In this document: positions 1 to 64,000 of the stretch, piece after piece
How the letters are laid out: the number at the start of each line of letters is the position of its first letter
How positions within the stretch are numbered: position 1 is the first letter of the stretch
NCBI GenBank assembly: GCA_031459385.1
Contig: JAVKIP010000016.1
Location: 11,286-75,285 of the forward strand
Direction of reading: 5' to 3'
DNA from: Candidatus Fervidifonticultor secundus
Lineage (GTDB): Bacteria > Sysuimicrobiota > Sysuimicrobiia > Sysuimicrobiales > Humicultoraceae
Length of the DNA stretch: 64,000 nucleotides
Notes under the pieces: model-generated
Database searches by the model: none
What the model was told of the DNA's origin: nothing
The model's input: the letters and a program-made list of their open reading frames with translations, nothing else
Translations under genes and position numbers: made by a program

Positions 1-240
1 CTGGCCGACAAGGTGATCGCGCTGGTGGCGCCGGTGCTCATCGGGGGTGCGGGCGCGCCGGCGGCAGGGGTGCAGCCGGCCGGTCTGGACGCCGGGCCTC
101 CCGCGGCGCGGCGTCTGCGCGACGTGCGGGTGATCACCGGGCTCGACGGCGACGTGGCGATCGAGGGGTACCTCGGCAGTCTCCCCGGCCCGGACGGCGG
201 CGGCGACGACGGTGACCGTCGGCCCGACGGGGAGGCGTGA
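1..240 (+). CDS. ribD: RibD C-terminal (reductase) end, 5'-truncated by window edge
   Basis: Frame 1 open from base 1 (LADKVIALVAPVLIGG...GDVAIEGY), typical of the RibD C-terminus; directly upstream of ribE. Confidence 0.8.
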   Translation: MADKVIALVAPVLIGGAGAPAAGVQPAGLDAGPPAARRLRDVRVITGLDGDVAIEGYLGSLPGPDGGGDDGDRRPDGEA

Positions 241-848
241 TGTTCACCGGGATCGTGGAAGCGCTGGGCGAGGTGGTAACGGTCGAACCCGCGACGGGCG
301 GTGGCGGTGCCCGCCTGCGCGTGCGCGCCGGCGGGCTGGCGGAGGGCGCACGCGCGGGCGACTCGATCGCGGTCGACGGCGTCTGCCTGACCATCACGGC
401 CCAGGACGGCGGAGTCTTCACCGCCGACCTGGCCGCCGAGACCCTGCGCCGGACCACGCTGGGACGCCTGCGGCCCGGCGACCGCGTGAACCTGGAGCGG
501 CCGCTGCGCGTGGACCAGCGTCTGGGCGGGCACATCGTGCAGGGTCACGTGGACGGCGTCGGGACCGTGGCGGCGGTACGGCCCGAGGGCGACGGTGCCT
601 GGATGGAGATCACGCCGCCGCCAGCGCTGCTGCGCTATCTCGTCGAGAAGGGCTCGGTGGCCGTCGATGGCGTCAGCCTCACGGTGGCGGCGCTGCCCGC
701 GCCCGACCGCTTCGCGGTGGCGCTCGTTCCCCACACGCTGGCGGCCACCACGCTGGGCCGGCGCCGGCCGGGCGATGCGGTGAACCTGGAGGCGGACATC
801 CTGGCCAAATACGTGCAGCGGTTGCTGGAAGGAGCGCGTCAGCCATGA
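240..848 (+). CDS. ribE: Riboflavin synthase alpha chain
   Basis: N-terminal MFTGIVE signature, GDSIAVDGVCLT, VNLER, GGHIVQGHVD; ATG overlaps the ribD stop. Confidence 0.97.
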   Translation: MFTGIVEALGEVVTVEPATGGGGARLRVRAGGLAEGARAGDSIAVDGVCLTITAQDGGVFTADLAAETLRRTTLGRLRPGDRVNLERPLRVDQRLGGHIVQGHVDGVGTVAAVRPEGDGAWMEITPPPALLRYLVEKGSVAVDGVSLTVAALPAPDRFAVALVPHTLAATTLGRRRPGDAVNLEADILAKYVQRLLEGARQP

Positions 849-2071
849 ACGAGACATCGGAGGTCGCCACGCGGCCGTTCGCGACCGTCGAGGAGGCCGT
901 CGAAGAGATCCGCGCGGGGCGGATGCTCATCGTGGTGGACGACGAGGATCGCGAGAATGAGGGCGACGTGGTGATGGCGGCGCAGTTCGCCACGCCCGAG
1001 ACGATCAACTTCATGATCACCCACGCGCGCGGGCTGGTCTTCGTGCCCATGACGGCCGAGCGGTGCGAGCAGCTGAAGCTGCCGCCGATGGTCACCGAGA
1101 ACACGTCGCTGTTCGGCACCGCATTCACGGTCTCGGTGGACGCGCGCAGCGCTACGACCGGCGTCTCGGCCTACGAGCGGGCCGTGACGGTGCGCCTCCT
1201 GGCCGATCCGGCCACGCGGCCCGACGACCTGGTACGGCCCGGGCACGTCTTCCCCACGAGCGCCGCGCCCGGGGGCGTGCTGCGGCGCGCCGGCCACACC
1301 GAGGCGATCGTGGACCTGACGCGCATGGCCGGCCTGCACCCCGTGGGGGTGGCATGCGAGATCGTCCACGACGACGGCACCATGGCCCGCCTGCCCCAGC
1401 TGCAGCAGTTCGCGGCGCGCTGGGGCCTGAAGATCCTCCTGCTGCGGGACCTGATCGCCCACCGTCTGCGCACCGATCGCTTCGTCCAGCGCGAGGGGAC
1501 CACCAGGCTGCCCACGGTCGTCGGCGAGTTCACGGCCGTCGTCTACGACAACCTGCTGGACGGCTCCGAGCACCTGGCGCTGGTCAAGGGGACCGTGGAC
1601 GACGGCGCGCCGGTGCTGGTGCGCATGCACTCCGAGTGCCTCACCGGCGAGGTCTTCGGCTCGTTGCGCTGCGACTGCCGCGAGCAGCTGCAGGCGGCGA
1701 TGCGCGCTGTGGAGCGCGAAGGGCGCGGGGTCATCGTCTACATCCGCCAGGAGGGCCGGGGCATCGGCCTGGGCAACAAGATCCGGGCCTATGCGCTGCA
1801 GGACCAGGGCCGCGACACGGTGGAAGCCAATGAACTGCTGGGCTTCCCTCCCGACCCGCGGGACTACGGGGTGGGCGCGCAGATCCTGGTGGACCTGGGC
1901 GTGCGGCAGATCCGCCTGCTGACCAACAACCCGCAGAAGCGCGCGGGGCTGGAGGGCTACGGGCTGCAGATCGTCGAGCGCGTGCCGCTGGAGATCGCGC
2001 CGAACCCCGAGAACTACGCGTACCTCAAGGCGAAGCGCCACCGGCTGGGCCACCTGCTGACCATCGAGTAG
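845..2071 (+). CDS. ribBA: Bifunctional DHBP synthase / GTP cyclohydrolase II
   Basis: DDEDRENEGD, RAGHTEA, RMHSECLTGE...RCDC, QEGRGIGL, LLTNNP motifs; ATGA overlap with ribE. Confidence 0.97.
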   Translation: MNETSEVATRPFATVEEAVEEIRAGRMLIVVDDEDRENEGDVVMAAQFATPETINFMITHARGLVFVPMTAERCEQLKLPPMVTENTSLFGTAFTVSVDARSATTGVSAYERAVTVRLLADPATRPDDLVRPGHVFPTSAAPGGVLRRAGHTEAIVDLTRMAGLHPVGVACEIVHDDGTMARLPQLQQFAARWGLKILLLRDLIAHRLRTDRFVQREGTTRLPTVVGEFTAVVYDNLLDGSEHLALVKGTVDDGAPVLVRMHSECLTGEVFGSLRCDCREQLQAAMRAVEREGRGVIVYIRQEGRGIGLGNKIRAYALQDQGRDTVEANELLGFPPDPRDYGVGAQILVDLGVRQIRLLTNNPQKRAGLEGYGLQIVERVPLEIAPNPENYAYLKAKRHRLGHLLTIE

Positions 2072-2078
2072 GACGACG

Positions 2079-2576
2079 ATGGGCCAGGTCTACGACGGCA
2101 GCGACGACGCCACCGGCCTGCGCTTTGCGGTCGCTGTCAGCCGCTACAACGAGGCGATCACCGCGCGCCTGCTCGCCTCGTGTCGCCGCGTCCTCGAAGC
2201 GCGCGGGGCGGCTGCGGTGGACGTGGCGTGGGTGCCGGGGGCCCTGGAGCTGCCGCTGGTGGCGCGGCGCCTGGCCGCCACTGGCCGCTACCACGCCGTG
2301 ATCGCGCTGGGCTGCGTCATCAGGGGCGAGACGCTGCACTTCGAGCTGGTGGCCCGCGAGGCAGCGGCGGGGTTGAGCCGGGTGGCGCTGGAGACCGGCG
2401 TGCCGGTCATCAACGAGGTCCTGGCGGTCTACGCGCCGGCGCAGGCCCACGAACGGGCGGGCGGCCGGCTCGACCGCGGCGTGGAAGCCGCACAGGCGGC
2501 CGTCCACATGGCCACGCTGATGCGGCAGCTCGCGGCGGCGAAGCCGGGGCCCGCCGAGCACGGGTGCCAGCCGTGA
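2079..2576 (+). CDS. ribH: 6,7-dimethyl-8-ribityllumazine synthase
   Basis: VPGALELP, ALGCVIRGETLHFE, GVPVIN motifs; rib operon context. Confidence 0.95.
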   Translation: MGQVYDGSDDATGLRFAVAVSRYNEAITARLLASCRRVLEARGAAAVDVAWVPGALELPLVARRLAATGRYHAVIALGCVIRGETLHFELVAREAAAGLSRVALETGVPVINEVLAVYAPAQAHERAGGRLDRGVEAAQAAVHMATLMRQLAAAKPGPAEHGCQP

Positions 2577-4270
2577 GCGAGAGCACCGGCGTCACCCTGT
2601 TCCTGCACGGCCGCGTGCACGCCGACGCCGGATCCGCCCCGGCCGCGGGCGCGCACGGGGCGGACGGCGGGCTCGCCGTGGCGGGCGGGCGGGTACTCGC
2701 CGTCGGGCCGGCAGCCGACCTCCGCGAGGCGTTCCCCCGCGCGCACCGCGTCGACCTGGGCGGCCGGCCGGTCTTCCCCGGCCTCGTCGACGCCCACGTC
2801 CACCTTGTGGCCTGCGGGTTGAGGCTGCTCCACGTCGAGCTGCGCGGCACACGCTCAATCGCCGACGCGGTGCGCCGCCTGGCCGACGCTGCCGCGCGCC
2901 TGCCGCCCGACGCCTGGGTCCTCGGCCGGGGCTGGGACAAGAACATCTGGGTGGAGGATCGCTTCCCCACCCGTGCCGATCTCGACCCGCTGCTCCCTGA
3001 CCGGCCGGTGGCGTGCACGAGCAAGGACGGGCACCTGCTGTGGGTCAATACGGCGGCGCTGCGCCGGGCGGGCATCACGCGCGAGACCCCCGACCCGCCT
3101 GGGGGCGCCATCGGCCGCGGCCCCGACGGCGCGCCCGACGGCCTCCTGAAGGAAGAGGCCGGCAGGTTGGTGCGGCGCGCGATGCCGCCGCCGTCGGCTG
3201 CCATGCGTGAGGCGGCGATCCGGGTGGCCACCGCCGAGTTCCACCGGCTCGGGCTCACGGGTGTGCACGCCTTCACCGGCGGGGGCGACGAGGGCGCCGA
3301 GCAGTTCGCCGCGCTGCAGGTGCTGTGGGCGCGCGGGGACCTCGCGCTGCGCACGGTGGCCACGATCCCCGACCACCTGCTGGACGCGGTGGTGGCGGCC
3401 GGCCTGCGCACGGGCTTCGGTGATCCGTTGCTGCGCCTGGGGCCGGTGAAGATCTTCGCCGACGGCACGCTGGGCTCGCAGACTGCGTGGATGCTCGAGC
3501 CGTTCGAGGGGCAGCCGCAGAACACGGGGATCGTCGTGCGCACCCCCGACGAACTGGACGCGCTGGTGCGGCGCGCGGTGGCCGCGGGCGTGGCCACGGC
3601 CACCCACGCCATCGGCGATGGCGCCATCCGGGCGGTGCTCGACGTCCTCGAGCGGCATGCGGTGGCCTCCGCGCGCGCCGGCGTGCGCCACCGCATCGAG
3701 CACGTGCAGCTGCTCCACCGCGACGACCTGCCACGCCTGGGGCGGCTGGGGGTGGTGGCCTCGATGCAGCCGATCCACGCCACGGCCGACCGCGACGTGG
3801 CCGAGCGCTACTGGGGCAGCCGCGCCCGGTGGGCGTACGCCTGGCAGTCCCTGCTCCAGACCGGGGCGGTGCTGGCCTTCGGGTCGGACGCGCCGGTGGA
3901 AACGCCCGACCCCTGGCGCGGGCTCTTCGCGGCGGTGACGCGCCGGCGCGAGGACGAGCCCGGTGCGTCGCCCTGGGTCCCCGACGAGTGCCTGACCCTC
4001 GAGCAGGCGCTGCGGGCCTACACCCAGGGCGCGGCGTACGCTGCCGGTGCCGAGCGCGACTGGGGGCGGCTGGCGCCGGGCTGCGTTGCCGACTTCATCG
4101 TGCTGGACCGCGATCCGTACGGGAGCGCGCCCGACGACCTCCTGCGGGTGCAAGTGCTGGCCACGGTGGTCGACGGCCGGGTCCGCTACGCCGCCGGGCC
4201 GCTGGCGGGCCTGGAAGGCGCGCCGGGTGCCGGCGCCGGGGCGGCGACCAGAGGAGGAGGCGACCTGTGA
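2573..4270 (+). CDS. Metal-dependent amidohydrolase (Amidohydro_3 / YtcJ-like)
   Basis: PGLVDAHVH, KIFADGTLGS, HAIGD, RHRIEH, FGSDAPV; GTG overlaps the ribH TGA. Confidence 0.9.
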   Translation: MSESTGVTLFLHGRVHADAGSAPAAGAHGADGGLAVAGGRVLAVGPAADLREAFPRAHRVDLGGRPVFPGLVDAHVHLVACGLRLLHVELRGTRSIADAVRRLADAAARLPPDAWVLGRGWDKNIWVEDRFPTRADLDPLLPDRPVACTSKDGHLLWVNTAALRRAGITRETPDPPGGAIGRGPDGAPDGLLKEEAGRLVRRAMPPPSAAMREAAIRVATAEFHRLGLTGVHAFTGGGDEGAEQFAALQVLWARGDLALRTVATIPDHLLDAVVAAGLRTGFGDPLLRLGPVKIFADGTLGSQTAWMLEPFEGQPQNTGIVVRTPDELDALVRRAVAAGVATATHAIGDGAIRAVLDVLERHAVASARAGVRHRIEHVQLLHRDDLPRLGRLGVVASMQPIHATADRDVAERYWGSRARWAYAWQSLLQTGAVLAFGSDAPVETPDPWRGLFAAVTRRREDEPGASPWVPDECLTLEQALRAYTQGAAYAAGAERDWGRLAPGCVADFIVLDRDPYGSAPDDLLRVQVLATVVDGRVRYAAGPLAGLEGAPGAGAGAATRGGGDL

Positions 4271-5031
4271 AGGACTCCGTGCTCCTGGAAGAGCTCTCGT
4301 GGCCCGAGGTGGAGGAGGCGCTGGCGCGCGGCGTGCGCACCGTGGTGATCGTGACGGCGTCGACCGAGCAGCACGGCCCGCACCTGCCCCTGGGGACCGA
4401 CGCGGCCATCGGCCAGGCCGTGGGCGAGCGGCTGGCGCGCCGGCTGGGCGGGCTGCTGGCGCCGGTGATCCGGCCGGCCTGTTCGGATCACCACCTGGCC
4501 TTTCCCGGCAGCCTCTCGCTCCCGCAGGAGGTGTTCATCCAGACAGTGATGGCCTGCGTGCGGTCGCTGGTCCCGCACGGCTTCGAGGTGTTCGTGCTGC
4601 TCTCGTCCCACGGCGGCAACTTCGGGCCGCTCGAGATTGCGGCGCGGCGCCTGCGCGAGGAGTACGCGCAGGCCAACGTCCGCATCGTGGCCGTCGCCGG
4701 CGGGGAGGCGTTGCTGGAGATGGTGCGCGTGATGGTGGACACCGCCGCGGCGCTGGGCGCGCCGCAGGACGTGGACGCGATCCACGCCGACGCCTGCGAG
4801 ACGTCGATCATGATGGCGCTGCACCCCCACCTGGTGGACGCCGCGGGGCGCGCGCGGGGCTACCTGGGCCGGATCGACACCGAGGAACTGTTCCGCCGAG
4901 GGCTGCGGGCGATCACGCCCAACGGCATCCTGGGGGACGCCACCGTCGCCAGTCCCGAGATCGGCCGCGCTGTCCTGGACCGGCTCACAGACCACCTGGC
5001 GGCCGCGGTGGAACGGCAGCTGCAGGCATGA
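4267..5031 (+). CDS. Creatininase-family amidohydrolase (MftE/ArfB-like fold)
   Basis: STEQHGPHLPLGTD, SDHHLAFPGS, SHGGN, HADACETS, NGILGD; GTGA overlap and GGAGG RBS. Confidence 0.9.
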   Translation: MKDSVLLEELSWPEVEEALARGVRTVVIVTASTEQHGPHLPLGTDAAIGQAVGERLARRLGGLLAPVIRPACSDHHLAFPGSLSLPQEVFIQTVMACVRSLVPHGFEVFVLLSSHGGNFGPLEIAARRLREEYAQANVRIVAVAGGEALLEMVRVMVDTAAALGAPQDVDAIHADACETSIMMALHPHLVDAAGRARGYLGRIDTEELFRRGLRAITPNGILGDATVASPEIGRAVLDRLTDHLAAAVERQLQA

Positions 5032-5053
5032 CGGTCGCGCGATGGGCCCGGCG

Positions 5054-5230
5054 CTAGGAACGCAGCGGCTGCTGGACCTCGTCGTCGGGCGTCTCGAAGC
5101 GCGCGCCCCGAGGAATCGCCCGGTGCCCGCAGATCGGACACTCGTACCAGACGTAGTCCGGCATGTGGAGGAAGTAGCGCAGGTCCATCACCGTCTCGCA
5201 GTTGGGGCAGGTCAGTTCCTGCGGAGGCAT
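5054..5230 (-). CDS. Small zinc-ribbon protein, 58 aa (not in ORF track)
   Basis: Manual translation MPPQELTCPNCETVMDLRYFLHMPDYVWYECPICGHRAIPRGARFETPDDEVQQPLRS*; AGGAGG 8 nt upstream of ATG; two CPxC pairs; GC3-rich codons. Confidence 0.8.
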   Translation of the reverse strand: MPPQELTCPNCETVMDLRYFLHMPDYVWYECPICGHRAIPRGARFETPDDEVQQPLRS

Positions 5231-5351
5231 GACCAGCCCTCCTGGGCTCCCCGGCGGGGTCGTTCGTGACCGCCGGGCCGGCCTCCTGCCGGACGTGCTG
5301 CAACCTCGCCCAGGCGGCGTCGCCGCGGGAGGCGGCGACCCCGCACCCTCC

Positions 5352-5981
5352 TCAGCGCTGCTTCATCCCTGCCTGCGCGGCGGCGAAGTAGCGCGCGACC
5401 TCGTCCCAGTTGACGACGTTCCACCAGGCCTGCAGGTAGTCGGCCCGCCGGTTCTGATACTTGAGGTAGTAGGCGTGCTCCCACACGTCTACGCCCAGCA
5501 CCGGCGCCTGCCCGTCCATGATGGGGGTATCCTGGTTCGGCGTGCTCACCACGGCCAGCGTGCCGTCCAGTCCGAGCACGACCCAGGCCCAGCCGCTCCC
5601 GAACCGGGCCAGGCCCGCGGCGTTCACCGCCTCCTTCATCTTGTCCACCGAGCCGAAGGCCGCGCTGATGGCGTCGGCCAGGGCTCCCGAGGGCGCCGCC
5701 GGGCCGCCGGGCTTCATGATCTCCCAGAACATCGTGTGGTTGTAGTGCCCGCCGCCGTTGTTGCGCACGGCGGTCCGGATGCTCTCGGGGACTGCGGTCA
5801 GGTTGGCCAGCAGGTCCTCGATGGACCGGCCGGCGAGTTCGGGCGCGCTCTCCAGCGCCTTGTTGAGGTTGGTGACATAGGTGCCGTGGTGCCGGTCGTG
5901 GTGGATCCGCATCGTCAGCTCGTCGATGTGCGGCTCGAGCGCGTTGTACGCGTACGGCAGCGGGGGCAGTTCGAACGGCAT
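5352..5981 (-). CDS. sodA: Fe/Mn superoxide dismutase, Mn-type residues
   Basis: [33 protein letters not shown]; strong GGAGGAG RBS before ATG at 5981. Confidence 0.97.
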
Positions 5982-6162
5982 GGGCTTCTCCTCCTCCAAA
6001 GCGTCGCGCCCCTGGCGCCGCGCCAGGCCCGGAACTATCCGCGCAGGGGACAGGTGACAGGTTCGCGGCGGGCGGCGGTCCTCCCTGCCTGGGCACGCGG
6101 TGGCCAGGCGGGGACTAAACGCAGGCGCCCCGACGCAGTGTTACAGTAAGTAGGCGAGAGGG

Positions 6163-6720
6163 ATGGGGATGCACGCGGAGGACCAGCGGTTGCTGGAGGC
6201 GTTCCGGCGCGGGGAGGAAAGCGCGTTCTCCGCGCTCGTCATCAAGTACCGCGAGACGGTCTACCGGCTCGCCCGTCGGATGCTGGGGAACCACGAAGAT
6301 GCTGCGGACGCCACGCAGGAGGTGTTCCTCCGCGCCTACCGCGCCCTGGCGCGCTTCGACGGCCGCTCGAAGCTGTCGACCTGGCTGTACCGCGTGACCG
6401 TGAACCTCTGCCTGGACATGCGGGAGCGGGGCGCGCGCCAGCCCGTGGTTGTGGAGGTCGAGACCGCGGCGGAGGCGGCGCTCGGGCCCGGCCTGGCAGA
6501 CGAGGCTGCCGGCCGCGAGACCGGCCGCCTCGTCCGCCGGGCGATCGCGGGGCTCCCGCCGCGGCAGCGGGCCATGGTAGCCCTGCGGCTCTACCACGAC
6601 CTGCCCTACCAGGAGATCGCACGCATCATGAGATGCTCGGAGGGCACGGTGAAGGCCACGATGTTCGCCGCGCTGCGCACGCTGCGTCGTGCGCTGGCGG
6701 CGCAGGGGGTGCGCGGGTGA
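6163..6720 (+). CDS. ECF RNA polymerase sigma factor
   Basis: DAADATQEVFLRAY, STWLYRVTVN, LPPRQR...YQEIARIMRCSEGTVK (regions 2 and 4). Confidence 0.93.
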   Translation: MGMHAEDQRLLEAFRRGEESAFSALVIKYRETVYRLARRMLGNHEDAADATQEVFLRAYRALARFDGRSKLSTWLYRVTVNLCLDMRERGARQPVVVEVETAAEAALGPGLADEAAGRETGRLVRRAIAGLPPRQRAMVALRLYHDLPYQEIARIMRCSEGTVKATMFAALRTLRRALAAQGVRG

Positions 6721-7223
6721 GCCTGCCCTGCCGGGAGGCGCTGGAGCGCGCGGTGGAGATGGTGACGGGATCGGTTCCGCCCGATGCGCGGGCGCCCGTG
6801 CTGGCGCACCTGGCTTCGTGTGCGGCGTGCCGGGACGAGGTGGCGGCGCTGGAGGCGACCGCCGCGTTCCTGCGCCGGCACGCGCCGGACGCGCCGCCGG
6901 GGTTCTGGCCCGGCTTCATGGGGTGCCTGGAGCGCCGCCTGGCCCGCGAGCGCCTGCCGGCCGGCGTTTGCCTGCGGCGCTGGCTCGCCGCCCCGTCGCG
7001 CGCGTGGGCGGTCGCGGCCGCTGCGGTGGCGACCGTTGTCGGGCTCGCGGTCGCCGTCCGCGTGGTCCCGCCGGCGCCAGCGGGCGATCCCGATCTGGCG
7101 CGGGCGCGCGGCCTGGTGACCGAGACGATGACCACCACGCTGCCCGCACTGGACGAGACGCTGGACCTCTGGCGGCTGGGACTCACCGAGCCCACCGCGG
7201 TGTTCGCCCGCGGAGACCGCTAA
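6717..7223 (+). CDS. Zinc-binding membrane anti-sigma factor (zf-HC2)
   Basis: HLASCAAC (HxxxCxxC) motif plus one TM segment; GTGA overlap with the sigma gene. Confidence 0.85.
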   Translation: MSLPCREALERAVEMVTGSVPPDARAPVLAHLASCAACRDEVAALEATAAFLRRHAPDAPPGFWPGFMGCLERRLARERLPAGVCLRRWLAAPSRAWAVAAAAVATVVGLAVAVRVVPPAPAGDPDLARARGLVTETMTTTLPALDETLDLWRLGLTEPTAVFARGDR

Positions 7224-7224
7224 G

Positions 7225-7752
7225 GTGCGCACGGCGCGCCCCGCGCTCCCCGGGACCGGAGGCCAGCCAGCGCGCCTGACGGCCGCGGTGCTGGTCGCGC
7301 TGGTCGCGCTGGCCCTGCCGGCGGTCGGCCAGGAGCCGCGCTCGACGCCACCGCGCCCCGAGCGCATCATCGAGGCGCTGCTGATCTGGCGCCTGGTGGA
7401 TGAGCTCGACCTCACCGAGGGGCAGATCGCCCGCATCTTCCCGCGCCTGCGGGCGCTGAAGGAGATCCGGCTGGAGATGGGCCGGCGCATCCGGCCCCTC
7501 GTGAAGGACCTGCGCCAGCTGCTGGCCGCGCAACCGCGTGACGAGGAGCTGATCCGGGCCCGCATGGCCGAACTGAACCAGCTGCGCGCCGAGATGGAGC
7601 GGCGCCGGCGGGAGCAGCTCCAGGGCATCGCCGAGGCGCTGTCGCCGCACCAGCAGGTCCGCTTCATCCTGATCCAGGACACCTTCGAGGTCGAAACCCT
7701 GCGCCTGCTGGACGCGGCGCGGCGGCTGGCGGAAGAGCAGAGCCGCCGCTAG
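7225..7752 (+). CDS. Exported Spy/CpxP-like helical protein
   Basis: Signal-like hydrophobic N-terminus, LDLTEGQ and LSPHQQ LTxxQ-like motifs; third gene of the ECF triad. Confidence 0.7.
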
Positions 7753-7840
7753 GCCCCGCCGCCGGTGCCGGCGCGCCGCACCGCCCACCCGCCCCGGTCC
7801 CACAGGAGACGCCCCCCGCCGCGGTGTAGACACCCTGCGC

Positions 7841-9448
7841 ATGGAACGCATCGCCTCGCGCGTCGATCTACGCAGCCCGGAGTTCGAGGCCAACCGCCGC
7901 CACCACGAGGCCCTGGTCGCGCAGCTGCGCGCGCGTCTGGACCTGGTGCGCCAGGGCGGCGGCGAGCGGGCCCGGCGCCGGCAGCGCGAGCTGGGCAAGC
8001 TGCCCGTGCGCGAGCGCGTCGACTTGTTGCTGGATCCCGGCTCGCCGTTCCTGGAGCTGTCGCCGCTGGCGGCGTGGGAGATGTACGGCAACGAGGCGCC
8101 GGCGGCCGGGATCGTCACCGGCATCGGCCGCGTCGCGGGCCAGGAGATCATGATCGTGGCCAACGACGCGACGGTGAAGGGCGGCACCTACTACCCCATG
8201 ACGGTGAAGAAGCACGTCCGGGCCCAGGAGATCGCCCTGGCCAACCGCCTGCCCTGCGTCTACCTGGTGGACTCCGGCGGCGCGTTCCTCCCGCTGCAGG
8301 CCGAGGTCTTCCCCGACCGCGACCACTTCGGCCGCATCTTCTACAACCAGGCGCGGCTGTCGGCTGCGGGCCTCGCGCAGATCGCGGCCGTGATGGGCTC
8401 GTGCACCGCGGGCGGGGCCTACGTGCCCGCCATGAGCGACGAGGCCGTGATCGTCAAGGGGACCGGCACGATCTTCCTGGGCGGCCCGCCGCTGGTGCGG
8501 GCCGCGACCGGCGAGGACGTCACGGCGGAGGACCTGGGCGGCGCCGACGTGCACGCCCGGCGCTCGGGCGTGGTGGACCACTACGCCGTCGACGACCGCG
8601 ACGCGCTGCGCATCGTGCGTCACATTGTGAGCACGTTGAACCGGCGGAAGGCGCCGGAGGCGGACATCGTCCCGCCGGAGCCTCCTGCCTACGATCCGCG
8701 GGAGCTCTACGGGATCGTTCCCGCCGACCTGCGCCGGCCCTACGACGTGCGCGAGGTGATCGCCCGCATCGTGGACGGCAGCCGCTTCCACGAGTTCAAG
8801 GCGCTGTACGGGACGACGCTGGTCTGCGGCTTCGCCCGCATCCATGGCGTGCTGGTCGGGGTCGTCGCCAACAACGGCGTGCTCTTCGTCGACAGCGCCG
8901 AGAAGGGGGCGCACTTCATCGAGCTGTGCGGTCAGCGCCGCATCCCGCTGGTCTTCCTGCAGCACATCACCGGGTTCATCGTGGGCCGGCAGGCCGAGGC
9001 GGCGGGGATCGCGCGGGCCGGGGCCAAGATGGTGCACGCCGTGGCGACCTGCGGGGTGCCCCGGTTCACGGTGATCATCGGCGGGTCCTACGGCGCGGGC
9101 AACTACGCCATGTGCGGCCGAGCCTACGAGCCCCGCTTCCTGTTCATGTGGCCCAACGCCCGCATCAACGTCATGGGCCCCGAGCAGGCCGCGGGGGTGC
9201 TCGTCACCGTCAAGCGCGAGCAGCTGGCGCGAGAGGGAAAGACCCTGGCCCCGGAGGACGAGGACGCCATCGTGCGGCCGATCCTCGAGAAGTACGAGCG
9301 CGAGGGCAGCCCGTACTACAGCACCGCGCGCCTGTGGGACGACGGCGTCATCGATCCCGCCCAGACCCGCGACGTGCTGGGACTGGCCATCTCGGCGGCG
9401 CTGAACGCCCCGGTCGAGGCCGCCCGGCCCGGCGTCTTCCGGATGTGA
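7841..9448 (+). CDS. liuB: Methylcrotonyl-CoA carboxylase beta (carboxyltransferase) subunit
   Basis: [60 protein letters not shown]. Confidence 0.93.
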
Positions 9449-9452
9449 GCCC

Positions 9453-10259
9453 GTGAGCGACGTGCTCCGCCTCCTGCGCCAGGGCCCCGCTCTGCACGTG
9501 CTGCTGGCGCGGCCGGAGGTCCACAACGCCCTCGACGCCCGGCTGATCGCCGCGCTGACAGAGGCGTTCACGGCGGCCGCGGCGGATCCGGCCGTGCGCT
9601 ACGTGGTGCTGGCGGGCGAGGGTCCGTCGTTCTGCGCGGGCGCCGACCTGGGCTGGATGCGCGCGTCCCTGGACCTCCCCGCTGACGAGAACCGCGCCGA
9701 TGCGGCGCGGCTGGCGGCGATGCTGGACGCGCTCGTAGCCTGCCCGAAGCCGGTGATCGCGTCGGTGCACGGCGCGACGCTCGGCGGCGGCGTGGGTCTG
9801 GTGGCGGCCTGCGACCTCGCCGTGGCGACGCCCGATGCGACGTTCGGCCTCACAGAGGTGCGATTGGGGCTGGTGCCCGCCATGATCTTCCCGTTCCTGC
9901 TGCGCAAGGCCGTCCGGCACCTGGTGCTGCAGGCCGCGTTGACCGGCGAGCGGTTCGGCGTGGCGCAGGCGCAGGCGATGGGGCTGGTCAACGCCGTTGC
10001 GGAGGACCGTGGGGTTGTGATCGCGCGCTGGGCGCAGGCGGTCCTCGCTGCCGGCCCGCAGGCGCTCGGCGGCGTCAAGGCGCTGTTCGCTGCCGTGCCA
10101 CAGCTGTCGTGGGAGGACGCGCGGCGGTACACGGTGGACCTCATCGCCCGCGTGCGCGCCGGGGCGGAGGCGCAGGAGGGGATGCGCGCGTTCCTCGAGC
10201 GGCGTCGGCCGGCGTGGGGCTCCGACGAGACCGGTGCTGCCGGCCCGGGCGGGCGCTGA
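9453..10259 (+). CDS. liuC: Enoyl-CoA hydratase family, likely methylglutaconyl-CoA hydratase
   Basis: RPEVHNA, FCAGADL, GGGVGLVAACD, TEVRLGLVP; operon context. Confidence 0.85.
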   Translation: MSDVLRLLRQGPALHVLLARPEVHNALDARLIAALTEAFTAAAADPAVRYVVLAGEGPSFCAGADLGWMRASLDLPADENRADAARLAAMLDALVACPKPVIASVHGATLGGGVGLVAACDLAVATPDATFGLTEVRLGLVPAMIFPFLLRKAVRHLVLQAALTGERFGVAQAQAMGLVNAVAEDRGVVIARWAQAVLAAGPQALGGVKALFAAVPQLSWEDARRYTVDLIARVRAGAEAQEGMRAFLERRRPAWGSDETGAAGPGGR

Positions 10260-11749
10260 TGTTCTCCACGGTCCTGGTTGCCAACCGCGGCGAGATCGCC
10301 GTGCGGATCATCCGCACCTGCCGGGAGCTCGGCGTCCGCGCTGTGGCTGTCTACTCCGAGGCGGACGCGGCTGCGCCGCACGTGGCCCTCGCCGACGAGG
10401 CGATCCCGATCGGCCCGGCCGAGCCCGCCCGGTCGTACCTGGACGGCGCCCGCCTCATCGACGCCGCGCGGCGCGCCGGGGCGGAGGCGGTGCATCCAGG
10501 CTACGGGTTCCTGGCCGAGGATGCCGGGTTTGCGCGGGCGTGCGCGGACGCCGGCCTGGTCTTCATCGGGCCGCCGGCCGAGGTCATCGCGCGCTTCGGC
10601 GACAAGACCGCAGCGCGGCGCCTGGCCACCGAGGCCGGGGTGCCGGTGGTGCCGGGCGTGGAGGAGGCGCCCGACGACGGCGCGCTGTGGGACGCAGCGG
10701 CGCGCCTGGGCTTTCCGCTGCTGGTGAAGGCGGCTGCGGGCGGGGGCGGACGCGGGATGCGCGTGGTCCACCGGCCCGACGACCTCCCGGCGGCCGTCGC
10801 TGCCGCGCGGCGAGAGGCCCGGGCGGCGTTCGGGAGCGACGCGGTCTTCCTCGAGCGGCTGCTGGAGCGGTGGCGCCACGTCGAGGTGCAGGTGCTGGCG
10901 GACGCGCACGGGGGCGTCGTGCACCTGGGCGAGCGCGAGTGCAGCGTGCAACGCCGCTACCAGAAGGTCGTCGAGGAAGCGCCGTCGCCCGCAGTGGACC
11001 CGCCGCTGCGGGAGGCGCTCGGCGAAGCCGCCGTACGCCTGGCGCGGGCCGCCGGCTACGTCAACGCCGGGACGATCGAGTTCCTGGTCGATGGCCGCAC
11101 GTTCTTCTTCCTCGAAGCCAACACCCGGCTGCAGGTCGAGCATCCGGTCACCGAGCTGGTGGCCGGGGTCGACCTGGTCGCCGCCCAGCTGCGCATCGCG
11201 GCCGGCGAGCCGCTGGCCTGGCGGCAGGAGGATCTCGCCCCGCGCGGGTGGGCGATCGAGGCGCGCGTCTACGCCGAGGATCCCGAGGCGGAGTTCGCCC
11301 CATCGCCCGGTCGCGTGTTGCACCTGGCAGAGCCGCACCTGCCCGGCGTGCGCATCGACTCGGGCGTCGCCGCAGGGGTGGAGATCCCGCCGTTCTACGA
11401 TCCGCTGCTCGCGAAGCTCATCGCCTGGGGCACCGATCGGGAGCACGCGCGGCGCCGCCTGGAGCGGGCGCTGGCCGAGTACGTGATCCTCGGGCCGCGA
11501 ACCAACGTCTCGTTCCTGCGGGCCGTCGTGGGCCATCCCGCGTTCGCGGCGGGCGCGCTGACCACCGGCTTCCTGGCCGAGGAGTTCGCCGGCTGGCGGC
11601 GCCCCGAACCGCCCGAGGCCGTCGTCGCCGTCGCTGCGGTGCTGGCGGCCGTGCACGAGACGCCGCCCGCACCGCCCGGGCGCGGCGTGCGCCCGGGGCC
11701 GACTTGCGCCGACCCCTGGGCGTACCTCACCGGCTGGCGCCTGGGATGA
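10259..11749 (+). CDS. Biotin carboxylase subunit of MCC
   Basis: VANRGEIA, HPGYGFLAE, GGGGRGM, ERECSVQRR, EANTRLQVEHPVTE, FYDPLLAK. Confidence 0.95.
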   Translation: MFSTVLVANRGEIAVRIIRTCRELGVRAVAVYSEADAAAPHVALADEAIPIGPAEPARSYLDGARLIDAARRAGAEAVHPGYGFLAEDAGFARACADAGLVFIGPPAEVIARFGDKTAARRLATEAGVPVVPGVEEAPDDGALWDAAARLGFPLLVKAAAGGGGRGMRVVHRPDDLPAAVAAARREARAAFGSDAVFLERLLERWRHVEVQVLADAHGGVVHLGERECSVQRRYQKVVEEAPSPAVDPPLREALGEAAVRLARAAGYVNAGTIEFLVDGRTFFFLEANTRLQVEHPVTELVAGVDLVAAQLRIAAGEPLAWRQEDLAPRGWAIEARVYAEDPEAEFAPSPGRVLHLAEPHLPGVRIDSGVAAGVEIPPFYDPLLAKLIAWGTDREHARRRLERALAEYVILGPRTNVSFLRAVVGHPAFAAGALTTGFLAEEFAGWRRPEPPEAVVAVAAVLAAVHETPPAPPGRGVRPGPTCADPWAYLTGWRLG

Positions 11750-12399
11750 GTACGCGCGTCGTGCTGCAGGTCGGCACGCAGACGCTCACCGCTGAGGTGC
11801 GGGGCGATTTCGCCGCGGCGCACGAGCGCTCCGCCGGGCCTCTGTCTGCGGCCGGACACCCAGCCCTCGCCCAGGGCGTACGGGCCGAGGTCGTGCTGGC
11901 CGGGGGGACGACACCGCTGCGCGTGGCCCTGCAACAGCTGGGACCGGGCCGGTACCTGGCGACCGTCGACGGGCAGACCCTGCTCGTGCACCACGCCGCC
12001 TGGGGCACGGTGCACCATGTGCACGCCGCGGGCGCGGACTTCACCTTCCGCCGCGTGCACCCGCACGCCCCGGACGCGGCTGCGCTGGGGGGTGGCGATG
12101 CGCCACCATACGTCCCCGTCGCGTCGCCGCCGGCGGGCATCACGGCCGGTGCGACACCGTCGCCTGCAGCCGGCGCCACCCGCCAGGCGCGTGCCCCCAT
12201 GCCCGGCGTGGTGACACGCGTGCTGGTGGCCGAGGGGCAGGCCGTCGCCGCCGGCCAGCCGCTCTGCGTCCTCGAGGCCATGAAGATGGAGACCCTGGTC
12301 GAGGCGCCAGCCGCCGGGCGAGTGGTGCGCATCACCGTCGCGCCGGGGACGCAGGTCGACGGCGGGGCGGTACTCGTGGACCTCGAGGCGCCGGCGTGA
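11746..12399 (+). CDS. Biotin carboxyl carrier protein
   Basis: APMPG...EAMKME biotinylation motif after a Pro/Ala linker; ATGA overlap. Confidence 0.9.
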   Translation: MSTRVVLQVGTQTLTAEVRGDFAAAHERSAGPLSAAGHPALAQGVRAEVVLAGGTTPLRVALQQLGPGRYLATVDGQTLLVHHAAWGTVHHVHAAGADFTFRRVHPHAPDAAALGGGDAPPYVPVASPPAGITAGATPSPAAGATRQARAPMPGVVTRVLVAEGQAVAAGQPLCVLEAMKMETLVEAPAAGRVVRITVAPGTQVDGGAVLVDLEAPA

Positions 12400-13316
12400 G
12401 CCTGCGCTATCCGGGCAGCGTGCGCGTGGTCGAGGTCGGGCCGCGCGACGGCCTGCAGAACGAAGCCGGCGTCGTGCCGGTCGACGCCAAGGTGCGCTTC
12501 GTCGAGCTGCTGGCCGACGCGGGGCTGCCCGTCATCGAGGTCGGCGCGTTCGTGCGCCCCGACCGCGTGCCGCAGATGGCCGACACCGACCAGGTGCTCC
12601 GTCGGCTTGCCCCCCGCCCCCACACCACCTACGTCGTCCTGGTGCCCAACCGCCGCGGCCTGGAGCGAGCGATCGCAGCCGGCGCCCGCACCGTCGCCGT
12701 CTTCACGGCCGCCTCCGAGGCGTTCGCCCGGGCCAACATCGGCATGTCGGTGGACGCATCCCTCGACGTCTTCCGCGACGTCGTTCGGGAGGCGGCGGCG
12801 CAGGGGATCGGCGTCCGCGGCTACGTCTCCACGGCCTGGTGGTGCCCGTACTCGGGCCCCGTGGCCCCGGAGGCCGCGCGCCGGGTGGCCCTGGCCCTGG
12901 CCGAGATGGGGTGCGACGAAGTGGGGCTCGGCGACACTATCGGCGCGGCCACGCCCGGCGAGGTGGCGCGGCTGCTCGAGGTCGTACTGCGCGACCTGCC
13001 CGCCGGGCGGCTGACGGTGCACTTCCACGACACGCGCGGCACCGCCCTGGCCAACGTCCTGGCCGCGCTGGACGCCGGGGTGGCCACCGTGGACGCGTCC
13101 GCCGGCGGACTCGGCGGGTGCCCGTTCGCGCCCGGCGCGCTCGGCAACGTCGCCACCGAGGACTTGCTCTACATGCTGCACGGCATGGGCATCGCCACCG
13201 GCGTCGACCTGGAGGCCGTGCGGGCGGCGGCGCGCTACATCGAAGGCGTCCTGGGCCGGCCGCTGCCCGCGCGATACCTGCGGGCCGGGCCGCCGGGCCC
13301 GGCCGCGCCGCGCTAG
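12396..13316 (+). CDS. liuE: Hydroxymethylglutaryl-CoA lyase
   Basis: EVGPRDGLQNE, GDTIG, HFHDTRG, GGLGGCPFAPGA.GNVATED. Confidence 0.95.
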   Translation: MSLRYPGSVRVVEVGPRDGLQNEAGVVPVDAKVRFVELLADAGLPVIEVGAFVRPDRVPQMADTDQVLRRLAPRPHTTYVVLVPNRRGLERAIAAGARTVAVFTAASEAFARANIGMSVDASLDVFRDVVREAAAQGIGVRGYVSTAWWCPYSGPVAPEAARRVALALAEMGCDEVGLGDTIGAATPGEVARLLEVVLRDLPAGRLTVHFHDTRGTALANVLAALDAGVATVDASAGGLGGCPFAPGALGNVATEDLLYMLHGMGIATGVDLEAVRAAARYIEGVLGRPLPARYLRAGPPGPAAPR

Positions 13317-13546
13317 CAATCCGTGGGCGCACGCGCACCGTCGCCGCGCATGCCCCGGCGGTGGGGCGGTGCAGGCCGCAGCGTGTAGTCGGCCTTTCGG
13401 TACGTGGCCCGCACCCCGCAGTGGGGGCAGGTGTGGTAGTTCGCGGCGAGCGTGCCACGCTCGAACGATGCGCGGTCCATCCGCAGCCCGCTGTCGAAGG
13501 GCCGGCGGCAGGCCGTGCAGGAGACCCACAGGGCGAACCCGGCCAC
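13313..13546 (-). CDS. Small zinc-ribbon protein
   Basis: CTAC...CPHC pairs in a 77-aa ORF directly downstream of the 13553-13912 gene. Confidence 0.65.
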   Translation of the reverse strand: MAGFALWVSCTACRRPFDSGLRMDRASFERGTLAANYHTCPHCGVRATYRKADYTLRPAPPHRRGMRGDGARAPTDC

Positions 13547-13552
13547 GGCCGA

Positions 13553-13912
13553 TCACGTCCCGGGCCGGGTGGCCCGGTAGCGTGCCACGTCCTCGGCGCG
13601 CCAGATGCGCCGGTGACCCGATGCGAACAGGGGCGCGGGGAAGTCGGGGCGCGCGGCCACCTCGTCCAGGAAGCGCCGGGGCGGCAGGCCGAACTGCTCT
13701 GCCGCCTCCACCGCACTCACGATGGGGATACCCTCGGCGACGGCGCGGCACACGGCGGCGATCAGCGAGTCGGAGGCCTGCGGGCGGCTGAGGACCAGGC
13801 GCAGCGCGGAGATGCCCCGCGGGTGGGCCTGCTTGATGAGGTTGCTGTAGTGCCGCAGGTCCTCGGTGTAGCCCCGCAGGTGAGTCAGGACCTTCGCGTC
13901 GTCTCCCAGCAT
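13553..13912 (-). CDS. Hypothetical protein with C-terminal AlpA/excisionase-like HTH
   Basis: C-terminal SAVEAAEQFGL...FPAPLF.SGHRRIWRAEDV resembles AlpA/MerR-like HTH; start could be GTG 13924. Confidence 0.6.
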   Translation of the reverse strand: MLGDDAKVLTHLRGYTEDLRHYSNLIKQAHPRGISALRLVLSRPQASDSLIAAVCRAVAEGIPIVSAVEAAEQFGLPPRRFLDEVAARPDFPAPLFASGHRRIWRAEDVARYRATRPGT

Positions 13913-13994
13913 GGGCTCGGCCACGCCACCTGAGTTCGCGGAATAGACCCTCCGTGCCTCTCGTTGGCGCGGGAGGGAGAGCAGGAGGGACGCG

Positions 13995-14705
13995 ATGCCG
14001 TTACTCAACGACCAGGATGCGGCCTTCGTTCGCAAGCGGCTGCGCGAGGAACTGGAGCACGACGTGCGGCTCGTGTTCTTCGCGCCGAGCCTGGGCGGAC
14101 TGGCGGTGCCCGGCGCGGACTGGGAGATGGCCGAGTACACCCGGCGGATCTTGCAAGAGTTTGCCGCGCTCTCGGAGCGCGTGCACCTGGAGGAGCACAG
14201 TCTGGCGGGCGAGCCCGAGCTGGCGCGGCAGTATGGCGTCGCGCGCACGCCGGCCACGCTCATCATCGGCGCCGAGGACTACGGCGTCCGCTTCTACGGC
14301 GCGCCCGCCGGCTACGAGTTCGTGACCCTCCTGGAACTGGTGCTGGACGTCTCGAAGGGTCGCGCCCCGATCGCCGAGGCGACCCGCGCGGCCCTGCAGG
14401 CGCTGCCCGGCGACGTCCACCTCCAGGTCTTCGTCACGCCCACCTGACCCCACTGCCCTCGGGCGGCCAGGCTGGCCGCCGATCTCGCGATCGCGTCGCC
14501 GCGCGTCCGCGCCGACATCGTGGAAGCCAGCGAGTTCCCCGACCTGGCCCAGCGCTACAACGTCTATGCCGTGCCCAAGACGGTCATCAACGACGTCCGC
14601 GAGGTGGTGGGCGCCGTGCCGGAGGCGCAGCTGGTCGCCGCGCTGGCGGAGGCCGTGCGGCCCGGGGCAGCGGCGTCTGCAGCGTCCGACGTGCCCTCTG
14701 CCTGA
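13995..14705 (+). CDS. Protein-disulfide oxidoreductase (two thioredoxin folds, AhpF-N/PDO-like), probable selenoprotein with TGA at 14445-14447 read as Sec
   Basis: ORFs 13995-14447 and 14520-14705 are in the same frame; read-through gives VFVTPT-U-PHC-PRAARLA...EASEFPDLAQRYNVYAVPKTVIND, so TGA sits at the first Cys of the CPxC site. Confidence 0.85.
14462..14480 (+). promoter_or_regulatory. Putative bacterial SECIS hairpin
   Basis: GGCGGCCA-GGC-TGGCCGCC perfect stem with G-rich apical loop starting 14 nt after the TGA. Confidence 0.65.
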
Positions 14706-14747
14706 GCCGGGTGCCGGCGCTGCGGAATTTGCTACGATAGAGGAGCC

Positions 14748-15992
14748 GTGGGCGCCGTTGACTCCGATGTCGTCGTCACCGGGCTAGGGGCGATCACGCC
14801 TCTCGGCCTGTCCGCCGCGGAGACCTGGCAGGGCTTGGTCGAGGGCCGCTCTGGTGTGGCGCGCATCGCGCAGTTCGATCCCCAGGACCTGCCGGTGCAG
14901 ATCGCGGCCGAGGTGAAGGGCTTCGACCCGGCGCCCTACATCGACGCCAGGATGGCGGGCCGACTCGAGCGGTTCGCGCAGTTTGCCGTGGCGGCCTCCA
15001 TCCAGGCCCTGGCCGATGCCGGCCTCACCCCCAATGGCGAGACCGCCGACCGCATCGGCGTCGTGATGAACACCGGCGGCGGCGGCATGCCCCTGGTGGA
15101 GCGCGAGCGGCTGGTCCTGCTGGAGAAGGGGCCGCGCCGCGTCAGCCCCCTGTTCGTGCCCATGATGATGCCGAACATCGGCGCCTGCCAGGTGTCGATC
15201 CAGCTGGGCCTGCGCGGGCCAGCCGTCACCGCCACCGCCGCATGCGCCTCCGGCGTCCAGGCCATCGTAGACGCCCTGCGCCTCATTCGCGACGGCGATG
15301 CCGACGTGATCATCGCCGGGGGCAGCGAGGCAGCGCTCACGCCGCTCTCCATTGCGGCCATGGCCAACATGCGGGCGCTGTCGCGGCGCAACGACGAGCC
15401 CGAACGCGCCAGCCGGCCCTTCGACCTGGATCGCGATGGCTTCGTCTTCGGCGAAGGGGCCGTGGCACTGGTGCTCGAGCGCCGCGCCCACGCCGTCGCG
15501 CGCGGCGCGCGCGTCTACGCCGTCGTGCTGGGCGGTGCCATGACCGCCGACGCCCACCACATCACGGCGCCCGACCCCGAGGGGCACGGCGCCGCCCGTG
15601 CCATGAGCCGCGCCCTCGCGCACGCCGGCCTGCAGCCGGGGGACGTGGACTACATCTGCGCCCACGCCACCGCCACGCCCATCGGCGACGTCGCCGAATG
15701 CCGCGCGATCCGCCGCGTGTTCGGCGCGCATGCCGACCGCCTGGCGGTGAGCGCCCCGAAGTCCATGGTGGGCCACCTCATGGGCGCCGCCGGGGCGCTG
15801 GCGGCGCTGGCGGCAGTGAAGACGGTGCAGGAGGATCTCATCCCGCCGACGATCAACCTGGACAGACAGGATCCGGAGTGCGACCTCGACTGCGTGCCCC
15901 ACCGCGCGCGCCGCGCCCGCGTGCGCGCGGCCATCGCCAACGGGTTCGGGTTCGGCGGGCAGAACATCGTGGCGGTGTTCGCGAAGGCGTGA
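14748..15992 (+). CDS. fabF: 3-oxoacyl-ACP synthase II
   Basis: VVTGLGAITPLG, ACASG (catalytic Cys), SRPFDLDRDGFV.GEG, HATAT, KSMVGH, NGFGFGGQN. Confidence 0.95.
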   Translation: MGAVDSDVVVTGLGAITPLGLSAAETWQGLVEGRSGVARIAQFDPQDLPVQIAAEVKGFDPAPYIDARMAGRLERFAQFAVAASIQALADAGLTPNGETADRIGVVMNTGGGGMPLVERERLVLLEKGPRRVSPLFVPMMMPNIGACQVSIQLGLRGPAVTATAACASGVQAIVDALRLIRDGDADVIIAGGSEAALTPLSIAAMANMRALSRRNDEPERASRPFDLDRDGFVFGEGAVALVLERRAHAVARGARVYAVVLGGAMTADAHHITAPDPEGHGAARAMSRALAHAGLQPGDVDYICAHATATPIGDVAECRAIRRVFGAHADRLAVSAPKSMVGHLMGAAGALAALAAVKTVQEDLIPPTINLDRQDPECDLDCVPHRARRARVRAAIANGFGFGGQNIVAVFAKA

Positions 15993-17293
15993 GCTCCTCC
16001 GACGACCTGCTGCGGCGCTACGGGGACGTGGCGGTCCCGGCGATCTACCGCTACACTGATCTGACGTTCGTCCGCGGCGAGGGCGTCTACCTGTACGACG
16101 CCGACGGTGCCCGCTACCTGGACCTGGCGGCCGGCATCGCCACCATGGCCGTCGGCCACTGCCACCCGCGCGTCGTGGCGGCGGTCACCGAGCAGGCGCG
16201 CACGCTCCTGCACGGCGCCGCTCACATCGGGGTCATGGACCCGTACGTGGCGCTGCTGGAGCGGCTGCGTGGGCTGGTGCCCGCGCGGCTGCGCCAGGGC
16301 CGGGGGCTGCTGCTGAACAGCGGCAGCGAGGCGATCGAGGCCGCTGCCAAACTGGCCCGCTACGCGACGGGCAGGCCGATGCTTATCGCGTTCCACCACG
16401 CGTTCCACGGCCGCCCCATGGGCGCGTTGAGCCTGACGGCCAGCGTCGCGGCGTACCGCCGGCGGCTGTCGGGCCTGCTGCCCGGCGTCTACCACGCCGT
16501 CTACCCGGCACCGCACCTGCCGCTGGGCGCGACCCCCGAGGCCCGGGGTGCCGCGGCGCTGGCGCTGCTGGAAGACGCGCTGCGCACCGTCGTGCCGCCC
16601 GAAGACGTGGCGGGCATCGTGGTGGAGCCCATCGTGGGCGAGGGCGGCTACCTCGTGCCGCCGTCGGGTTTCCTCGAGGGCCTCTGGGCGCTGGCACGCC
16701 GGCACGACTTGCTGGTCATTGCCGACGAGGTCCAGACCGGCCTGGGGCGCACCGGGCGGTGGTTCGCGGTCGAGCACTGGGGGCTGGAACCCGACATCCT
16801 GGTCCTGGGCAAGGCCCTGGGCGGCGGCCTCCCGCTGGGCGCGGTGCTGGCGCGCCGCGAGATCGCGGACGCCTGGCAACCCGGGGCCCACGGGTCCACG
16901 TTCGGCGGCAACCCGGTGGCGTGCAGGGCCGGCCTGGCCACGATCGACGTAATCGAGGCCGAAGGCCTGCTGGAACGCGCCCGCACCGTGGGCGCGTTCA
17001 TCGCCGATGCCCTGCGCGCCGCCCGCGCCGACGTCCCGGTGCTGGGCGACGTCCGGGGGCTGGGGCTCATGATCGGGGCCGACGTGGTCGATCCCGCCAC
17101 CGGCCGGCCGGATGCGGCGCGCACGCGCGCGGTGCTGGCGGCCACGCCGCGCGCCGGACTCGTGCTCACCAAGTGCGGCGAGGCCACGGTGCGCATCTCG
17201 CCGCCGCTCATCCTCACCCGGGAGCAGGCCCAGGGTGCGGTCGAGGCGCTGCTGGGCGTGCTGCGGCAGGTCGGCGGCACCACGTCGCTCTGA
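15989..17293 (+). CDS. Class III PLP aminotransferase (GabT/ArgD-like)
   Basis: NSGSEAIE, FHGR, EPIVGEGG, DEVQTGLGRTG, GKALGGG, HGSTFGGNP. Confidence 0.92.
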   Translation: MSSSDDLLRRYGDVAVPAIYRYTDLTFVRGEGVYLYDADGARYLDLAAGIATMAVGHCHPRVVAAVTEQARTLLHGAAHIGVMDPYVALLERLRGLVPARLRQGRGLLLNSGSEAIEAAAKLARYATGRPMLIAFHHAFHGRPMGALSLTASVAAYRRRLSGLLPGVYHAVYPAPHLPLGATPEARGAAALALLEDALRTVVPPEDVAGIVVEPIVGEGGYLVPPSGFLEGLWALARRHDLLVIADEVQTGLGRTGRWFAVEHWGLEPDILVLGKALGGGLPLGAVLARREIADAWQPGAHGSTFGGNPVACRAGLATIDVIEAEGLLERARTVGAFIADALRAARADVPVLGDVRGLGLMIGADVVDPATGRPDAARTRAVLAATPRAGLVLTKCGEATVRISPPLILTREQAQGAVEALLGVLRQVGGTTSL

Positions 17294-18312
17294 TGCTGGT
17301 GGTGGTCAAGGAGCGCGAGGGTCCGGGCTTTGCGCTCCGGACCGTCCCTGTGCCCGTGCCACCGCCGGGCTGGGTGCGGGTGCGCGTACGCGCCGCCGGC
17401 ATCTGCGGCTCCGACCTGCCGATCTTCGACGGGCGGCGCCGGGTGCCGTTGCCGCTCATCCCCGGGCACGAGGTCACGGGCGAGGTCGAGCGCCTCGGGC
17501 CCGGCGTAGACGGGTGGACGCCGGGCGACCGCGTGGCCGTGGGCATGGTCGTGGCCTGCGGCCGGTGCACGGCGTGCGCCGCCGCGCAGCCAGAACTCTG
17601 CGATGCCCTGGTCGAGCTCGGCATCGACGCCCCTGGCGGCTTCGCCGACTACATGGTGGCGCCTGCCGCCAACCTCCACCGCCTGCCTGCCGGGCTCTCG
17701 TTCGTGGAGGCCACGGCCGCCGACCCCCTGGCGTCGACCCTGCACGGCCTGGCGCCGGCGCAGATCACCCCCGACGACGTCGTGGCGGTCTTCGGGCTGG
17801 GTGCCATCGGCCTGTACGCCGTGCAGGTGGCCCGGTCCGCAGGTGCGCGGCGGGTGGTCGCCCTCGGCCGCCGCGACGACGCGCTGCAGTTGGCCCGGGA
17901 GCTCGGGGCGGAGGCGGTGGACCTGCGCGGCCGCGACGCGCCGGCCGCAGTGCGCGCCCTGGCGCCGGGCGGGGCCTCCGTGGTCGTCGAGGCCACCGGC
18001 GCGCCGGCGGTGGCCTCGCAGGCCGTGGCGAGCGCAGCCAAGGGTGCCCGCGTGGTCGTCCTCGGCGTCTTCTATGAGCCGGTGCCGATGGACCTGGGGG
18101 CCCTCGTCCGCCGAGAATTGCGGGTGTTCGGCCGCCTGTGCTATACGTGGGACGAGTACGAGCAGGCGCTGGCACTGCTGGCGTCTGGCCGGATCCGGCC
18201 GCTCGTGAGCCATACGTTTCCCCTGTCCGAGATCTCCCGCGCCCTTGACCTGCTCCGCAGCCGCGGGACGATCAAGGTGGTCGTGGAACCAGCACCGCAG
18301 GAGGAGGGCTGA
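17293..18312 (+). CDS. Zinc-dependent alcohol dehydrogenase (MDR, threonine/sorbitol DH-like)
   Basis: GICGSD, GHE, CGRCTAC...C, GLGAIG. Confidence 0.92.
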   Translation: MLVVVKEREGPGFALRTVPVPVPPPGWVRVRVRAAGICGSDLPIFDGRRRVPLPLIPGHEVTGEVERLGPGVDGWTPGDRVAVGMVVACGRCTACAAAQPELCDALVELGIDAPGGFADYMVAPAANLHRLPAGLSFVEATAADPLASTLHGLAPAQITPDDVVAVFGLGAIGLYAVQVARSAGARRVVALGRRDDALQLARELGAEAVDLRGRDAPAAVRALAPGGASVVVEATGAPAVASQAVASAAKGARVVVLGVFYEPVPMDLGALVRRELRVFGRLCYTWDEYEQALALLASGRIRPLVSHTFPLSEISRALDLLRSRGTIKVVVEPAPQEEG

Positions 18313-18314
18313 GA

Positions 18315-19889
18315 GTGAACAGAGTCCTGGGACTTGTGCTCGTGGTTGTGCTCGCGGCAGGGACGGCTCTGCAGGCCGCGCCCGGCGGTCGCGCGCTGGT
18401 CATGGCCAGGGCCAAGATGGACATCCGCACGCTCGACCCGCACCGCCAGTACGAGATCTCGCCGCCGCAGATCATCCGTGCGGCCTACGAGACGCTCGTC
18501 ACCCTGGGGGAGCAGGGACGGAACCTCACCAGGCTGGAGCCGCTGCTGGCGGAGTCGTACACGATCTCGCCGGACGGCAAGACCTACACCTTCCGGCTCC
18601 GGCGGGGCGTGAGGTTCCACACCGGCGGCGTCATGACGGCCCAGGACGTCGTCTTCTCGTTCACGCGGCTGGGCAACCTCAAGGACAACCCGGCGTGGCT
18701 GTTCAGCGACCACGTGGCAGCTATCACGGCCGTCGACCCCCAGACCGTGCGGATCACGCTCAAGGAACCCAACGCGGCCTTCCTCTCGATGCTCGTCTCG
18801 CCCAACTTCGCCGTGGTGGACAGCAAGGCGGTGCGCGCCCGCGGGGGCACCGACGCCGCGGGGGCCGACAAGGCCGACCGGGCCACCGACTGGCTCGACC
18901 AGAACTCGGCTGGCACCGGGCCGTTCATCTTGCGCAGGTGGACGCGCGGGGTCGAGGTGGTGCTGGAGCGCAATCCCGCCTACTGGCGGGCGCCCGCGCC
19001 GGCGGCGCGCATCGTCGTGCGCGACATCCCCGATCCGGCCACGCAGCTCGAGCAGGTGGAGCGCGGCGACGTGCACGTCGCGCAGAGCCTGGACGCCGAC
19101 CTCATCGCCCGGTTTCGGCGGTCCGGCCGGGGCCAGGTGGTCGAGGGGAACACGCTGGACATGATCTACCTGGCGATGACCACCAACGTGCAGATCTCGT
19201 CGGCCCTGGCCGACCGGCGCGTCCGGCAGGCCGTCGCGGCCGTCATCGACTACGATGGCATCATCAAGGGCCTGATGCGCGGCGCCGCCATCCAGATCCC
19301 GTCCATCATCCCCGTAGGGCTGCTGGGCACCGACGCCAGCCTGGCACCCCGGCGCGACCTGGCGCGCGCCAGGGCGCTCATGGCCGAGGCCGGGTACCCC
19401 AACGGCTTCACGGTGAAGATGGTCTATCCGACCTACGTGCTGGTCGGCGGCCTCGCAGCCGAGACGCTGGTGACCAAGCTCCAGGCCGACCTGGCGCAGA
19501 TCGGTGTGCGGCTGCAGCTCGAGCCGCGAGAGACGGTACAGTGGCGCGCGGACTACCGCGGGGGGAAGCTGGCCATCACCATCGCCGACTGGACGCCGGA
19601 CTTCGCCGACCCGCATGGGTGGGCGGTGCCGTTCGCCGTGAAGGGGGCCGCGGCGGCCCGACGCGTCTACTACGACAATCCGCGGGCCGCGCAGCTGGCG
19701 ACCGAGGCCGGGCGCCTCACCGACCCTGCCCGGCGGGCCCAGATGTACCTGGAGCTGCAGCGTCTCCTCATCGCTGACGCGGCGTTCGTCGGGTTGATCC
19801 AGCCCAAGGTCCATCTGGCCCTGGCGCCGGGGGTGCGCGGCATCGTGTACAACCCGGTCTACTTCATGGACTACTACTACGTGCGCTAG
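18315..19889 (+). CDS. ABC transporter substrate-binding protein, family 5 (peptide/nickel)
   Basis: Signal peptide, LDPH, LAESYTISPDGKTYTFRLRRGVRFH, GTGPF. Confidence 0.92.
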   Translation: MNRVLGLVLVVVLAAGTALQAAPGGRALVMARAKMDIRTLDPHRQYEISPPQIIRAAYETLVTLGEQGRNLTRLEPLLAESYTISPDGKTYTFRLRRGVRFHTGGVMTAQDVVFSFTRLGNLKDNPAWLFSDHVAAITAVDPQTVRITLKEPNAAFLSMLVSPNFAVVDSKAVRARGGTDAAGADKADRATDWLDQNSAGTGPFILRRWTRGVEVVLERNPAYWRAPAPAARIVVRDIPDPATQLEQVERGDVHVAQSLDADLIARFRRSGRGQVVEGNTLDMIYLAMTTNVQISSALADRRVRQAVAAVIDYDGIIKGLMRGAAIQIPSIIPVGLLGTDASLAPRRDLARARALMAEAGYPNGFTVKMVYPTYVLVGGLAAETLVTKLQADLAQIGVRLQLEPRETVQWRADYRGGKLAITIADWTPDFADPHGWAVPFAVKGAAAARRVYYDNPRAAQLATEAGRLTDPARRAQMYLELQRLLIADAAFVGLIQPKVHLALAPGVRGIVYNPVYFMDYYYVR

Positions 19890-19976
19890 CGCCATCGTTC
19901 GCGCCTGGCCCGCAGGCCGCCGACCCCGGGGCGGCGTCGCGGCCGGACCACCGCGTGGGCGGGGACGGGGGGTCGC

Positions 19977-20999
19977 GTGACGAGCTTCTGGTGGTTCGTC
20001 GCACGCCGGGTGCTCGTCACCCTCCCCCTCCTGGTGCTGGTCACGCTGCTGGGGTTCGTCCTCACGTACTTGATCCCGGCCGATCCCCTGGCGATGGTGC
20101 TCTCGGAGCGGGCCATGGCGAACCCCGAGATCGTCCGCGCATACCGCGAGCGCTGGGGCCTGGACCAGCCGCCGCACCTGCGGTACCTGACCTACGTCGG
20201 CAACCTGCTGCGAGGCGACCTGGGCACCTCGATCGCTACCCAGCAGCCGGTGCTCAGTGACCTCAAGGCGTTCGTCCCCGCGACGGTCGAGCTCGCGCTG
20301 GCCGCCCTGTGCGTGGCCGTCGCCGTCGGATTGCCGCTCGGAGTGATGGCCGCGGTGCGCCGCGACCGCGCTGCCGACCATCTGGCGCGCGTCGGCTCGC
20401 TGGTGGGCGTCTCGATGCCGGTCTTCTGGCTGGGCCTGCTGGCGCTGGCGGTCTTCTACTACCGGCTGCAGGTGGCGCCCGGCCCCGGCCGGCTGGATGC
20501 CCAGATCGTCCCGCCGGAGCCGCTCACGGGGCTGCTGATCGTGGACAGCCTGGTGCGCGGGCGGTGGGACGCCCTGGCGGACGCGCTGTCCCATCTCGCG
20601 CTCCCGGCGCTGGTGCTGGGCGCGTACGTCATGGGCACGATCACGCGCGTGACCCGCTCCAGCGTGCTCGAGGTGCTGGCGCAGGACTACGTCCGCACCG
20701 CGCGCGCCAAGGGGCTGGCCGAACGGGTGGTCATCGGCCGGCACGCGCTCCGCAACGCGCTGATCCCCACCGTCACCGTCGTCGGTCTGGCCTTCGGCAA
20801 CCTGATGGCCGGAGCGGTGATGACCGAGACGATCTTCGCCTGGCCGGGGATCGGCCGCTACGCGGTCGAGGCCGCCAGCAAGCTCGACTTCCCGGCCATC
20901 ATGGGCGTGACGCTGTTCGTGGCGGTCGTCTACGTGGGCGTGAACTTCCTGGTCGATCTCACCTACGGGTTGCTGGACCCGCGCATCCGGCTCGGTTAG
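19977..20999 (+). CDS. ABC permease DppB/OppB-like
   Basis: GDLGTS, DYVRTARAKGL, HALRNALIP, ETIFAWPGIG, LDPRIR. Confidence 0.93.
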   Translation: MTSFWWFVARRVLVTLPLLVLVTLLGFVLTYLIPADPLAMVLSERAMANPEIVRAYRERWGLDQPPHLRYLTYVGNLLRGDLGTSIATQQPVLSDLKAFVPATVELALAALCVAVAVGLPLGVMAAVRRDRAADHLARVGSLVGVSMPVFWLGLLALAVFYYRLQVAPGPGRLDAQIVPPEPLTGLLIVDSLVRGRWDALADALSHLALPALVLGAYVMGTITRVTRSSVLEVLAQDYVRTARAKGLAERVVIGRHALRNALIPTVTVVGLAFGNLMAGAVMTETIFAWPGIGRYAVEAASKLDFPAIMGVTLFVAVVYVGVNFLVDLTYGLLDPRIRLG

Positions 21000-21001
21000 G
21001 C

Positions 21002-21826
21002 GTGGGGCGGGAGCTGCGGCGCAGCCGCGCGGCGGTGCTGGGCCTGGCGGTGGTGGGGCTGTGGGCGCTGGCAGCGATACTGGCGCCCTGGCTGGCGCCG
21101 CACTCCCCGACCGAGCAGCACCTGGCCGACCGCCTCTCACCGCCGTCGGCGCGCTACCCGCTGGGGACCGACGAGCTGGGGCGCGACGTGCTGAGCCGGG
21201 TGCTCTACGGTGCGCGCCTGTCGGTGCCCACGGCGCTGGGCGTCGTGGCGCTCACGGCACTGCTGGGGACGGTGCTGGGAGCCGTGAGCGGTTTCGCCGG
21301 CGGGCTCGTGGACGAGACGCTCATGCGGGTGAGCGACGCCGTGCTGGCCTTCCCCTCGCTGATCCTTGCCATGGCCATCACGGCGGCGCTGGGGCCCGGA
21401 CTGCGCAACGCGCTGCTGGCCATGGTCCTGGTGCTGTGGCCCGAGTACGCCCGCATCGTCCGTGGACAGGTGCTCAGCATCCGCGAGATGGAGTACGTCG
21501 TCGCCGCCCGCGCGCTGGGCGCGCGGGATGGGCGCATCCTCCGCCGGCACGTCGCGCCCAACATCGCCTCCCTGGCCCTGGTGAAGGCCAGTCTCGACGT
21601 CGGCAACGTGATGATCATCGCCGCGGCGTTGTCGTTCGTGGGGCTGGGCGCCACCCCGCCCGCGCCCGAGTGGGGCGCGATGGTGGCCGCCGGCCGGCAG
21701 AAGTTCTTCGAGTGGTGGGTGGGCACGTTCCCGGGGCTGGCGATCTTCACCGCCGTGATGGGTTTCAACTTCCTGGGTGACGGCCTGCGCGATGTGATGG
21801 ACGCCCGGCTACGCGGCGTGCGCTGA
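21002..21826 (+). CDS. ABC permease DppC/OppC-like
   Basis: LGTDELGRDVLSR, EYVVAARALGA, LSFVGLG..PPAPEWG, GDGLRD. Confidence 0.92.
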   Translation: MGRELRRSRAAVLGLAVVGLWALAAILAPWLAPHSPTEQHLADRLSPPSARYPLGTDELGRDVLSRVLYGARLSVPTALGVVALTALLGTVLGAVSGFAGGLVDETLMRVSDAVLAFPSLILAMAITAALGPGLRNALLAMVLVLWPEYARIVRGQVLSIREMEYVVAARALGARDGRILRRHVAPNIASLALVKASLDVGNVMIIAAALSFVGLGATPPAPEWGAMVAAGRQKFFEWWVGTFPGLAIFTAVMGFNFLGDGLRDVMDARLRGVR

Positions 21827-21874
21827 GGTGGTAGGCTGTCATGGTGTGTGCACACTGAGGAAGAGGAGGCTGCG

Positions 21875-22390
21875 ATGGATCCCGTCCGCATCTACGACTA
21901 CCTGACCCAGGCGCGGGCCCGGCTCTTCGCCTGGGTGCGCCCGCTGGGCCAGGAGCAGTACACGCGCGAGTTCCCGTTCGGGATGAAGACGCTGCGCGCC
22001 ACGCTGGTGGAGATGGCCAGGGGCGAGTGGGCGTACGCGCACCGCCTGGCCGGCGAGGCGCTGCCGCCGGCCGACCAGTGGCCGGTGCGGGAGGACCGGC
22101 TGCCGGCGTTCGCTGACCTCGAGCGCTTCTGGGCCGAGATGGCCCCGCGCACCCGCGCGCTGCTGGCGGGCATCGGTGACTGGCAGACTGAGGTCACCTA
22201 TCGGCTCGCGCGGCCGGGCCAGCCGGCGGTGTGGATCACGGCCACCAAGACCGACCTCGCGACGCAGCTGATCCTCCACGAGGTGCACCATCGGGCGCAA
22301 GCCATGGCCATGCTGCGCCAGCTCGGGGTCGCCGCGCAGAACCTCGACTACTCGGCCCTGATGTTCCGCCGCCGGGAGGAGTCGGCATGA
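21875..22390 (+). CDS. DinB-family protein
   Basis: HEVHHRAQ metal-binding motif, TLRATLVEM; GAGGAGG RBS. Confidence 0.85.
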   Translation: MDPVRIYDYLTQARARLFAWVRPLGQEQYTREFPFGMKTLRATLVEMARGEWAYAHRLAGEALPPADQWPVREDRLPAFADLERFWAEMAPRTRALLAGIGDWQTEVTYRLARPGQPAVWITATKTDLATQLILHEVHHRAQAMAMLRQLGVAAQNLDYSALMFRRREESA

Positions 22391-24171
22391 GCGCACGGGG
22401 TGCCTGCGTCTGCCGGTGCGGGTGAGCCGTCCGGTGCGGACGCGCCGAGCGGAGCCGCTGAGCCTCCTGGGGCGGACGAGCCGGCCGGAGCCGGTGAGCC
22501 TCCCGGGGCGGACGCGCCGAGCGAGGCGTAGGCGGCCGCTCCTGCCGGGGTCACGTACCCCTCTTGGAGGTCGCGCGCCAGATCTTCGGGACGCCGCCGG
22601 GCAGGGTCGCCGTAGCCGCTGCCGCCGGAGGTCTCCAGGACGATCTCCTGTGCGGGCGCGCGCAGCTCCACCAGCTCGCTCCACTGGGGCTCGGCGACGA
22701 CGTGACTTCCTTCCATGATGCGAACCCGCGCACGCTGCCCGGGCTGGCCGCCGTACAGCCCGGGCTGGCTGACGCGGGCGCCGATGGGGTGCACGTCCAC
22801 CCAGACCGGCAGCCCATCGTCGTGGAGCTTGCGCAGCCGCAGCCGCTGCCCCAGGCCGCCGCGGTGCGCGCCCGGCCCGCCCGAGTCGGGGATCAGCTCC
22901 TTGGCCAGGACGACGAGGGGCGTCCGCTGCTCGAACATCTCCACCGAGACGGTGCCGGCGGAGGTAGGGTACAGCAGTGCCGACCTCCCGTCGCCGTGGG
23001 CGCTGGCGCCCTGGCCACCGCCCAGGAGGATGTGGGCGTTGAACGTGCGCCCGTCGGCGTCGTGGCCATAGGCGCCCGCGTAGGATGGCAGGCCCGTGAA
23101 CGCCTGGACCGCCTGCGGCAGGACCGGTGCCAGCGCCCGGAAGATCGCCGGGCCGCAGAACCAGCCGGTCATCGTGCGCTGGTTGACCGCGGCCGGGCGC
23201 CGGCAGTTGAGGAGGCTGCCCTCCGGTGCCCGCACGTGCAGCGGCCGGTAGCAGCCGGCGTTGGAGGGGATCGCCGGCGTCAGGATCGACTTCAGCGCGT
23301 AGACGGTGTGCGCGGCGGTGTAGGTGTAGGTGCAGTTGACACCGCCGCGCGGAGACTGAGGGGGCGCACCGCTCCAGTCCACGGTGATCTCGTCGCCGGC
23401 GACCGTGACGGCGCAGGGCAGGTGCTGCGGCCCCTCGACGCCGTCGATGGTCACCTGGCTCCGGTACACGCCGTCGGGGACCGCGCGGATGGCAGCCCGC
23501 ATCGCCGCCTCGGCGCGGTCCTGCACCTCGCGGGCCAGTGGGGTCAGCCGGTCGAGCCCGTACTCGTCCATGAAGGCCCGCAGGCGCTCGGCGCCCACGT
23601 GGCACGACGACACCTGCGCCTGGATGTCGCCGAAGACCCCTTCGGGGCGCCGGACGTTGGCACAAAGGACGGCTGCCAGGTCCTGGTTCAGCCGCCCCGC
23701 CTCGTACAGCCGCAGCGGCGGGATCTGCAGGCCCTCCTCGTAGATGTCGCGCACGCGCTCCGGGTCCCGTGTGCCGCCGATGTCGGAGCAGTGGGCGATG
23801 TTGCCGACCAGGCCCACCAGCGTGCCGCGGTGGAAGACCGGCAGGACCACGGCCAGGTCGAACAGGTGCCCGGCGCAGATCCACGGGTCGTTCGTGATGA
23901 GCACGTCGCCCTCGCGCAGCGTCTCCGGCGGGATGTGCCGCAGCATCGCCTGGACCGCCAGGGGCAGCGTCAGGTTGAAGACGGGCATCGAGCGGGGTGA
24001 GTGGGCGATAGAGCGCGCCTCGGCGTCGAACAACTCACACCCGAAGTCCTGGGCCTCGCCGATGATCGTCGAGAAGGCGGTGCGCCAGATGGTCACCCAG
24101 CACTCCTCGGCGATGTTGATCAGCCGGCTCCACATGATCTCCAGCGTGATGGGGTCGAAGGGGGCGCTCAT
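22348..24171 (-). CDS. Hydantoinase B / oxoprolinase family subunit
   Basis: DPITLEI, AFSTII.E, NDPW..GHLFD, H.SDIGG, EEGLQIPP, DSGGPG.HRGG, GGSGYGDP. Confidence 0.92.
   Translation of the reverse strand: MSAPFDPITLEIMWSRLINIAEECWVTIWRTAFSTIIGEAQDFGCELFDAEARSIAHSPRSMPVFNLTLPLAVQAMLRHIPPETLREGDVLITNDPWICAGHLFDLAVVLPVFHRGTLVGLVGNIAHCSDIGGTRDPERVRDIYEEGLQIPPLRLYEAGRLNQDLAAVLCANVRRPEGVFGDIQAQVSSCHVGAERLRAFMDEYGLDRLTPLAREVQDRAEAAMRAAIRAVPDGVYRSQVTIDGVEGPQHLPCAVTVAGDEITVDWSGAPPQSPRGGVNCTYTYTAAHTVYALKSILTPAIPSNAGCYRPLHVRAPEGSLLNCRRPAAVNQRTMTGWFCGPAIFRALAPVLPQAVQAFTGLPSYAGAYGHDADGRTFNAHILLGGGQGASAHGDGRSALLYPTSAGTVSVEMFEQRTPLVVLAKELIPDSGGPGAHRGGLGQRLRLRKLHDDGLPVWVDVHPIGARVSQPGLYGGQPGQRARVRIMEGSHVVAEPQWSELVELRAPAQEIVLETSGGSGYGDPARRRPEDLARDLQEGYVTPAGAAAYASLGASAPGGSPAPAGSSAPGGSAAPLGASAPDGSPAPADAGTPCAHADSSRRRNIRAE
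22421..22528. repeat. Three imperfect tandem 36-bp units encoding a 12-aa Gly/Ala/Pro/Ser tail repeat of HyuB
   Basis: Units 22421-22456, 22457-22492 and 22493-22528 share TGAGCC...GCGGACG.GCCG..CG. Confidence 0.75.
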
Positions 24172-26255
24172 GCGTGGCCTCCGACGGCGATGAGCAGGTG
24201 TCCGTGGGGGTCAACGGTCAGGCGGTCGCCCGGCGCGACCACCGTGGTGGCCTCGCGCTCCTCGATGATCGCCGGCCCGGCGATGGCGGCGCCCGCGGGC
24301 AGGCGGTAGCGGTCGAAGACTGGCACCTCGACGAAGCCGCCGCGCTCGGGGAAGTACGCGCGGCGCACGCCCTTCCGCGGCTCGCCAGGGGTGGGCGTCC
24401 ATGCCGCCACCAGCGCGGCCTCGGGCCGGCTCCCGGTGACGAGCACGCGCCAGTTGAGGGCCTGCACGCGGTAGCCGTCTAGCGAGTGGCCGTACAGCGT
24501 GCGGTAGGACGCTACGAACTGGCGCTGGAGGTCTGCGGCCCCGCCGTCGGCTAGCGGGCCCGGGGGAAGCGGTACCGCGATGTCGTGGAACTGGCCCGCA
24601 AAGCGCATCTCGGCCCGTCGCTCGACGCGGACCCCTTCGGGGGCGACGCCGGCCTGGGCCAGCAGCGTCCGGCCGCGCGCCTCCAGGTCGGCGAGCAGCG
24701 CATCCACGGCGTGCCAGTCGAGGGCATCGAGCTCTCCGGGCAGTGAGCGGGCCACCTCCACGCTCGCCGGCGCCACCAGGAACCCGATGGCGGACGCCAC
24801 GCCAGGCGCCGGGGGGATGACGACCTCGCGCATGCCCAGGATGCGCGCCACGTGCGCCGCATGGGCGGGGCCGGCGCCCCCGAACGCCATCAGCGCGAAC
24901 CGGCGCGGGTCCTCGCCCCGCTCGATGAGGTGCACGCGGGCCGCCGCCGCCATGTTCTCGCAGGCGATGCTGTAGACGCCCCAGGCGGTCTGGACGGGGT
25001 CGAGGCCCAGTGGCGCGCCGGCGCGGGCCAGCGCCGCCTCGGCCGCGGCCGCGTCCAGAACCATCGCGCCGCCCAGGAAGTAGTGCGGGTCGAAGTACCC
25101 CAGCGCCAGGCACGCGTCGGTGACGGTAGCCTCGACGCCGCCGAAGCCGTAGCACGCCGGGCCGGGCACTGCGCCGGCGCTGTCGGGCCCGACCTTGAGC
25201 AGTCCCAGCGCATCGACGCGCGCGATGGAGCCGCCCCCCGCGCCGATCTCGATCATGTCCACCACCGGGATCGTGATGGGGATCCCCGAGCCGCGTCTGA
25301 ACCGGTGGACGCGTGCGACCTCCACGACGGGCCGCACGTCGGGCTGGCCGCCGCGCACCAGCGCGATCTTGGCCGTGGTGCCACCCATGTCGAACGCCAC
25401 CTGCGCCGGGCGTCCCGCACGCTCGCCGAAGAACGCCGCGACCAGTGCACCGCCTGCGGGCCCGGATTCCAGCAACCGGATCGGGTACCGGCGCGCGGCG
25501 TCCGGGGCGAGCAGGCCACCGGAGGACTGCATCAGGTAGAATCGCCCCCGAAAGCCGCGGGCGGCCGTTGCCTCGGCGAGCCGGTCCAGGTAGCCCGCGA
25601 CCAGCGGCTGGACGTAGGCGTTGGCTACCGTGGTACAGGTGCGCTCGTACTCGCGGATCTCGGGGGCGACCTCGCTGCTGATCGAGACGGCCAGGTCCGG
25701 GAACTCGGCCAGCAGGAGGTCGCGGGCCGCCTGCTCGTGGGCGGGGTTGCGGTAGGCGTGGAGGAAGACCACCGCCAGCGCCCGGACGCCCTGAGCGACC
25801 AGCGCGCGGGCCGCGGCGCGCACCTGCGCAGGGTCCAGGGGGCGCAGCACCGCGCCGTCGCGGCTGCACCGCTCGTCGACCTCCAGGCGCCAGCGGCGCG
25901 GGACCAGCGGCTCGGGGTAGCGCAGGAACAGGTCGTAGATGTCGTAGCGTTGCTCGCGGCCGATCTCCAGCACGTCGCGGAAGCCGCGGGTGCACACCAG
26001 CCCCGTGGGCGCGCCCCGGCGCTCGATGATGGCGTTGGTGACCAGCGTAGTGCCGTGCACCAGCAGGTCGACCCCCGCCAGCGGCACGCCGGCGCGCAGG
26101 CAGAGCTCGTCAAGCCCGCGCAGGGCGCCGGCAGCAGGGTCGTCGGGCGTGGTCAGGACCTTGTGGGTGGCGAGCCGGCCCGTGGCGGCGTCGTGGAGAG
26201 CGAGGTCGGTGAATGTCCCGCCGATGTCGAAGGCGATGCGGTAGCGCGTCGTCAT
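24168..26255 (-). CDS. Hydantoinase A / oxoprolinase family subunit
   Basis: DIGGTFTD, HGTTLVTNA, REYER, ESGPAGG, DMGGTT, IGAGGGS, GPDSAGAVPGPACYG. Confidence 0.95.
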   Translation of the reverse strand: MTTRYRIAFDIGGTFTDLALHDAATGRLATHKVLTTPDDPAAGALRGLDELCLRAGVPLAGVDLLVHGTTLVTNAIIERRGAPTGLVCTRGFRDVLEIGREQRYDIYDLFLRYPEPLVPRRWRLEVDERCSRDGAVLRPLDPAQVRAAARALVAQGVRALAVVFLHAYRNPAHEQAARDLLLAEFPDLAVSISSEVAPEIREYERTCTTVANAYVQPLVAGYLDRLAEATAARGFRGRFYLMQSSGGLLAPDAARRYPIRLLESGPAGGALVAAFFGERAGRPAQVAFDMGGTTAKIALVRGGQPDVRPVVEVARVHRFRRGSGIPITIPVVDMIEIGAGGGSIARVDALGLLKVGPDSAGAVPGPACYGFGGVEATVTDACLALGYFDPHYFLGGAMVLDAAAAEAALARAGAPLGLDPVQTAWGVYSIACENMAAAARVHLIERGEDPRRFALMAFGGAGPAHAAHVARILGMREVVIPPAPGVASAIGFLVAPASVEVARSLPGELDALDWHAVDALLADLEARGRTLLAQAGVAPEGVRVERRAEMRFAGQFHDIAVPLPPGPLADGGAADLQRQFVASYRTLYGHSLDGYRVQALNWRVLVTGSRPEAALVAAWTPTPGEPRKGVRRAYFPERGGFVEVPVFDRYRLPAGAAIAGPAIIEEREATTVVAPGDRLTVDPHGHLLIAVGGHA

Positions 26256-26294
26256 GCGTACACCGTGCCGCGACCGCCCGCGCCGGGCCGGCGG

Positions 26295-27149
26295 CTAGCG
26301 CGGCCCGCCCCAGTAGACGGACTCCAGCCCGACCAGCCGCTCGATGAGGATGATGATGACGACGCTCAGCACGATGCTCACGGTCGACACGGCCGCGGCG
26401 GCGGGGTCGAACGAGAACCGCAGGTAGTCGAAGAGCTGGATCGGCAGCGTCGTGTTCCCCACGCTGATGAGCAGCAGCGACACGGGAAACTGGTCGAATG
26501 ACGTGATGAACGCGAAGAGCGCCCCGGAGATCAGCCCGCCCTTGATCAGCGGCAGCGTGATGCGCCAGAACGTCACCAGCGGGCCCGCACCTAGCGACCG
26601 GGCGGCCTCTTCCAGGGACCGGTCGAACCCCACCAGCACCGTAGAGACGGTCAGGAAGACGTAGGGGAGCGCGACCAGCGTGTGGCCGATGAGCAGCGCG
26701 CGCATGCCGCGCGTGCCGAGCCCGGTGGCGTAGAAGAAGATCAGCAGGGCGATGCCCGTGAGGATCGCGGGGAACTGCAGCGGCGCCACCAGCAGCAGGC
26801 GCAGCAGGTCCCGCGCCCGCCGCGCATACCGCACGACGAACAACGCCGCCGTCGTCCCCAGCAACGTGCTGGCCAGCGTGGCCAGCACGGCCAGCCGCAG
26901 GCTGAACTCGAACGCCCGGACGAAGGGCCCGTGTTGCGCAGCCTTCACGAACCACCGCAGCGAGAGCCCCTCGGGCGGGAAGCGCAGGTAGTCGCCGGCG
27001 TTGAACGCTGCGATCACGACGATGGCGATCGGCGCCAGCAGGAAGGCGTAGACCAGCGCGACCACCAGCGGCAGCAGCCAGGCCCGGTGCGCCGGAAGGC
27101 GCGGGGCCCGCCGCGCCGCGGCGGCCGGCAGGGCTACGGTGTGGTCCAT
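26295..27149 (-). CDS. ABC permease PotC-like
   Basis: SLRWF, LEEAARSLGA EAA loop, FITSFD, TLPIQLF. Confidence 0.9.
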   Translation of the reverse strand: MDHTVALPAAAARRAPRLPAHRAWLLPLVVALVYAFLLAPIAIVVIAAFNAGDYLRFPPEGLSLRWFVKAAQHGPFVRAFEFSLRLAVLATLASTLLGTTAALFVVRYARRARDLLRLLLVAPLQFPAILTGIALLIFFYATGLGTRGMRALLIGHTLVALPYVFLTVSTVLVGFDRSLEEAARSLGAGPLVTFWRITLPLIKGGLISGALFAFITSFDQFPVSLLLISVGNTTLPIQLFDYLRFSFDPAAAAVSTVSIVLSVVIIILIERLVGLESVYWGGPR

Positions 27150-28033
27150 CGCAGCGTCCGGTTCATGAGCTTCACGTAGGCCCAGACCGCCAGCGCTGTG
27201 AGCCCGAACAGCACCATAGAGAGCGCCGACCCCAGGGGCCAGTTGAAGGCATCCAGCAGTTTCTGCACGATGATGATGGGCATGACCAGCACGTTGTTGC
27301 CGCCCAGGAGGATCGGGATCACGTAGGAGCTCACCGCCAGCACGTACACCAGCAGCGTGCCCGCGAAGACGCCCGGCAGCGACAGCGGCCAGGTCACCCG
27401 GCGGAACGTCGCCCACGGCGACGCGCCCAGCGAGCGGGCCGCCCGTTCGAGGTCGGGCGGGATGTTCTGCAGGGCGCCGGCGACAGACAGCGCCATGAAC
27501 GGCAGGTAGACGTGCACCAGGCCCACCACGATGCCGAAGACGTTGTACATCAACGGCAGCTCGGGCCCGCCCAGCCACCGCACCAGGGTGTTGACCAGCC
27601 CCACCCGTCCCAGGATGATCATCCAGCCGAAGCTCCGGATCACGACGCCGACCAGCAGCGGCGAGATCAGCAGCATCAGCAGCCACCCGCGACGCCGCGT
27701 CGGGGCCCGGGCGATGTAGTAGGCCACGGGGTAGCCGAGGACCAGGGTGATGGCGGTGGTGAGCAACGCGTACCAGAACGTGTTGAGCAAAATCCGCCAG
27801 TAGAACAGATCGCCCAGGGCCTGCGCGTAGTTGTCCAGCGTGAAGACCCGCAGGTACGGGCCATCGGGCGGCTTGAAGAGGAAGCTCATGTAGACCATGT
27901 TGGCGTAGGGCACCGCGAAGAACGCCAGCAGGAACACCAGCGTCGGGGCCATGAGCAGGCCGTTCCAGGCGCCGCGCCGCCGCGCCGCCTGCGGGAGCGG
28001 CGCCCGGGTGGTGGCAGACGCCGCGCGGGCCAC
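27134..28033 (-). CDS. ABC permease PotB-like
   Basis: TLDNY, GYPVAY, IRSFGW, LERAARSLGA, NWPLGSA; start approximate. Confidence 0.88.
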   Translation of the reverse strand: MARAASATTRAPLPQAARRRGAWNGLLMAPTLVFLLAFFAVPYANMVYMSFLFKPPDGPYLRVFTLDNYAQALGDLFYWRILLNTFWYALLTTAITLVLGYPVAYYIARAPTRRRGWLLMLLISPLLVGVVIRSFGWMIILGRVGLVNTLVRWLGGPELPLMYNVFGIVVGLVHVYLPFMALSVAGALQNIPPDLERAARSLGASPWATFRRVTWPLSLPGVFAGTLLVYVLAVSSYVIPILLGGNNVLVMPIIIVQKLLDAFNWPLGSALSMVLFGLTALAVWAYVKLMNRTLRWTTP

Positions 28034-28035
28034 GC

Positions 28036-29088
<1,053 letters not shown>

Positions 29089-29098
29089 CGGCGCGCTC

Positions 29099-30166
29099 CT
29101 AGCGGAGGATCTCCCGGTTCCAGCGCTCGATCATCCGCTCGCGGTTGCCGGCGTTGACCCAGTCCCAGTCCCACTTCATGATCTGCCGGATCTGGGCCTG
29201 GGTGTGGACGGGAATCGCCTGCGCCAGATCTCCCGTGATCTTCACCTTGCGGTTGGCGGGGGTCCAGAAGTACTGGCGCGCCCACTTCTCCTGCACCGGC
29301 ACCGACAGGAAGTAGTTCACCCAGGCGAAGGCCAGGTCCTTGACCTTCGAGCCGGCGGTGACGTTCGTGTCCTGCTCGAACATGAAGACGCCCTCCCGCG
29401 GGAAGACCCACTCGAGGGGCACGCCCTGCCGCTTCAACCGGGCGGCGGCCGGCGCGTCGAGGATGCCCACTGCGGCCTCGCCGCGCGTGAGGATGATCTC
29501 CATGTCGCCCGAGAAGTCGGTCTGGCGGAAGGGCTTGAGCTCCTGGATCTTCTGGAAGGCGACGTCCATGTTCTTGTCGTCGCCAGCGTAGATCCGCGAG
29601 ATGAGCATGAGGAACATGGGCGTGGCCGAGTTGGCGATGCTGTAGATGACCAGCTTGCCCTTGTACTCGGGCTTCCACAGGTCCTTCCAGCTCTTGGGCG
29701 GGCTCTGGATGACGTCGGTCCGGTAGGCGATGCCCAGTGGGCCGACCAGGGTGATGACGCCCACGTCGCCTTTGTAGCGCAGATCGGGCCAGACGTCGAC
29801 CAGGTTGGGGACTTTCTGCGGGGTCAGCGTTTCGAAGAAGCCCTCTTTGCGCACGGCCGAGACCCAGGTGGTGTTGGCGATCACCACGTCGTAGGGCGGG
29901 TTGCCCCGGCCGGCCGCGCGGAGCTTGGCCACCCAGTCGCGCGAGAGGCCCACGGCCAGCTCCACTTTCGCGCCGGTCTCCGCCTCGAAGCCGGGCACGA
30001 TCTCCTTGCGCATGAACTGCTCCCACGTGCCGCCGTAGCTGGTGACGATGAGCGTCTGGCCGGCGAAGCGCGGCTGGGCGGGCGCGGGCAGGGGGCCGCC
30101 GAGGAGCACCAGGGCTGCGAGCAGGGCCAGGACCGTTGCCGGTCCCCTGCGGGCTGCGAATCGCAT
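29099..30166 (-). CDS. ABC substrate-binding protein (PotD/polyamine-opine-like)
   Basis: Signal peptide, SYGG, FEAETGAKV, PKSWKDLW, PREG. Confidence 0.88.
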   Translation of the reverse strand: MRFAARRGPATVLALLAALVLLGGPLPAPAQPRFAGQTLIVTSYGGTWEQFMRKEIVPGFEAETGAKVELAVGLSRDWVAKLRAAGRGNPPYDVVIANTTWVSAVRKEGFFETLTPQKVPNLVDVWPDLRYKGDVGVITLVGPLGIAYRTDVIQSPPKSWKDLWKPEYKGKLVIYSIANSATPMFLMLISRIYAGDDKNMDVAFQKIQELKPFRQTDFSGDMEIILTRGEAAVGILDAPAAARLKRQGVPLEWVFPREGVFMFEQDTNVTAGSKVKDLAFAWVNYFLSVPVQEKWARQYFWTPANRKVKITGDLAQAIPVHTQAQIRQIMKWDWDWVNAGNRERMIERWNREILR

Positions 30167-30230
30167 GGTACGGGCCACCTCCTCCGGTACGGATGCGTGC
30201 TTCTTCATGCTATGCAAGCCAGCGGCGGGA

Positions 30231-31061
30231 TCACGAACGGACCGCCGGCGCGGCCGAGGCAGCCGCGACGGCCGCGTCCCACGGGCGATCGCCTGCGATG
30301 GCCCGGGCGATGCCAGCGGCGGCGACCTGCAGCGCGGCCACGACAGCACCCACGCGCTCCGGGCCCAGGCGCGACGCAGGACCGGCCACCGACAGGCCAC
30401 CGATCAGGAGGCCGTCGGCCAGGATCGGCACCCCCACGCCCGCGACGTCGGGCGTCAGTTCGCCGACACTGTAGGCGTACCCGCGCCGGCGCGTCGCCTC
30501 CAGTTCGGCTGCGAGCGCCGCCGGGTCGGTGAGCGTGTGGGACGTGACCTGCTCCAGCGGCCGCGCCAGGTAGGCCGCGACCTGCTCCGGCGGCAGGTAG
30601 GCCAGCATCGCGCGGTTCGACGCGCCGGCGTGCAGCGGCCAGGGCCTGCCGACCGGCAGCGTGAGCTTCAGCGGATGTCCGCTCTCCTCGACGTCGATGA
30701 CGATCGCCGAGGCGTCCTGGGCCACCAGGAGGAACGCCGATTCGCCTGTTTCGCGGGCCAGGCGCGCGAGGTACCCTCGCGCCACCGCGCGGAGGTCCAC
30801 GCTCCGCCGCGCGATGTCGCCCAGACGCGCCAGGCGCAGGCTCAGGCGGTACTCGCGGGCCCGGCGGTCGTAGACCAGCAGCCCGCCGCCCTCCAGGGAG
30901 GCCAGCAGGCGGTGGGCGGTGCTCCTGGGAAGCCGCAGCAGCGCGGCGACTTCCGGCAGCCCCACGGCCCGACGCCCGTCGTCGAACAGCCAGAGCAGTG
31001 AGAGGGCGCGCTCCACAGTCTTCAGCCGGCTGGTCTCGGCTCCGCGGCGTGGTCTCGGCAC
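30231..31061 (-). CDS. IclR-family transcriptional regulator
   Basis: VERALSLL...LPRSTAHRLL HTH, PLHAGAS, RRRGYA. Confidence 0.92.
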   Translation of the reverse strand: MPRPRRGAETSRLKTVERALSLLWLFDDGRRAVGLPEVAALLRLPRSTAHRLLASLEGGGLLVYDRRAREYRLSLRLARLGDIARRSVDLRAVARGYLARLARETGESAFLLVAQDASAIVIDVEESGHPLKLTLPVGRPWPLHAGASNRAMLAYLPPEQVAAYLARPLEQVTSHTLTDPAALAAELEATRRRGYAYSVGELTPDVAGVGVPILADGLLIGGLSVAGPASRLGPERVGAVVAALQVAAAGIARAIAGDRPWDAAVAAASAAPAVRS

Positions 31062-31216
31062 AGCCTATTCCTCATAGTGAGATACCGATCCCATTATATG
31101 CCGACAGTTCGCGTCAGCACAGAGGACTCCTCTCGCAGCCCGGCCTGCCCTTGCTCAGCAGGGAAGCGCCTCCGCGTGGCCAACCACATCAAATATCCTG
31201 CCTTGGGGGTGGTCCG

Positions 31217-32884
31217 ATGACCAACGACCGCACTGCAGGAACCCGCGCGGTGTTCCGGCGCGACCTCCTGCGCTACGGCGCAGCTGGCGCCGGCGCCCTC
31301 CTCACGTCTTCCGCTTCCGCGTGGGCTCGCCTGGCGCTGGCGGGCCCTCAGCCAGCCGCCGAGCCGAAGAAAGGCGGCACGCTGGTCATCGCCTGGGAGG
31401 CCGACCCGGGCGTGCTGGTGCCCGGGCTCTCCACCGGCGGCGCCACGGTGCGCGCCCTGGTGCTGATGTACGACAGCCTGGTGCACGAGGACCTCACCAA
31501 ACCCGCGGGACAGGTCGACTCGCCACCCATCACCCCGGGGCTCGCCGAGCGCTGGACCATCTCGCCCGACGGGATGACCTACACCTTCACGCTGCGGCGC
31601 GGCGTGAAGTTCCACGACGGTACCGAGGTGGACGCCGAGGCGGTCAAGTTCAACTTCGACCGGGCGATCGACGAGCGCCATCCGTTCTTCGACGCCACCC
31701 TGCGCTCCATCAACTTCTCCCTGGTCGGCTACCGCGTCATCAAAGAGACCCGGGTCGTCGACCGGTACACGTTCCAGCTGCTCCTCACCGAGCCGTTCCC
31801 GTCGCTGCTGCGCAACCTGGCGACCCGCACCACCGGCATCGTCAGCCCCACGGCGATACGTCGCCTGGGCAAGGACCGCTTCGCGCTGGCGCCGGTGGGC
31901 AGCGGGCCGTTCAAGTTCGTGGAGCAGGAACGCGGCGTGAAGGTGGTGCTCGAGCGCAATCCCGACTACTGGGGCGGTGCACCGCTGCTGGACCGCGTCG
32001 TCATCCGGCCCATCATCGAGGCCGCCTCGCGCGTGGCCGCCCTGGTGGCCGGCGAAGTCGATGTCATGGTGGTGATCCCGCCCGACTCCGTGCACCAGCT
32101 CCGGTTCAACCGCAGCATCCAGGTCGCCTTCGCAGGCCCGCCGCACATCTGGTTCTGGATGCTGAACTGCCGCGCGACGCCCACGCGGGACCGGCGCGTC
32201 CGCCAGGCGCTGAACTACGCCGTCAACCGCGAGGGGCTGGTGAAGGACATCCTGCGCAACACCGCCACCGTCGCCCGCGGTCCGTTCCCGCCGGGCAACC
32301 CGGGCTACGCCAAGGACAACGTCGCGGGGTACACCTACGACCCGGCGCGGGCGCGCCGGCTGCTGGCCGAAGCCGGATTCCCCCAGGGGTTCGAGATGAA
32401 GTGCTTCTACCCCGCCAGCGGCACCGGCATGATGGTGCCCACGCCCATGAACGAGTACATCCAGGCCAACCTGCGCGACGTGGGCGTGCGCGTCAGTTTC
32501 GACGTGCTGGAGTTCGGGGCGTTCATCGCCAAGGCGCGCCTGGGGCTCGACGACGAGACCGGGGCACTGCAGACCTCGTGGAGCAGCAACGACCCGTGGT
32601 GGCTGGAGAGCATGTTCCACTCCGATCTGCACCCGCCCAAGGGCAACGTGCGGACTTGGTACAAGAACCCGGAGGTGGACCGGTTGCTGGACCAGGCCCG
32701 GCGCGAACTGAACGAAGCGCGGCGCCTGCAGCTCTACCGGCAGGCCGAGAAGATCATCGTCGACGACGCGCCGTGGATCTTCGTCTGCCACGACCGGAGC
32801 CCGATCGCGTACCGGGCCAAGGTGCAGAACTTCGTGGCGCCGCCGTCGTGGAACTTCGACCTGCGCCAGGTCTGGTTGCGGTAA
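31217..32884 (+). CDS. Tat-exported ABC substrate-binding protein, family 5
   Basis: FRRDLL twin-arginine signal, KKGGTL, LAERWTISPDGMTYTFTLRRGVKFHDG, PVGSGPF. Confidence 0.92.
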   Translation: MTNDRTAGTRAVFRRDLLRYGAAGAGALLTSSASAWARLALAGPQPAAEPKKGGTLVIAWEADPGVLVPGLSTGGATVRALVLMYDSLVHEDLTKPAGQVDSPPITPGLAERWTISPDGMTYTFTLRRGVKFHDGTEVDAEAVKFNFDRAIDERHPFFDATLRSINFSLVGYRVIKETRVVDRYTFQLLLTEPFPSLLRNLATRTTGIVSPTAIRRLGKDRFALAPVGSGPFKFVEQERGVKVVLERNPDYWGGAPLLDRVVIRPIIEAASRVAALVAGEVDVMVVIPPDSVHQLRFNRSIQVAFAGPPHIWFWMLNCRATPTRDRRVRQALNYAVNREGLVKDILRNTATVARGPFPPGNPGYAKDNVAGYTYDPARARRLLAEAGFPQGFEMKCFYPASGTGMMVPTPMNEYIQANLRDVGVRVSFDVLEFGAFIAKARLGLDDETGALQTSWSSNDPWWLESMFHSDLHPPKGNVRTWYKNPEVDRLLDQARRELNEARRLQLYRQAEKIIVDDAPWIFVCHDRSPIAYRAKVQNFVAPPSWNFDLRQVWLR

Positions 32885-32950
32885 GGGCACGGGCGGGTCA
32901 GGCACCGCCGGCGAGGCACATCGGACGGGCGGGGGCGCGGGAGGGAGGCG

Positions 32951-33901
32951 GTGGGCCGATACGTCGTCCATCGGCTGGCGCTGGCGGCCCCGGTGCTGTT
33001 GGGGATCTCGGTCGTCGTCTTCTTCATGCTGAAGCTGGTCCCGGGCGATCCGGCGATCGCCCTGCTGGGCCCCCAGGCCGAGCCGCGAGACATCGAGATG
33101 CTCCGGCGGGCCTGGGGGCTCGACCGCCCGCTGCATGCGCAGTACCTGACGTGGCTCGGCCACGTGCTCCGGGGCAACCTGGGCCTCTCGCTGGAACAGC
33201 GCGTGCCCGTGGCCGATCTCGTGCTGACCCGATTCAAGAACACGGCTATCCTGACCGTCGCCAGCGTGCTCCTCTCGCTCGCCCTGGGCCTCACGGCGGG
33301 AGTCGTGAGCGCCACGCGGCCCCGGTCCCTGTTCGACCGGCTGACCATGGTGGCGGCGCTCTTCGCCAACAGCATGCCGGCGTTCTGGCTGGGCCTGGTC
33401 CTGATCTTCATCTTCTCGCTGCGGCTGGGCTGGTTTCCCGTCAGCGGCATGTCCTCGGTCCGCGGCGAAGGAGGCCTCGCCGACCTGCTGCACCACCTGG
33501 TCCTCCCGGCGGTGACGCTGGGCGGTGCCACGACCGCCATCGTGGCGCGGCTCACGCGCTCCAGCATGCTGGAAGTCATCCGGCAGGACTACGTGCGCAC
33601 GGCGCGCGCCAAGGGGCTCGTCGAGCGCCGCGTGGTGGTGGGACACGCGCTGCGCAACGCGCTCCTGCCCGTGGTGACCGTCGTGGGGCTGCAGGTCGGG
33701 TTCCTGCTGGGCGGGGCGGTCCTGACCGAAACCGTCTTCTCGTGGCCGGGCGTCGGCCTGCAGCTCTACCGGGCGATCTCCACCCGCGACATCCCGCTGA
33801 TCCAGGGCAGCGTGCTGCTCATCGCGGTGACGTTCGTGGTGATCAACCTGGTGGTGGATCTGCTCTACGCGCTGCTGGACCCACGGATCCGGTACGCTTA
33901 G
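32951..33901 (+). CDS. ABC permease DppB-like
   Basis: PGDPA, DYVRTARAKGL, ETVFSWPGVG, LDPRIRY. Confidence 0.93.
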   Translation: MGRYVVHRLALAAPVLLGISVVVFFMLKLVPGDPAIALLGPQAEPRDIEMLRRAWGLDRPLHAQYLTWLGHVLRGNLGLSLEQRVPVADLVLTRFKNTAILTVASVLLSLALGLTAGVVSATRPRSLFDRLTMVAALFANSMPAFWLGLVLIFIFSLRLGWFPVSGMSSVRGEGGLADLLHHLVLPAVTLGGATTAIVARLTRSSMLEVIRQDYVRTARAKGLVERRVVVGHALRNALLPVVTVVGLQVGFLLGGAVLTETVFSWPGVGLQLYRAISTRDIPLIQGSVLLIAVTFVVINLVVDLLYALLDPRIRYA

Positions 33902-34821
33902 GTACCGCGCAGGCGCGGGTCGAGCGCGTCCCGCAGCCCGTCGCCGAGCAGGTTGAAGCCCAGCGTGACGATGAAGATCACCAGGCCCGGGATCGTGGCC
34001 ACGTGGGGCGCCACGGCCAGCACCTGTCGGCCAGCCGCGAGCATGGCGCCCCAGTCGGCGGCCGGCGGCTGCACACCCAGGCCGAGGAAGCTGAGCCCCG
34101 CGGCGAAGATGACCACGCGCCCGGTCTCCAGGGTGGCGTAGACGATCACCGACGGCAGCACGTTGGGCAGCACGTGGCGCATGACGATACGCACGGTACT
34201 GGCGCCCAGGCAGCGCGCGGCCTCGACGTACTCGCGCTCGCGGACCGAGAGCACCAGGCCGCGGACCAGCCGCGCGAAGATCGGCACGGAGACCACCACG
34301 ATGGCCATGACGACGTTCTGCAGGCCGGGGCCCAGGGCGGCCGCGATGCCGATGGCCAGCAGGATCGAGGGAAACGCCAGGACGACGTCGAGGGTCCGCA
34401 TGGCGACCTGGTCGATCCAGCCGCGGGCGTAGCCGGACGCCAGGCCCAGCGCGAGGCCGAGCGTCCCCGAGATGAGCACGGGGAAGAAGGCGACCCACAG
34501 CGAGATGCGCCCGCCCCACAGCAGCCGGCTGGCGATGTCGCGGCCGATGTCGTCGGTGCCGAGCAGATGTCCCGACGTGCCCGGCGGCAACAGGCGCGCG
34601 GCCGCATTCACCCGGTAGGGGTCGTGGGGCGCCAGGTAGGGCGCGAACACCGCGCCCAGCACGGCCAGCAACACCACCGCGAGCCCGGCGACTGCGAACC
34701 GGTCCCGGCGCAGGCTGCGCCAGACGATGGCGGTTTGCGAGACCACCGGCCGCGCCATGAGGTCCGCAGCCTGGGTGGTGGCCTGCTCGTCCGCGCGGGG
34801 GAGCATGAGGGGCGCACGCAT
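33898..34821 (-). CDS. ABC permease DppC-like, on the opposite strand to its partners
   Basis: HLLGTDDIGRDI, EYVEAARCLGA, LSFLGLG..PP..DWG, GDGLRDALDP; start approximate. Confidence 0.9.
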   Translation of the reverse strand: MRAPLMLPRADEQATTQAADLMARPVVSQTAIVWRSLRRDRFAVAGLAVVLLAVLGAVFAPYLAPHDPYRVNAAARLLPPGTSGHLLGTDDIGRDIASRLLWGGRISLWVAFFPVLISGTLGLALGLASGYARGWIDQVAMRTLDVVLAFPSILLAIGIAAALGPGLQNVVMAIVVVSVPIFARLVRGLVLSVREREYVEAARCLGASTVRIVMRHVLPNVLPSVIVYATLETGRVVIFAAGLSFLGLGVQPPAADWGAMLAAGRQVLAVAPHVATIPGLVIFIVTLGFNLLGDGLRDALDPRLRGT

Positions 34822-34906
34822 GGGATCGGCGTCTCCGGTGGATCGAATCGAAAGGTTCCACAGCGGCGGGCCCCGTCCTGTTACCGGCGGGCTCCGAGGA
34901 GGGATC

Positions 34907-35101
34907 ATGGATACGCCTGACGAGCAGGTCGCGCGGATCGTGCTGGCCGCGGCCGTGAGGCTGTTTGGCCTCCCCCTGGCCGCCGACGACGAGGCCCGGG
35001 TGGGCAGGGAGTGGGCCGAGTTCCTGACCGATGGTCGGCGGATCGTGGCCGCGCTGCCGGCCGATGCGGAGCCAGCGCCGACGTTCTCTGCGGGGGAGTA
35101 G
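34907..35101 (+). CDS. Small amidase partner protein (GatC/AtzG-like), 64 aa
   Basis: GAGGAGG RBS; ends in EPAPTF like AtzG-type small subunits; stop is 1 nt before the amidase start. Confidence 0.65.
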   Translation: MDTPDEQVARIVLAAAVRLFGLPLAADDEARVGREWAEFLTDGRRIVAALPADAEPAPTFSAGE

Positions 35102-35102
35102 C

Positions 35103-36560
35103 GTGCCCCCGGAGGTCCCACCGCCGGATACGATCGCCGCCGCCGGCCTGGCCCTGGCCCGGCGGGCGCTCTCGCCGGTCGACCTGGTGGAGGCCTGTCT
35201 GGCCCGCATCGCGCGGTATGACGGCATGCTGCGCGCCTACGTCACCGTCACGGCCGACCGCGCCCGGGCCCAGGCCCGCGCCGCCGAGCAGGAGATCGTA
35301 CGCGGCGGCTGGCGCGGCCCGCTGCACGGCATCCCGCTGGCGCTCAAGGACATCGTGCAGACCGCCGGGATCCGCACCACGTGCGGGTCCCGGGTGCTCG
35401 CGGACTGGGTGCCGGGCGAGGATGCCACGGTCTGGCGCCGGCTGGCCGCAGCCGGCGCGATCCTGCTCGGCAAGCTCAACATGCACGAGTTCGCGTTCCG
35501 CGTGCCGCATCCCGACTTCCCCACGCCGCGTAACCCGTGGGACCTGGAGCGATCGTGCGCGGGGTCGAGCAGCGGCTCGGGCGCTGCCGTGGCCGCGGGC
35601 CTGTGCCTGGGCGCGCTGGGCACCGATACCGGCGGCTCGATCCGGCTCCCCGCGGCGTACTGTGGCATCGTCGGGTTGAAGCCGACCTACGGCCTGGTGA
35701 GCCGCGCCGGCGTCGTGCCGCTGGCCTGGACGCTCGACCACGTGGGACCGATGGCGCGCACCGTCGAGGACGCCGCCATCCTGCTGGAGGCGATCGCGGG
35801 GTACGATCCTGCCGACCCGGCGTCGGCGCGCCGCGCGCCCGAACCCTACCGGGCCGGACTGGGGCGAGACCTGCGGGGGGTGCGGGTTGGCGTCGTGCGG
35901 CAGCTGCTGGAAGGTGTCGTGGCGCCGGAGGTCGTGGCGGCTACCACTGGGGCGGCCGGCGTCCTGCGCGATCTTGGACTGCGGGTCGAGCCCGTGGAGC
36001 TGCCGCGGCTCGACGACGCGCTGACCGCCTATCGGACCATCGTCTTCTCCGAGGCCGCAGCCTACCACCAGGCGCAGCTGGCCGCCCGCGCTGGCGACTA
36101 CGGCCCGCGGCTGCGGGAGCAGCTGGCCCTGGGCCTGGCAATCCCCGCAGCGCAGTACGTGAACGCGCAGCGCCTGCGCCGCGAGGTCATCCGGGCGCTG
36201 GGCGCGCTGCTGCAGCAGGTCGACATCCTGCTGTGCCCGAGCGCCCCCGCCGAAGCGCAGCCCATCGGGCAGCAGGGTGTGGCCATCGATGGGGTGCTCC
36301 ACGACAGCCCCGTGGTGATCTCGCGGTTCACGAGCGTCTTCAACATCGCCGGGCTCCCGGCGATCAGCGTGCCGTGCGGATTCTCGCCGGGCGGCCTGCC
36401 GCTCGGCCTCCAGCTCGCCGGCCGGCCGTTCGCCGACGGCCTCGTGCTGGCCGTGGCCTGGGCCTACGAGCAGGCCACCGGCTGGACCGGGCGGCGGCCG
36501 CCGCTGGGGCCCGGGCTCATGACCGGGCGACCGGCCAGGCCCGGCAGCGGCCACCGCTGA
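35103..36560 (+). CDS. Amidase signature-family enzyme
   Basis: GPLHGIPLALKD, GKLNMHEF, GSSSGS, GTDTGGSIRLPA (Ser-cisSer-Lys). Confidence 0.93.
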   Translation: MPPEVPPPDTIAAAGLALARRALSPVDLVEACLARIARYDGMLRAYVTVTADRARAQARAAEQEIVRGGWRGPLHGIPLALKDIVQTAGIRTTCGSRVLADWVPGEDATVWRRLAAAGAILLGKLNMHEFAFRVPHPDFPTPRNPWDLERSCAGSSSGSGAAVAAGLCLGALGTDTGGSIRLPAAYCGIVGLKPTYGLVSRAGVVPLAWTLDHVGPMARTVEDAAILLEAIAGYDPADPASARRAPEPYRAGLGRDLRGVRVGVVRQLLEGVVAPEVVAATTGAAGVLRDLGLRVEPVELPRLDDALTAYRTIVFSEAAAYHQAQLAARAGDYGPRLREQLALGLAIPAAQYVNAQRLRREVIRALGALLQQVDILLCPSAPAEAQPIGQQGVAIDGVLHDSPVVISRFTSVFNIAGLPAISVPCGFSPGGLPLGLQLAGRPFADGLVLAVAWAYEQATGWTGRRPPLGPGLMTGRPARPGSGHR

Positions 36561-36572
36561 ACGGCCGCGCGA

Positions 36573-36899
36573 TCACCGCCCCGGGGGCGCGTACCTGACC
36601 TCCCTGGCCTTGGCCGCCGCGCGGTCGAACTCCTCGGGTGTCAACAGGACAGTGGTCGTGCCCCGAAACGCGCCGGCGGCGCCGATGGCCAGCGACAGCG
36701 CCGCGGCCGACGCGTTGTCTGGCGCGTCCACCAGCACGACCACGTCGTCGGTCCCGAAGGCGAAGTAGAACGCTTCCATCTTGGCGCCCGCGCTCTCGAT
36801 CGCCTGGCGGGCAGCCTCGCGGCGCTTCGAACCGCCATCGCTGAGGACGCCGCGCACACCATCCAGCGTGTACGACCCGTGGAACAGGTATTTGGGCAT
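36573..36899 (-). CDS. GYD-domain protein
   Basis: MPKYL..SYT..G..G...GGSKRR...FYFAFGTDDVVV..DAPD pattern. Confidence 0.8.
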   Translation of the reverse strand: MPKYLFHGSYTLDGVRGVLSDGGSKRREAARQAIESAGAKMEAFYFAFGTDDVVVLVDAPDNASAAALSLAIGAAGAFRGTTTVLLTPEEFDRAAAKAREVRYAPPGR

Positions 36900-37106
36900 G
36901 GGATGACCCCCCTGGCGCCGGTGTGCTCCCGGCAGGCAGCGGCAGCGAGACGCCGAAGAGCACTGTCTGGCAACGGGAGCCACCGGAGCCCTTCGGGGCG
37001 ATAGTGACCGTTCCTGCCGTTCGCGAGCCCGGCCCGGAGGCCGACGGCGCGCCGGACCTGCTGGCGGCCGCGGGCGCCACCTGCGATTCGAGCCAGGCGC
37101 GTCGGG

Positions 37107-37617
37107 TCAGCGGTGCCGGGCCATGCGCAGCCACGCCAGCATCCCGGCGAGCCCCAGCAGCGTGCACGCGTAGTGCACAGGGTATAGAAAGCACCCGCCA
37201 CGAAGAGGGGGTCGCCGGCACGAGCGGCCACAGCGGCGTGATGTCGGCATGGATGAGCGCGTCCAGGAGGACGTGGGAGATCCCCCCTGCGGCACCGCTG
37301 GCCACGGCTGCGTCGGGGCCGATGGGGACCAGCGCCGCCCCCATCCACGCCGGGAGGTCCGGCTGCTTCCGTCGAAGCCAGGCTGTGACCACGTTGAGGG
37401 CGGGCCGGCCGAGCACGGCGGCCAGGACGCCGATGAGCATCGCCCCGATGAAGCTGTGGACGGGGCCATGGTGAGGCTCGACGCCGAAGAGCAGCGCCCG
37501 CGCCGGCTCCAGATCCAGGGCGACCTGCACGAGAGCGAAGATGCGGAGGCTGAAGCGCCGGCCGGTCAGGGGCTTCGCCGCGATGGCCGGCCCGAGGTGA
37601 AAGGGCGTCAGCGGCAC
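37107..37617 (-). pseudogene. Membrane metal-dependent hydrolase-like protein (DUF4184/YdjM-like), frameshifted near the 3' end
   Basis: PLTPFHLGP...DLEP...HGPVHS...SHVLLDALIHADITPLWP; the C-terminal TM (VHYACTLLGLAGMLAW) is in another frame after about 37180-37220. Confidence 0.65.
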
Positions 37618-37672
37618 GGGATCGTGTGTGTCACCCACTCGGGCGCGTCGCCCACCACCGTCGCCGGTGCGA

Positions 37673-37760
37673 TGGTGCGGAAGGGGAGATTTGAACTCCC
37701 ACGGGCTTGTGGCCCACAGGCTCCTGAGGCCTGCGCGTCTGCCAGTTCCGCCACTTCCGC
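37673..37760 (-). tRNA. tRNA-Leu(CAG)
   Basis: GCGGAAGTGGCGGAACTGGCAGACGC...CAGGC-CTCAGGA-GCCTG, long variable arm, GTTCAAATC, CTTCCGC-A-CCA. Confidence 0.97.
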
Positions 37761-37806
37761 GCGATGGACGGGAGCCGTGCGCGGCACGGCCAGCCGCAGC
37801 ACCCTG

Positions 37807-37836
37807 AGGATAGCCCGGGCGCCGGGACGCCGTCAA
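37807..37836 (-). promoter_or_regulatory. Sigma70-type promoter for tRNA-Leu
   Basis: TTGACG-N18-TATCCT on the minus strand. Confidence 0.55.
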
Positions 37837-37919
37837 GGCGACGTGCGCCGGGCGCCATCCGCCACCAGGCCGCGGCGCTGCGCGGGGTAGGGCTGCGGGG
37901 CAGACTATACTGGAGACCG

Positions 37920-40214
37920 ATGGACTTCGGCGCGCTCCTCGACGACCTGCGCGCGCGCCCCGGCTACGGTGGCCAGATCGTGCACGTTCGGTTCCTCCCG
38001 CCCCGGCCGCCGCGCCACGCCGACCTGGCGCCGCCGCTGCCGCCGGCGCTCGCGGCCCGGCTGCGCCAGCGGGGCATCGAGCGCCTGTACACGCACCAGG
38101 TGGCGGCCGTGGAGGCAGCCCGCCGCGGCGAGCACCTGGCCGTGGTCACCTCCACGGCCAGCGGGAAGACGCTGTGCTACACGCTGCCGGTGCTGGAGGC
38201 GCTGCTCGCCGACCCCAGGGCCTGCGCCCTGTTCCTCTTCCCCACCAAGGCGCTGGCCCAGGACCAGCTGGACAGCCTGCGGGCGTTCGAGCTCCCTGAC
38301 CTGCCGGTGGAGACCTACGACGGCGACACCCCGGCGCGGCAGCGGGCCGCCATCAGGGACCGCGCGCGGATCCTGCTGACGAACCCGGACATGCTGCACA
38401 TCGGGATCCTGCCGCAGCACTTCCGGTGGCGGCGATTCCTCGGAGGCCTGCGGTTCGTGGTCGCAGACGAGATGCACGTCTACCGCGGCGTCTTCGGCTC
38501 GCACGTGGCCAACGTCCTGCGCCGCCTGTGGCGGGTCTGTCGCTTCCACGGCGCAGCGCCCCAGGTGATCTGCACGTCGGCGACCGTGGCCAACGCGCGG
38601 GAGTTCGCCGAGCGGCTGCTGGGCGTACCCGTGACGACCATCGCGGCGGACGGCGCGCCCGCGGGCCCGCGGTGGTTCGTGCTGTGGAACCCGCCGCTGC
38701 GGGAGGGTGCCGCGGGCCGGCGCAGCGCGCTCGGCGAGGCCACGGCGCTGTTCAGCGAGCTCACAGCCCGCGGCGTGCGCACCATCGCCTTCACCAAGGC
38801 CCGCAAGGTCACCGAACTCATCGCCCGCTATGCGACGCGGCGCCTGCGGGAGACGGCGCCGGAGGCCGCCGCGCGCATCAGCCCCTACCGGGCCGGCTAC
38901 CTGCCTGCGGACCGCCGGCGGATCGAGCGTCGCCTGTTCCACGGCGAGCTGTACGGCGTTGTGGCCACCAGCGCGCTCGAGCTCGGCATCGACGTCGGCG
39001 GGCTGGACGCCGCGGTGCTGGTGGGCTTCCCCGGCACCATCGCCTCCACCTGGCAGCGCGCGGGGCGGGCCGGACGTGGGGCCGCGCCGGCGCTGGCGGT
39101 GCTGGTGGCGGGAGACGACGCGCTCGACCAGTACCTGATGCGCCATCCCGACTACCTCTTCGACCGGCCGTGCGAGCACGCGATCATCGATCCGGAAAAT
39201 CCGTATATCCTGGCCCGCCACCTCCGGTGCGCGGCGGCGGAGCTGCCGCTGATCGAGGCGGACACCACGCTGTTCGGCGCGCGCACCCGCGAACTGCTCC
39301 CGCTGCTGGTCGAAGCCGGTGACCTCGTGCCGCGCCGGGGGCGGTGGTACTGGGTCGGCCGGCAGCGGTACCCCGCGCAGGAGGTGGACCTCCGCGCGGC
39401 GTCGGGCGTCACCTTCCGCATCGTCGCCCCGCGGCGCGTGACGATCGGGACGGTCGACGACGCCCGTGTCTTCGAGCAGGCGCACCCCGGGGCCATCTAC
39501 CTTCACCAGGGCGAGACCTACCTGGTGCGCGCGCTCGACCTGCACGGGCGCACGGTGCACGTGGAGCCTACGGCCGCCGACTACTACACGCAGCCGCGCA
39601 CGGTCATCGACCTCACGATCCGCGCGCCGCGCGCAGCCAGGCCGTGGGGGCCCACGACGCTGCACTTCGGCGATGTGGACGTCACCACGCAGGTGATCGG
39701 CTTCGCCCGCAAGCAGCTCTTCACGGACACGACGCTGGGGGTCGAGCCCCTGGACCTGCCGGCCCGGACGCTGGCCACGACGGCCCTGTGGGTGCCGGTG
39801 CCCCAGGACCTGGAGCGGCGTGTGCGCGCGTCCGGTGGCGACTTCGCCGGCGCCATCCATGCCGTCGAGCACGCCGCCATCGGGGTGCTCCCGCTGTTCG
39901 CCATGTGCGACCGGTGGGACCTGGGGGGCGTCTCCTACCCTCAGCACCCTCAGGTGGAGGGGCCGGCAATCTTCATCTACGACGGGCACCCGGGTGGCGT
40001 CGGCATCACCGAGCAGGCCTACCGCCTGATCGACGCCTTGATGGCCGCGACCCGCGAGGTGATCGAGGCGTGCCCCTGCGAGACGGGCTGTCCGTCGTGC
40101 ATCCAGTCCCCCAAGTGCGGCAACCTGAACGAGCCGCTGGACAAGCGCGCCGCGCTGCTGCTGCTGGACGGCCTGCTGGCGCGCGCGCCGGTCGCCGGCG
40201 CGGAACGCGCGTGA
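37920..40214 (+). CDS. DEAD/DEAH helicase with C-terminal DUF1998 zinc domain (MrfA/YprA/Hrq-like)
   Basis: TSTASGKT, PTKALAQDQ, DEMH, SAT, ELGIDVG, QRAGRAGR, CPCETGCPSC. Confidence 0.93.
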   Translation: MDFGALLDDLRARPGYGGQIVHVRFLPPRPPRHADLAPPLPPALAARLRQRGIERLYTHQVAAVEAARRGEHLAVVTSTASGKTLCYTLPVLEALLADPRACALFLFPTKALAQDQLDSLRAFELPDLPVETYDGDTPARQRAAIRDRARILLTNPDMLHIGILPQHFRWRRFLGGLRFVVADEMHVYRGVFGSHVANVLRRLWRVCRFHGAAPQVICTSATVANAREFAERLLGVPVTTIAADGAPAGPRWFVLWNPPLREGAAGRRSALGEATALFSELTARGVRTIAFTKARKVTELIARYATRRLRETAPEAAARISPYRAGYLPADRRRIERRLFHGELYGVVATSALELGIDVGGLDAAVLVGFPGTIASTWQRAGRAGRGAAPALAVLVAGDDALDQYLMRHPDYLFDRPCEHAIIDPENPYILARHLRCAAAELPLIEADTTLFGARTRELLPLLVEAGDLVPRRGRWYWVGRQRYPAQEVDLRAASGVTFRIVAPRRVTIGTVDDARVFEQAHPGAIYLHQGETYLVRALDLHGRTVHVEPTAADYYTQPRTVIDLTIRAPRAARPWGPTTLHFGDVDVTTQVIGFARKQLFTDTTLGVEPLDLPARTLATTALWVPVPQDLERRVRASGGDFAGAIHAVEHAAIGVLPLFAMCDRWDLGGVSYPQHPQVEGPAIFIYDGHPGGVGITEQAYRLIDALMAATREVIEACPCETGCPSCIQSPKCGNLNEPLDKRAALLLLDGLLARAPVAGAERA

Positions 40215-40288
40215 GATGGCCCGCAGCACGTGAGATGGCCACGGGGCGCGGGTGCGAGGGCCATCGGCGCGGCAGGACCGTGACGCCC

Positions 40289-41230
40289 ATGTCGGGCACG
40301 CTGTACCTGGTCGCCACGCCTATCGGCAACCTGGAGGACCTCACGCCGCGAGCGGCACGGGTCCTGCGCGAGGTCGCGCTGGTCGCCTGCGAGGACACGC
40401 GGCGGACGCGCGGGCTGCTGGCCCACCTGGGCGTGCGCGCCCGGGTGGTGAGCCTGCACGCGCACAACGAGCGCGCCCGCGTCCCCGAGCTGCTGGCGCG
40501 CCTGCGCGACGGTACGGACGTCGCGGTCGTCTCCGACGCCGGCATGCCGACGATCTCCGACCCGGGGGCCCACCTGGTCGCCGCCGCCGCGGCGGCGGGC
40601 ATCCCGGTGGTGGCCGTGCCGGGTCCGAGCGCGGTGACGGCCGCCGTGGCGCTCGCCGATTTCCCCGCGGAGCGGTTCGTCTTTGCCGGGTTCCTGCCGT
40701 CCCGTGCGCCGGAGCGGCGCCGGGCGCTGGCGGCGCTGGCGCCGCTGCCGATGGCGCTGGTGCTCTTCGAGGCACCGCACCGCGTGCGCGCGACGCTGCG
40801 CGACCTGGCTGCGGTGCTGGGCGATCGCCCGATGCTGATGGCGCGAGAGCTGACCAAGGTGCACGAGGAGGTGTTGCGCGGCACGGCGCAGGAACTCCTC
40901 GACCGGCTGCCCGAGCGCATCCGCGGCGAGATCACGCTGGTGGTGGCCGGCGCGCCGACGTCGGCGGGCGCCCGCGGGCCCGCGGCTGCCAGCGAGGAGG
41001 CCGGCGCCGCGACGGCTGCGTCTGGCGCGGCGCCGCAGGCGATGATGTCCCCCGAGGCGTTCCTCCAGCGTCTGCGCGCCGCCGGGCTCTCGCGCCGTGA
41101 CGCGGGGCGGGCGCTGGCCGTGGCGTACGGCCTCCCGCCGCGCGCAGCCTACCGGCTGGCGGCGCGCGCGGACGGTGAGCCCGGCGGGCGCCGCAGGTCC
41201 ACGGCGGATGCTTCCGGGGAGGGATTCTGA
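40289..41230 (+). CDS. rsmI: 16S rRNA C1402 2'-O-methyltransferase
   Basis: LYLVATPIGNLED, CEDTRRT, SDAGMPTISDPG, PGPSA, RELTKVHEE. Confidence 0.95.
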   Translation: MSGTLYLVATPIGNLEDLTPRAARVLREVALVACEDTRRTRGLLAHLGVRARVVSLHAHNERARVPELLARLRDGTDVAVVSDAGMPTISDPGAHLVAAAAAAGIPVVAVPGPSAVTAAVALADFPAERFVFAGFLPSRAPERRRALAALAPLPMALVLFEAPHRVRATLRDLAAVLGDRPMLMARELTKVHEEVLRGTAQELLDRLPERIRGEITLVVAGAPTSAGARGPAAASEEAGAATAASGAAPQAMMSPEAFLQRLRAAGLSRRDAGRALAVAYGLPPRAAYRLAARADGEPGGRRRSTADASGEGF

Positions 41231-41231
41231 C

Positions 41232-41516
41232 GTGCGCCTGTGGCCGCCGCCGCGCGACCTGGTGACCGTGTACGAGGCGACCAGCGAGTTCGAGGCGATC
41301 GCCGTGCGCGATGTCCTGGAAGCCGCAGGCCTGCGGGTGATGGTGCGGTCGCGCCGCATCCCCGGGTACGAGGTCCCGGCCATGCGCGGGAACCAGGCGG
41401 GCATCTGGGCCGACGTCCTGGTGCGGCCCGAGGACGAGGGCGAGGCGCGGCGCGTGGTGGCAGAGTACCTGGCGTCCCTGCGACCGGCGGACAACGCCGA
41501 CGCCACGACCCCATGA
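41232..41516 (+). CDS. DUF2007-like small signal-transducing protein
   Basis: LVTVY..SEFEA..VRDVLEAAG...VLVRPED...AR pattern; coupled to both neighbours. Confidence 0.75.
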   Translation: MRLWPPPRDLVTVYEATSEFEAIAVRDVLEAAGLRVMVRSRRIPGYEVPAMRGNQAGIWADVLVRPEDEGEARRVVAEYLASLRPADNADATTP

Positions 41517-42286
41517 GCCGCCCGCGCGACTGGTGGCGCGATGTCTTCGACCGCCCCGCCTTCTTCGAACTCTACGAGCGCTCCGACGTCGAACGCGCCG
41601 CCCGGCAGGTGGACCAGGTGCTCCGGCTCCTGGGCGACGGCGAGTCGCTGCAGGCGCCGGCCCACATCCTCGATGTCTGCTGCGGCTACGGCCGGCATGC
41701 CGTGGAGCTGGCCCGCCGCGGCTTCCAGGTCACCGGCGTGGACATCTCGCCGCGGCAGATCGCCCGTGCCAGGCACCGGGCAGCCGAGGCGGGCGTGGCG
41801 GCGCGCTTCGTGGTCGGCGACGCGCGGGCGTTGCCGGTGCGCGGGCCGTGCGACGCCGCGATCAACATGTTCCTGTCGTTCGGCTACTTCGCCACCGACG
41901 AGGAGAGCCAGGCGATGCTCCACGGCATCGCCCGCGCGCTGCGCCCCGGCGGCCGCTTGCTGATCGACTTCTGGAACCGCGAGTACGAGCTGCGCAACTT
42001 CCAGCCCGTGGTGGTCGACCGCCGCGCCGACGGGATCATCGAGATCGAGGACTGGTCGTTCGACGCCCTGGGCGGCCGGCTCAACTGGACCAACACCGTG
42101 ATCTTCCCCGACGGCCGGCGCGAGGCCTGGGCCCACTCGATCCGGGCGTTCACGGTCGCCGAGATCCGGCGGATGCTGGAGGCGGCCGGGTTCGGCCGGG
42201 TCGCCGTCTACGGGAGCCTGGACGGCGCCCCGTACACCATGGACGCAGAAGCGGCGGTATTCGTCGCGACGCGGTCACGCGCGTGA
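41513..42286 (+). CDS. Class I SAM-dependent methyltransferase
   Basis: ILDVCCGYGRH, VTGVDIS, GDAR, SFGYF, LRPGG. Confidence 0.9.
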   Translation: MSRPRDWWRDVFDRPAFFELYERSDVERAARQVDQVLRLLGDGESLQAPAHILDVCCGYGRHAVELARRGFQVTGVDISPRQIARARHRAAEAGVAARFVVGDARALPVRGPCDAAINMFLSFGYFATDEESQAMLHGIARALRPGGRLLIDFWNREYELRNFQPVVVDRRADGIIEIEDWSFDALGGRLNWTNTVIFPDGRREAWAHSIRAFTVAEIRRMLEAAGFGRVAVYGSLDGAPYTMDAEAAVFVATRSRA

Positions 42287-42343
42287 ATCGTCGGATGCCC
42301 GGGCCGCGCCGGCCATGCTGGTGCGCCGGGCCCCGGCGCTTCG

Positions 42344-42372
42344 TTGACACTGCCATCGGGCGTCTCTACAAT
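42344..42372 (+). promoter_or_regulatory. Sigma70 promoter of the met leader
   Basis: TTGACA-N17-TACAAT. Confidence 0.85.
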
Positions 42373-42389
42373 GAGGCCAGTTCGAAACC

Positions 42390-42661
42390 GACAGGGCGAT
42401 GACGGAGCGGGAGTAGGCGGCAGGGCCGGTCGGAGCGAGCCGGGGCGGGTGCGAGCCGGTGACAGGACGCCGCCGAACATGGCTTCCGAGCGTTCAGGCG
42501 AACGCAGCGCGCGACCGCCAGTAGCCTGAACGGGGTGCCCCCGAGAGCGGGCAGGGGTGGTCGCACGCCACCCCCCGAGGTGTCGGCCGCGAGGTCGGCG
42601 CGAATCCTGGTGGTGCCACGGAACCCTTCCGTCCAGCGTGGGCGGGAGGGTGTTCGTTTCT
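42390..42661 (+). ncRNA. T-box riboswitch, Met (AUG) specifier
   Basis: Stem I features (GCGATGA, AGTA, AGCGA, GGTGCGA, GAAC-ATG at 42479-42481), T-box AATCCTGGTGGTGCCACG at about 42603-42620, antiterminator closing CGTCCAG; upstream of Met genes. Confidence 0.85.
42623..42661 (+). terminator. T-box terminator hairpin
   Basis: ACCCTTCCGTCCA (42623-42635) pairs with TGGGCGGGAGGGT (42639-42651), followed by a weak U-tract GTTCGTTTCT. Confidence 0.6.
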
Positions 42662-42676
42662 GACGGGGAGGACGGC

Positions 42677-43633
42677 ATGCCGGCAGCACATCTCGTGGGA
42701 ATCTTCCCGCGCTCGGAGCGCGTGGTCGAGCTGAGCCGCGCCGTGGACCGCGGCCGCGCCACGCCCGACGAGCTGGCCACGGCCGTCGCCGAGGACGAGC
42801 GGGCGGTCATCGCCCTGCAACAGGAGGCCGGGCTCGACTACGTGCTGGACGGCCTGCTGCGGTGGCAGGACCTGCTGCGGCCGATTGCCAGCCATACCCC
42901 GGGCATGTTCCCGGGCGGCATCGTGCGGTGGTTCGACAACAACACGTTCTACCGGCGGCCGGTGATCACGGGCCCCCTGGAGCCGACCGGACGCGCGGTG
43001 CTGGCGGTGGTCAACCTGCCGGCGCTGGCCGGCCTCCGGTGGAAGGCGGTGCTGCCATCGCCGTTCGCGCTGGCAGCCCTGGCCGACAACCAGTCGGGCC
43101 GGACCTTCGACCAGGTACTGGCCGACTGCAGCGCCGTCGTGCGGGCCGAAGCGCAGGCGCTGGTCGCGGCCGGCTGCGCCTACGTGCAGTTCAGCGACCC
43201 CGCGCTGGTGACCCGCGCGGCGCCTGAGGACGTGGGCCGCGCGCGCGCCGCGCTGGAGCGCGCGGTAGACGGGCTCGGGGTGCGCACGGCGCTGCATACC
43301 TTCTTCGGCAACGCAGCGGCCTGGCTGGACGATCTCGTGCGGTTCCCGGTGGACGAGATCGGCGTGGACCTGTACGCGTGGGAGGCCGACGGCGTGCGGC
43401 CCGCCGCGCGCGGCAAGACCGTGCTGGCCGGGGCGCTGGACGGGCGCAACTCGCTGCTGGAGGACGTCGCCCTGCTGGTAGATCAGGCCGTGCAGTTGTG
43501 GCGCGACCTGGGCGCGGACGACGTGGCCCTGGTACCCAACTGCGACCTGGAGTTCCTGCCCTGGGACGTGGCGGTGGCAAAGACGCGCCGCCTGGGCGAG
43601 GCCGCGGCGGCCCTGCGGGCGCAGGGGAGGTGA
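42677..43633 (+). CDS. Split MetE N-terminal-like subunit (non-catalytic barrel)
   Basis: GIFPRS, QQEAGLDYVLDGLLRWQD, RWFDNNTFYRRP, HTFFG, LDGRNS, PNCDLEFLP; lacks the HxC zinc motif. Confidence 0.8.
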   Translation: MPAAHLVGIFPRSERVVELSRAVDRGRATPDELATAVAEDERAVIALQQEAGLDYVLDGLLRWQDLLRPIASHTPGMFPGGIVRWFDNNTFYRRPVITGPLEPTGRAVLAVVNLPALAGLRWKAVLPSPFALAALADNQSGRTFDQVLADCSAVVRAEAQALVAAGCAYVQFSDPALVTRAAPEDVGRARAALERAVDGLGVRTALHTFFGNAAAWLDDLVRFPVDEIGVDLYAWEADGVRPAARGKTVLAGALDGRNSLLEDVALLVDQAVQLWRDLGADDVALVPNCDLEFLPWDVAVAKTRRLGEAAAALRAQGR

Positions 43634-43638
43634 GCGAC

Positions 43639-44751
43639 GTGGCGACCAAGCTGTTCCCGACGCAGGAGATCGGCAGCCTGGCCAAGCCGGGCTGGCTGGT
43701 CCGGGCGACCCGCGGGCAGCCCGCGACCGACGCCGACCTGGCGGAGATCGACCGGTGGGCGCCGGTGCTGGGCATCGAGGGGGTCGACGACCTGAAGGCG
43801 CTGCTGCGCGCGCCGTCGCCCGACCGCGAGCGGGTGCGCGACTGGGCGGCGCTGTTCGCGATCCGGTTCCTGGAGGCTGCCGGGCTCGACGTGGTCTACG
43901 ACGGCGAGGCCCGCCGCGTCGAGATGTACGAGTACGCGGCCCGGCGCATTCACGGCTTCCGCTTCTACGGGCACGTGCGGTCGTTCGACAACAAGTACTA
44001 CCGGAAGGCCGCGGTGGTGGACCGCGTGCGCCTGACCGAGCCCTTCCATGTGGACGAGCTGCGGTTCGTGAAGTCGGTGGCGCGCCGGCCCGTGAAGGTT
44101 CCGGTGACTGGCCCGTACACCCTGGCCGACTGGTCGTTCAACGAGTACTACCTGCGGGCGCACGACGGCGGGGCGCGGGACCTGAAGCGCCGCACCTGGG
44201 AGGCCAAGCGAGCGTTCACGCTGGATCTGGCGCGGGAGGTGCTGAACCCTACGCTGCGGGCGCTGGCCGCGGCGGGCGCCGACTGGATTCAGGTCGACGA
44301 GCCGGCGGCCACCACGCATGCCGACGAGGTGCCGATCCTGGTCGAGGCGTTCAACGACGCGGTGCGCGACGTGCCGGCCAAGATCAGCATCCACATCTGC
44401 TACAGCGACTACCGGCTGCTCTACCCGCACATCCTCACGATGCGGGTGGACCACCTGGCCCTGGAGTTCAAGAACACCGGCGACTACAACATCGTCTCGA
44501 TCTTCAGGGACTACGGGGACACGCGGGAGCTGGGCCTGGGCGTGCTCGACGTGCACTCCGACCTGATCGAGACGCCCGAGGAGATCCGGGACAAGCTGCT
44601 GGACGCCGCCCGGGTGCTGGGCCCGGAGCGGATCTGGGCCAACCCCGACTGCGGACTGCGCACGCGAACGTGGGACGTGGCGTTCGCCAAGCTCCGCAAC
44701 CTGGTGGAGGGCGCGCGGCTGGCCCGCGAAGCGGTGGGCGCGGCCCGCTGA
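43639..44751 (+). CDS. metE: Cobalamin-independent methionine synthase, catalytic (core) subunit
   Basis: TQEIGSL.KP, DGE.RR, TGPYTL, QVDEP, zinc ligands HIC / E / NPDCGL. Confidence 0.88.
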   Translation: MATKLFPTQEIGSLAKPGWLVRATRGQPATDADLAEIDRWAPVLGIEGVDDLKALLRAPSPDRERVRDWAALFAIRFLEAAGLDVVYDGEARRVEMYEYAARRIHGFRFYGHVRSFDNKYYRKAAVVDRVRLTEPFHVDELRFVKSVARRPVKVPVTGPYTLADWSFNEYYLRAHDGGARDLKRRTWEAKRAFTLDLAREVLNPTLRALAAAGADWIQVDEPAATTHADEVPILVEAFNDAVRDVPAKISIHICYSDYRLLYPHILTMRVDHLALEFKNTGDYNIVSIFRDYGDTRELGLGVLDVHSDLIETPEEIRDKLLDAARVLGPERIWANPDCGLRTRTWDVAFAKLRNLVEGARLAREAVGAAR

Positions 44752-44788
44752 CGGCGCCCCGCGCCGGGGCGGGGGAGGAGGAGCGGCC

Positions 44789-46828
44789 ATGGAGCGGTTC
44801 TTCATCACCACGGCCATCGACTACGTCAACGCCAGCCCGCACATCGGGCACGCCTACGAGAAGATCGTGGCCGATGCGCTGGCGCGTTACCACCGGCTGT
44901 TCGGACACGCGGTGTTCTTCCTGACCGGTACCGACGAGCACGGGCAGAAGAACGTCACCTCGGCCCGGGCCGCAGGCCGGGACGTCCGCGAGTTCGTGGA
45001 CGCCAACGCTGCCCGGTTCCGGGAGCTGATCGACCTGCTGCACCTCTCCGTCGACGACTTCATCCGGACCACCGAGGCCCGCCATGCGGCCGGCGTCCGC
45101 GCGATCTGGACCCGCGTGGCGGCCGCCGGCGACTTCTATAGGAAGAATTACCGCGCCCTCTACTGCGTGGGGCACGAGGCGTTCGTCACTCTGAGCGACC
45201 TGGTCGACGGCCGGTGCCCCGACCACGGCACCGAGCCGGTGGTCATCGAGGAAGAGAACTATTTCTTCCGCCTCTCGAAGTACCGGCCGCACCTGCGCCG
45301 GCTCTTCGAGAGCCGTCCGGACTTCGTCCTCCCGGCCACCCGCCACGCCGAGATGCTGAACCTGATCGATACCCTCGAGGACATCTCGGTCTCGCGGCCG
45401 GTGGAGAAGCTGGCGTGGGGGATCCCGGTGCCCGGCGACCCCTCCCATGTCATCTACGTCTGGTTCGACGCGCTGACCAACTACATCTCGGCGATCGGCT
45501 TCGGCAGCGACGAGGCGCGCTTCCGGCAGTGGTGGCCGGCCCATCACCTCATCGGGAAGGACATCAACCGGTTCCACTCGCTGCTGTGGCCGGCCATGCT
45601 CCTCTCGGCTGGCCTGGAGCCGCCGCGCCAGGTGCTGGTGCACGGCTTCCTCACGGTCGAGGGGCAGAAGATGAGCAAGACGCTGGGCAACGTCGTCGAC
45701 CCGGGTGAGGCGGTCCGCGCGCTGGCCGCGCGCGCCGGCACAGAGGCGGCCGTGGCGGTGGACGCGCTGCGCTACTTCCTGCTCCGCGAGATCCCGTTCG
45801 GCGAGGACGGTGACTTCAACCGGGCCGGCCTGGTCCAGCGCTTCAACGCCGACCTGGCCAACGACTACGGCAACCTGTTGCACCGGACGTTGTCGCTGGT
45901 GGCGCGCGACTTCCAGGGCCGCGTGCCCGCCCCGGGCGCGGAGGAGGGCGGGGACCGCGCGCTGCGGACGCTGGCGCGTGCTGTGGCGGAGGCGCTGCCC
46001 GAGCACGTGGCGCGCGTGAACCTCTCGCAGGCGCTGGCCGAGGTCTGGCGGCTGCTGGGGGCGGCCAACAAGTACCTCGACGACGAGGCGCCGTGGAGCG
46101 TGCGCGCGCAGGGACGGCCGGAGCGCGCGGGGGCGATCCTCTACAACACGCTGGAGGCGGTGCGCATCGCGACGATCCTGCTGCACCCGGTCCTGCCGGT
46201 GGCCACGCAGCGGATCTGGCGCCAGCTGGGGGTGGCAGCGCCGCTGGAGGGGCAGCGGCTGGACGACACCCGGCGGTGGGGGGGCCTGGAAGCGGGCCAG
46301 CCGGTGGCGCCCGGCGCCCCGGTGTTCCCACGGATCGACGTACGGCGGCCCACAGCCGCGGCGGTGCCCTCCCCGGCGGGAGCACCCGTGGCGGGGCCGT
46401 CCGCGGCGGTGCCAGCCGCAGGGGGGCGCAGCCCGGATCGCGCCGGGGCGCTGGTGCCCACACGGCGCGCCGTGGCCACAGGCGAAGGGGGGAGCGGGGT
46501 GACCGAGATCAGCATCGAGGAGTTTCGCCGCATCGACCTGCGCGTGGCCGAGGTCACCGCCGCCGAGCGGGTGCCCGGCACCGACAAACTTCTGCGGCTC
46601 GTGGTCGACCTGGGCGACGAGGTGCGCACGGTGGTGGCCGGCATCGCCGCCCAGTACACGCCCGCCGACCTGGTCGGCCGGAAGATCGTCGTCGTCGCCA
46701 ACCTCCAGCCGCGCCGCGTGCGCGGCGTCGAGTCGCGCGGGATGCTGCTGGCGGCCACCTGGGGCGACGACGAGGTGGCGATCCTCGGCGTGGATGCCCG
46801 GGCGCCCAAAGGGGCGCGGGTGACCTGA
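44789..46828 (+). CDS. metG: Methionine--tRNA ligase with C-terminal tRNA-binding domain
   Basis: HIGH, GTDEHGQK, YVWFDAL, KMSKT, C-terminal DLRVA...GVESRGML. Confidence 0.97.
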   Translation: MERFFITTAIDYVNASPHIGHAYEKIVADALARYHRLFGHAVFFLTGTDEHGQKNVTSARAAGRDVREFVDANAARFRELIDLLHLSVDDFIRTTEARHAAGVRAIWTRVAAAGDFYRKNYRALYCVGHEAFVTLSDLVDGRCPDHGTEPVVIEEENYFFRLSKYRPHLRRLFESRPDFVLPATRHAEMLNLIDTLEDISVSRPVEKLAWGIPVPGDPSHVIYVWFDALTNYISAIGFGSDEARFRQWWPAHHLIGKDINRFHSLLWPAMLLSAGLEPPRQVLVHGFLTVEGQKMSKTLGNVVDPGEAVRALAARAGTEAAVAVDALRYFLLREIPFGEDGDFNRAGLVQRFNADLANDYGNLLHRTLSLVARDFQGRVPAPGAEEGGDRALRTLARAVAEALPEHVARVNLSQALAEVWRLLGAANKYLDDEAPWSVRAQGRPERAGAILYNTLEAVRIATILLHPVLPVATQRIWRQLGVAAPLEGQRLDDTRRWGGLEAGQPVAPGAPVFPRIDVRRPTAAAVPSPAGAPVAGPSAAVPAAGGRSPDRAGALVPTRRAVATGEGGSGVTEISIEEFRRIDLRVAEVTAAERVPGTDKLLRLVVDLGDEVRTVVAGIAAQYTPADLVGRKIVVVANLQPRRVRGVESRGMLLAATWGDDEVAILGVDARAPKGARVT

Positions 46829-46940
46829 CGGGTGGGTGCGGGCTGGCGCTGCAGCGGGCGGATGCAGAGGACCGCGCTGATGCGCGAAGGCCGTGGCGCG
46901 CGAGTTGCGCGGCGTCGCGGGCGTCCGGTACACTGGCACA

Positions 46941-47729
46941 GTGATCCTCGAGCTCGTTGACTCCCACGTGCACCTCGACGACGCCGCGTTCACCACAGAC
47001 CTGGACGCGGTGCTGGCCCGCGCGCGCGGCGCGGGGGTCTGCGGGTTCGTCAGCATCGGGACGTCCGTCGCTTCCAGCCGCCGCGTCGTGGCGCTGGCCG
47101 CGCGCCACGACGACGTCTACGCGGCCGTGGCCATTCACCCCCACGAGGCGGCGGACGCGACGCCCGAGGCGCTGGCCGCGCTGGCCGACCTGGCACAGCA
47201 TCCGCACGTGGTCGCCGTCGGTGAGACCGGCCTCGACTGGTACCGCGACTTCGCGCCGCGGGAGGCGCAGGTGCGCGCCCTGCGTGCGCACCTCGACCTC
47301 GCCCGGCGCGCCGGCCTGCCGGTCATCATCCACTGTCGGGAAGCGTACTCCGACGTGCTGGGTATCCTCGCCGAGCACCCGGTGGGGCGCGTGATCATGC
47401 ACTGCTTCTCGGGACCGCTGGACGTGGCGCGGGTGTGTCTCGACCGCGGCTACTACCTGGGGCTTGGCGGTCCGGTCACGTACCGCAACGCCCGGCGGGC
47501 GCTGGAGGTGGCGCGCTACGTCCCGCCCGACCGCCTCCTCCTGGAGACCGACGCGCCCTATCTCCCGCCCGAGCCCCACCGGGGGCGGCGCAACGAGCCG
47601 GCCTACCTTCCCCTCATCGCGTGGGCGGTGGCCCACGCGCGTGGCGTCGCGCCCGGGACGGTGGCCGAGATCACCACCGCCAACGCCCGCGCGGCCTTCG
47701 GGCTGCCGCGGCCGGCGGTCCGCGACTGA
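46941..47729 (+). CDS. tatD: TatD-family DNase
   Basis: DSHVHL, HPH, GETGLD, IHCREA, HCFSG, ETDAPYL..RGRRNEP. Confidence 0.93.
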   Translation: MILELVDSHVHLDDAAFTTDLDAVLARARGAGVCGFVSIGTSVASSRRVVALAARHDDVYAAVAIHPHEAADATPEALAALADLAQHPHVVAVGETGLDWYRDFAPREAQVRALRAHLDLARRAGLPVIIHCREAYSDVLGILAEHPVGRVIMHCFSGPLDVARVCLDRGYYLGLGGPVTYRNARRALEVARYVPPDRLLLETDAPYLPPEPHRGRRNEPAYLPLIAWAVAHARGVAPGTVAEITTANARAAFGLPRPAVRD

Positions 47730-47740
47730 GCGGCGTCCAC

Positions 47741-48826
47741 GTGCGTCGCAGCGTCTTCTGCCTGCTGAGCGTCGCCCTGGTGCTGGTGGCCGCGCGGCCC
47801 GACGGCGCGCGCGCTGCGGCGTCGGACGACTACGAGATCCGCATCGGCCGCCAGGGCGCCGCCACCCTGGAGGCGCGGTTTGCGGTGGTCGCAGACCAGG
47901 CGGTCCAGGACCGGTTGAACCGGATCGGCCGCGCCATCACCCCGCACACCGAGCGCCCGCGCCTGCCCTACACGTTCAAAGCCGTCCAGGTGGCGCAAGT
48001 CAACGCCCTGGCGCTGCCCGGCGGCTTCGTCTATGTCACGACGGGGCTGCTGGAGTTCGTGCGCACGGACCACGAACTCGCGGCAGTTATCGCCCATGAG
48101 GTCGCCCACGCGGCGCGAGGCCACGGGCTCGAGATGATGCGCCGGGCCAACCGCGCGGCCTTCGTCACCATTCTCATCGCGGTGTTCACCGGCGATCCGG
48201 CGCTGGGCGCCGGCGCTCAGGTGGTCGCGACCGGCCTGCTGGCAGGCTACACCCGCGACCTGGAGCGCGACGCCGACCTGGCCTCGATCGCTTACCTGAC
48301 CAGGACGCCGTACACGCCCGCGGGAGTGCTCACGGTGATGGAGCGGCTCCGCCGGCTCGAGCAGCTCAGCCCCCGGCCCGACCCGGGCGCGTTCGCCGAC
48401 CATCCGACCGTCGAGGAGCGGATCCGGTACGTCGAGGCGGAACTGCGCGCGCGCCGGATTCCGATCAACCGGCGGCTGGCCGCGAACTACCTGGCCCTGA
48501 CCGTGAAGGAAACGACCGAGGGCGGCGTGACCTACGCCGAGCTGTCCGTCAACAATCGGCCGATCGTGCGGCTGCCGGACGTGGCCCGAATCCGCGAGGC
48601 CGCCGACCTCCTGGACCGCCTCTTCGATCAGGACCTGGAGCCGTACGAAGTCCTGCTGCGCGAGTCCCAGGGGGGCTGGGCGATCCTCGCCCGCGGCTGG
48701 CCGGTGCTGCGCTTCACGGCCGCCGATGCCCCGGGCGGCTCCGTCCGGGAACTGGCCGCGGCGGTGCACTTCCGCCTGCGGGCCGCGATCGAGGACGACA
48801 TTCGCCGCCGCAAGCTTCAGGGCTGA
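47741..48826 (+). CDS. Exported M48-family zinc metallopeptidase
   Basis: Signal peptide, VNALALPGG, HEVAH, ERDAD, HP...ERI. Confidence 0.88.
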   Translation: MRRSVFCLLSVALVLVAARPDGARAAASDDYEIRIGRQGAATLEARFAVVADQAVQDRLNRIGRAITPHTERPRLPYTFKAVQVAQVNALALPGGFVYVTTGLLEFVRTDHELAAVIAHEVAHAARGHGLEMMRRANRAAFVTILIAVFTGDPALGAGAQVVATGLLAGYTRDLERDADLASIAYLTRTPYTPAGVLTVMERLRRLEQLSPRPDPGAFADHPTVEERIRYVEAELRARRIPINRRLAANYLALTVKETTEGGVTYAELSVNNRPIVRLPDVARIREAADLLDRLFDQDLEPYEVLLRESQGGWAILARGWPVLRFTAADAPGGSVRELAAAVHFRLRAAIEDDIRRRKLQG

Positions 48827-48843
48827 ACGGAACGCTCTCATCG

Positions 48844-48889
48844 TTGACACCGCCTGCCCGGGCGTGTAACTTACTAAACGTTCAGCAAG
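48844..48889 (+). promoter_or_regulatory. Promoter plus probable TetR operator
   Basis: TTGACA-N17-TAACTT; imperfect palindrome CTTACTAAAC|GTTCAGCAAG (48870-48889) overlapping -10/+1. Confidence 0.7.
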
Positions 48890-48936
48890 CAACATGCGGC
48901 CCGCAAGCACGCGGCGGACCGCGAGAGGCCCACACG

Positions 48937-49590
48937 ATGCCCGCGACGCCACCCCACGTACGCCCCGTGCGCCGCCGGCGGAATCCAGCCGCCACGCGCG
49001 AGGCCATCCTCGACGCGGCCGAGCGGCTGTTCGCGGCGAAGGGCTACGAAGGAACCAGCCTGGGCGAGATCGGCCGCGCCGCCAGAGTCTCGCGCGGCAC
49101 GCCCGGCTACTTCTACGGCTCCAAGGAGCGGCTCTACCGCGCGGTGCTGGAGCGCGCGCTCACAGCGGCGCGGGAGGTCCTGACGCAGGCGCGGGCCAGG
49201 GCGGCCACGGCAGGCGGCGCCCCCGAGGCCCTGCTGCGCGAGGCGATCGGCAGCTATCTCGCGTTCCTGGCAGCCCGCCCGACGTTCGTGCGCCTCATCG
49301 AGTGGGAAACGCTCTCGGGCGCGCGATTCCTGGGCGCCTCTCCGGCGCACATCGGCGGCCTGCGGGAGGCCCTGGCAGTGACGCAGGAAGAGCTGGCGCG
49401 CGGTGCCCTGCGCTCCGTGGACCCCGCGCACCTGCTGCTGAGCGTCATGGGCCTGTGCTGGTTCCCGTTCGCCCACGCAGACTCCCTGACCCGCTCCCTG
49501 AAGCTGGATCCGCGCACGCCGGCGTTCCTGGCGGCCCGGCGGGCGCACATCGTCGACCTGCTCCTGTACGGGCTGCTGCCGCGCAGCTGA
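48937..49590 (+). CDS. TetR/AcrR-family regulator
   Basis: REAILDAAERLFAAKGYEGTS..EI...A.VS.G...YFYGSKERL. Confidence 0.92.
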   Translation: MPATPPHVRPVRRRRNPAATREAILDAAERLFAAKGYEGTSLGEIGRAARVSRGTPGYFYGSKERLYRAVLERALTAAREVLTQARARAATAGGAPEALLREAIGSYLAFLAARPTFVRLIEWETLSGARFLGASPAHIGGLREALAVTQEELARGALRSVDPAHLLLSVMGLCWFPFAHADSLTRSLKLDPRTPAFLAARRAHIVDLLLYGLLPRS

Positions 49591-49672
49591 GGCATGGTGG
49601 CGTGGGGGTCAGGTCCGTCGGTGGCGGGGTGATGCGGTGCCGGCGCATGCGGTGAGGAGGAGGCACGGGTCA

Positions 49673-51010
49673 ATGCGTCGCTGGTGGATCGTGGTGCTGC
49701 TCGTGGGGGTCGTCGCCGGGGTGTTCGGGCTGCGCGGCCGCCGGCCGGCGGTAGCCCCCGTGGTCGCCGAGCCGGCCGCGGTGCCGGTGGAGGTCTCCGC
49801 CGTGGCGGTCGGCCCGGTGGCCCGCACCGTGGAGATCACGGGCACGGTCACCTCCGCGCGGCTGGCCGAGCTCTTCCCGAAGATCAGCGGCCGCGTGGCC
49901 CACGTGTACGTGCAGGATGGCGCGCAGGTGGCGGCCGGGGCGCCGGTGGTCGCGCTGGAGGCCGCGGACCAGCGCGCCGAGGTGGCGCAGGCCGAGGCAG
50001 CCGTGGCAGCTGCACAGGCCCGGCTGGCCGCGCTGCAAGCCGGCCCGCGGCCGCAGGAGAAGCGGGTCGTCCTCAATGCCGTGGCCCAGGCGGAAGACCA
50101 GGTCAGGCTGGCCGAGACCCAGCTAGCCGTGGCTCAGGCGGCGCAGCGCCTGGCCGAGGACACCCTGCGGCGCCAGGAGCAGCTCTACCGCGACGGCGCC
50201 GTGGCCCAGGTGCAGGTGGACCAGGCCCGGCTCCAGGCCGACGAAGCGCGGGCACGGGTGCGGGCCGCGCAGATGCAGCTGGAGATCGCCCGGACGGCGC
50301 TGGACTCCGCGCGCCAGCAGTGGTCGATGGCCGAGACGGGCGCGCGCGAGGAGGAGATCCGCGCAGCCCGCGCCCAGGTGGCGCAGGCGCAGGCCGCGCT
50401 GGCCTTCGCCCGGCAGCGCCTGGCCAGCATGGTGATCCGCGCCCCGTTCGCCGGCCGCGTCTCCCACGTGACCGCCAGCGTCGGCGACTATCTGGTCGCG
50501 GGCGACTTCGCAGGGCGCGGGGGCTTCGTGGCCATCGTCTACGACGACCGGGAGATGGAGGTGGAGGTGCAAGTCGGCGAGCGCGACCTCCCGCTGCTGG
50601 CACCGGGCCAGCCGGCATCGCTGCGCCTGGAGACCGCGGCGGCGGCGCCGGTGCCGGCCGTGGTGCGGGTGATCTCGCCGGCCGCGAATGCTGCGACGCG
50701 CACGGCGACCGTGCGCCTGCGGCTGCAGGCGGCCGTGGACGCGCGGCCCGGGACCTTCGCCCGCGGCGTGATCGTCGTCGAGCGCCGCGAGCGGGCCCTG
50801 CTGGTGCCCAGGGCTGCCGTGGTGGGCGACGGGCGGCCGGTGGTGCGCGTGGTCGCGGGCGACGTGGTTCAGGTGCGCCCAGTGGTCCTGGGCGTCGCGC
50901 AGGGCGACCGCGTCGAGATCCGGGAAGGGGTCGCCGCCGGCGAGCAGGTCGTCGTGCTCGGCCCGGAGGCGTTGCCCGCGGGCACGCGCGTCCGCGTGGT
51001 GCGCCGGTAG
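49673..51010 (+). CDS. RND efflux membrane fusion protein
   Basis: N-terminal TM, lipoyl-like halves (ISGRVAHV..DG; IRAPFAGRV), long coiled coil. Confidence 0.9.
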   Translation: MRRWWIVVLLVGVVAGVFGLRGRRPAVAPVVAEPAAVPVEVSAVAVGPVARTVEITGTVTSARLAELFPKISGRVAHVYVQDGAQVAAGAPVVALEAADQRAEVAQAEAAVAAAQARLAALQAGPRPQEKRVVLNAVAQAEDQVRLAETQLAVAQAAQRLAEDTLRRQEQLYRDGAVAQVQVDQARLQADEARARVRAAQMQLEIARTALDSARQQWSMAETGAREEEIRAARAQVAQAQAALAFARQRLASMVIRAPFAGRVSHVTASVGDYLVAGDFAGRGGFVAIVYDDREMEVEVQVGERDLPLLAPGQPASLRLETAAAAPVPAVVRVISPAANAATRTATVRLRLQAAVDARPGTFARGVIVVERRERALLVPRAAVVGDGRPVVRVVAGDVVQVRPVVLGVAQGDRVEIREGVAAGEQVVVLGPEALPAGTRVRVVRR

Positions 51011-51031
51011 CCGGGTGAGGTGACGCGGGCC

Positions 51032-54000
51032 ATGTCGCTGTCGGCGCTGGCTGTCCGGCGTCCCGTGCTCACCCTGATGATCACCAGCGCCCTGATGGTG
51101 CTGGGGCTGGTGGCCTACACGCGCCTGCCCGTGGAGCTGTTCCCCAACGTGCAGTTCCCCTTCGTGACCGTGACCGTCGTCTACCCCGGGGCGGGCCCCG
51201 AAGAGATCGAGCAACTGGTGGCCAAGCCGCTGGAAGAGCAGCTCTCGAGCCTGGCCAACGTGCGCGAGGTGCGCACGCTGGCCAGCGAGGGCACGGTCCT
51301 GGTCGGCGTGCAGTTCGAGCTCGGAACCGATCTCGATGCGGCCACCGCCGACGTGCGGCAGCGCGTCGACATCGCCCGGGCCCGCTTCCCCCGCGACGTC
51401 CAGCAGCCCATCGTCCAGAAGCTGGACATCGGCGCCCAGCCGGTGATGAACCTGGGCATGGGCGGTGCGCGCTCCCCGCGCGAGCTGCGTCGTCTGGCCG
51501 ACGAGGTGGTGAAGCCGCGGCTGGAGCGCACGCCCGGCGTGGCGGCCGTCAGCGTGACCGGAGGCCTCGTGCGCGAGATCCGCGTCGAGGTCGACCTGGA
51601 CCGCCTGCGGGCCCACGGGCTGACCCTGGCACAGGTCGAGGACACCTTACGGGCCGAGAACCTCAACGTGCCCGGCGGCAAGATCACCGAGGGACCGCGC
51701 GAGCAACTGGTGCGGCTGACCGGGCAGTTCGCCAGCCTCGACGAGATCGCGAGCCTGCGCGTCCTGCGCCGCGACGGCGCCACAGTGCGGCTCGGCGACG
51801 TGGCCGCCGTCCGCGACGTGGCCCGCGATCCCGAGCAGTTCACCCGCCTCAATGGCCGCGACAGCGTGGGGATCAGCATCCAGAAGCAGGCCGGGGCGAA
51901 CACCGTGGCGGTGGCCGACGGCATCCGCAGGGCCCTGGCCGACCTGCGCCGCACGCTGCCGGGCGACGTGACGTTCGGCGTGGCGCAGGACCAGTCGCTG
52001 TTCGTCCGCTCCTCGGTGGCCGACGTGCAGGGCAATCTGGCGCTGGGCGCCGTGCTGGTGGCAGTGGTCGTTTTCCTCTTCCTGCACAACGCCCGCAGCA
52101 CGCTCATCATCGCCCTGGCCATGCCCACGGCCATCGTCGCCACCTACCTGCCTATGTTCTTCTCGGGCTTCACCATCAACATCATGTCGCTGCTGGGGCT
52201 GGCGGTGTCGGTGGGCGTGCTGGTCGACAACGCCATCGTCGTCACCGAGAACATCAACCGGCACCTGACCCTCGAGGCCACGCCGGCTGACGCCGCGCGC
52301 GAGGGCGCCCGGGAGATCGAGGCCGCCGTCATGGCCAGCGCCATGACCAACGTGGCGGTGTTCGTGCCCATTGCGTTCACCCGGGGCATCGTCGGACAGT
52401 TCTTCCGGCAGTTCGGGCTGACGGTGGTCTTCGCCAACCTGCTGTCGGTATTCATGGCCTTCACGCTGACGCCGATGCTCTCGGCGCGGTGGCTGCGGCG
52501 GCCCGACCCGCGCCGTACGCGGCTGGCGCGGGTCTTCGACGGGTGGGACGCGGCCTACGAGCGGCTGACCGTGCGCTACCGCGGCGGCCTCGCCTGGGTG
52601 CTGCGGCACCGGTGGATGGCACTGGGCGCGGCGGCCGCTGCTTTCGTGGGGAGCCTGATCCTCCTGGCATCGCCGCTGGTGGGCAAGGAGTTCTTCCCGA
52701 CCGCCGACACCGGGGAGTTCCGGGTGCGGATCGAGATGCCCATGGGCTCGTCGCTGGCCCTGGCGGACCAGGCGGTGCGGCGCGCCGAGGCCGTGCTGGC
52801 GACGGTGCCCGAGGTCGAGACCTCCTTCACGCTGGTGGGTGGCCAGAGCACGGGGTTCGGTTTCCAGACGCCGGGCGCGCAGATCGGCGAGATCTTCGTG
52901 AGCCTGGTGGAGCGGAGCCGGCGGCAGCGCTCGGTCACCGCCATCATGGACGATGTGCGCGCGCAGCTGCGGGACCTGCCGGCTGCCAAGGTCAAGGTCT
53001 CGCCGGGCGGCGAGGTCGGAGGCGGGCAGGCCCCGATCCAGGTGGAGGTCGTCGGGCCCGACGGCGCCCAGCTCGCGCGCCTGGCGGCCAGCGTCGAGCA
53101 GATCGTGCGCGCCACCCCGGGGACGATCAACGTGGACAACACCCTGGCGCCGGGGAAGGGCGAGCTGCAGGTGGTCCTGGACCGGGAGCGCGCGGCGCGG
53201 CTGGGGCTCAGCGCGGCCAGCGTGGGGAGCGCGATCCGCACGGCCGTCGAGGGCAGCGCCGTCACCCGCTACCGCGTGGGCGGCGACGAGTTCGACATCA
53301 CCGTGCGCGCCCGGCCCGAGGATCGCGGGGCGGCCACGCGCCTGGGCGAGCTGGCCGTGGGCGTGGCGCCCGACGGCACGCCGGTTCGCCTGCGCGACGT
53401 GGCCACCGTGCGCGAGGCGCGCGGCCCCGCCTCGGTCATGCGCAAGAACCGGGTGCGCATGGCGCTCATCACCGCCGACCTGGCCGGCCGGCCCCTGGGC
53501 GCGGTGGTGAACGACATCGCCCAGCAGACCAGGACACTGACGCTGCCGCCGGGCTTTGCCGTCAACTTCGCCGGCGAAGCGCAGTTCCAGGCCGAGTCGT
53601 TCCGCGACCTGCTGGTCTCGCTGGCCCTCGCCATCGTGTTCGTCTACATGGTGATGGCGGCGCAGTTCGAGTCGCTGGTGCACCCCTTCATCATCATGTT
53701 CACGCTGCCGCTGGCCGCTGTCGGCGTCTTCCCCCTGCTGGCCGCCACCGGCGTCAACGTCAGCATCATGTCGCTGCTGGGCATCATCATGCTCACCGGC
53801 ATCGTGGTGAACAACGCGATCATCCTGGTCGACTACACCAACCAGCTGCGGGCGCGCGGCCTGCCCCGGCGTGAGGCCCTGCTCGAGGCCGGCGCCACGC
53901 GCCTGCGGCCGATCCTCATGACGTCGTTCACGACGATCCTGGGCGGACTGCCCGTGGCGCTGGGGCTGGGCACCAGCGGGGCCGAGTGGCGCCGGCCGCT

Positions 54001-54181
54001 GGGCATGGCCGTGCTGGGCGGCCTGATGACTTCCACGTTCCTGACGCTGTTCGTGATCCCGGCGGTGTACGCGATCGCAGACGACCTGGCCGGGCGGCTC
54101 CGCCGCCGACCAGGGCCGGCCTGGGACCAGGCGAAGCAGCCCCCGCCGGTGCCCGTGGCGGGCGGCGACGAGGAGGCATAG
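51032..54181 (+). CDS. RND efflux permease (AcrB/HAE family)
   Basis: RRPV, YPGAGPEEIE, GVLVDNAIVVTEN, GIVVNNAI, RLRPILMT. Confidence 0.95.
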   Translation: MSLSALAVRRPVLTLMITSALMVLGLVAYTRLPVELFPNVQFPFVTVTVVYPGAGPEEIEQLVAKPLEEQLSSLANVREVRTLASEGTVLVGVQFELGTDLDAATADVRQRVDIARARFPRDVQQPIVQKLDIGAQPVMNLGMGGARSPRELRRLADEVVKPRLERTPGVAAVSVTGGLVREIRVEVDLDRLRAHGLTLAQVEDTLRAENLNVPGGKITEGPREQLVRLTGQFASLDEIASLRVLRRDGATVRLGDVAAVRDVARDPEQFTRLNGRDSVGISIQKQAGANTVAVADGIRRALADLRRTLPGDVTFGVAQDQSLFVRSSVADVQGNLALGAVLVAVVVFLFLHNARSTLIIALAMPTAIVATYLPMFFSGFTINIMSLLGLAVSVGVLVDNAIVVTENINRHLTLEATPADAAREGAREIEAAVMASAMTNVAVFVPIAFTRGIVGQFFRQFGLTVVFANLLSVFMAFTLTPMLSARWLRRPDPRRTRLARVFDGWDAAYERLTVRYRGGLAWVLRHRWMALGAAAAAFVGSLILLASPLVGKEFFPTADTGEFRVRIEMPMGSSLALADQAVRRAEAVLATVPEVETSFTLVGGQSTGFGFQTPGAQIGEIFVSLVERSRRQRSVTAIMDDVRAQLRDLPAAKVKVSPGGEVGGGQAPIQVEVVGPDGAQLARLAASVEQIVRATPGTINVDNTLAPGKGELQVVLDRERAARLGLSAASVGSAIRTAVEGSAVTRYRVGGDEFDITVRARPEDRGAATRLGELAVGVAPDGTPVRLRDVATVREARGPASVMRKNRVRMALITADLAGRPLGAVVNDIAQQTRTLTLPPGFAVNFAGEAQFQAESFRDLLVSLALAIVFVYMVMAAQFESLVHPFIIMFTLPLAAVGVFPLLAATGVNVSIMSLLGIIMLTGIVVNNAIILVDYTNQLRARGLPRREALLEAGATRLRPILMTSFTTILGGLPVALGLGTSGAEWRRPLGMAVLGGLMTSTFLTLFVIPAVYAIADDLAGRLRRRPGPAWDQAKQPPPVPVAGGDEEA

Positions 54182-54240
54182 GCCCCCCTCGCAGCGGACC
54201 TCTGCACCCCGTGCTGGCCGCGGCGCGAACGCTGGCCGAA

Positions 54241-54249
54241 TGCTATAAT
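54241..54249 (+). promoter_or_regulatory. Extended -10 promoter for tRNA-Arg
   Basis: TGCTATAAT 10 nt before the tRNA. Confidence 0.7.
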
Positions 54250-54259
54250 GAGCGCAAGC

Positions 54260-54335
54260 GCGCCCGTAGCTCAGCGGATAGAGCGGCGGCCTCCGGAGCC
54301 GTAGGTCGGGGGTTCAAGTCCCTCCGGGCGCGCCA
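54260..54335 (+). tRNA. tRNA-Arg(CCG)
   Basis: GCGCCCG/CGGGCGC acceptor stem, GCGGC-CTCCGGA-GCCGT anticodon arm, GTTCAAGTC, encoded CCA; 76 nt. Confidence 0.97.
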
Positions 54336-54486
54336 CGAAACTCTATGTCCATGAAGGCTTCTGATGTATTCTGCCCTGCGGCGGTTCTTGGTACGGAACC
54401 CGGGGGGCTTGCGAATCCCCCGGTGTGCTTCTAATGGATGGGGGAGGCCGCGAGGGTCGTCGGGGGCACACGGGAGGTGATGGAGG

Positions 54487-54834
54487 ATGGTCTGGGCTAA
54501 CGTGGTGAACGCGTTGGTCGGGATCTGGTTCATCATCGCACCGTTCATCCTCGTCTACAGCGACCAGCGGGCTCCGCTGTGGCTGAGCCTGCTGGGCGGG
54601 GCGATCTTGCTGGTGCTGGCCGGGTGGGCAGTCATCAACGAGGCGGCTCGCAAGCAGCGGTGGATCCAGTACGTCAACGGCCTCGTCGGCATCTGGTTCA
54701 TCGTCTTCCCCTACGTCTTCGCGCTGGCCGCGCGGCCGAACGTCGCCTGGACCTCCGTCGTCGGCGGGCTGATCGCGCTGGTGCTCAGCGCCTGGCTGGC
54801 GTTCAGCGTCCTGCCGAAAGAGGCCCACGCCTAG
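54487..54834 (+). CDS. SPW-repeat small membrane protein (two repeats, 4 TM)
   Basis: Internal repeat NALVGIWFIIAPF / NGLVGIWFIVFPY; GGAGG RBS. Confidence 0.8.
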   Translation: MVWANVVNALVGIWFIIAPFILVYSDQRAPLWLSLLGGAILLVLAGWAVINEAARKQRWIQYVNGLVGIWFIVFPYVFALAARPNVAWTSVVGGLIALVLSAWLAFSVLPKEAHA

Positions 54835-55163
54835 GGTCCTCCCCGGCAGCCTCCGGCCTTCCCCCACGTCCTTCTCCGACGTGCTCACGCGCGGCGGGAA
54901 CCCTCCCGGGGGGTCTTGGTCGCTTATGATGGTGCAAGCCCGTCACGCCCGTGGGCCGTGTCGGATACGGGGCCGGGGCCGATGCCCCGACCCCGCGCCG
55001 TCAGCGCGCCGCGTGCGCGGGAATGCGACACCGGGCGACGAGGGCGCCGGGGGCCAGCCCGCGCATGTGGGGCCGTTGCAGACTGGGCGACGCTGGTTCC
55101 GCTGCAAGCGCGCCTCAGGCGTCTAGCTGGTTGCCGCGCGGGGAACGCCTGTAGCGGGGGAAG

Positions 55164-55916
55164 GTGCGCGTGCCCGTTCCGGCAGCGGTGATCGATGACC
55201 TTGCGGCGGCCTACGCGCGCGACCGGTCGCCGGACGCGCGGGCGCAGCTCGTCGACGCGTGCATTCCGCTGGTCCGGGCCCTGACCGCGCGGTTCCGACG
55301 GGTCCCGGGCGAAGCTGAAGACCTCGTGCAGGTCGGCTACCTGGGGCTGCTGCAGGCCCTCGAGACGTACGATCCTGCCCGGGGCGTCCACTTCACCACG
55401 TACGCGCGCCCGATCATCCTGGGCCACGTCAGCCACTACCTGCGGGATATGATCGGGACCATCCGGAAGCCGCGCTGGCTGCGGGTCCTCGATCGGGAGA
55501 TCACGCGGCACGTCGAGCGGTTCGTCGCTGACCACCAGCGCTATCCGAGCCTCCAGGAGCTGGCGACCGCGCTCAACATCACGGAATCAGGCCTCCTGGA
55601 GGTTCTGCGGGCGCGCCAGGCCGTCAAGACCACGTCCCTGGACGCCGAGGAGGACGAGACCGAGCCCGAGATCGACCGCCGCGTGATCCGCCACCAGGCG
55701 TACGTCTCGTTCCAGCTGCCTATCGAGGACCGCATCGTGCTCTACGAGGCCATCGACCGCCTCAGCGCGCTGCAGCGCAGGGTGATCTACTACCTCTTCT
55801 TCTACGACCTCACCCAGGCCGTCACCGCGGCAAAGCTGGGCATCTCGCAGAAGCACGTCTCGCGGATCCTGGCCTCCGCTCTGGCCCGCCTGCGGGAGTA
55901 CCTGGCACCGCGCTGA
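55164..55916 (+). CDS. Alternative sigma-70 factor, SigB/SigF/SigG-like
   Basis: EDLVQVGYLGLL, YDPARG..FTTYA, HYLRD...IRKPRW, SLD, TQ...A.KLGISQKHVSR. Confidence 0.9.
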   Translation: MRVPVPAAVIDDLAAAYARDRSPDARAQLVDACIPLVRALTARFRRVPGEAEDLVQVGYLGLLQALETYDPARGVHFTTYARPIILGHVSHYLRDMIGTIRKPRWLRVLDREITRHVERFVADHQRYPSLQELATALNITESGLLEVLRARQAVKTTSLDAEEDETEPEIDRRVIRHQAYVSFQLPIEDRIVLYEAIDRLSALQRRVIYYLFFYDLTQAVTAAKLGISQKHVSRILASALARLREYLAPR

Positions 55917-56013
55917 CATCAGCGGGGGATACCTGCACAGGTGCGGCACCACAGCATCAGGTGGCCTGCCTCTGGTCCGCGCGGGAGCGCACTGACGCCC
56001 GAGGTGGGCGTGC

Positions 56014-57183
56014 CTACCGCATGTTTCCCGTGTGGCCCAGCGAGTAGCGGCCGGGCTGCGGCCAGTAGGTGAGACCGTGGGGGCCGGCCCCGACAGGGAT
56101 ACGGGCCAGCAGGCGTCCCGTGTCCGTGTCGAACGCGTACACTTCGCCGTCGTAGCGGCCCGACAGCCACAGCTGCCGCCCGTCGGCTGACACGTTGCCC
56201 ATGTCGGGGCTTCCTCCGCCGGGCACCGGCCAGAGGGCCACCACGCGGCGCGCGACGGGGTCGACCACCGCCACGCTGCCTGGCCCGCGGCGGCCGCCGG
56301 TCACCGTGGTCCACCCCCGGTTGGCGACGTACAGGAAACGGCCATCGCGGCTGGGATAGACGCCGTGGGCGCCGGTACCCGTTGCCAGGAAGCCCACCGC
56401 GCGCAGCGGCTCGCCCTTGACGAGGTGCACCCCACCGCCGACCATATCGGCCACGACGAAGAGGCGCCCATCAGGCGACAGCCGCACGTCCTGCGGCATG
56501 CCGCCCAGCTCCAGGACACCCAGGAGTCGGTGCGACACCGTGTCCAGCTTGACGAGCCGCCCGGCGAACTCGCAGGTGAGGAGCAGGAAGCGTCCGTCGG
56601 CCGAGAAGTCGAGGTGGTTCGCACCTGGACACGGCACGGGCACCGAGGCTTCCAGCGCCATGGTCTGCGGATGGCGGAAGTCGAGGCGGTGCCGGGCCTC
56701 GGCCACGATCATGGCGAACGCTCCGTCGGGGGTGAAGTAGAGGTTGTAAGGGTCGTCCACCGGCACCGGTCGGCCGCCCTGTCCGGTGACCGGATCGATG
56801 GGCGTGAGGGTGTTGCTCCCGTTGTTGTTGACCCACAGTGTGTGGAGGTCATAGGACGGCACCACGTGCTGCGGACTCTTGCCCACGCGGACCTTGGCGA
56901 TGGTGCGGAACGTGGCAGGATCGATGACGCTCACGGTGTCGGACAGACTGTTGGGCACGTAGACCCGGGCTGGCAGGCCGGCAAGCGCGGCACGCAGGCG
57001 GCCTGCACCGGCTTCCCGGTAGACGTTGCGAGGATCGGTGACCGGCGGCATGCCAGGCAGCGGGGCCGCGCGAGGCCGAGGTGCGGCCGGGCGCACCCCT
57101 GGTGCAGTAGGACGCGCTGTTGGCCGGCCAACGCAGGCGCCGGACAGCACGGCGGTGAGCAACACGAGAAACGCCACCCGCAT
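56014..57183 (-). CDS. YVTN/YncE beta-propeller lipoprotein
   Basis: Lipobox LSGAC; repeats YVPNSLSDTVSVID, WVNNNGSNTLTPID, YVANRG, GAGPHG. Confidence 0.85.
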   Translation of the reverse strand: MRVAFLVLLTAVLSGACVGRPTARPTAPGVRPAAPRPRAAPLPGMPPVTDPRNVYREAGAGRLRAALAGLPARVYVPNSLSDTVSVIDPATFRTIAKVRVGKSPQHVVPSYDLHTLWVNNNGSNTLTPIDPVTGQGGRPVPVDDPYNLYFTPDGAFAMIVAEARHRLDFRHPQTMALEASVPVPCPGANHLDFSADGRFLLLTCEFAGRLVKLDTVSHRLLGVLELGGMPQDVRLSPDGRLFVVADMVGGGVHLVKGEPLRAVGFLATGTGAHGVYPSRDGRFLYVANRGWTTVTGGRRGPGSVAVVDPVARRVVALWPVPGGGSPDMGNVSADGRQLWLSGRYDGEVYAFDTDTGRLLARIPVGAGPHGLTYWPQPGRYSLGHTGNMR

Positions 57184-57394
57184 GCCAGTATCGCACCCCC
57201 CTCTTCGCCCGCCTCTTCGGCGTGCCGCAGCGGCCATTCCTCCGGCCCGTGCGCGGTCTCTCCCGGGCCTGTCCCGCGGACGCCTGCCTCCGCAGCCCCG
57301 GGTCCTGCCGGGAGCTTGCAGAACCCCCGGCACCGTGGTTGCAATGGATGCAGGGGGCTGCAGGATCGTCGGGGTCTACGGGAGGTGATGAGGA

Positions 57395-57574
57395 ATGGTC
57401 TGGGCTACCGTCGTCAACGCGTTGGTGGGGATCTGGTTCATCATCTTCCCCTACGTCTCTGCCCTCACCGCGCGGCCGAACGTCGCCTGGACCTCCGTCG
57501 TCGGCGGGCTCATCGCGCTGGTGCTCAGCGCCTGGCTGGCGTTCAGCGTTCTGCCCAAAGAGGCCCACGCCTGA
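57395..57574 (+). CDS. Single-repeat (59 aa) paralog of the SPW protein at 54487 (not in ORF track)
   Basis: MVWATVVNALVGIWFIIFPYVSALTARPNVAWTSVVGGLIALVLSAWLAFSVLPKEAHA*; near-identical DNA to both ends of 54487-54834 with an in-frame 168-bp deletion. Confidence 0.75.
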   Translation: MVWATVVNALVGIWFIIFPYVSALTARPNVAWTSVVGGLIALVLSAWLAFSVLPKEAHA

Positions 57575-57677
57575 GACCGTTCCCGGCGACCTCAGGCCTC
57601 CCCCACCATCTGTGGCGCCGGCTTCCTGGAACCCTGCACGCTCTCCCCGCGTAGAAATTGATCAGGGGGTGAAGGTC

Positions 57678-58187
57678 ATGTCGTCGGGTCGACGGGCAGC
57701 AGCGTCTATGGTGGCACTGGCCGGGGTGCTGGTGGCGACGGGCGTTTTCCCGGCCACAATTTCGGCACATCACGACCACCGCTGGCGGCCTGTGGGACAC
57801 CGGGCCGTCGTGCGGGTGGTCGGACGTGACGAAGTGTTCTGCACTTCCCGGAGCCTCCTGGCGGGCTCGATCGCGGTACCCGCGCACCGTTGCTTCCGGC
57901 TCGCACTGGTGCGCCGGCAGCAGCGGGTGTTCCTCGCGTTCCTCGAGCCGACGGTTGTGGTGTCGGCAGGGCACGTGGTGATCGTGACCCGACCCGTGGT
58001 GCGGCCCCGGATCCTCTTTCTCGTACCGTTCGACGAGGTTGACGACCTGGGCGATGACGTCCTCCCGGTGCTGCCGGTGCACGGCGCGGTGCTGGTGCCG
58101 GTGCGCGTCGTGGACCTGGGCCCACGGCTGACGATTACGGTGGTGGACTTCCCGCGCCTGTTCGTCACGTTCTCGGTACCGCTGTAG
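57678..58187 (+). CDS. Hypothetical exported protein
   Basis: RBS-like GGGGGTG, signal-like N-terminus, Val-rich beta-type body with two Cys. Confidence 0.6.
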   Translation: MSSGRRAAASMVALAGVLVATGVFPATISAHHDHRWRPVGHRAVVRVVGRDEVFCTSRSLLAGSIAVPAHRCFRLALVRRQQRVFLAFLEPTVVVSAGHVVIVTRPVVRPRILFLVPFDEVDDLGDDVLPVLPVHGAVLVPVRVVDLGPRLTITVVDFPRLFVTFSVPL

Positions 58188-58221
58188 GGCGCCGGTCGGT
58201 GGCGCCGCAGGTCGCCGGTGT

Positions 58222-58415
58222 AGTGGGCGCATGGACCCGGCTGCGATCCCAATGCGCTAATTTAGATCCGCAGCCGACCATTCCGGGGTCACCTGCCCTC
58301 CACCTTCAAGCGTCTCGAATACGACGGTGTCGCCGGGCTGGATGCGTAGGCGCGGTGGGTGGGCATTGTCCCAGAACGCGTGGGGCTGCATATCGTCCAA
58401 GTGATGCGTGGTCAT
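58222..58415 (-). pseudogene. Acetamidase/formamidase N-terminal fragment
   Basis: MTTHHLDDMQPHAFWDNAHPPRLRIQPGDTVVFETLEGGGQVTP...* (stop at 58257-58259), then WDRSRVHA in a shifted frame; GGAGG RBS. Confidence 0.6.
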
Positions 58416-58474
58416 TTGAATGCGACCTCCCATAGCACTGCAGCACGCGCCTACGAGCGGCTCCCAGAGCGGCG

Positions 58475-58532
58475 GCCCAACGATCGCGCTCAGCGGCCGG
58501 CTCGGCCGGCCGGCTGAAGCGCGCTGTTAGAC
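58475..58532 (-). mobile_element. attC site 1 (58 bp)
   Basis: Minus strand: GTCTAAC-AGCGC-GCTTCAGC...GCTGAGC-GCGATC-GTTGGGC; extra base in L''; the hicA stop lies in R''. Confidence 0.88.
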
Positions 58533-58730
58533 AGGCCCTTCGCCTCCGACTTCCGGCACTGAAAGGCCACGGCAGATTTTCCGAGCCAGGAGATTCGAGA
58601 TCTCGCTGTGGCCTGGTACCGCCTCGACGGCACCAGTTGCCAGATTCGTCCAAAGCGAATGCGACTTCCCTTCCCGCTTCAAGTGACAACCAAGCCTCCT
58701 GAGATGCCGAAGCAGGTCGCTTCGCTTCAC
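58527..58730 (-). CDS. hicA: HicA-family toxin
   Basis: KRSDLLRHL...G....REGKSH......VPGH.EI...LARKI. Confidence 0.88.
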   Translation of the reverse strand: MKRSDLLRHLRRLGCHLKREGKSHSLWTNLATGAVEAVPGHSEISNLLARKICRGLSVPEVGGEGPV

Positions 58731-58942
58731 CTCACGACAACCTTCTCCCGCACTGCGCCGGGCGGCACTCCGCGCAGGCCGTCCTTACGCCTATCCTCCA
58801 GGATGAGCGCGATCGCGTCTGCTAGGCTGCGCCTCGCCTCCGCTTTAGTTCGCCCCTGTCCGTTGGCTCCCGGGATCTCAGGACAGTAGGCGACGTACCA
58901 CCCGTCGTCACGCTCGATGACGGCTGTAAACTCGTTCCGCAT
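58727..58942 (-). CDS. hicB: HicB-family antitoxin (short)
   Basis: FTAVIERDDGWYVAYCPEIPGANGQGRTKAEA...L.DAI; GTGA overlap with hicA. Confidence 0.9.
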   Translation of the reverse strand: MRNEFTAVIERDDGWYVAYCPEIPGANGQGRTKAEARRSLADAIALILEDRRKDGLRGVPPGAVREKVVVR

Positions 58943-58999
58943 CCGCTTTTCTGGATGCCGCTTTTTCACTCTCACTTCGGATCACCCTTGTTCAGCTCT

Positions 59000-59018
59000 G
59001 TCTAACGCTCCGGTTCAG
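59000..59018 (-). mobile_element. Truncated attC site 2 (R'/L' half only)
   Basis: GTCTAACGCTCCGGTTCAG matches 61079-61097 at 18 of 19 positions; the other arm is missing next to the IS end. Confidence 0.7.
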
Positions 59019-59032
59019 TCAGGTTGTGTGGT

Positions 59033-60402
59033 AGAGTCCGTTGAGAATTGGGGGAAGCGGCCACCAGCATAGTGAATGGAATCCTTGGCCGAAAGCCACA
59101 CAGCATGCAGAAAGGAAACCGCTCCCGTGCCTACAGTACTACGGGTGCCCAGTGGTCGCCAGGGGGGTGCTCCGGCCTTGCCGGAGGATTTCAATGCACG
59201 CGTCGAGGGTGATCAAGGCGCTGATTCCCCTGGGGATGGCGGCCGTCGAGGATGCCTTGCAGGAGGAGGTCGAGCGGCTGGCCGGGCCGTTCTACAAGCG
59301 GCAGGGGGCCAGCCGGGGTACGTGCGCTGGAGCACCGAGCGCGGCTCGGTCTACTTGCTGGACCAGAAGGTCCCGATCAACTACCAACGGGTGCGGGACC
59401 AGCGCCGGCGGGCCGATGTGCCCCTGGAGACGTATCGGACGCTGCAGCAGCCGCGGGCATTGGACGAAGGCTTGCTGCGGCGCGTCCTGCACGGGCTGAG
59501 TTGCCGGCGGTACCAGGAGTGCGCGGAGACCGTGCCTGAGGCGTTTGGGCTGAGCGCATCGTCGGTCTCCCGCCGCTTCATCCGGGCGAGCGAGCGCAAG
59601 CTGCGGGCCTTTCAGGCGCGGCGGCTGGAGTAGTATGACCTGGTGGCGCTGGTGCTGGACGGGAAGACCTTCGCCGACGACGAGATGGTCATCGCGTTGG
59701 GGGTGACCGTCAAGGGCCACAAAGTGATCTTAGGCTTTGTACAGACGGCGACGGAGAACAAAGTGGCCTGTGCGGCGTTCCTGCGGGAGTTGGTGGCACG
59801 CGGGGCTGCGCCACCAGGACGGACTGCTGGTAGTCCTAGACGGCAGCAAGCGGCTGCGGCAGGCGGCGCGGGAGGTCTTGGGGGAGGCCGCGCAGATCCA
59901 GCGCTGTCAGTGGCACAAGCGTGAGAACGTGGTGTGCTACCTTCCCAAGGGGTAGCAGCCCCGCTGGCGCGCCAAGTTGCAGGCGCGTATGAGCAGCCGA
60001 CCTACGAGCAGGCGAAAGGCGAACTGGACAAACTCCAGCGGGAACTGCGCCTGCTCAATGAGAGCGCGGTACGCAGCCTCCAGGAGGGGCTGGAGGAGAC
60101 GCTGACCCTGCATCGCCTGGGCGTGTTCCGAGGAGCTGGGGCTGAGCCTGACGACCACGAACATCCTGGAGTCGATCATGGCGCAGGTGGAGGATCGGGT
60201 CGGGAAGGTGGACCGCTGGCAGAACAGTTCGCAGAAGCAGCGCTGGCTGGCCACAGCCTTGTTGGACATCGAGCCACGGCTGCGCCGGATCAGGGGCTAT
60301 CGTGCGTTGCCGAAGTTGCGGCAAGCGCTTCAACGCACGATGAGGAAGGAGGCGACGGCTGCCTGATGATGCCCCCGCTTCCCTCAATTCTCAACGGACT
60401 CT
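59033..60402 (+). mobile_element. Degenerate IS256-family element
   Basis: 28-bp terminal IRs AGAGTCCGTTGAGAATTG(G/A)GGGAAGCGG at 59033-59060 and 60375-60402 (1 mismatch); no target duplication seen. Confidence 0.85.
59127..60366 (+). pseudogene. IS256 transposase pseudogene
   Basis: Homologous to the 62631-63890 transposase (LVLDGKTFADD, QRCQWHKRENV) but split over several frames, with an in-frame TAG at 59631-59633. Confidence 0.9.
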
Positions 60403-60546
60403 GGCATTGACACACTTGCCGCTTACCTTCAGCCCAATGGAGCCAAACATCTTGCCGACCGCCACGTTGCGGTCAGCAGCGAAGGCGTCGATGATCGACG
60501 CGAAGAGCGGGTGGCCGTCGGGCGACTTGGCCGGTTCCTTCTTCAT
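60403..60546 (-). pseudogene. TfoX/Sxy N-terminal-like gene truncated by the IS
   Basis: MKKEPAK...GKMFGSIGLKVSGK then runs into the IS IR. Confidence 0.6.
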
Positions 60547-60595
60547 CTTGGCTCCTTCGCTGGGCCCAGTCACGACGCGCGCGGGCCGATGCTCA

Positions 60596-61060
60596 TCAAT
60601 GATCCCCACGCCCCTCAACGTGCTCCTTCAATCCAGTGAGGATGGCAATTTGAGTCTGATGGAATTTCCGACGGACGAACGGGAGCATCAGACGCACGAA
60701 CCAGCGGCGCGGCCGAAACACGCTGGTAGCAGTGACCAGGGTTTCGTTCGACGCCTCGGGTTTCAGCAGGAAACCCGCAGTCCAGTCCGACACCATGCCT
60801 GAGAACCCGGTGCTGTCCCTGTCGATGCGCCACAGGATTCGGCTCTCGTGCTCGCAGGCCGAGCACCGTTCCTCAGTATGGCCGTCCTTCTTACCAATGC
60901 GGATGACACATCGACGCACCGCGCCTTGCTCGTGCTCGCCGCTGATGCTCGTCACGAATGGATGCCACGCCGCATGGACGGCAGGGTTCTTGATCGCCTG
61001 CCAGACCGTGCTGATGGGCGCCCGTACGACCATCTCGTCACGGATGTCTACTTCCGCCAT
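60596..61060 (-). CDS. SRPBCC (polyketide cyclase-like) family protein, cassette gene
   Basis: VRAPISTVWQAI......WHPFV...GAVRRC; AAGGAGG RBS immediately after attC3. Confidence 0.8.
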   Translation of the reverse strand: MAEVDIRDEMVVRAPISTVWQAIKNPAVHAAWHPFVTSISGEHEQGAVRRCVIRIGKKDGHTEERCSACEHESRILWRIDRDSTGFSGMVSDWTAGFLLKPEASNETLVTATSVFRPRRWFVRLMLPFVRRKFHQTQIAILTGLKEHVEGRGDH

Positions 61061-61078
61061 ACTGAACCTCCTTCAAGC

Positions 61079-61142
61079 GCCTAACGCTCCGGTTCAGCGG
61101 CGGGCCGCGCAGCGGACCCTCCGCTGCAACCGGTTGTTAGGC
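61079..61142 (-). mobile_element. attC site 3 (64 bp)
   Basis: Minus strand: GCCTAAC-AACCGGTTGCAGCGG...CCGCTGAACCGGAGC-GTTAGGC; extrahelical base on the gene-proximal arm. Confidence 0.92.
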
Positions 61143-61544
61143 CTTGCTCGCTGTATCCAACATTGGCTTGAAGCCGCCAGCGATAAGCCGCTTTCCGTCG
61201 AACACTGGCGGCCGGTTTTCGAACTGCATTCGAGGATCGCTGGTCACCTTCTCCATGCCTGCGTCCCTGGTGGCTTTGTCTGGCCACTCGACAAAAGACA
61301 CCACAACCGTCTCGTCTGCACGTGCGTCTGCAACCCGAGGGAAAGTGGCGTAGTTTTCGGACCCCAACCTTGCTGTGCTGGCATGGTACGTAGAGGCATC
61401 GGGCCCAGCGTCATCCAGCCAGCACTCAACCACCCGCGTCGCGCCGTACTCTCGTAGTACGTCGGCAGAAATGCGAGCCAGCTCTTCATACGCGGCCCTG
61501 TTCTCGATAGGAACCGGTGCGAGGTAGCAGTCAATGTAGGTCAT
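61137..61544 (-). CDS. DUF1428 (YbaA-like) protein, cassette gene
   Basis: YID....PVP..NRAAY...EYGATRVVECW...ETVVVSFVEWPDKATRD...DPRM...PVFDGKRLI.GGF; stop within R''. Confidence 0.88.
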   Translation of the reverse strand: MTYIDCYLAPVPIENRAAYEELARISADVLREYGATRVVECWLDDAGPDASTYHASTARLGSENYATFPRVADARADETVVVSFVEWPDKATRDAGMEKVTSDPRMQFENRPPVFDGKRLIAGGFKPMLDTASKA

Positions 61545-61563
61545 TCATGGTCCTTTCCGCGAG

Positions 61564-61605
61564 GCCTAACGAGTGGCGGCTGTCGGCTTGAGCCGCATGT
61601 TGGGC
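61564..61605 (-). mobile_element. attC site 4, internally deleted (42 bp)
   Basis: Minus strand: GCCCAAC-ATGCG-GCTCAAGCCGAC|AGCCGCCACTC-GTTAGGC; central hairpin and part of L' absent. Confidence 0.7.
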
Positions 61606-61692
61606 GGGCCTACACAACCCACGATTCGATCTCGAGTATGAACGTTGCTAATCTTGACCTCGCTTACCTGCAGAGCAGATGGAAGCGGCCAC

Positions 61693-62079
61693 CTAATTTC
61701 CTACCGCTTGCACAATTGACCATGCGATCGCGAATATGATGACTAGCCAGACGACAATCACCATAATCGCTCCAGCTCGGCTGATTGGTTCGCCTTGCCG
61801 CAATAACTCTTCAGCCTGCTGCCGAGCCTCAACTATTACTGCAGGCGGGATCATCTTCAAGGCAACAACGATACCCAAGGGTGTAATCACCAAGTCGTCG
61901 AGATAGCCAAGAACAGGAATAAAGTCTGGAATCAGGTCTATGGGGCTAAAAGTATGCGCTACCACCAGCCCCAGAAATGCCTTGGCGTACCAAGGAACTC
62001 GTGGATCACGAGCAGCAATGTACAGAGCATAGGCTTCTCGTTTCAGGGTACGGGCACGATCCTTAAGCCTGGCAATCAA
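61693..62079 (-). CDS. DUF1232 (YkvA) membrane protein, cassette gene
   Basis: DPRVPWYAK...SPIDLIPDFIPVLGYLDD; TTG start with AAGGAG RBS; visibly AT-richer. Confidence 0.9.
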   Translation of the reverse strand: MIARLKDRARTLKREAYALYIAARDPRVPWYAKAFLGLVVAHTFSPIDLIPDFIPVLGYLDDLVITPLGIVVALKMIPPAVIVEARQQAEELLRQGEPISRAGAIMVIVVWLVIIFAIAWSIVQAVGN

Positions 62080-62117
62080 GGCAACTCTCCTTGAGATTAC
62101 AAGTGTACGACTAGCCC

Positions 62118-62208
62118 GCCCAACGACCGGGCGCTGAGCCGCGGCGGCTGGGCGTCTCGCTCAACACCCGCATCTTGAATGCCGGCGGGCTCCAGCGCCT
62201 GGTTAGGC
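62118..62208 (-). mobile_element. attC site 5 (91 bp)
   Basis: Minus strand: GCCTAAC-CAGGC-GCTGGAGCC...GGCTCAGC-GCCCGGTC-GTTGGGC; the DUF2442 stop lies in R''. Confidence 0.85.
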
Positions 62209-62448
62209 CGTAACTCGGACATTCTCGTGCAAGAACTCCGGCGCGAAATCTGCCCCGTTTGGCCAGACGAGCGTCCGGAACTCAGGATGAATGCTAAATT
62301 GCTTGAAGAAGCTGACGTCCTTGAGGGGCTCCATGATGGGTCCTCGAAGAGCGGGGGCGAGATCTATCTCACCCGCGGTCCCATCGCGAAACCGGAGCCA
62401 CACGGTATGCGCCCGGACGTGCCGAGCCTCGACAATATGGTACCTCAT
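62203..62448 (-). CDS. DUF2442 protein (putative antitoxin)
   Basis: LRFRDGTAGEIDL...L.GPI.EPLKD..FF......TLVWPNGADFAPEFL. Confidence 0.85.
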   Translation of the reverse strand: MRYHIVEARHVRAHTVWLRFRDGTAGEIDLAPALRGPIMEPLKDVSFFKQFSIHPEFRTLVWPNGADFAPEFLHENVRVTA

Positions 62449-62453
62449 GGTCC

Positions 62454-62581
62454 TCACTCCAATGGCGCGATGCGCTTCAGCGGCTGCCCCTGCTGCGCCA
62501 GTTCCCAGTTCTCCAACAATTCTGCCTTGTGCAACTCAGCCCATTCAAGCACGAGCCGCAATGCTCGGGGCGACAACTCGC
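62454..62581 (-). pseudogene. 3' part of a DUF4160 gene interrupted by IS256
   Basis: (G)ELSPRALRLVLEWAELHKAELLENWELAQQGQPLKRIAPLE*; the frame rejoins 63998+ once the IS and one target copy are removed. Confidence 0.8.
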
Positions 62582-63989
62582 GAGGGTGTCCCGAGGTTAG
62601 TGGATTTTCGGGAGCACCCCTTGGTGGTCATTATGCCACCAACACTTTCTTTCCCTGCGTGATGACTTGCTGAAGCGCGATGCGCAATTGCGGCAACGCC
62701 CGATACCCCCGCAGCCGCCGCAACCGGGGTTCGATGTCCCACAGGGTCGTGGCCAGCCAGCGGTGCTTTTGATCGCTCGTGGTCCAGCGATCGACTTTGC
62801 CCACCCGCTGCTCCACCAGGGCGAGGATGGACTCCAGTCGGTTCGTCGTGGCCAGGCTCACCCCCAACCGATCGACGACGCCCAGCCGATGGAGCGTCAG
62901 CGTCTCCTCCAGCCCTTCGGCCAGACTGCGGGCCGCATCTTCGTTGAGCCGGCGCAGTTCCTGATGCAGACGTTGCAGCTCCGCTCGCGCCGCCTGGCAG
63001 GTCGGTTGGCGCCAGGCCCGCTGCAGCTTGGCCCGCCAGAGAGCCTGCAGGTGCTTGGGCAGGTAGTTCACCACGTTCTCACGCTTGTGCCAGATACACC
63101 GCTGGACCATGGCCTGGATCCCGAAGACCTCGCGCACCGCCCGGGCCAGCCCCTTGCCCCCGTCCAGCACCACCAGCAGGCCCCTATCCGTCCGCAGCCC
63201 GCGCGCCACCAAGCCCCGCAGGAAGGCGGCGCAGGTGGTCGCGTTCTCGGTGCCAGTCTGAACGACCCCCAGCACGACCTTCTCCCCGCCCAGGGTAATC
63301 CCCAGCGCGATCACCATCGTGTCGTCGGCAAACGTCTTACCGTCCAACACCAGGGCCACCAGATCATACTGGTCCAGCCGACGCTCCTGGAGCGCCTGGA
63401 GCCTGCGTGCCGTCGCCCGGATGTAGCGGCGAGAGACACTCGACCGGCTCAGCCCAAAGGCTTCCGGCACCGCCTCGGCGACGGCCCGGTAGTCCCGGCA
63501 GCTCAGCCCGTAGAGGATCCGCCGCAGCATTCCCTCATCCGTCGCCCGAGGGTGCTGCAACCGATGGTAGCTCTGCAGAGGCACCTCGACCCCGGCCTGC
63601 CGATTCCGGACGCGGGGCACCCACACCGGCAGTTTCTGGTCCGCCAAGTAGACCGAGCCCTGTTGCCGGCCCCACCGCACTACCTCCGGCGCCCCATCGC
63701 CGCGCGCATACCGTGGGCCGGCCAGGGCCACTACTTCCTGCTGGAGCACGTCCTCCACTGCCTGCAGCCCCACAGGAATCAAGGCCTGGATGAGGGCGAT
63801 GCGGGCATCCAGGGTCTCGAGGCCCGGCAGCCCTGCGGCGCTACCCGACCCCACCTTGCCATCCTGACCTATCCGCAGTACCTTGGGCATGGAGCAGCCT
63901 CCTTCGTGGTGTATTGGGCTTCCCCAAGAGATTCCGTTCACCACCCGGGGCGCTGCTCCTCGATTTTCCACTAACCTCGGGACACCCTC
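62582..63989 (-). mobile_element. Intact IS256-family element (1408 bp) with 8-bp target duplication
   Basis: 23-bp perfect IRs GAGGGTGTCCCGAGGTTAGTGGA; direct repeat CAACTCGC at 62574-62581 and 63990-63997. Confidence 0.93.
62631..63890 (-). CDS. IS256 (Mutator-type) DDE transposase
   Basis: LVLDG, VVLDGGKGL, QRCIWHK, TTNRLES motifs; uninterrupted 419 aa. Confidence 0.93.
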   Translation of the reverse strand: MPKVLRIGQDGKVGSGSAAGLPGLETLDARIALIQALIPVGLQAVEDVLQQEVVALAGPRYARGDGAPEVVRWGRQQGSVYLADQKLPVWVPRVRNRQAGVEVPLQSYHRLQHPRATDEGMLRRILYGLSCRDYRAVAEAVPEAFGLSRSSVSRRYIRATARRLQALQERRLDQYDLVALVLDGKTFADDTMVIALGITLGGEKVVLGVVQTGTENATTCAAFLRGLVARGLRTDRGLLVVLDGGKGLARAVREVFGIQAMVQRCIWHKRENVVNYLPKHLQALWRAKLQRAWRQPTCQAARAELQRLHQELRRLNEDAARSLAEGLEETLTLHRLGVVDRLGVSLATTNRLESILALVEQRVGKVDRWTTSDQKHRWLATTLWDIEPRLRRLRGYRALPQLRIALQQVITQGKKVLVA

Positions 63990-64000
63990 CAACTCGCCGT

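Follow-up and report, generated by a model that had tools for sequence, protein, structure and literature searches.

The disulfide oxidoreductase gene and its in-frame TGA

The DNA analysed here, called the window throughout, is a stretch of 64,000 nucleotides. On its forward strand lies a gene that resembles those for PDO-type disulfide oxidoreductases and is interrupted by a TGA triplet (Table 1). The reading frame opens with an ATG at 13995 and meets its first in-frame TGA at codon 151, and the open reading frame as called spans 13995-14447. Beyond this triplet (14445-14447) the same frame holds 85 sense codons before a second TGA at 14703-14705, which would give a product of 150 + 1 + 85 = 236 residues. 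With selenocysteine (Sec, U) at codon 151, the local translation is VFVTPT-U-PHC-PRAARLAA. Within the gene, GC3 is 0.96 on the 5' side of the first TGA and 0.92 on its 3' side. An earlier note on this DNA had placed the TGA at the first Cys of a C-terminal TPT-U-PHC motif, and direct reading of codon 151 confirms this position; the 85 further sense codons and the 236-residue product that it described are also obtained when the codons are counted to the terminal TGA. No hairpin occurs at SECIS distance on the 3' side of the terminal TGA.

Table 1. Features of the interrupted gene, with positions in the window
Feature	Position	Strand	Evidence
Predicted selenoprotein gene, 236 codons (Sec at codon 151) plus terminal TGA	13995..14705	+	Frame reading, TIGR02187.2, orthologue starts
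Shine-Dalgarno-like AGGAGGG, 5 nt 5' of the ATG	13983..13989	+	Sequence reading
Degenerate N-terminal redox site W43-E-M-A46	14121..14132	+	Alignment with 1a8l and homologues
UGA, very probably a selenocysteine codon (U151)	14445..14447	+	Clade conservation, Cys pairing, GC3
Predicted active-site motif U-P-H-C, residues 151-154	14445..14456	+	Translation, predicted structure
Putative SECIS-type hairpin, inside codons R156-A162 (RAARLAA helix)	14462..14480	+	Covariation, frozen synonymous sites, bSECIS model
True stop codon, also TGA	14703..14705	+	Frame reading, orthologue stops

Protein family, fold and active site

Scored with Cys substituted for Sec, the 236-residue product belongs to the NCBIfam family TIGR02187.2 (PDO_seleno_TRX; 226.6 bits, E 2e-67, cut-off 185), with residues 6-219 aligned to positions 2-208 of the 209 in the profile. 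Residues 142-217 also match the Pfam domain Thioredoxin_3 (2.3e-18). The sequence matches in the PDB include PfPDO (1a8l, 4.9e-34), 1j08 and 2ywm/2ayt (about 1e-33 to 1e-32) and, at about 1e-10, the N-terminal domains of AhpF (1zyn/1hyu). An AlphaFold2 model of the 236-residue product, built from a 37-row alignment (pLDDT 92.4, pTM 0.88), contains two thioredoxin folds in tandem. The best Foldseek match of this model is again 1a8l (TM 0.84, E 6.9e-22, 234 columns), and other matches are the Aquifex PDO (TM 0.82-0.83) and AhpF N-terminal domains (TM 0.68-0.79). Thus, the family model, the PDB alignments and Foldseek agree on the PDO/AhpF-N-like family that the earlier note had suggested.

In the AlphaFold2 model, the motif U151-P-H-C154 is located between a strand (141-147) and a helix (154-167), at the helix start. 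The UPHC column is aligned with CPYC or CPHC of the homologues, and the C-terminal active site is of the C/U-x-x-C kind. The first fold lacks the second CxxC expected of a PDO with two active sites: in the PDB alignment the sequence WEMA stands opposite CQYC of 1a8l. This N-terminal CxxC is kept in 0/23 members of the clade to which the window gene belongs, versus 34/36 Cys-type loci. Because the N-terminal CxxC of classical PDOs has been lost, only one redox site is present in the 236-residue protein. Across all aligned sequences, the N-terminal CxxC is missing in 28/41 Sec rows and 2/36 Cys rows, a pattern that traces to two clades.

We also considered whether the protein is itself an AhpF and rejected this identity, as it scores 57.1 bits with TIGR03140 (cut-off 502.9) and 76.8 bits with TIGR03143 (cut-off 687.65) and has no FAD module. 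Given scores so far below both cut-offs and a length of 236 residues, the label 'AhpF' that public databases attach to shortened versions of this ORF is a misnomer. By family and fold, the 236-residue product is a single-site PDO/AhpF-NTD-like oxidoreductase.

Conservation of the TGA and its pairing with cysteine

DNA of related genes was obtained by scanning GTDB species representatives, which gave 584 confirmed matches, and the best 80 of the 584 were used. Among these, 76 fit a regular expression for the active site; the four unmatched loci (L046, L063, L078 and L079) are outside all counts, and two more TGY rows that proved to be neighbouring glutaredoxin-like genes were left out of the column counts. 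At the active-site column, 40 of the 76 loci have TGA and 36 have TGC or TGT. All 22 close loci (L001-L022, 59-76% identity) carry TGA, or 23/23 when the window is counted. In these 22 loci the frame stays open for 76-102 codons after the TGA and then ends in TGA, TAG or TAA, and in all 23 orthologues (window included) an ATG is located exactly 150 codons 5' of the TGA.

The proteins in public collections mirror this division. Among the 120 best matches from a collection of 5.8 billion proteins, 94 stop at VT[PT]T, immediately ahead of the TGA codon; 91 of these are exactly 150 aa long, and the others have 139, 151 and 157 aa. The remaining 26 are full-length, and all of them have CxxC at the TGA column (22 CPYC, 4 CPHC). 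One of the 26 (P0003) shares 67% identity with the window protein, reads TPT-C-PHC-PRAARLAA and also lacks the N-terminal CxxC; judging from its sequence, it is the direct Cys counterpart of the predicted Sec protein, within the same subtype. The alignment of homologues that the earlier note had proposed as a check for Cys/TGA pairing therefore gave both halves of the pair, with 40 TGA and 36 TGY among 76 loci and Cys in 26/26 full-length proteins.

In a quick maximum-likelihood tree, the window gene falls within an all-Sec clade of 23 rows (SH-aLRT support 100). The best tree has at least eight changes between Sec and Cys; supported branches force at least three. Other Sec clades come from genomes labelled Acidobacteriota, Chloroflexota, Deltaproteobacteria and Acidulodesulfobacterium. 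In the raw counts the second x position of the motif also differs between the two types (Sec-H 36, Sec-Y 4, Sec-Q 1, Cys-Y 35, Cys-H 1), but supported branches hold only three independent pairs, and CPHC also occurs in 4 of the 26 full-length Cys proteins.

Translation downstream of the TGA

The codons that follow the TGA behave as protein-coding sequence. Over the 23 sequences, the majority-residue fraction is 0.823 downstream of the TGA versus 0.733 upstream. The residues of codons 152-155 (P-H-C-P) are shared by 22-23 of the 23 sequences, with P152, C154 and P155 each present in all of them, and the third codon positions vary (CCG/CCC/CCA for P152, TGC/TGT for C154, CCG/CCC/CCT for P155). 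There is no start codon between the TGA and the PHCP codons. Elsewhere in the window TGA is an ordinary stop that terminates 18 of 37 high-GC3 ORFs, as well as the PDO gene itself, and no TGA of the window other than 14445-14447 is flanked both 5' and 3' by coding-type GC3. Based on these patterns of conservation, we regard the frame 3' of the TGA as translated into protein.

The same kind of TGA scan across the 22 close loci (272,733 bases) flagged 11 PDO sites and 8 others; these 8 resemble in-frame gene junctions or antisense frames.

A conserved hairpin downstream of the UGA

After a gap of 14 nt (14448-14461) the TGA is followed by the sequence GGCGGCCA/GGC/TGGCCGCC (14462-14480). It forms a perfect 8-bp stem (14462-14469 with 14473-14480) closed by a three-nucleotide loop (14470-14472), and is found just where the earlier note had described a perfect hairpin with a GGC loop. 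According to the available text of PMC13188914, the bacterial SECIS (bSECIS) model calls for a loop of 3-9 nt, a stem of 4-16 bp, a UGA-to-loop distance of 16-37 nt and an MFE <= -7.5, together with G in the first two loop positions and the pattern N1-G-[G/U]-N-N2. The hairpin in the window agrees with this published model on every point, having a loop of 3 nt, a stem of 8 bp, a UGA-to-loop distance of 22 nt and a folding energy of -15.3 kcal/mol; the loop starts with GG, and the apex A-GG-C-U fits the pattern. The bSECIS comparison suggested by the earlier note thus came out in favour of the hairpin.

Folding energy by itself was of little help. The 19-mer alone (-15.3 kcal/mol) has z = -3.18, with 0/200 dinucleotide shuffles as stable. 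For the longer context 14445-14484 z is -1.00 (28/200 shuffles as stable), and for the 61 nt of 14440-14500 it is -0.33 (66/200), with an MFE fold that omits the hairpin. Between the two types of loci, compared using mononucleotide shuffles, the mean z over positions +4..+60 is -0.31 in 41 Sec versus -0.23 in 36 Cys sequences (Mann-Whitney p = 0.92). The proven fdhF SECIS of E. coli also has z = +0.10 by the same measure, and for this reason we dropped the folding-energy z-score as evidence either way. Each strand of the 64 kb has 37 perfect 8-bp hairpins with loops of 3-9 nt, and 7/576 TGA triplets on the forward strand have one at SECIS distance, which amounts to about 1% by chance. Because the hairpin in a single sequence, taken alone, is suggestive only, the main weight of the SECIS case comes from its conservation across genomes.

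In the alignment of 23 sequences, 97.8% of the 184 stem cells are paired, and RNAalifold arrives at this helix without prompting. At pair 28-44, 20 sequences have G-C and the other three (L009, L016 and L019) have C-G, a switch for which Ala->Pro and Ala->Gly replacements occurred together. For the outermost pair (27-45), 8 sequences have CG, 8 GC, 1 UA and 2 GU or UG, and 4 are unpaired. With these two covarying pairs, the covariation score is 0.175 versus 0.050 in shuffles, none of 500 of which reaches 0.175, and it drops to 0.042 or less once the partner is slid by 1-3 columns. Five of the eight stem pairs never vary among the 23 sequences and are therefore uninformative either way.

Since the hairpin encodes a conserved helix, its conservation is partly a matter of the protein. 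Synonymous positions separate the two levels. Among 72 conserved columns of 4/6-fold degenerate codons, the third position is invariant only at codons 157-160, GCG GCC AGG CUG, which form the hairpin core. Over the 72 columns the third-position entropy averages 1.17 bits, and 0/100,000 resamplings were as low as the core. Arg159 is AGG in 23/23 sequences, although this codon specifies just 2.5% of the Arg residues (33 of 1316) in 31 window genes. The Cys-type locus L073 encodes the same AARLA peptide with GCG GCG CGC CTG GCG and has no such hairpin. By this comparison of sequences, the hairpin is under selection at the nucleotide level. The putative SECIS, lying inside the active-site helix, has visibly dictated the protein sequence, in that the coupled Ala->Pro and Ala->Gly replacements preserve the base pair. 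The earlier note had named relatives that all carry TGC or TGT and no hairpin as the pattern that would speak against it; the opposite is seen among the close relatives, with TGA in 22/22 and the covarying hairpin kept.

The MFE folds of other Sec clades contain different small hairpins, with triloops that begin with G, at 14-18 nt 3' of the UGA.

Selenocysteine machinery and gene neighbourhood

We searched the available DNA for genes of the Sec system. ARAGORN identified no tRNA-Sec in the 64-kb window or in the 40 Sec-type loci, and neither Rfam (gathering thresholds) nor NCBIfam (54 ORFs) identified sel genes or tRNA-Sec in the window. A tblastn search with E. coli SelA, SelB and SelD against the window and the 80 loci (1.25 Mb) gave no match for the lineage of the window; the sole match, a stretch resembling SelD, is in L073, a Cys-type locus of another lineage (Armatimonadia). 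Likewise, selA, selB, selD and tRNA-Sec were not found in the DNA around the gene (up to 20 kb) in the 22 close loci. As the visible part of the genome is limited to 64 kb, the missing sel genes are weak evidence against Sec decoding, and from the gene itself we infer a sel system elsewhere in the genome.

In the window and in six of the close loci (L001-L003, L006-L008), the gene is flanked by a gene for HMG-CoA lyase with small divergent ORFs, and by fabF. The HMG-CoA lyase gene beside the PDO gene is part of a leucine-catabolism cluster. In L004 and L005 a thiolase-like ORF replaces HMG-CoA lyase, and in most of the remaining close loci a peptidase M20 gene is located 3' of the PDO gene. 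No gene for thioredoxin reductase, peroxiredoxin or AhpC adjoins the PDO gene in the window, and Pfam searches of the flanks of L001-L022 (the nearest 74 of 134 predicted ORFs) identified no TrxR, Prx or sel gene. With no thioredoxin reductase or peroxiredoxin gene adjacent, any redox partner named for this protein is a guess.

Alternative readings of the UGA

The simplest alternative is that the TGA is a genuine stop. The product would then be a 150-residue protein with the N-terminal thioredoxin fold, and the frame on the 3' side would be either an untranslated remnant or an independent small ORF, such as one that starts at GTG 14520 (61 aa). ORF finders read the gene in this way and so does public annotation, in which 94/120 best matches stop at this point, and searches of the window gave no Sec machinery. 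However, the 85 codons beyond the TGA show conservation at the protein level (0.823) while synonymous change is free, and the PHCP directly 3' of the TGA is kept in 22-23/23 sequences without a start codon before it. The 150-residue product would also be left without any redox cysteine, the N-terminal CxxC being lost as well, and in the AlphaFold2 model the second thioredoxin fold would be cut after its first strand. We consider a genuine stop very unlikely.

Alternatively, the UGA could be read through and yield a residue other than Sec, through near-cognate insertion of Trp or Cys, a suppressor tRNA or use of UGA as a sense codon in this lineage. The residue inserted at a UGA is not decidable by sequence, and the absence of sel genes from the window fits this reading. 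It is difficult to reconcile with UGA as a normal stop in 18/37 ORFs of the window, where only one UGA has a coding signal on both sides, and with the location of this UGA exactly at the Cys that is replaced by Sec in a catalogued UxxC selenoprotein family. Moreover, a conserved and covarying SelB-type hairpin at the right distance would be superfluous for plain read-through, and we judge insertion of another residue to be quite unlikely. It could also be argued that a sequencing or assembly error turned a true TGC or TGT into TGA, which is one base away from both. The earlier note had raised this possibility, and it can be set aside as vanishingly improbable because the same TGA is present in 22/22 independent species-level assemblies; the 94 shortened proteins, which come from several sources, end there too.

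Proposed decoding and redox function

We are thus highly confident in a reading of 13995-14705 as one gene, which would encode a 236-residue cytoplasmic PDO with the UGA read as Sec and the hairpin serving as a bacterial SECIS. Considered by itself, the TGA at 14445-14447 is very probably a real Sec codon in a thioredoxin-fold disulfide oxidoreductase. By analogy with Sec decoding in other bacteria, the hairpin would recruit SelB-GTP-Sec-tRNA(Sec) while the UGA occupies the ribosomal A site. SelB carrying Sec-tRNA(Sec) would bind the apex of the hairpin and deliver Sec to the UGA, and translation would then proceed to the real stop at 14703.

The sole redox site of the protein would be U151-P-H-C154 in the second fold. 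As is expected for this family, Sec151 at the N-terminus of the helix would be the attacking nucleophile and would form a selenenylsulfide with Cys154. This bond may be reduced by an NAD(P)H-dependent flavoenzyme of the thioredoxin-reductase type encoded elsewhere, and electrons could be passed to disulfide or peroxiredoxin-type substrates.

Relation to known proteins and SECIS elements

A UxxC selenoprotein family of this kind is catalogued, and in the available text of PMC1794560 and PMC13188914 it is listed for Carboxydothermus hydrogenoformans and Symbiobacterium thermophilum. The window protein falls under the same TIGR02187.2 model, whose cut-off it exceeds, and shares with the catalogued Sec-PDOs the position of Sec in the UxxC and a single Sec per protein; for the published example ABB15282.1 this likeness is by way of the shared family model and not by direct alignment. 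The window gene differs in its lineage, whose nearest named relatives are Candidatus Sysuimicrobiota, and in the loss of the N-terminal CxxC throughout its clade.

The PDOs of Pyrococcus furiosus, P. horikoshii and Aquifex aeolicus (1a8l, 1j08, 2ayt, 2ywm) share the architecture of two thioredoxin folds (sequence E-values 5e-34 to 8e-33, TM 0.82-0.84) and have a C-terminal site that reads VFVTPT-C-P-Y-C-P. These proteins use Cys in a CPYC motif and have in addition an N-terminal CxxC (CQYC in 1a8l), whereas the window protein has Sec, as predicted, in UPHC and WEMA at the N-terminal site. The N-terminal domain of AhpF (1zyn, 1hyu, 4o5q, 5h29) likewise consists of two thioredoxin folds in tandem, of which only the second has a CxxC, and so resembles the window protein. 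Unlike AhpF, in which this domain is fused to an FAD/NADH thioredoxin-reductase module, the window protein stands alone at 236 aa.

The hairpin also resembles the fdhF SECIS of E. coli, which likewise lies within a coding sequence, immediately 3' of the UGA, and has a loop that starts with GG. At the apex, the K-12 DNA gives GCA-GGUC-UGC for fdhF and the window has CCA-GGC-UGG, with C-G and A-U closing pairs in both. The UGA-to-loop distance is 18 nt in fdhF and 22 nt in the window, so the fdhF-like position and apex described in the earlier note are borne out by the K-12 sequence. The two differ in their loops, of 4 nt in fdhF and 3 nt in the window, where the upper stem is perfect, G+C-rich and predicted to have no bulged U.

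As the family is already catalogued among selenoproteins and the short name of TIGR02187.2 contains 'seleno', this kind of protein was known before. Read as a selenoprotein gene, the window gene is an ordinary one of a catalogued family, and it involves no new mechanism or protein family. The earlier note called it a cryptic selenoprotein. This description holds for the gene, which is a Sec gene shortened by ORF callers, and does not hold for the family.

Implications for Sysuimicrobiota

The nearest named relatives of the window gene are in Candidatus Fervidifonticultor and Ca. Calidihabitans (Candidatus Sysuimicrobiota, formerly CSP1-3), and the clade also includes MAGs that carry the label Armatimonadota or 'Bacillati bacterium ANGP1'. 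The phylum Sysuimicrobiota, which is uncultivated and known from soil and hot springs, has the named families Humicultoraceae and Kaftiobacteriaceae. We found no mention of selenocysteine in Sysuimicrobiota/CSP1-3 in the searchable literature, and the main text of the paper that describes the phylum (PMC11604079) contains no word beginning with 'seleno'. What is modestly new here is Sec in a Sysuimicrobiota/CSP1-3-like lineage, together with the widespread shortening of public ORF calls. On balance, we favour the view that the Sec-PDO is a clade-wide selenoprotein in a lineage that has Sysuimicrobiota as its named members.

For annotation, the 94 shortened public entries among the 120 best matches are named 'hypothetical protein' or 'AhpF'. 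Because the gene is shortened in most public calls, redox inventories of these MAGs miss an oxidoreductase that bears an active site, and if the Sec reading is true, current annotations of Sysuimicrobiota systematically shorten the PDO gene. There is also a lesson for method, as freezing of synonymous sites and covariation identify a SECIS where the thermodynamic z-score fails.

If this reading is true, Sysuimicrobiota would decode UGA as Sec. The PDO gene would then mark a widespread and as yet uncultivated lineage as one that decodes Sec and hence requires selenium. A redox protein that depends on selenium at its sole site would also be a concrete hint for the composition of cultivation media.

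Sec and Cys forms of the PDO across lineages

Among the best 80 of the 584 related loci, the Sec form of the protein disulfide oxidoreductase (PDO), with TGA at the first Cys of the C-terminal CxxC, was found in at least three further lineages outside the window's clade. These loci are labelled Deltaproteobacteria/Acidulodesulfobacterium (L027, L028, L043, L049, L050, L057, L065, L070 and L071), Acidobacteriota (L052, L060, L062, L064 and L067) and Chloroflexota (L042, L047, L054 and L069). The small hairpin 3' of the UGA differs among these other Sec lineages, each having its own; a GCGGCCAGGUUGGCC core is common to L042 (Ktedonobacterales) and the window's clade.

In an alignment of 77 PDO genes (41 Sec, 36 Cys), the active site is U-P-H-C in 36 of the 41 Sec forms and C-P-Y-C in 35 of the 36 Cys forms, and the N-terminal CxxC is absent from 28/41 Sec forms versus 2/36 Cys forms, both patterns having few independent events behind them. 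Near one Cys-type PDO gene, that of the Armatimonadia MAG L073, tblastn identified a SelD-like stretch (18075-18647, minus strand; about 8 kb away) with 40% identity to residues 1-191 of E. coli SelD (E 6e-42), the match being limited to the N-terminal half of SelD.

The 3' edge of the PDO gene

In the window, the GTG start of fabF (14748) is in frame with the terminal TGA of the PDO gene (14703), with zero stops between them (14703-14750), and the same in-frame arrangement occurs in the close relative L001 (10697). Given a one-in-three chance of a common frame, this is probably coincidence. A GCCGG-GUG-CCGGC hairpin begins directly past the terminal stop; its distance from that stop is too short for a SECIS.

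Genomic neighbourhood

Features of the window around the PDO gene
Feature	Position	Strand	Location or basis
Mn/Fe superoxide dismutase gene	5355-6032	-	8 kb upstream of PDO gene
Leucine / HMG-CoA catabolism cluster	7871-13313	+	immediately upstream of PDO region; NCBIfam scan of window ORFs
Small divergent ORF	13313-13546	-	upstream of PDO gene
Small divergent ORF	13553-13933	-	upstream of PDO gene
Cobalamin-independent methionine synthase, present as two adjoining ORFs	42701-44748	+	NCBIfam scan of window ORFs
IS256 fragment	59304-59630	+	
IS256-family transposase	62634-63680	-	

One of the small divergent ORFs encodes 77 aa with two CxxC pairs and is zinc-ribbon-like, the other about 126 aa; neither matched NCBIfam at 1e-5. 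Small ORFs without a name also occupy the equivalent position in L001-L008, close relatives of the window. The catabolism cluster comprises a carboxyltransferase, an enoyl-CoA hydratase, a biotin carboxylase, a biotin carrier domain and HMG-CoA lyase. One methionine synthase ORF matches the N-terminal-type MetE model and the other the C-terminal-type, and metG comes after them. Coding signal is weak across 57000-64000.

In L014, another close relative, the PDO gene is preceded, at a distance of about 1 kb, by a gene with a superoxide dismutase domain. The superoxide dismutase genes near the PDO in L014 and the window may represent a loose oxidative-stress neighbourhood.
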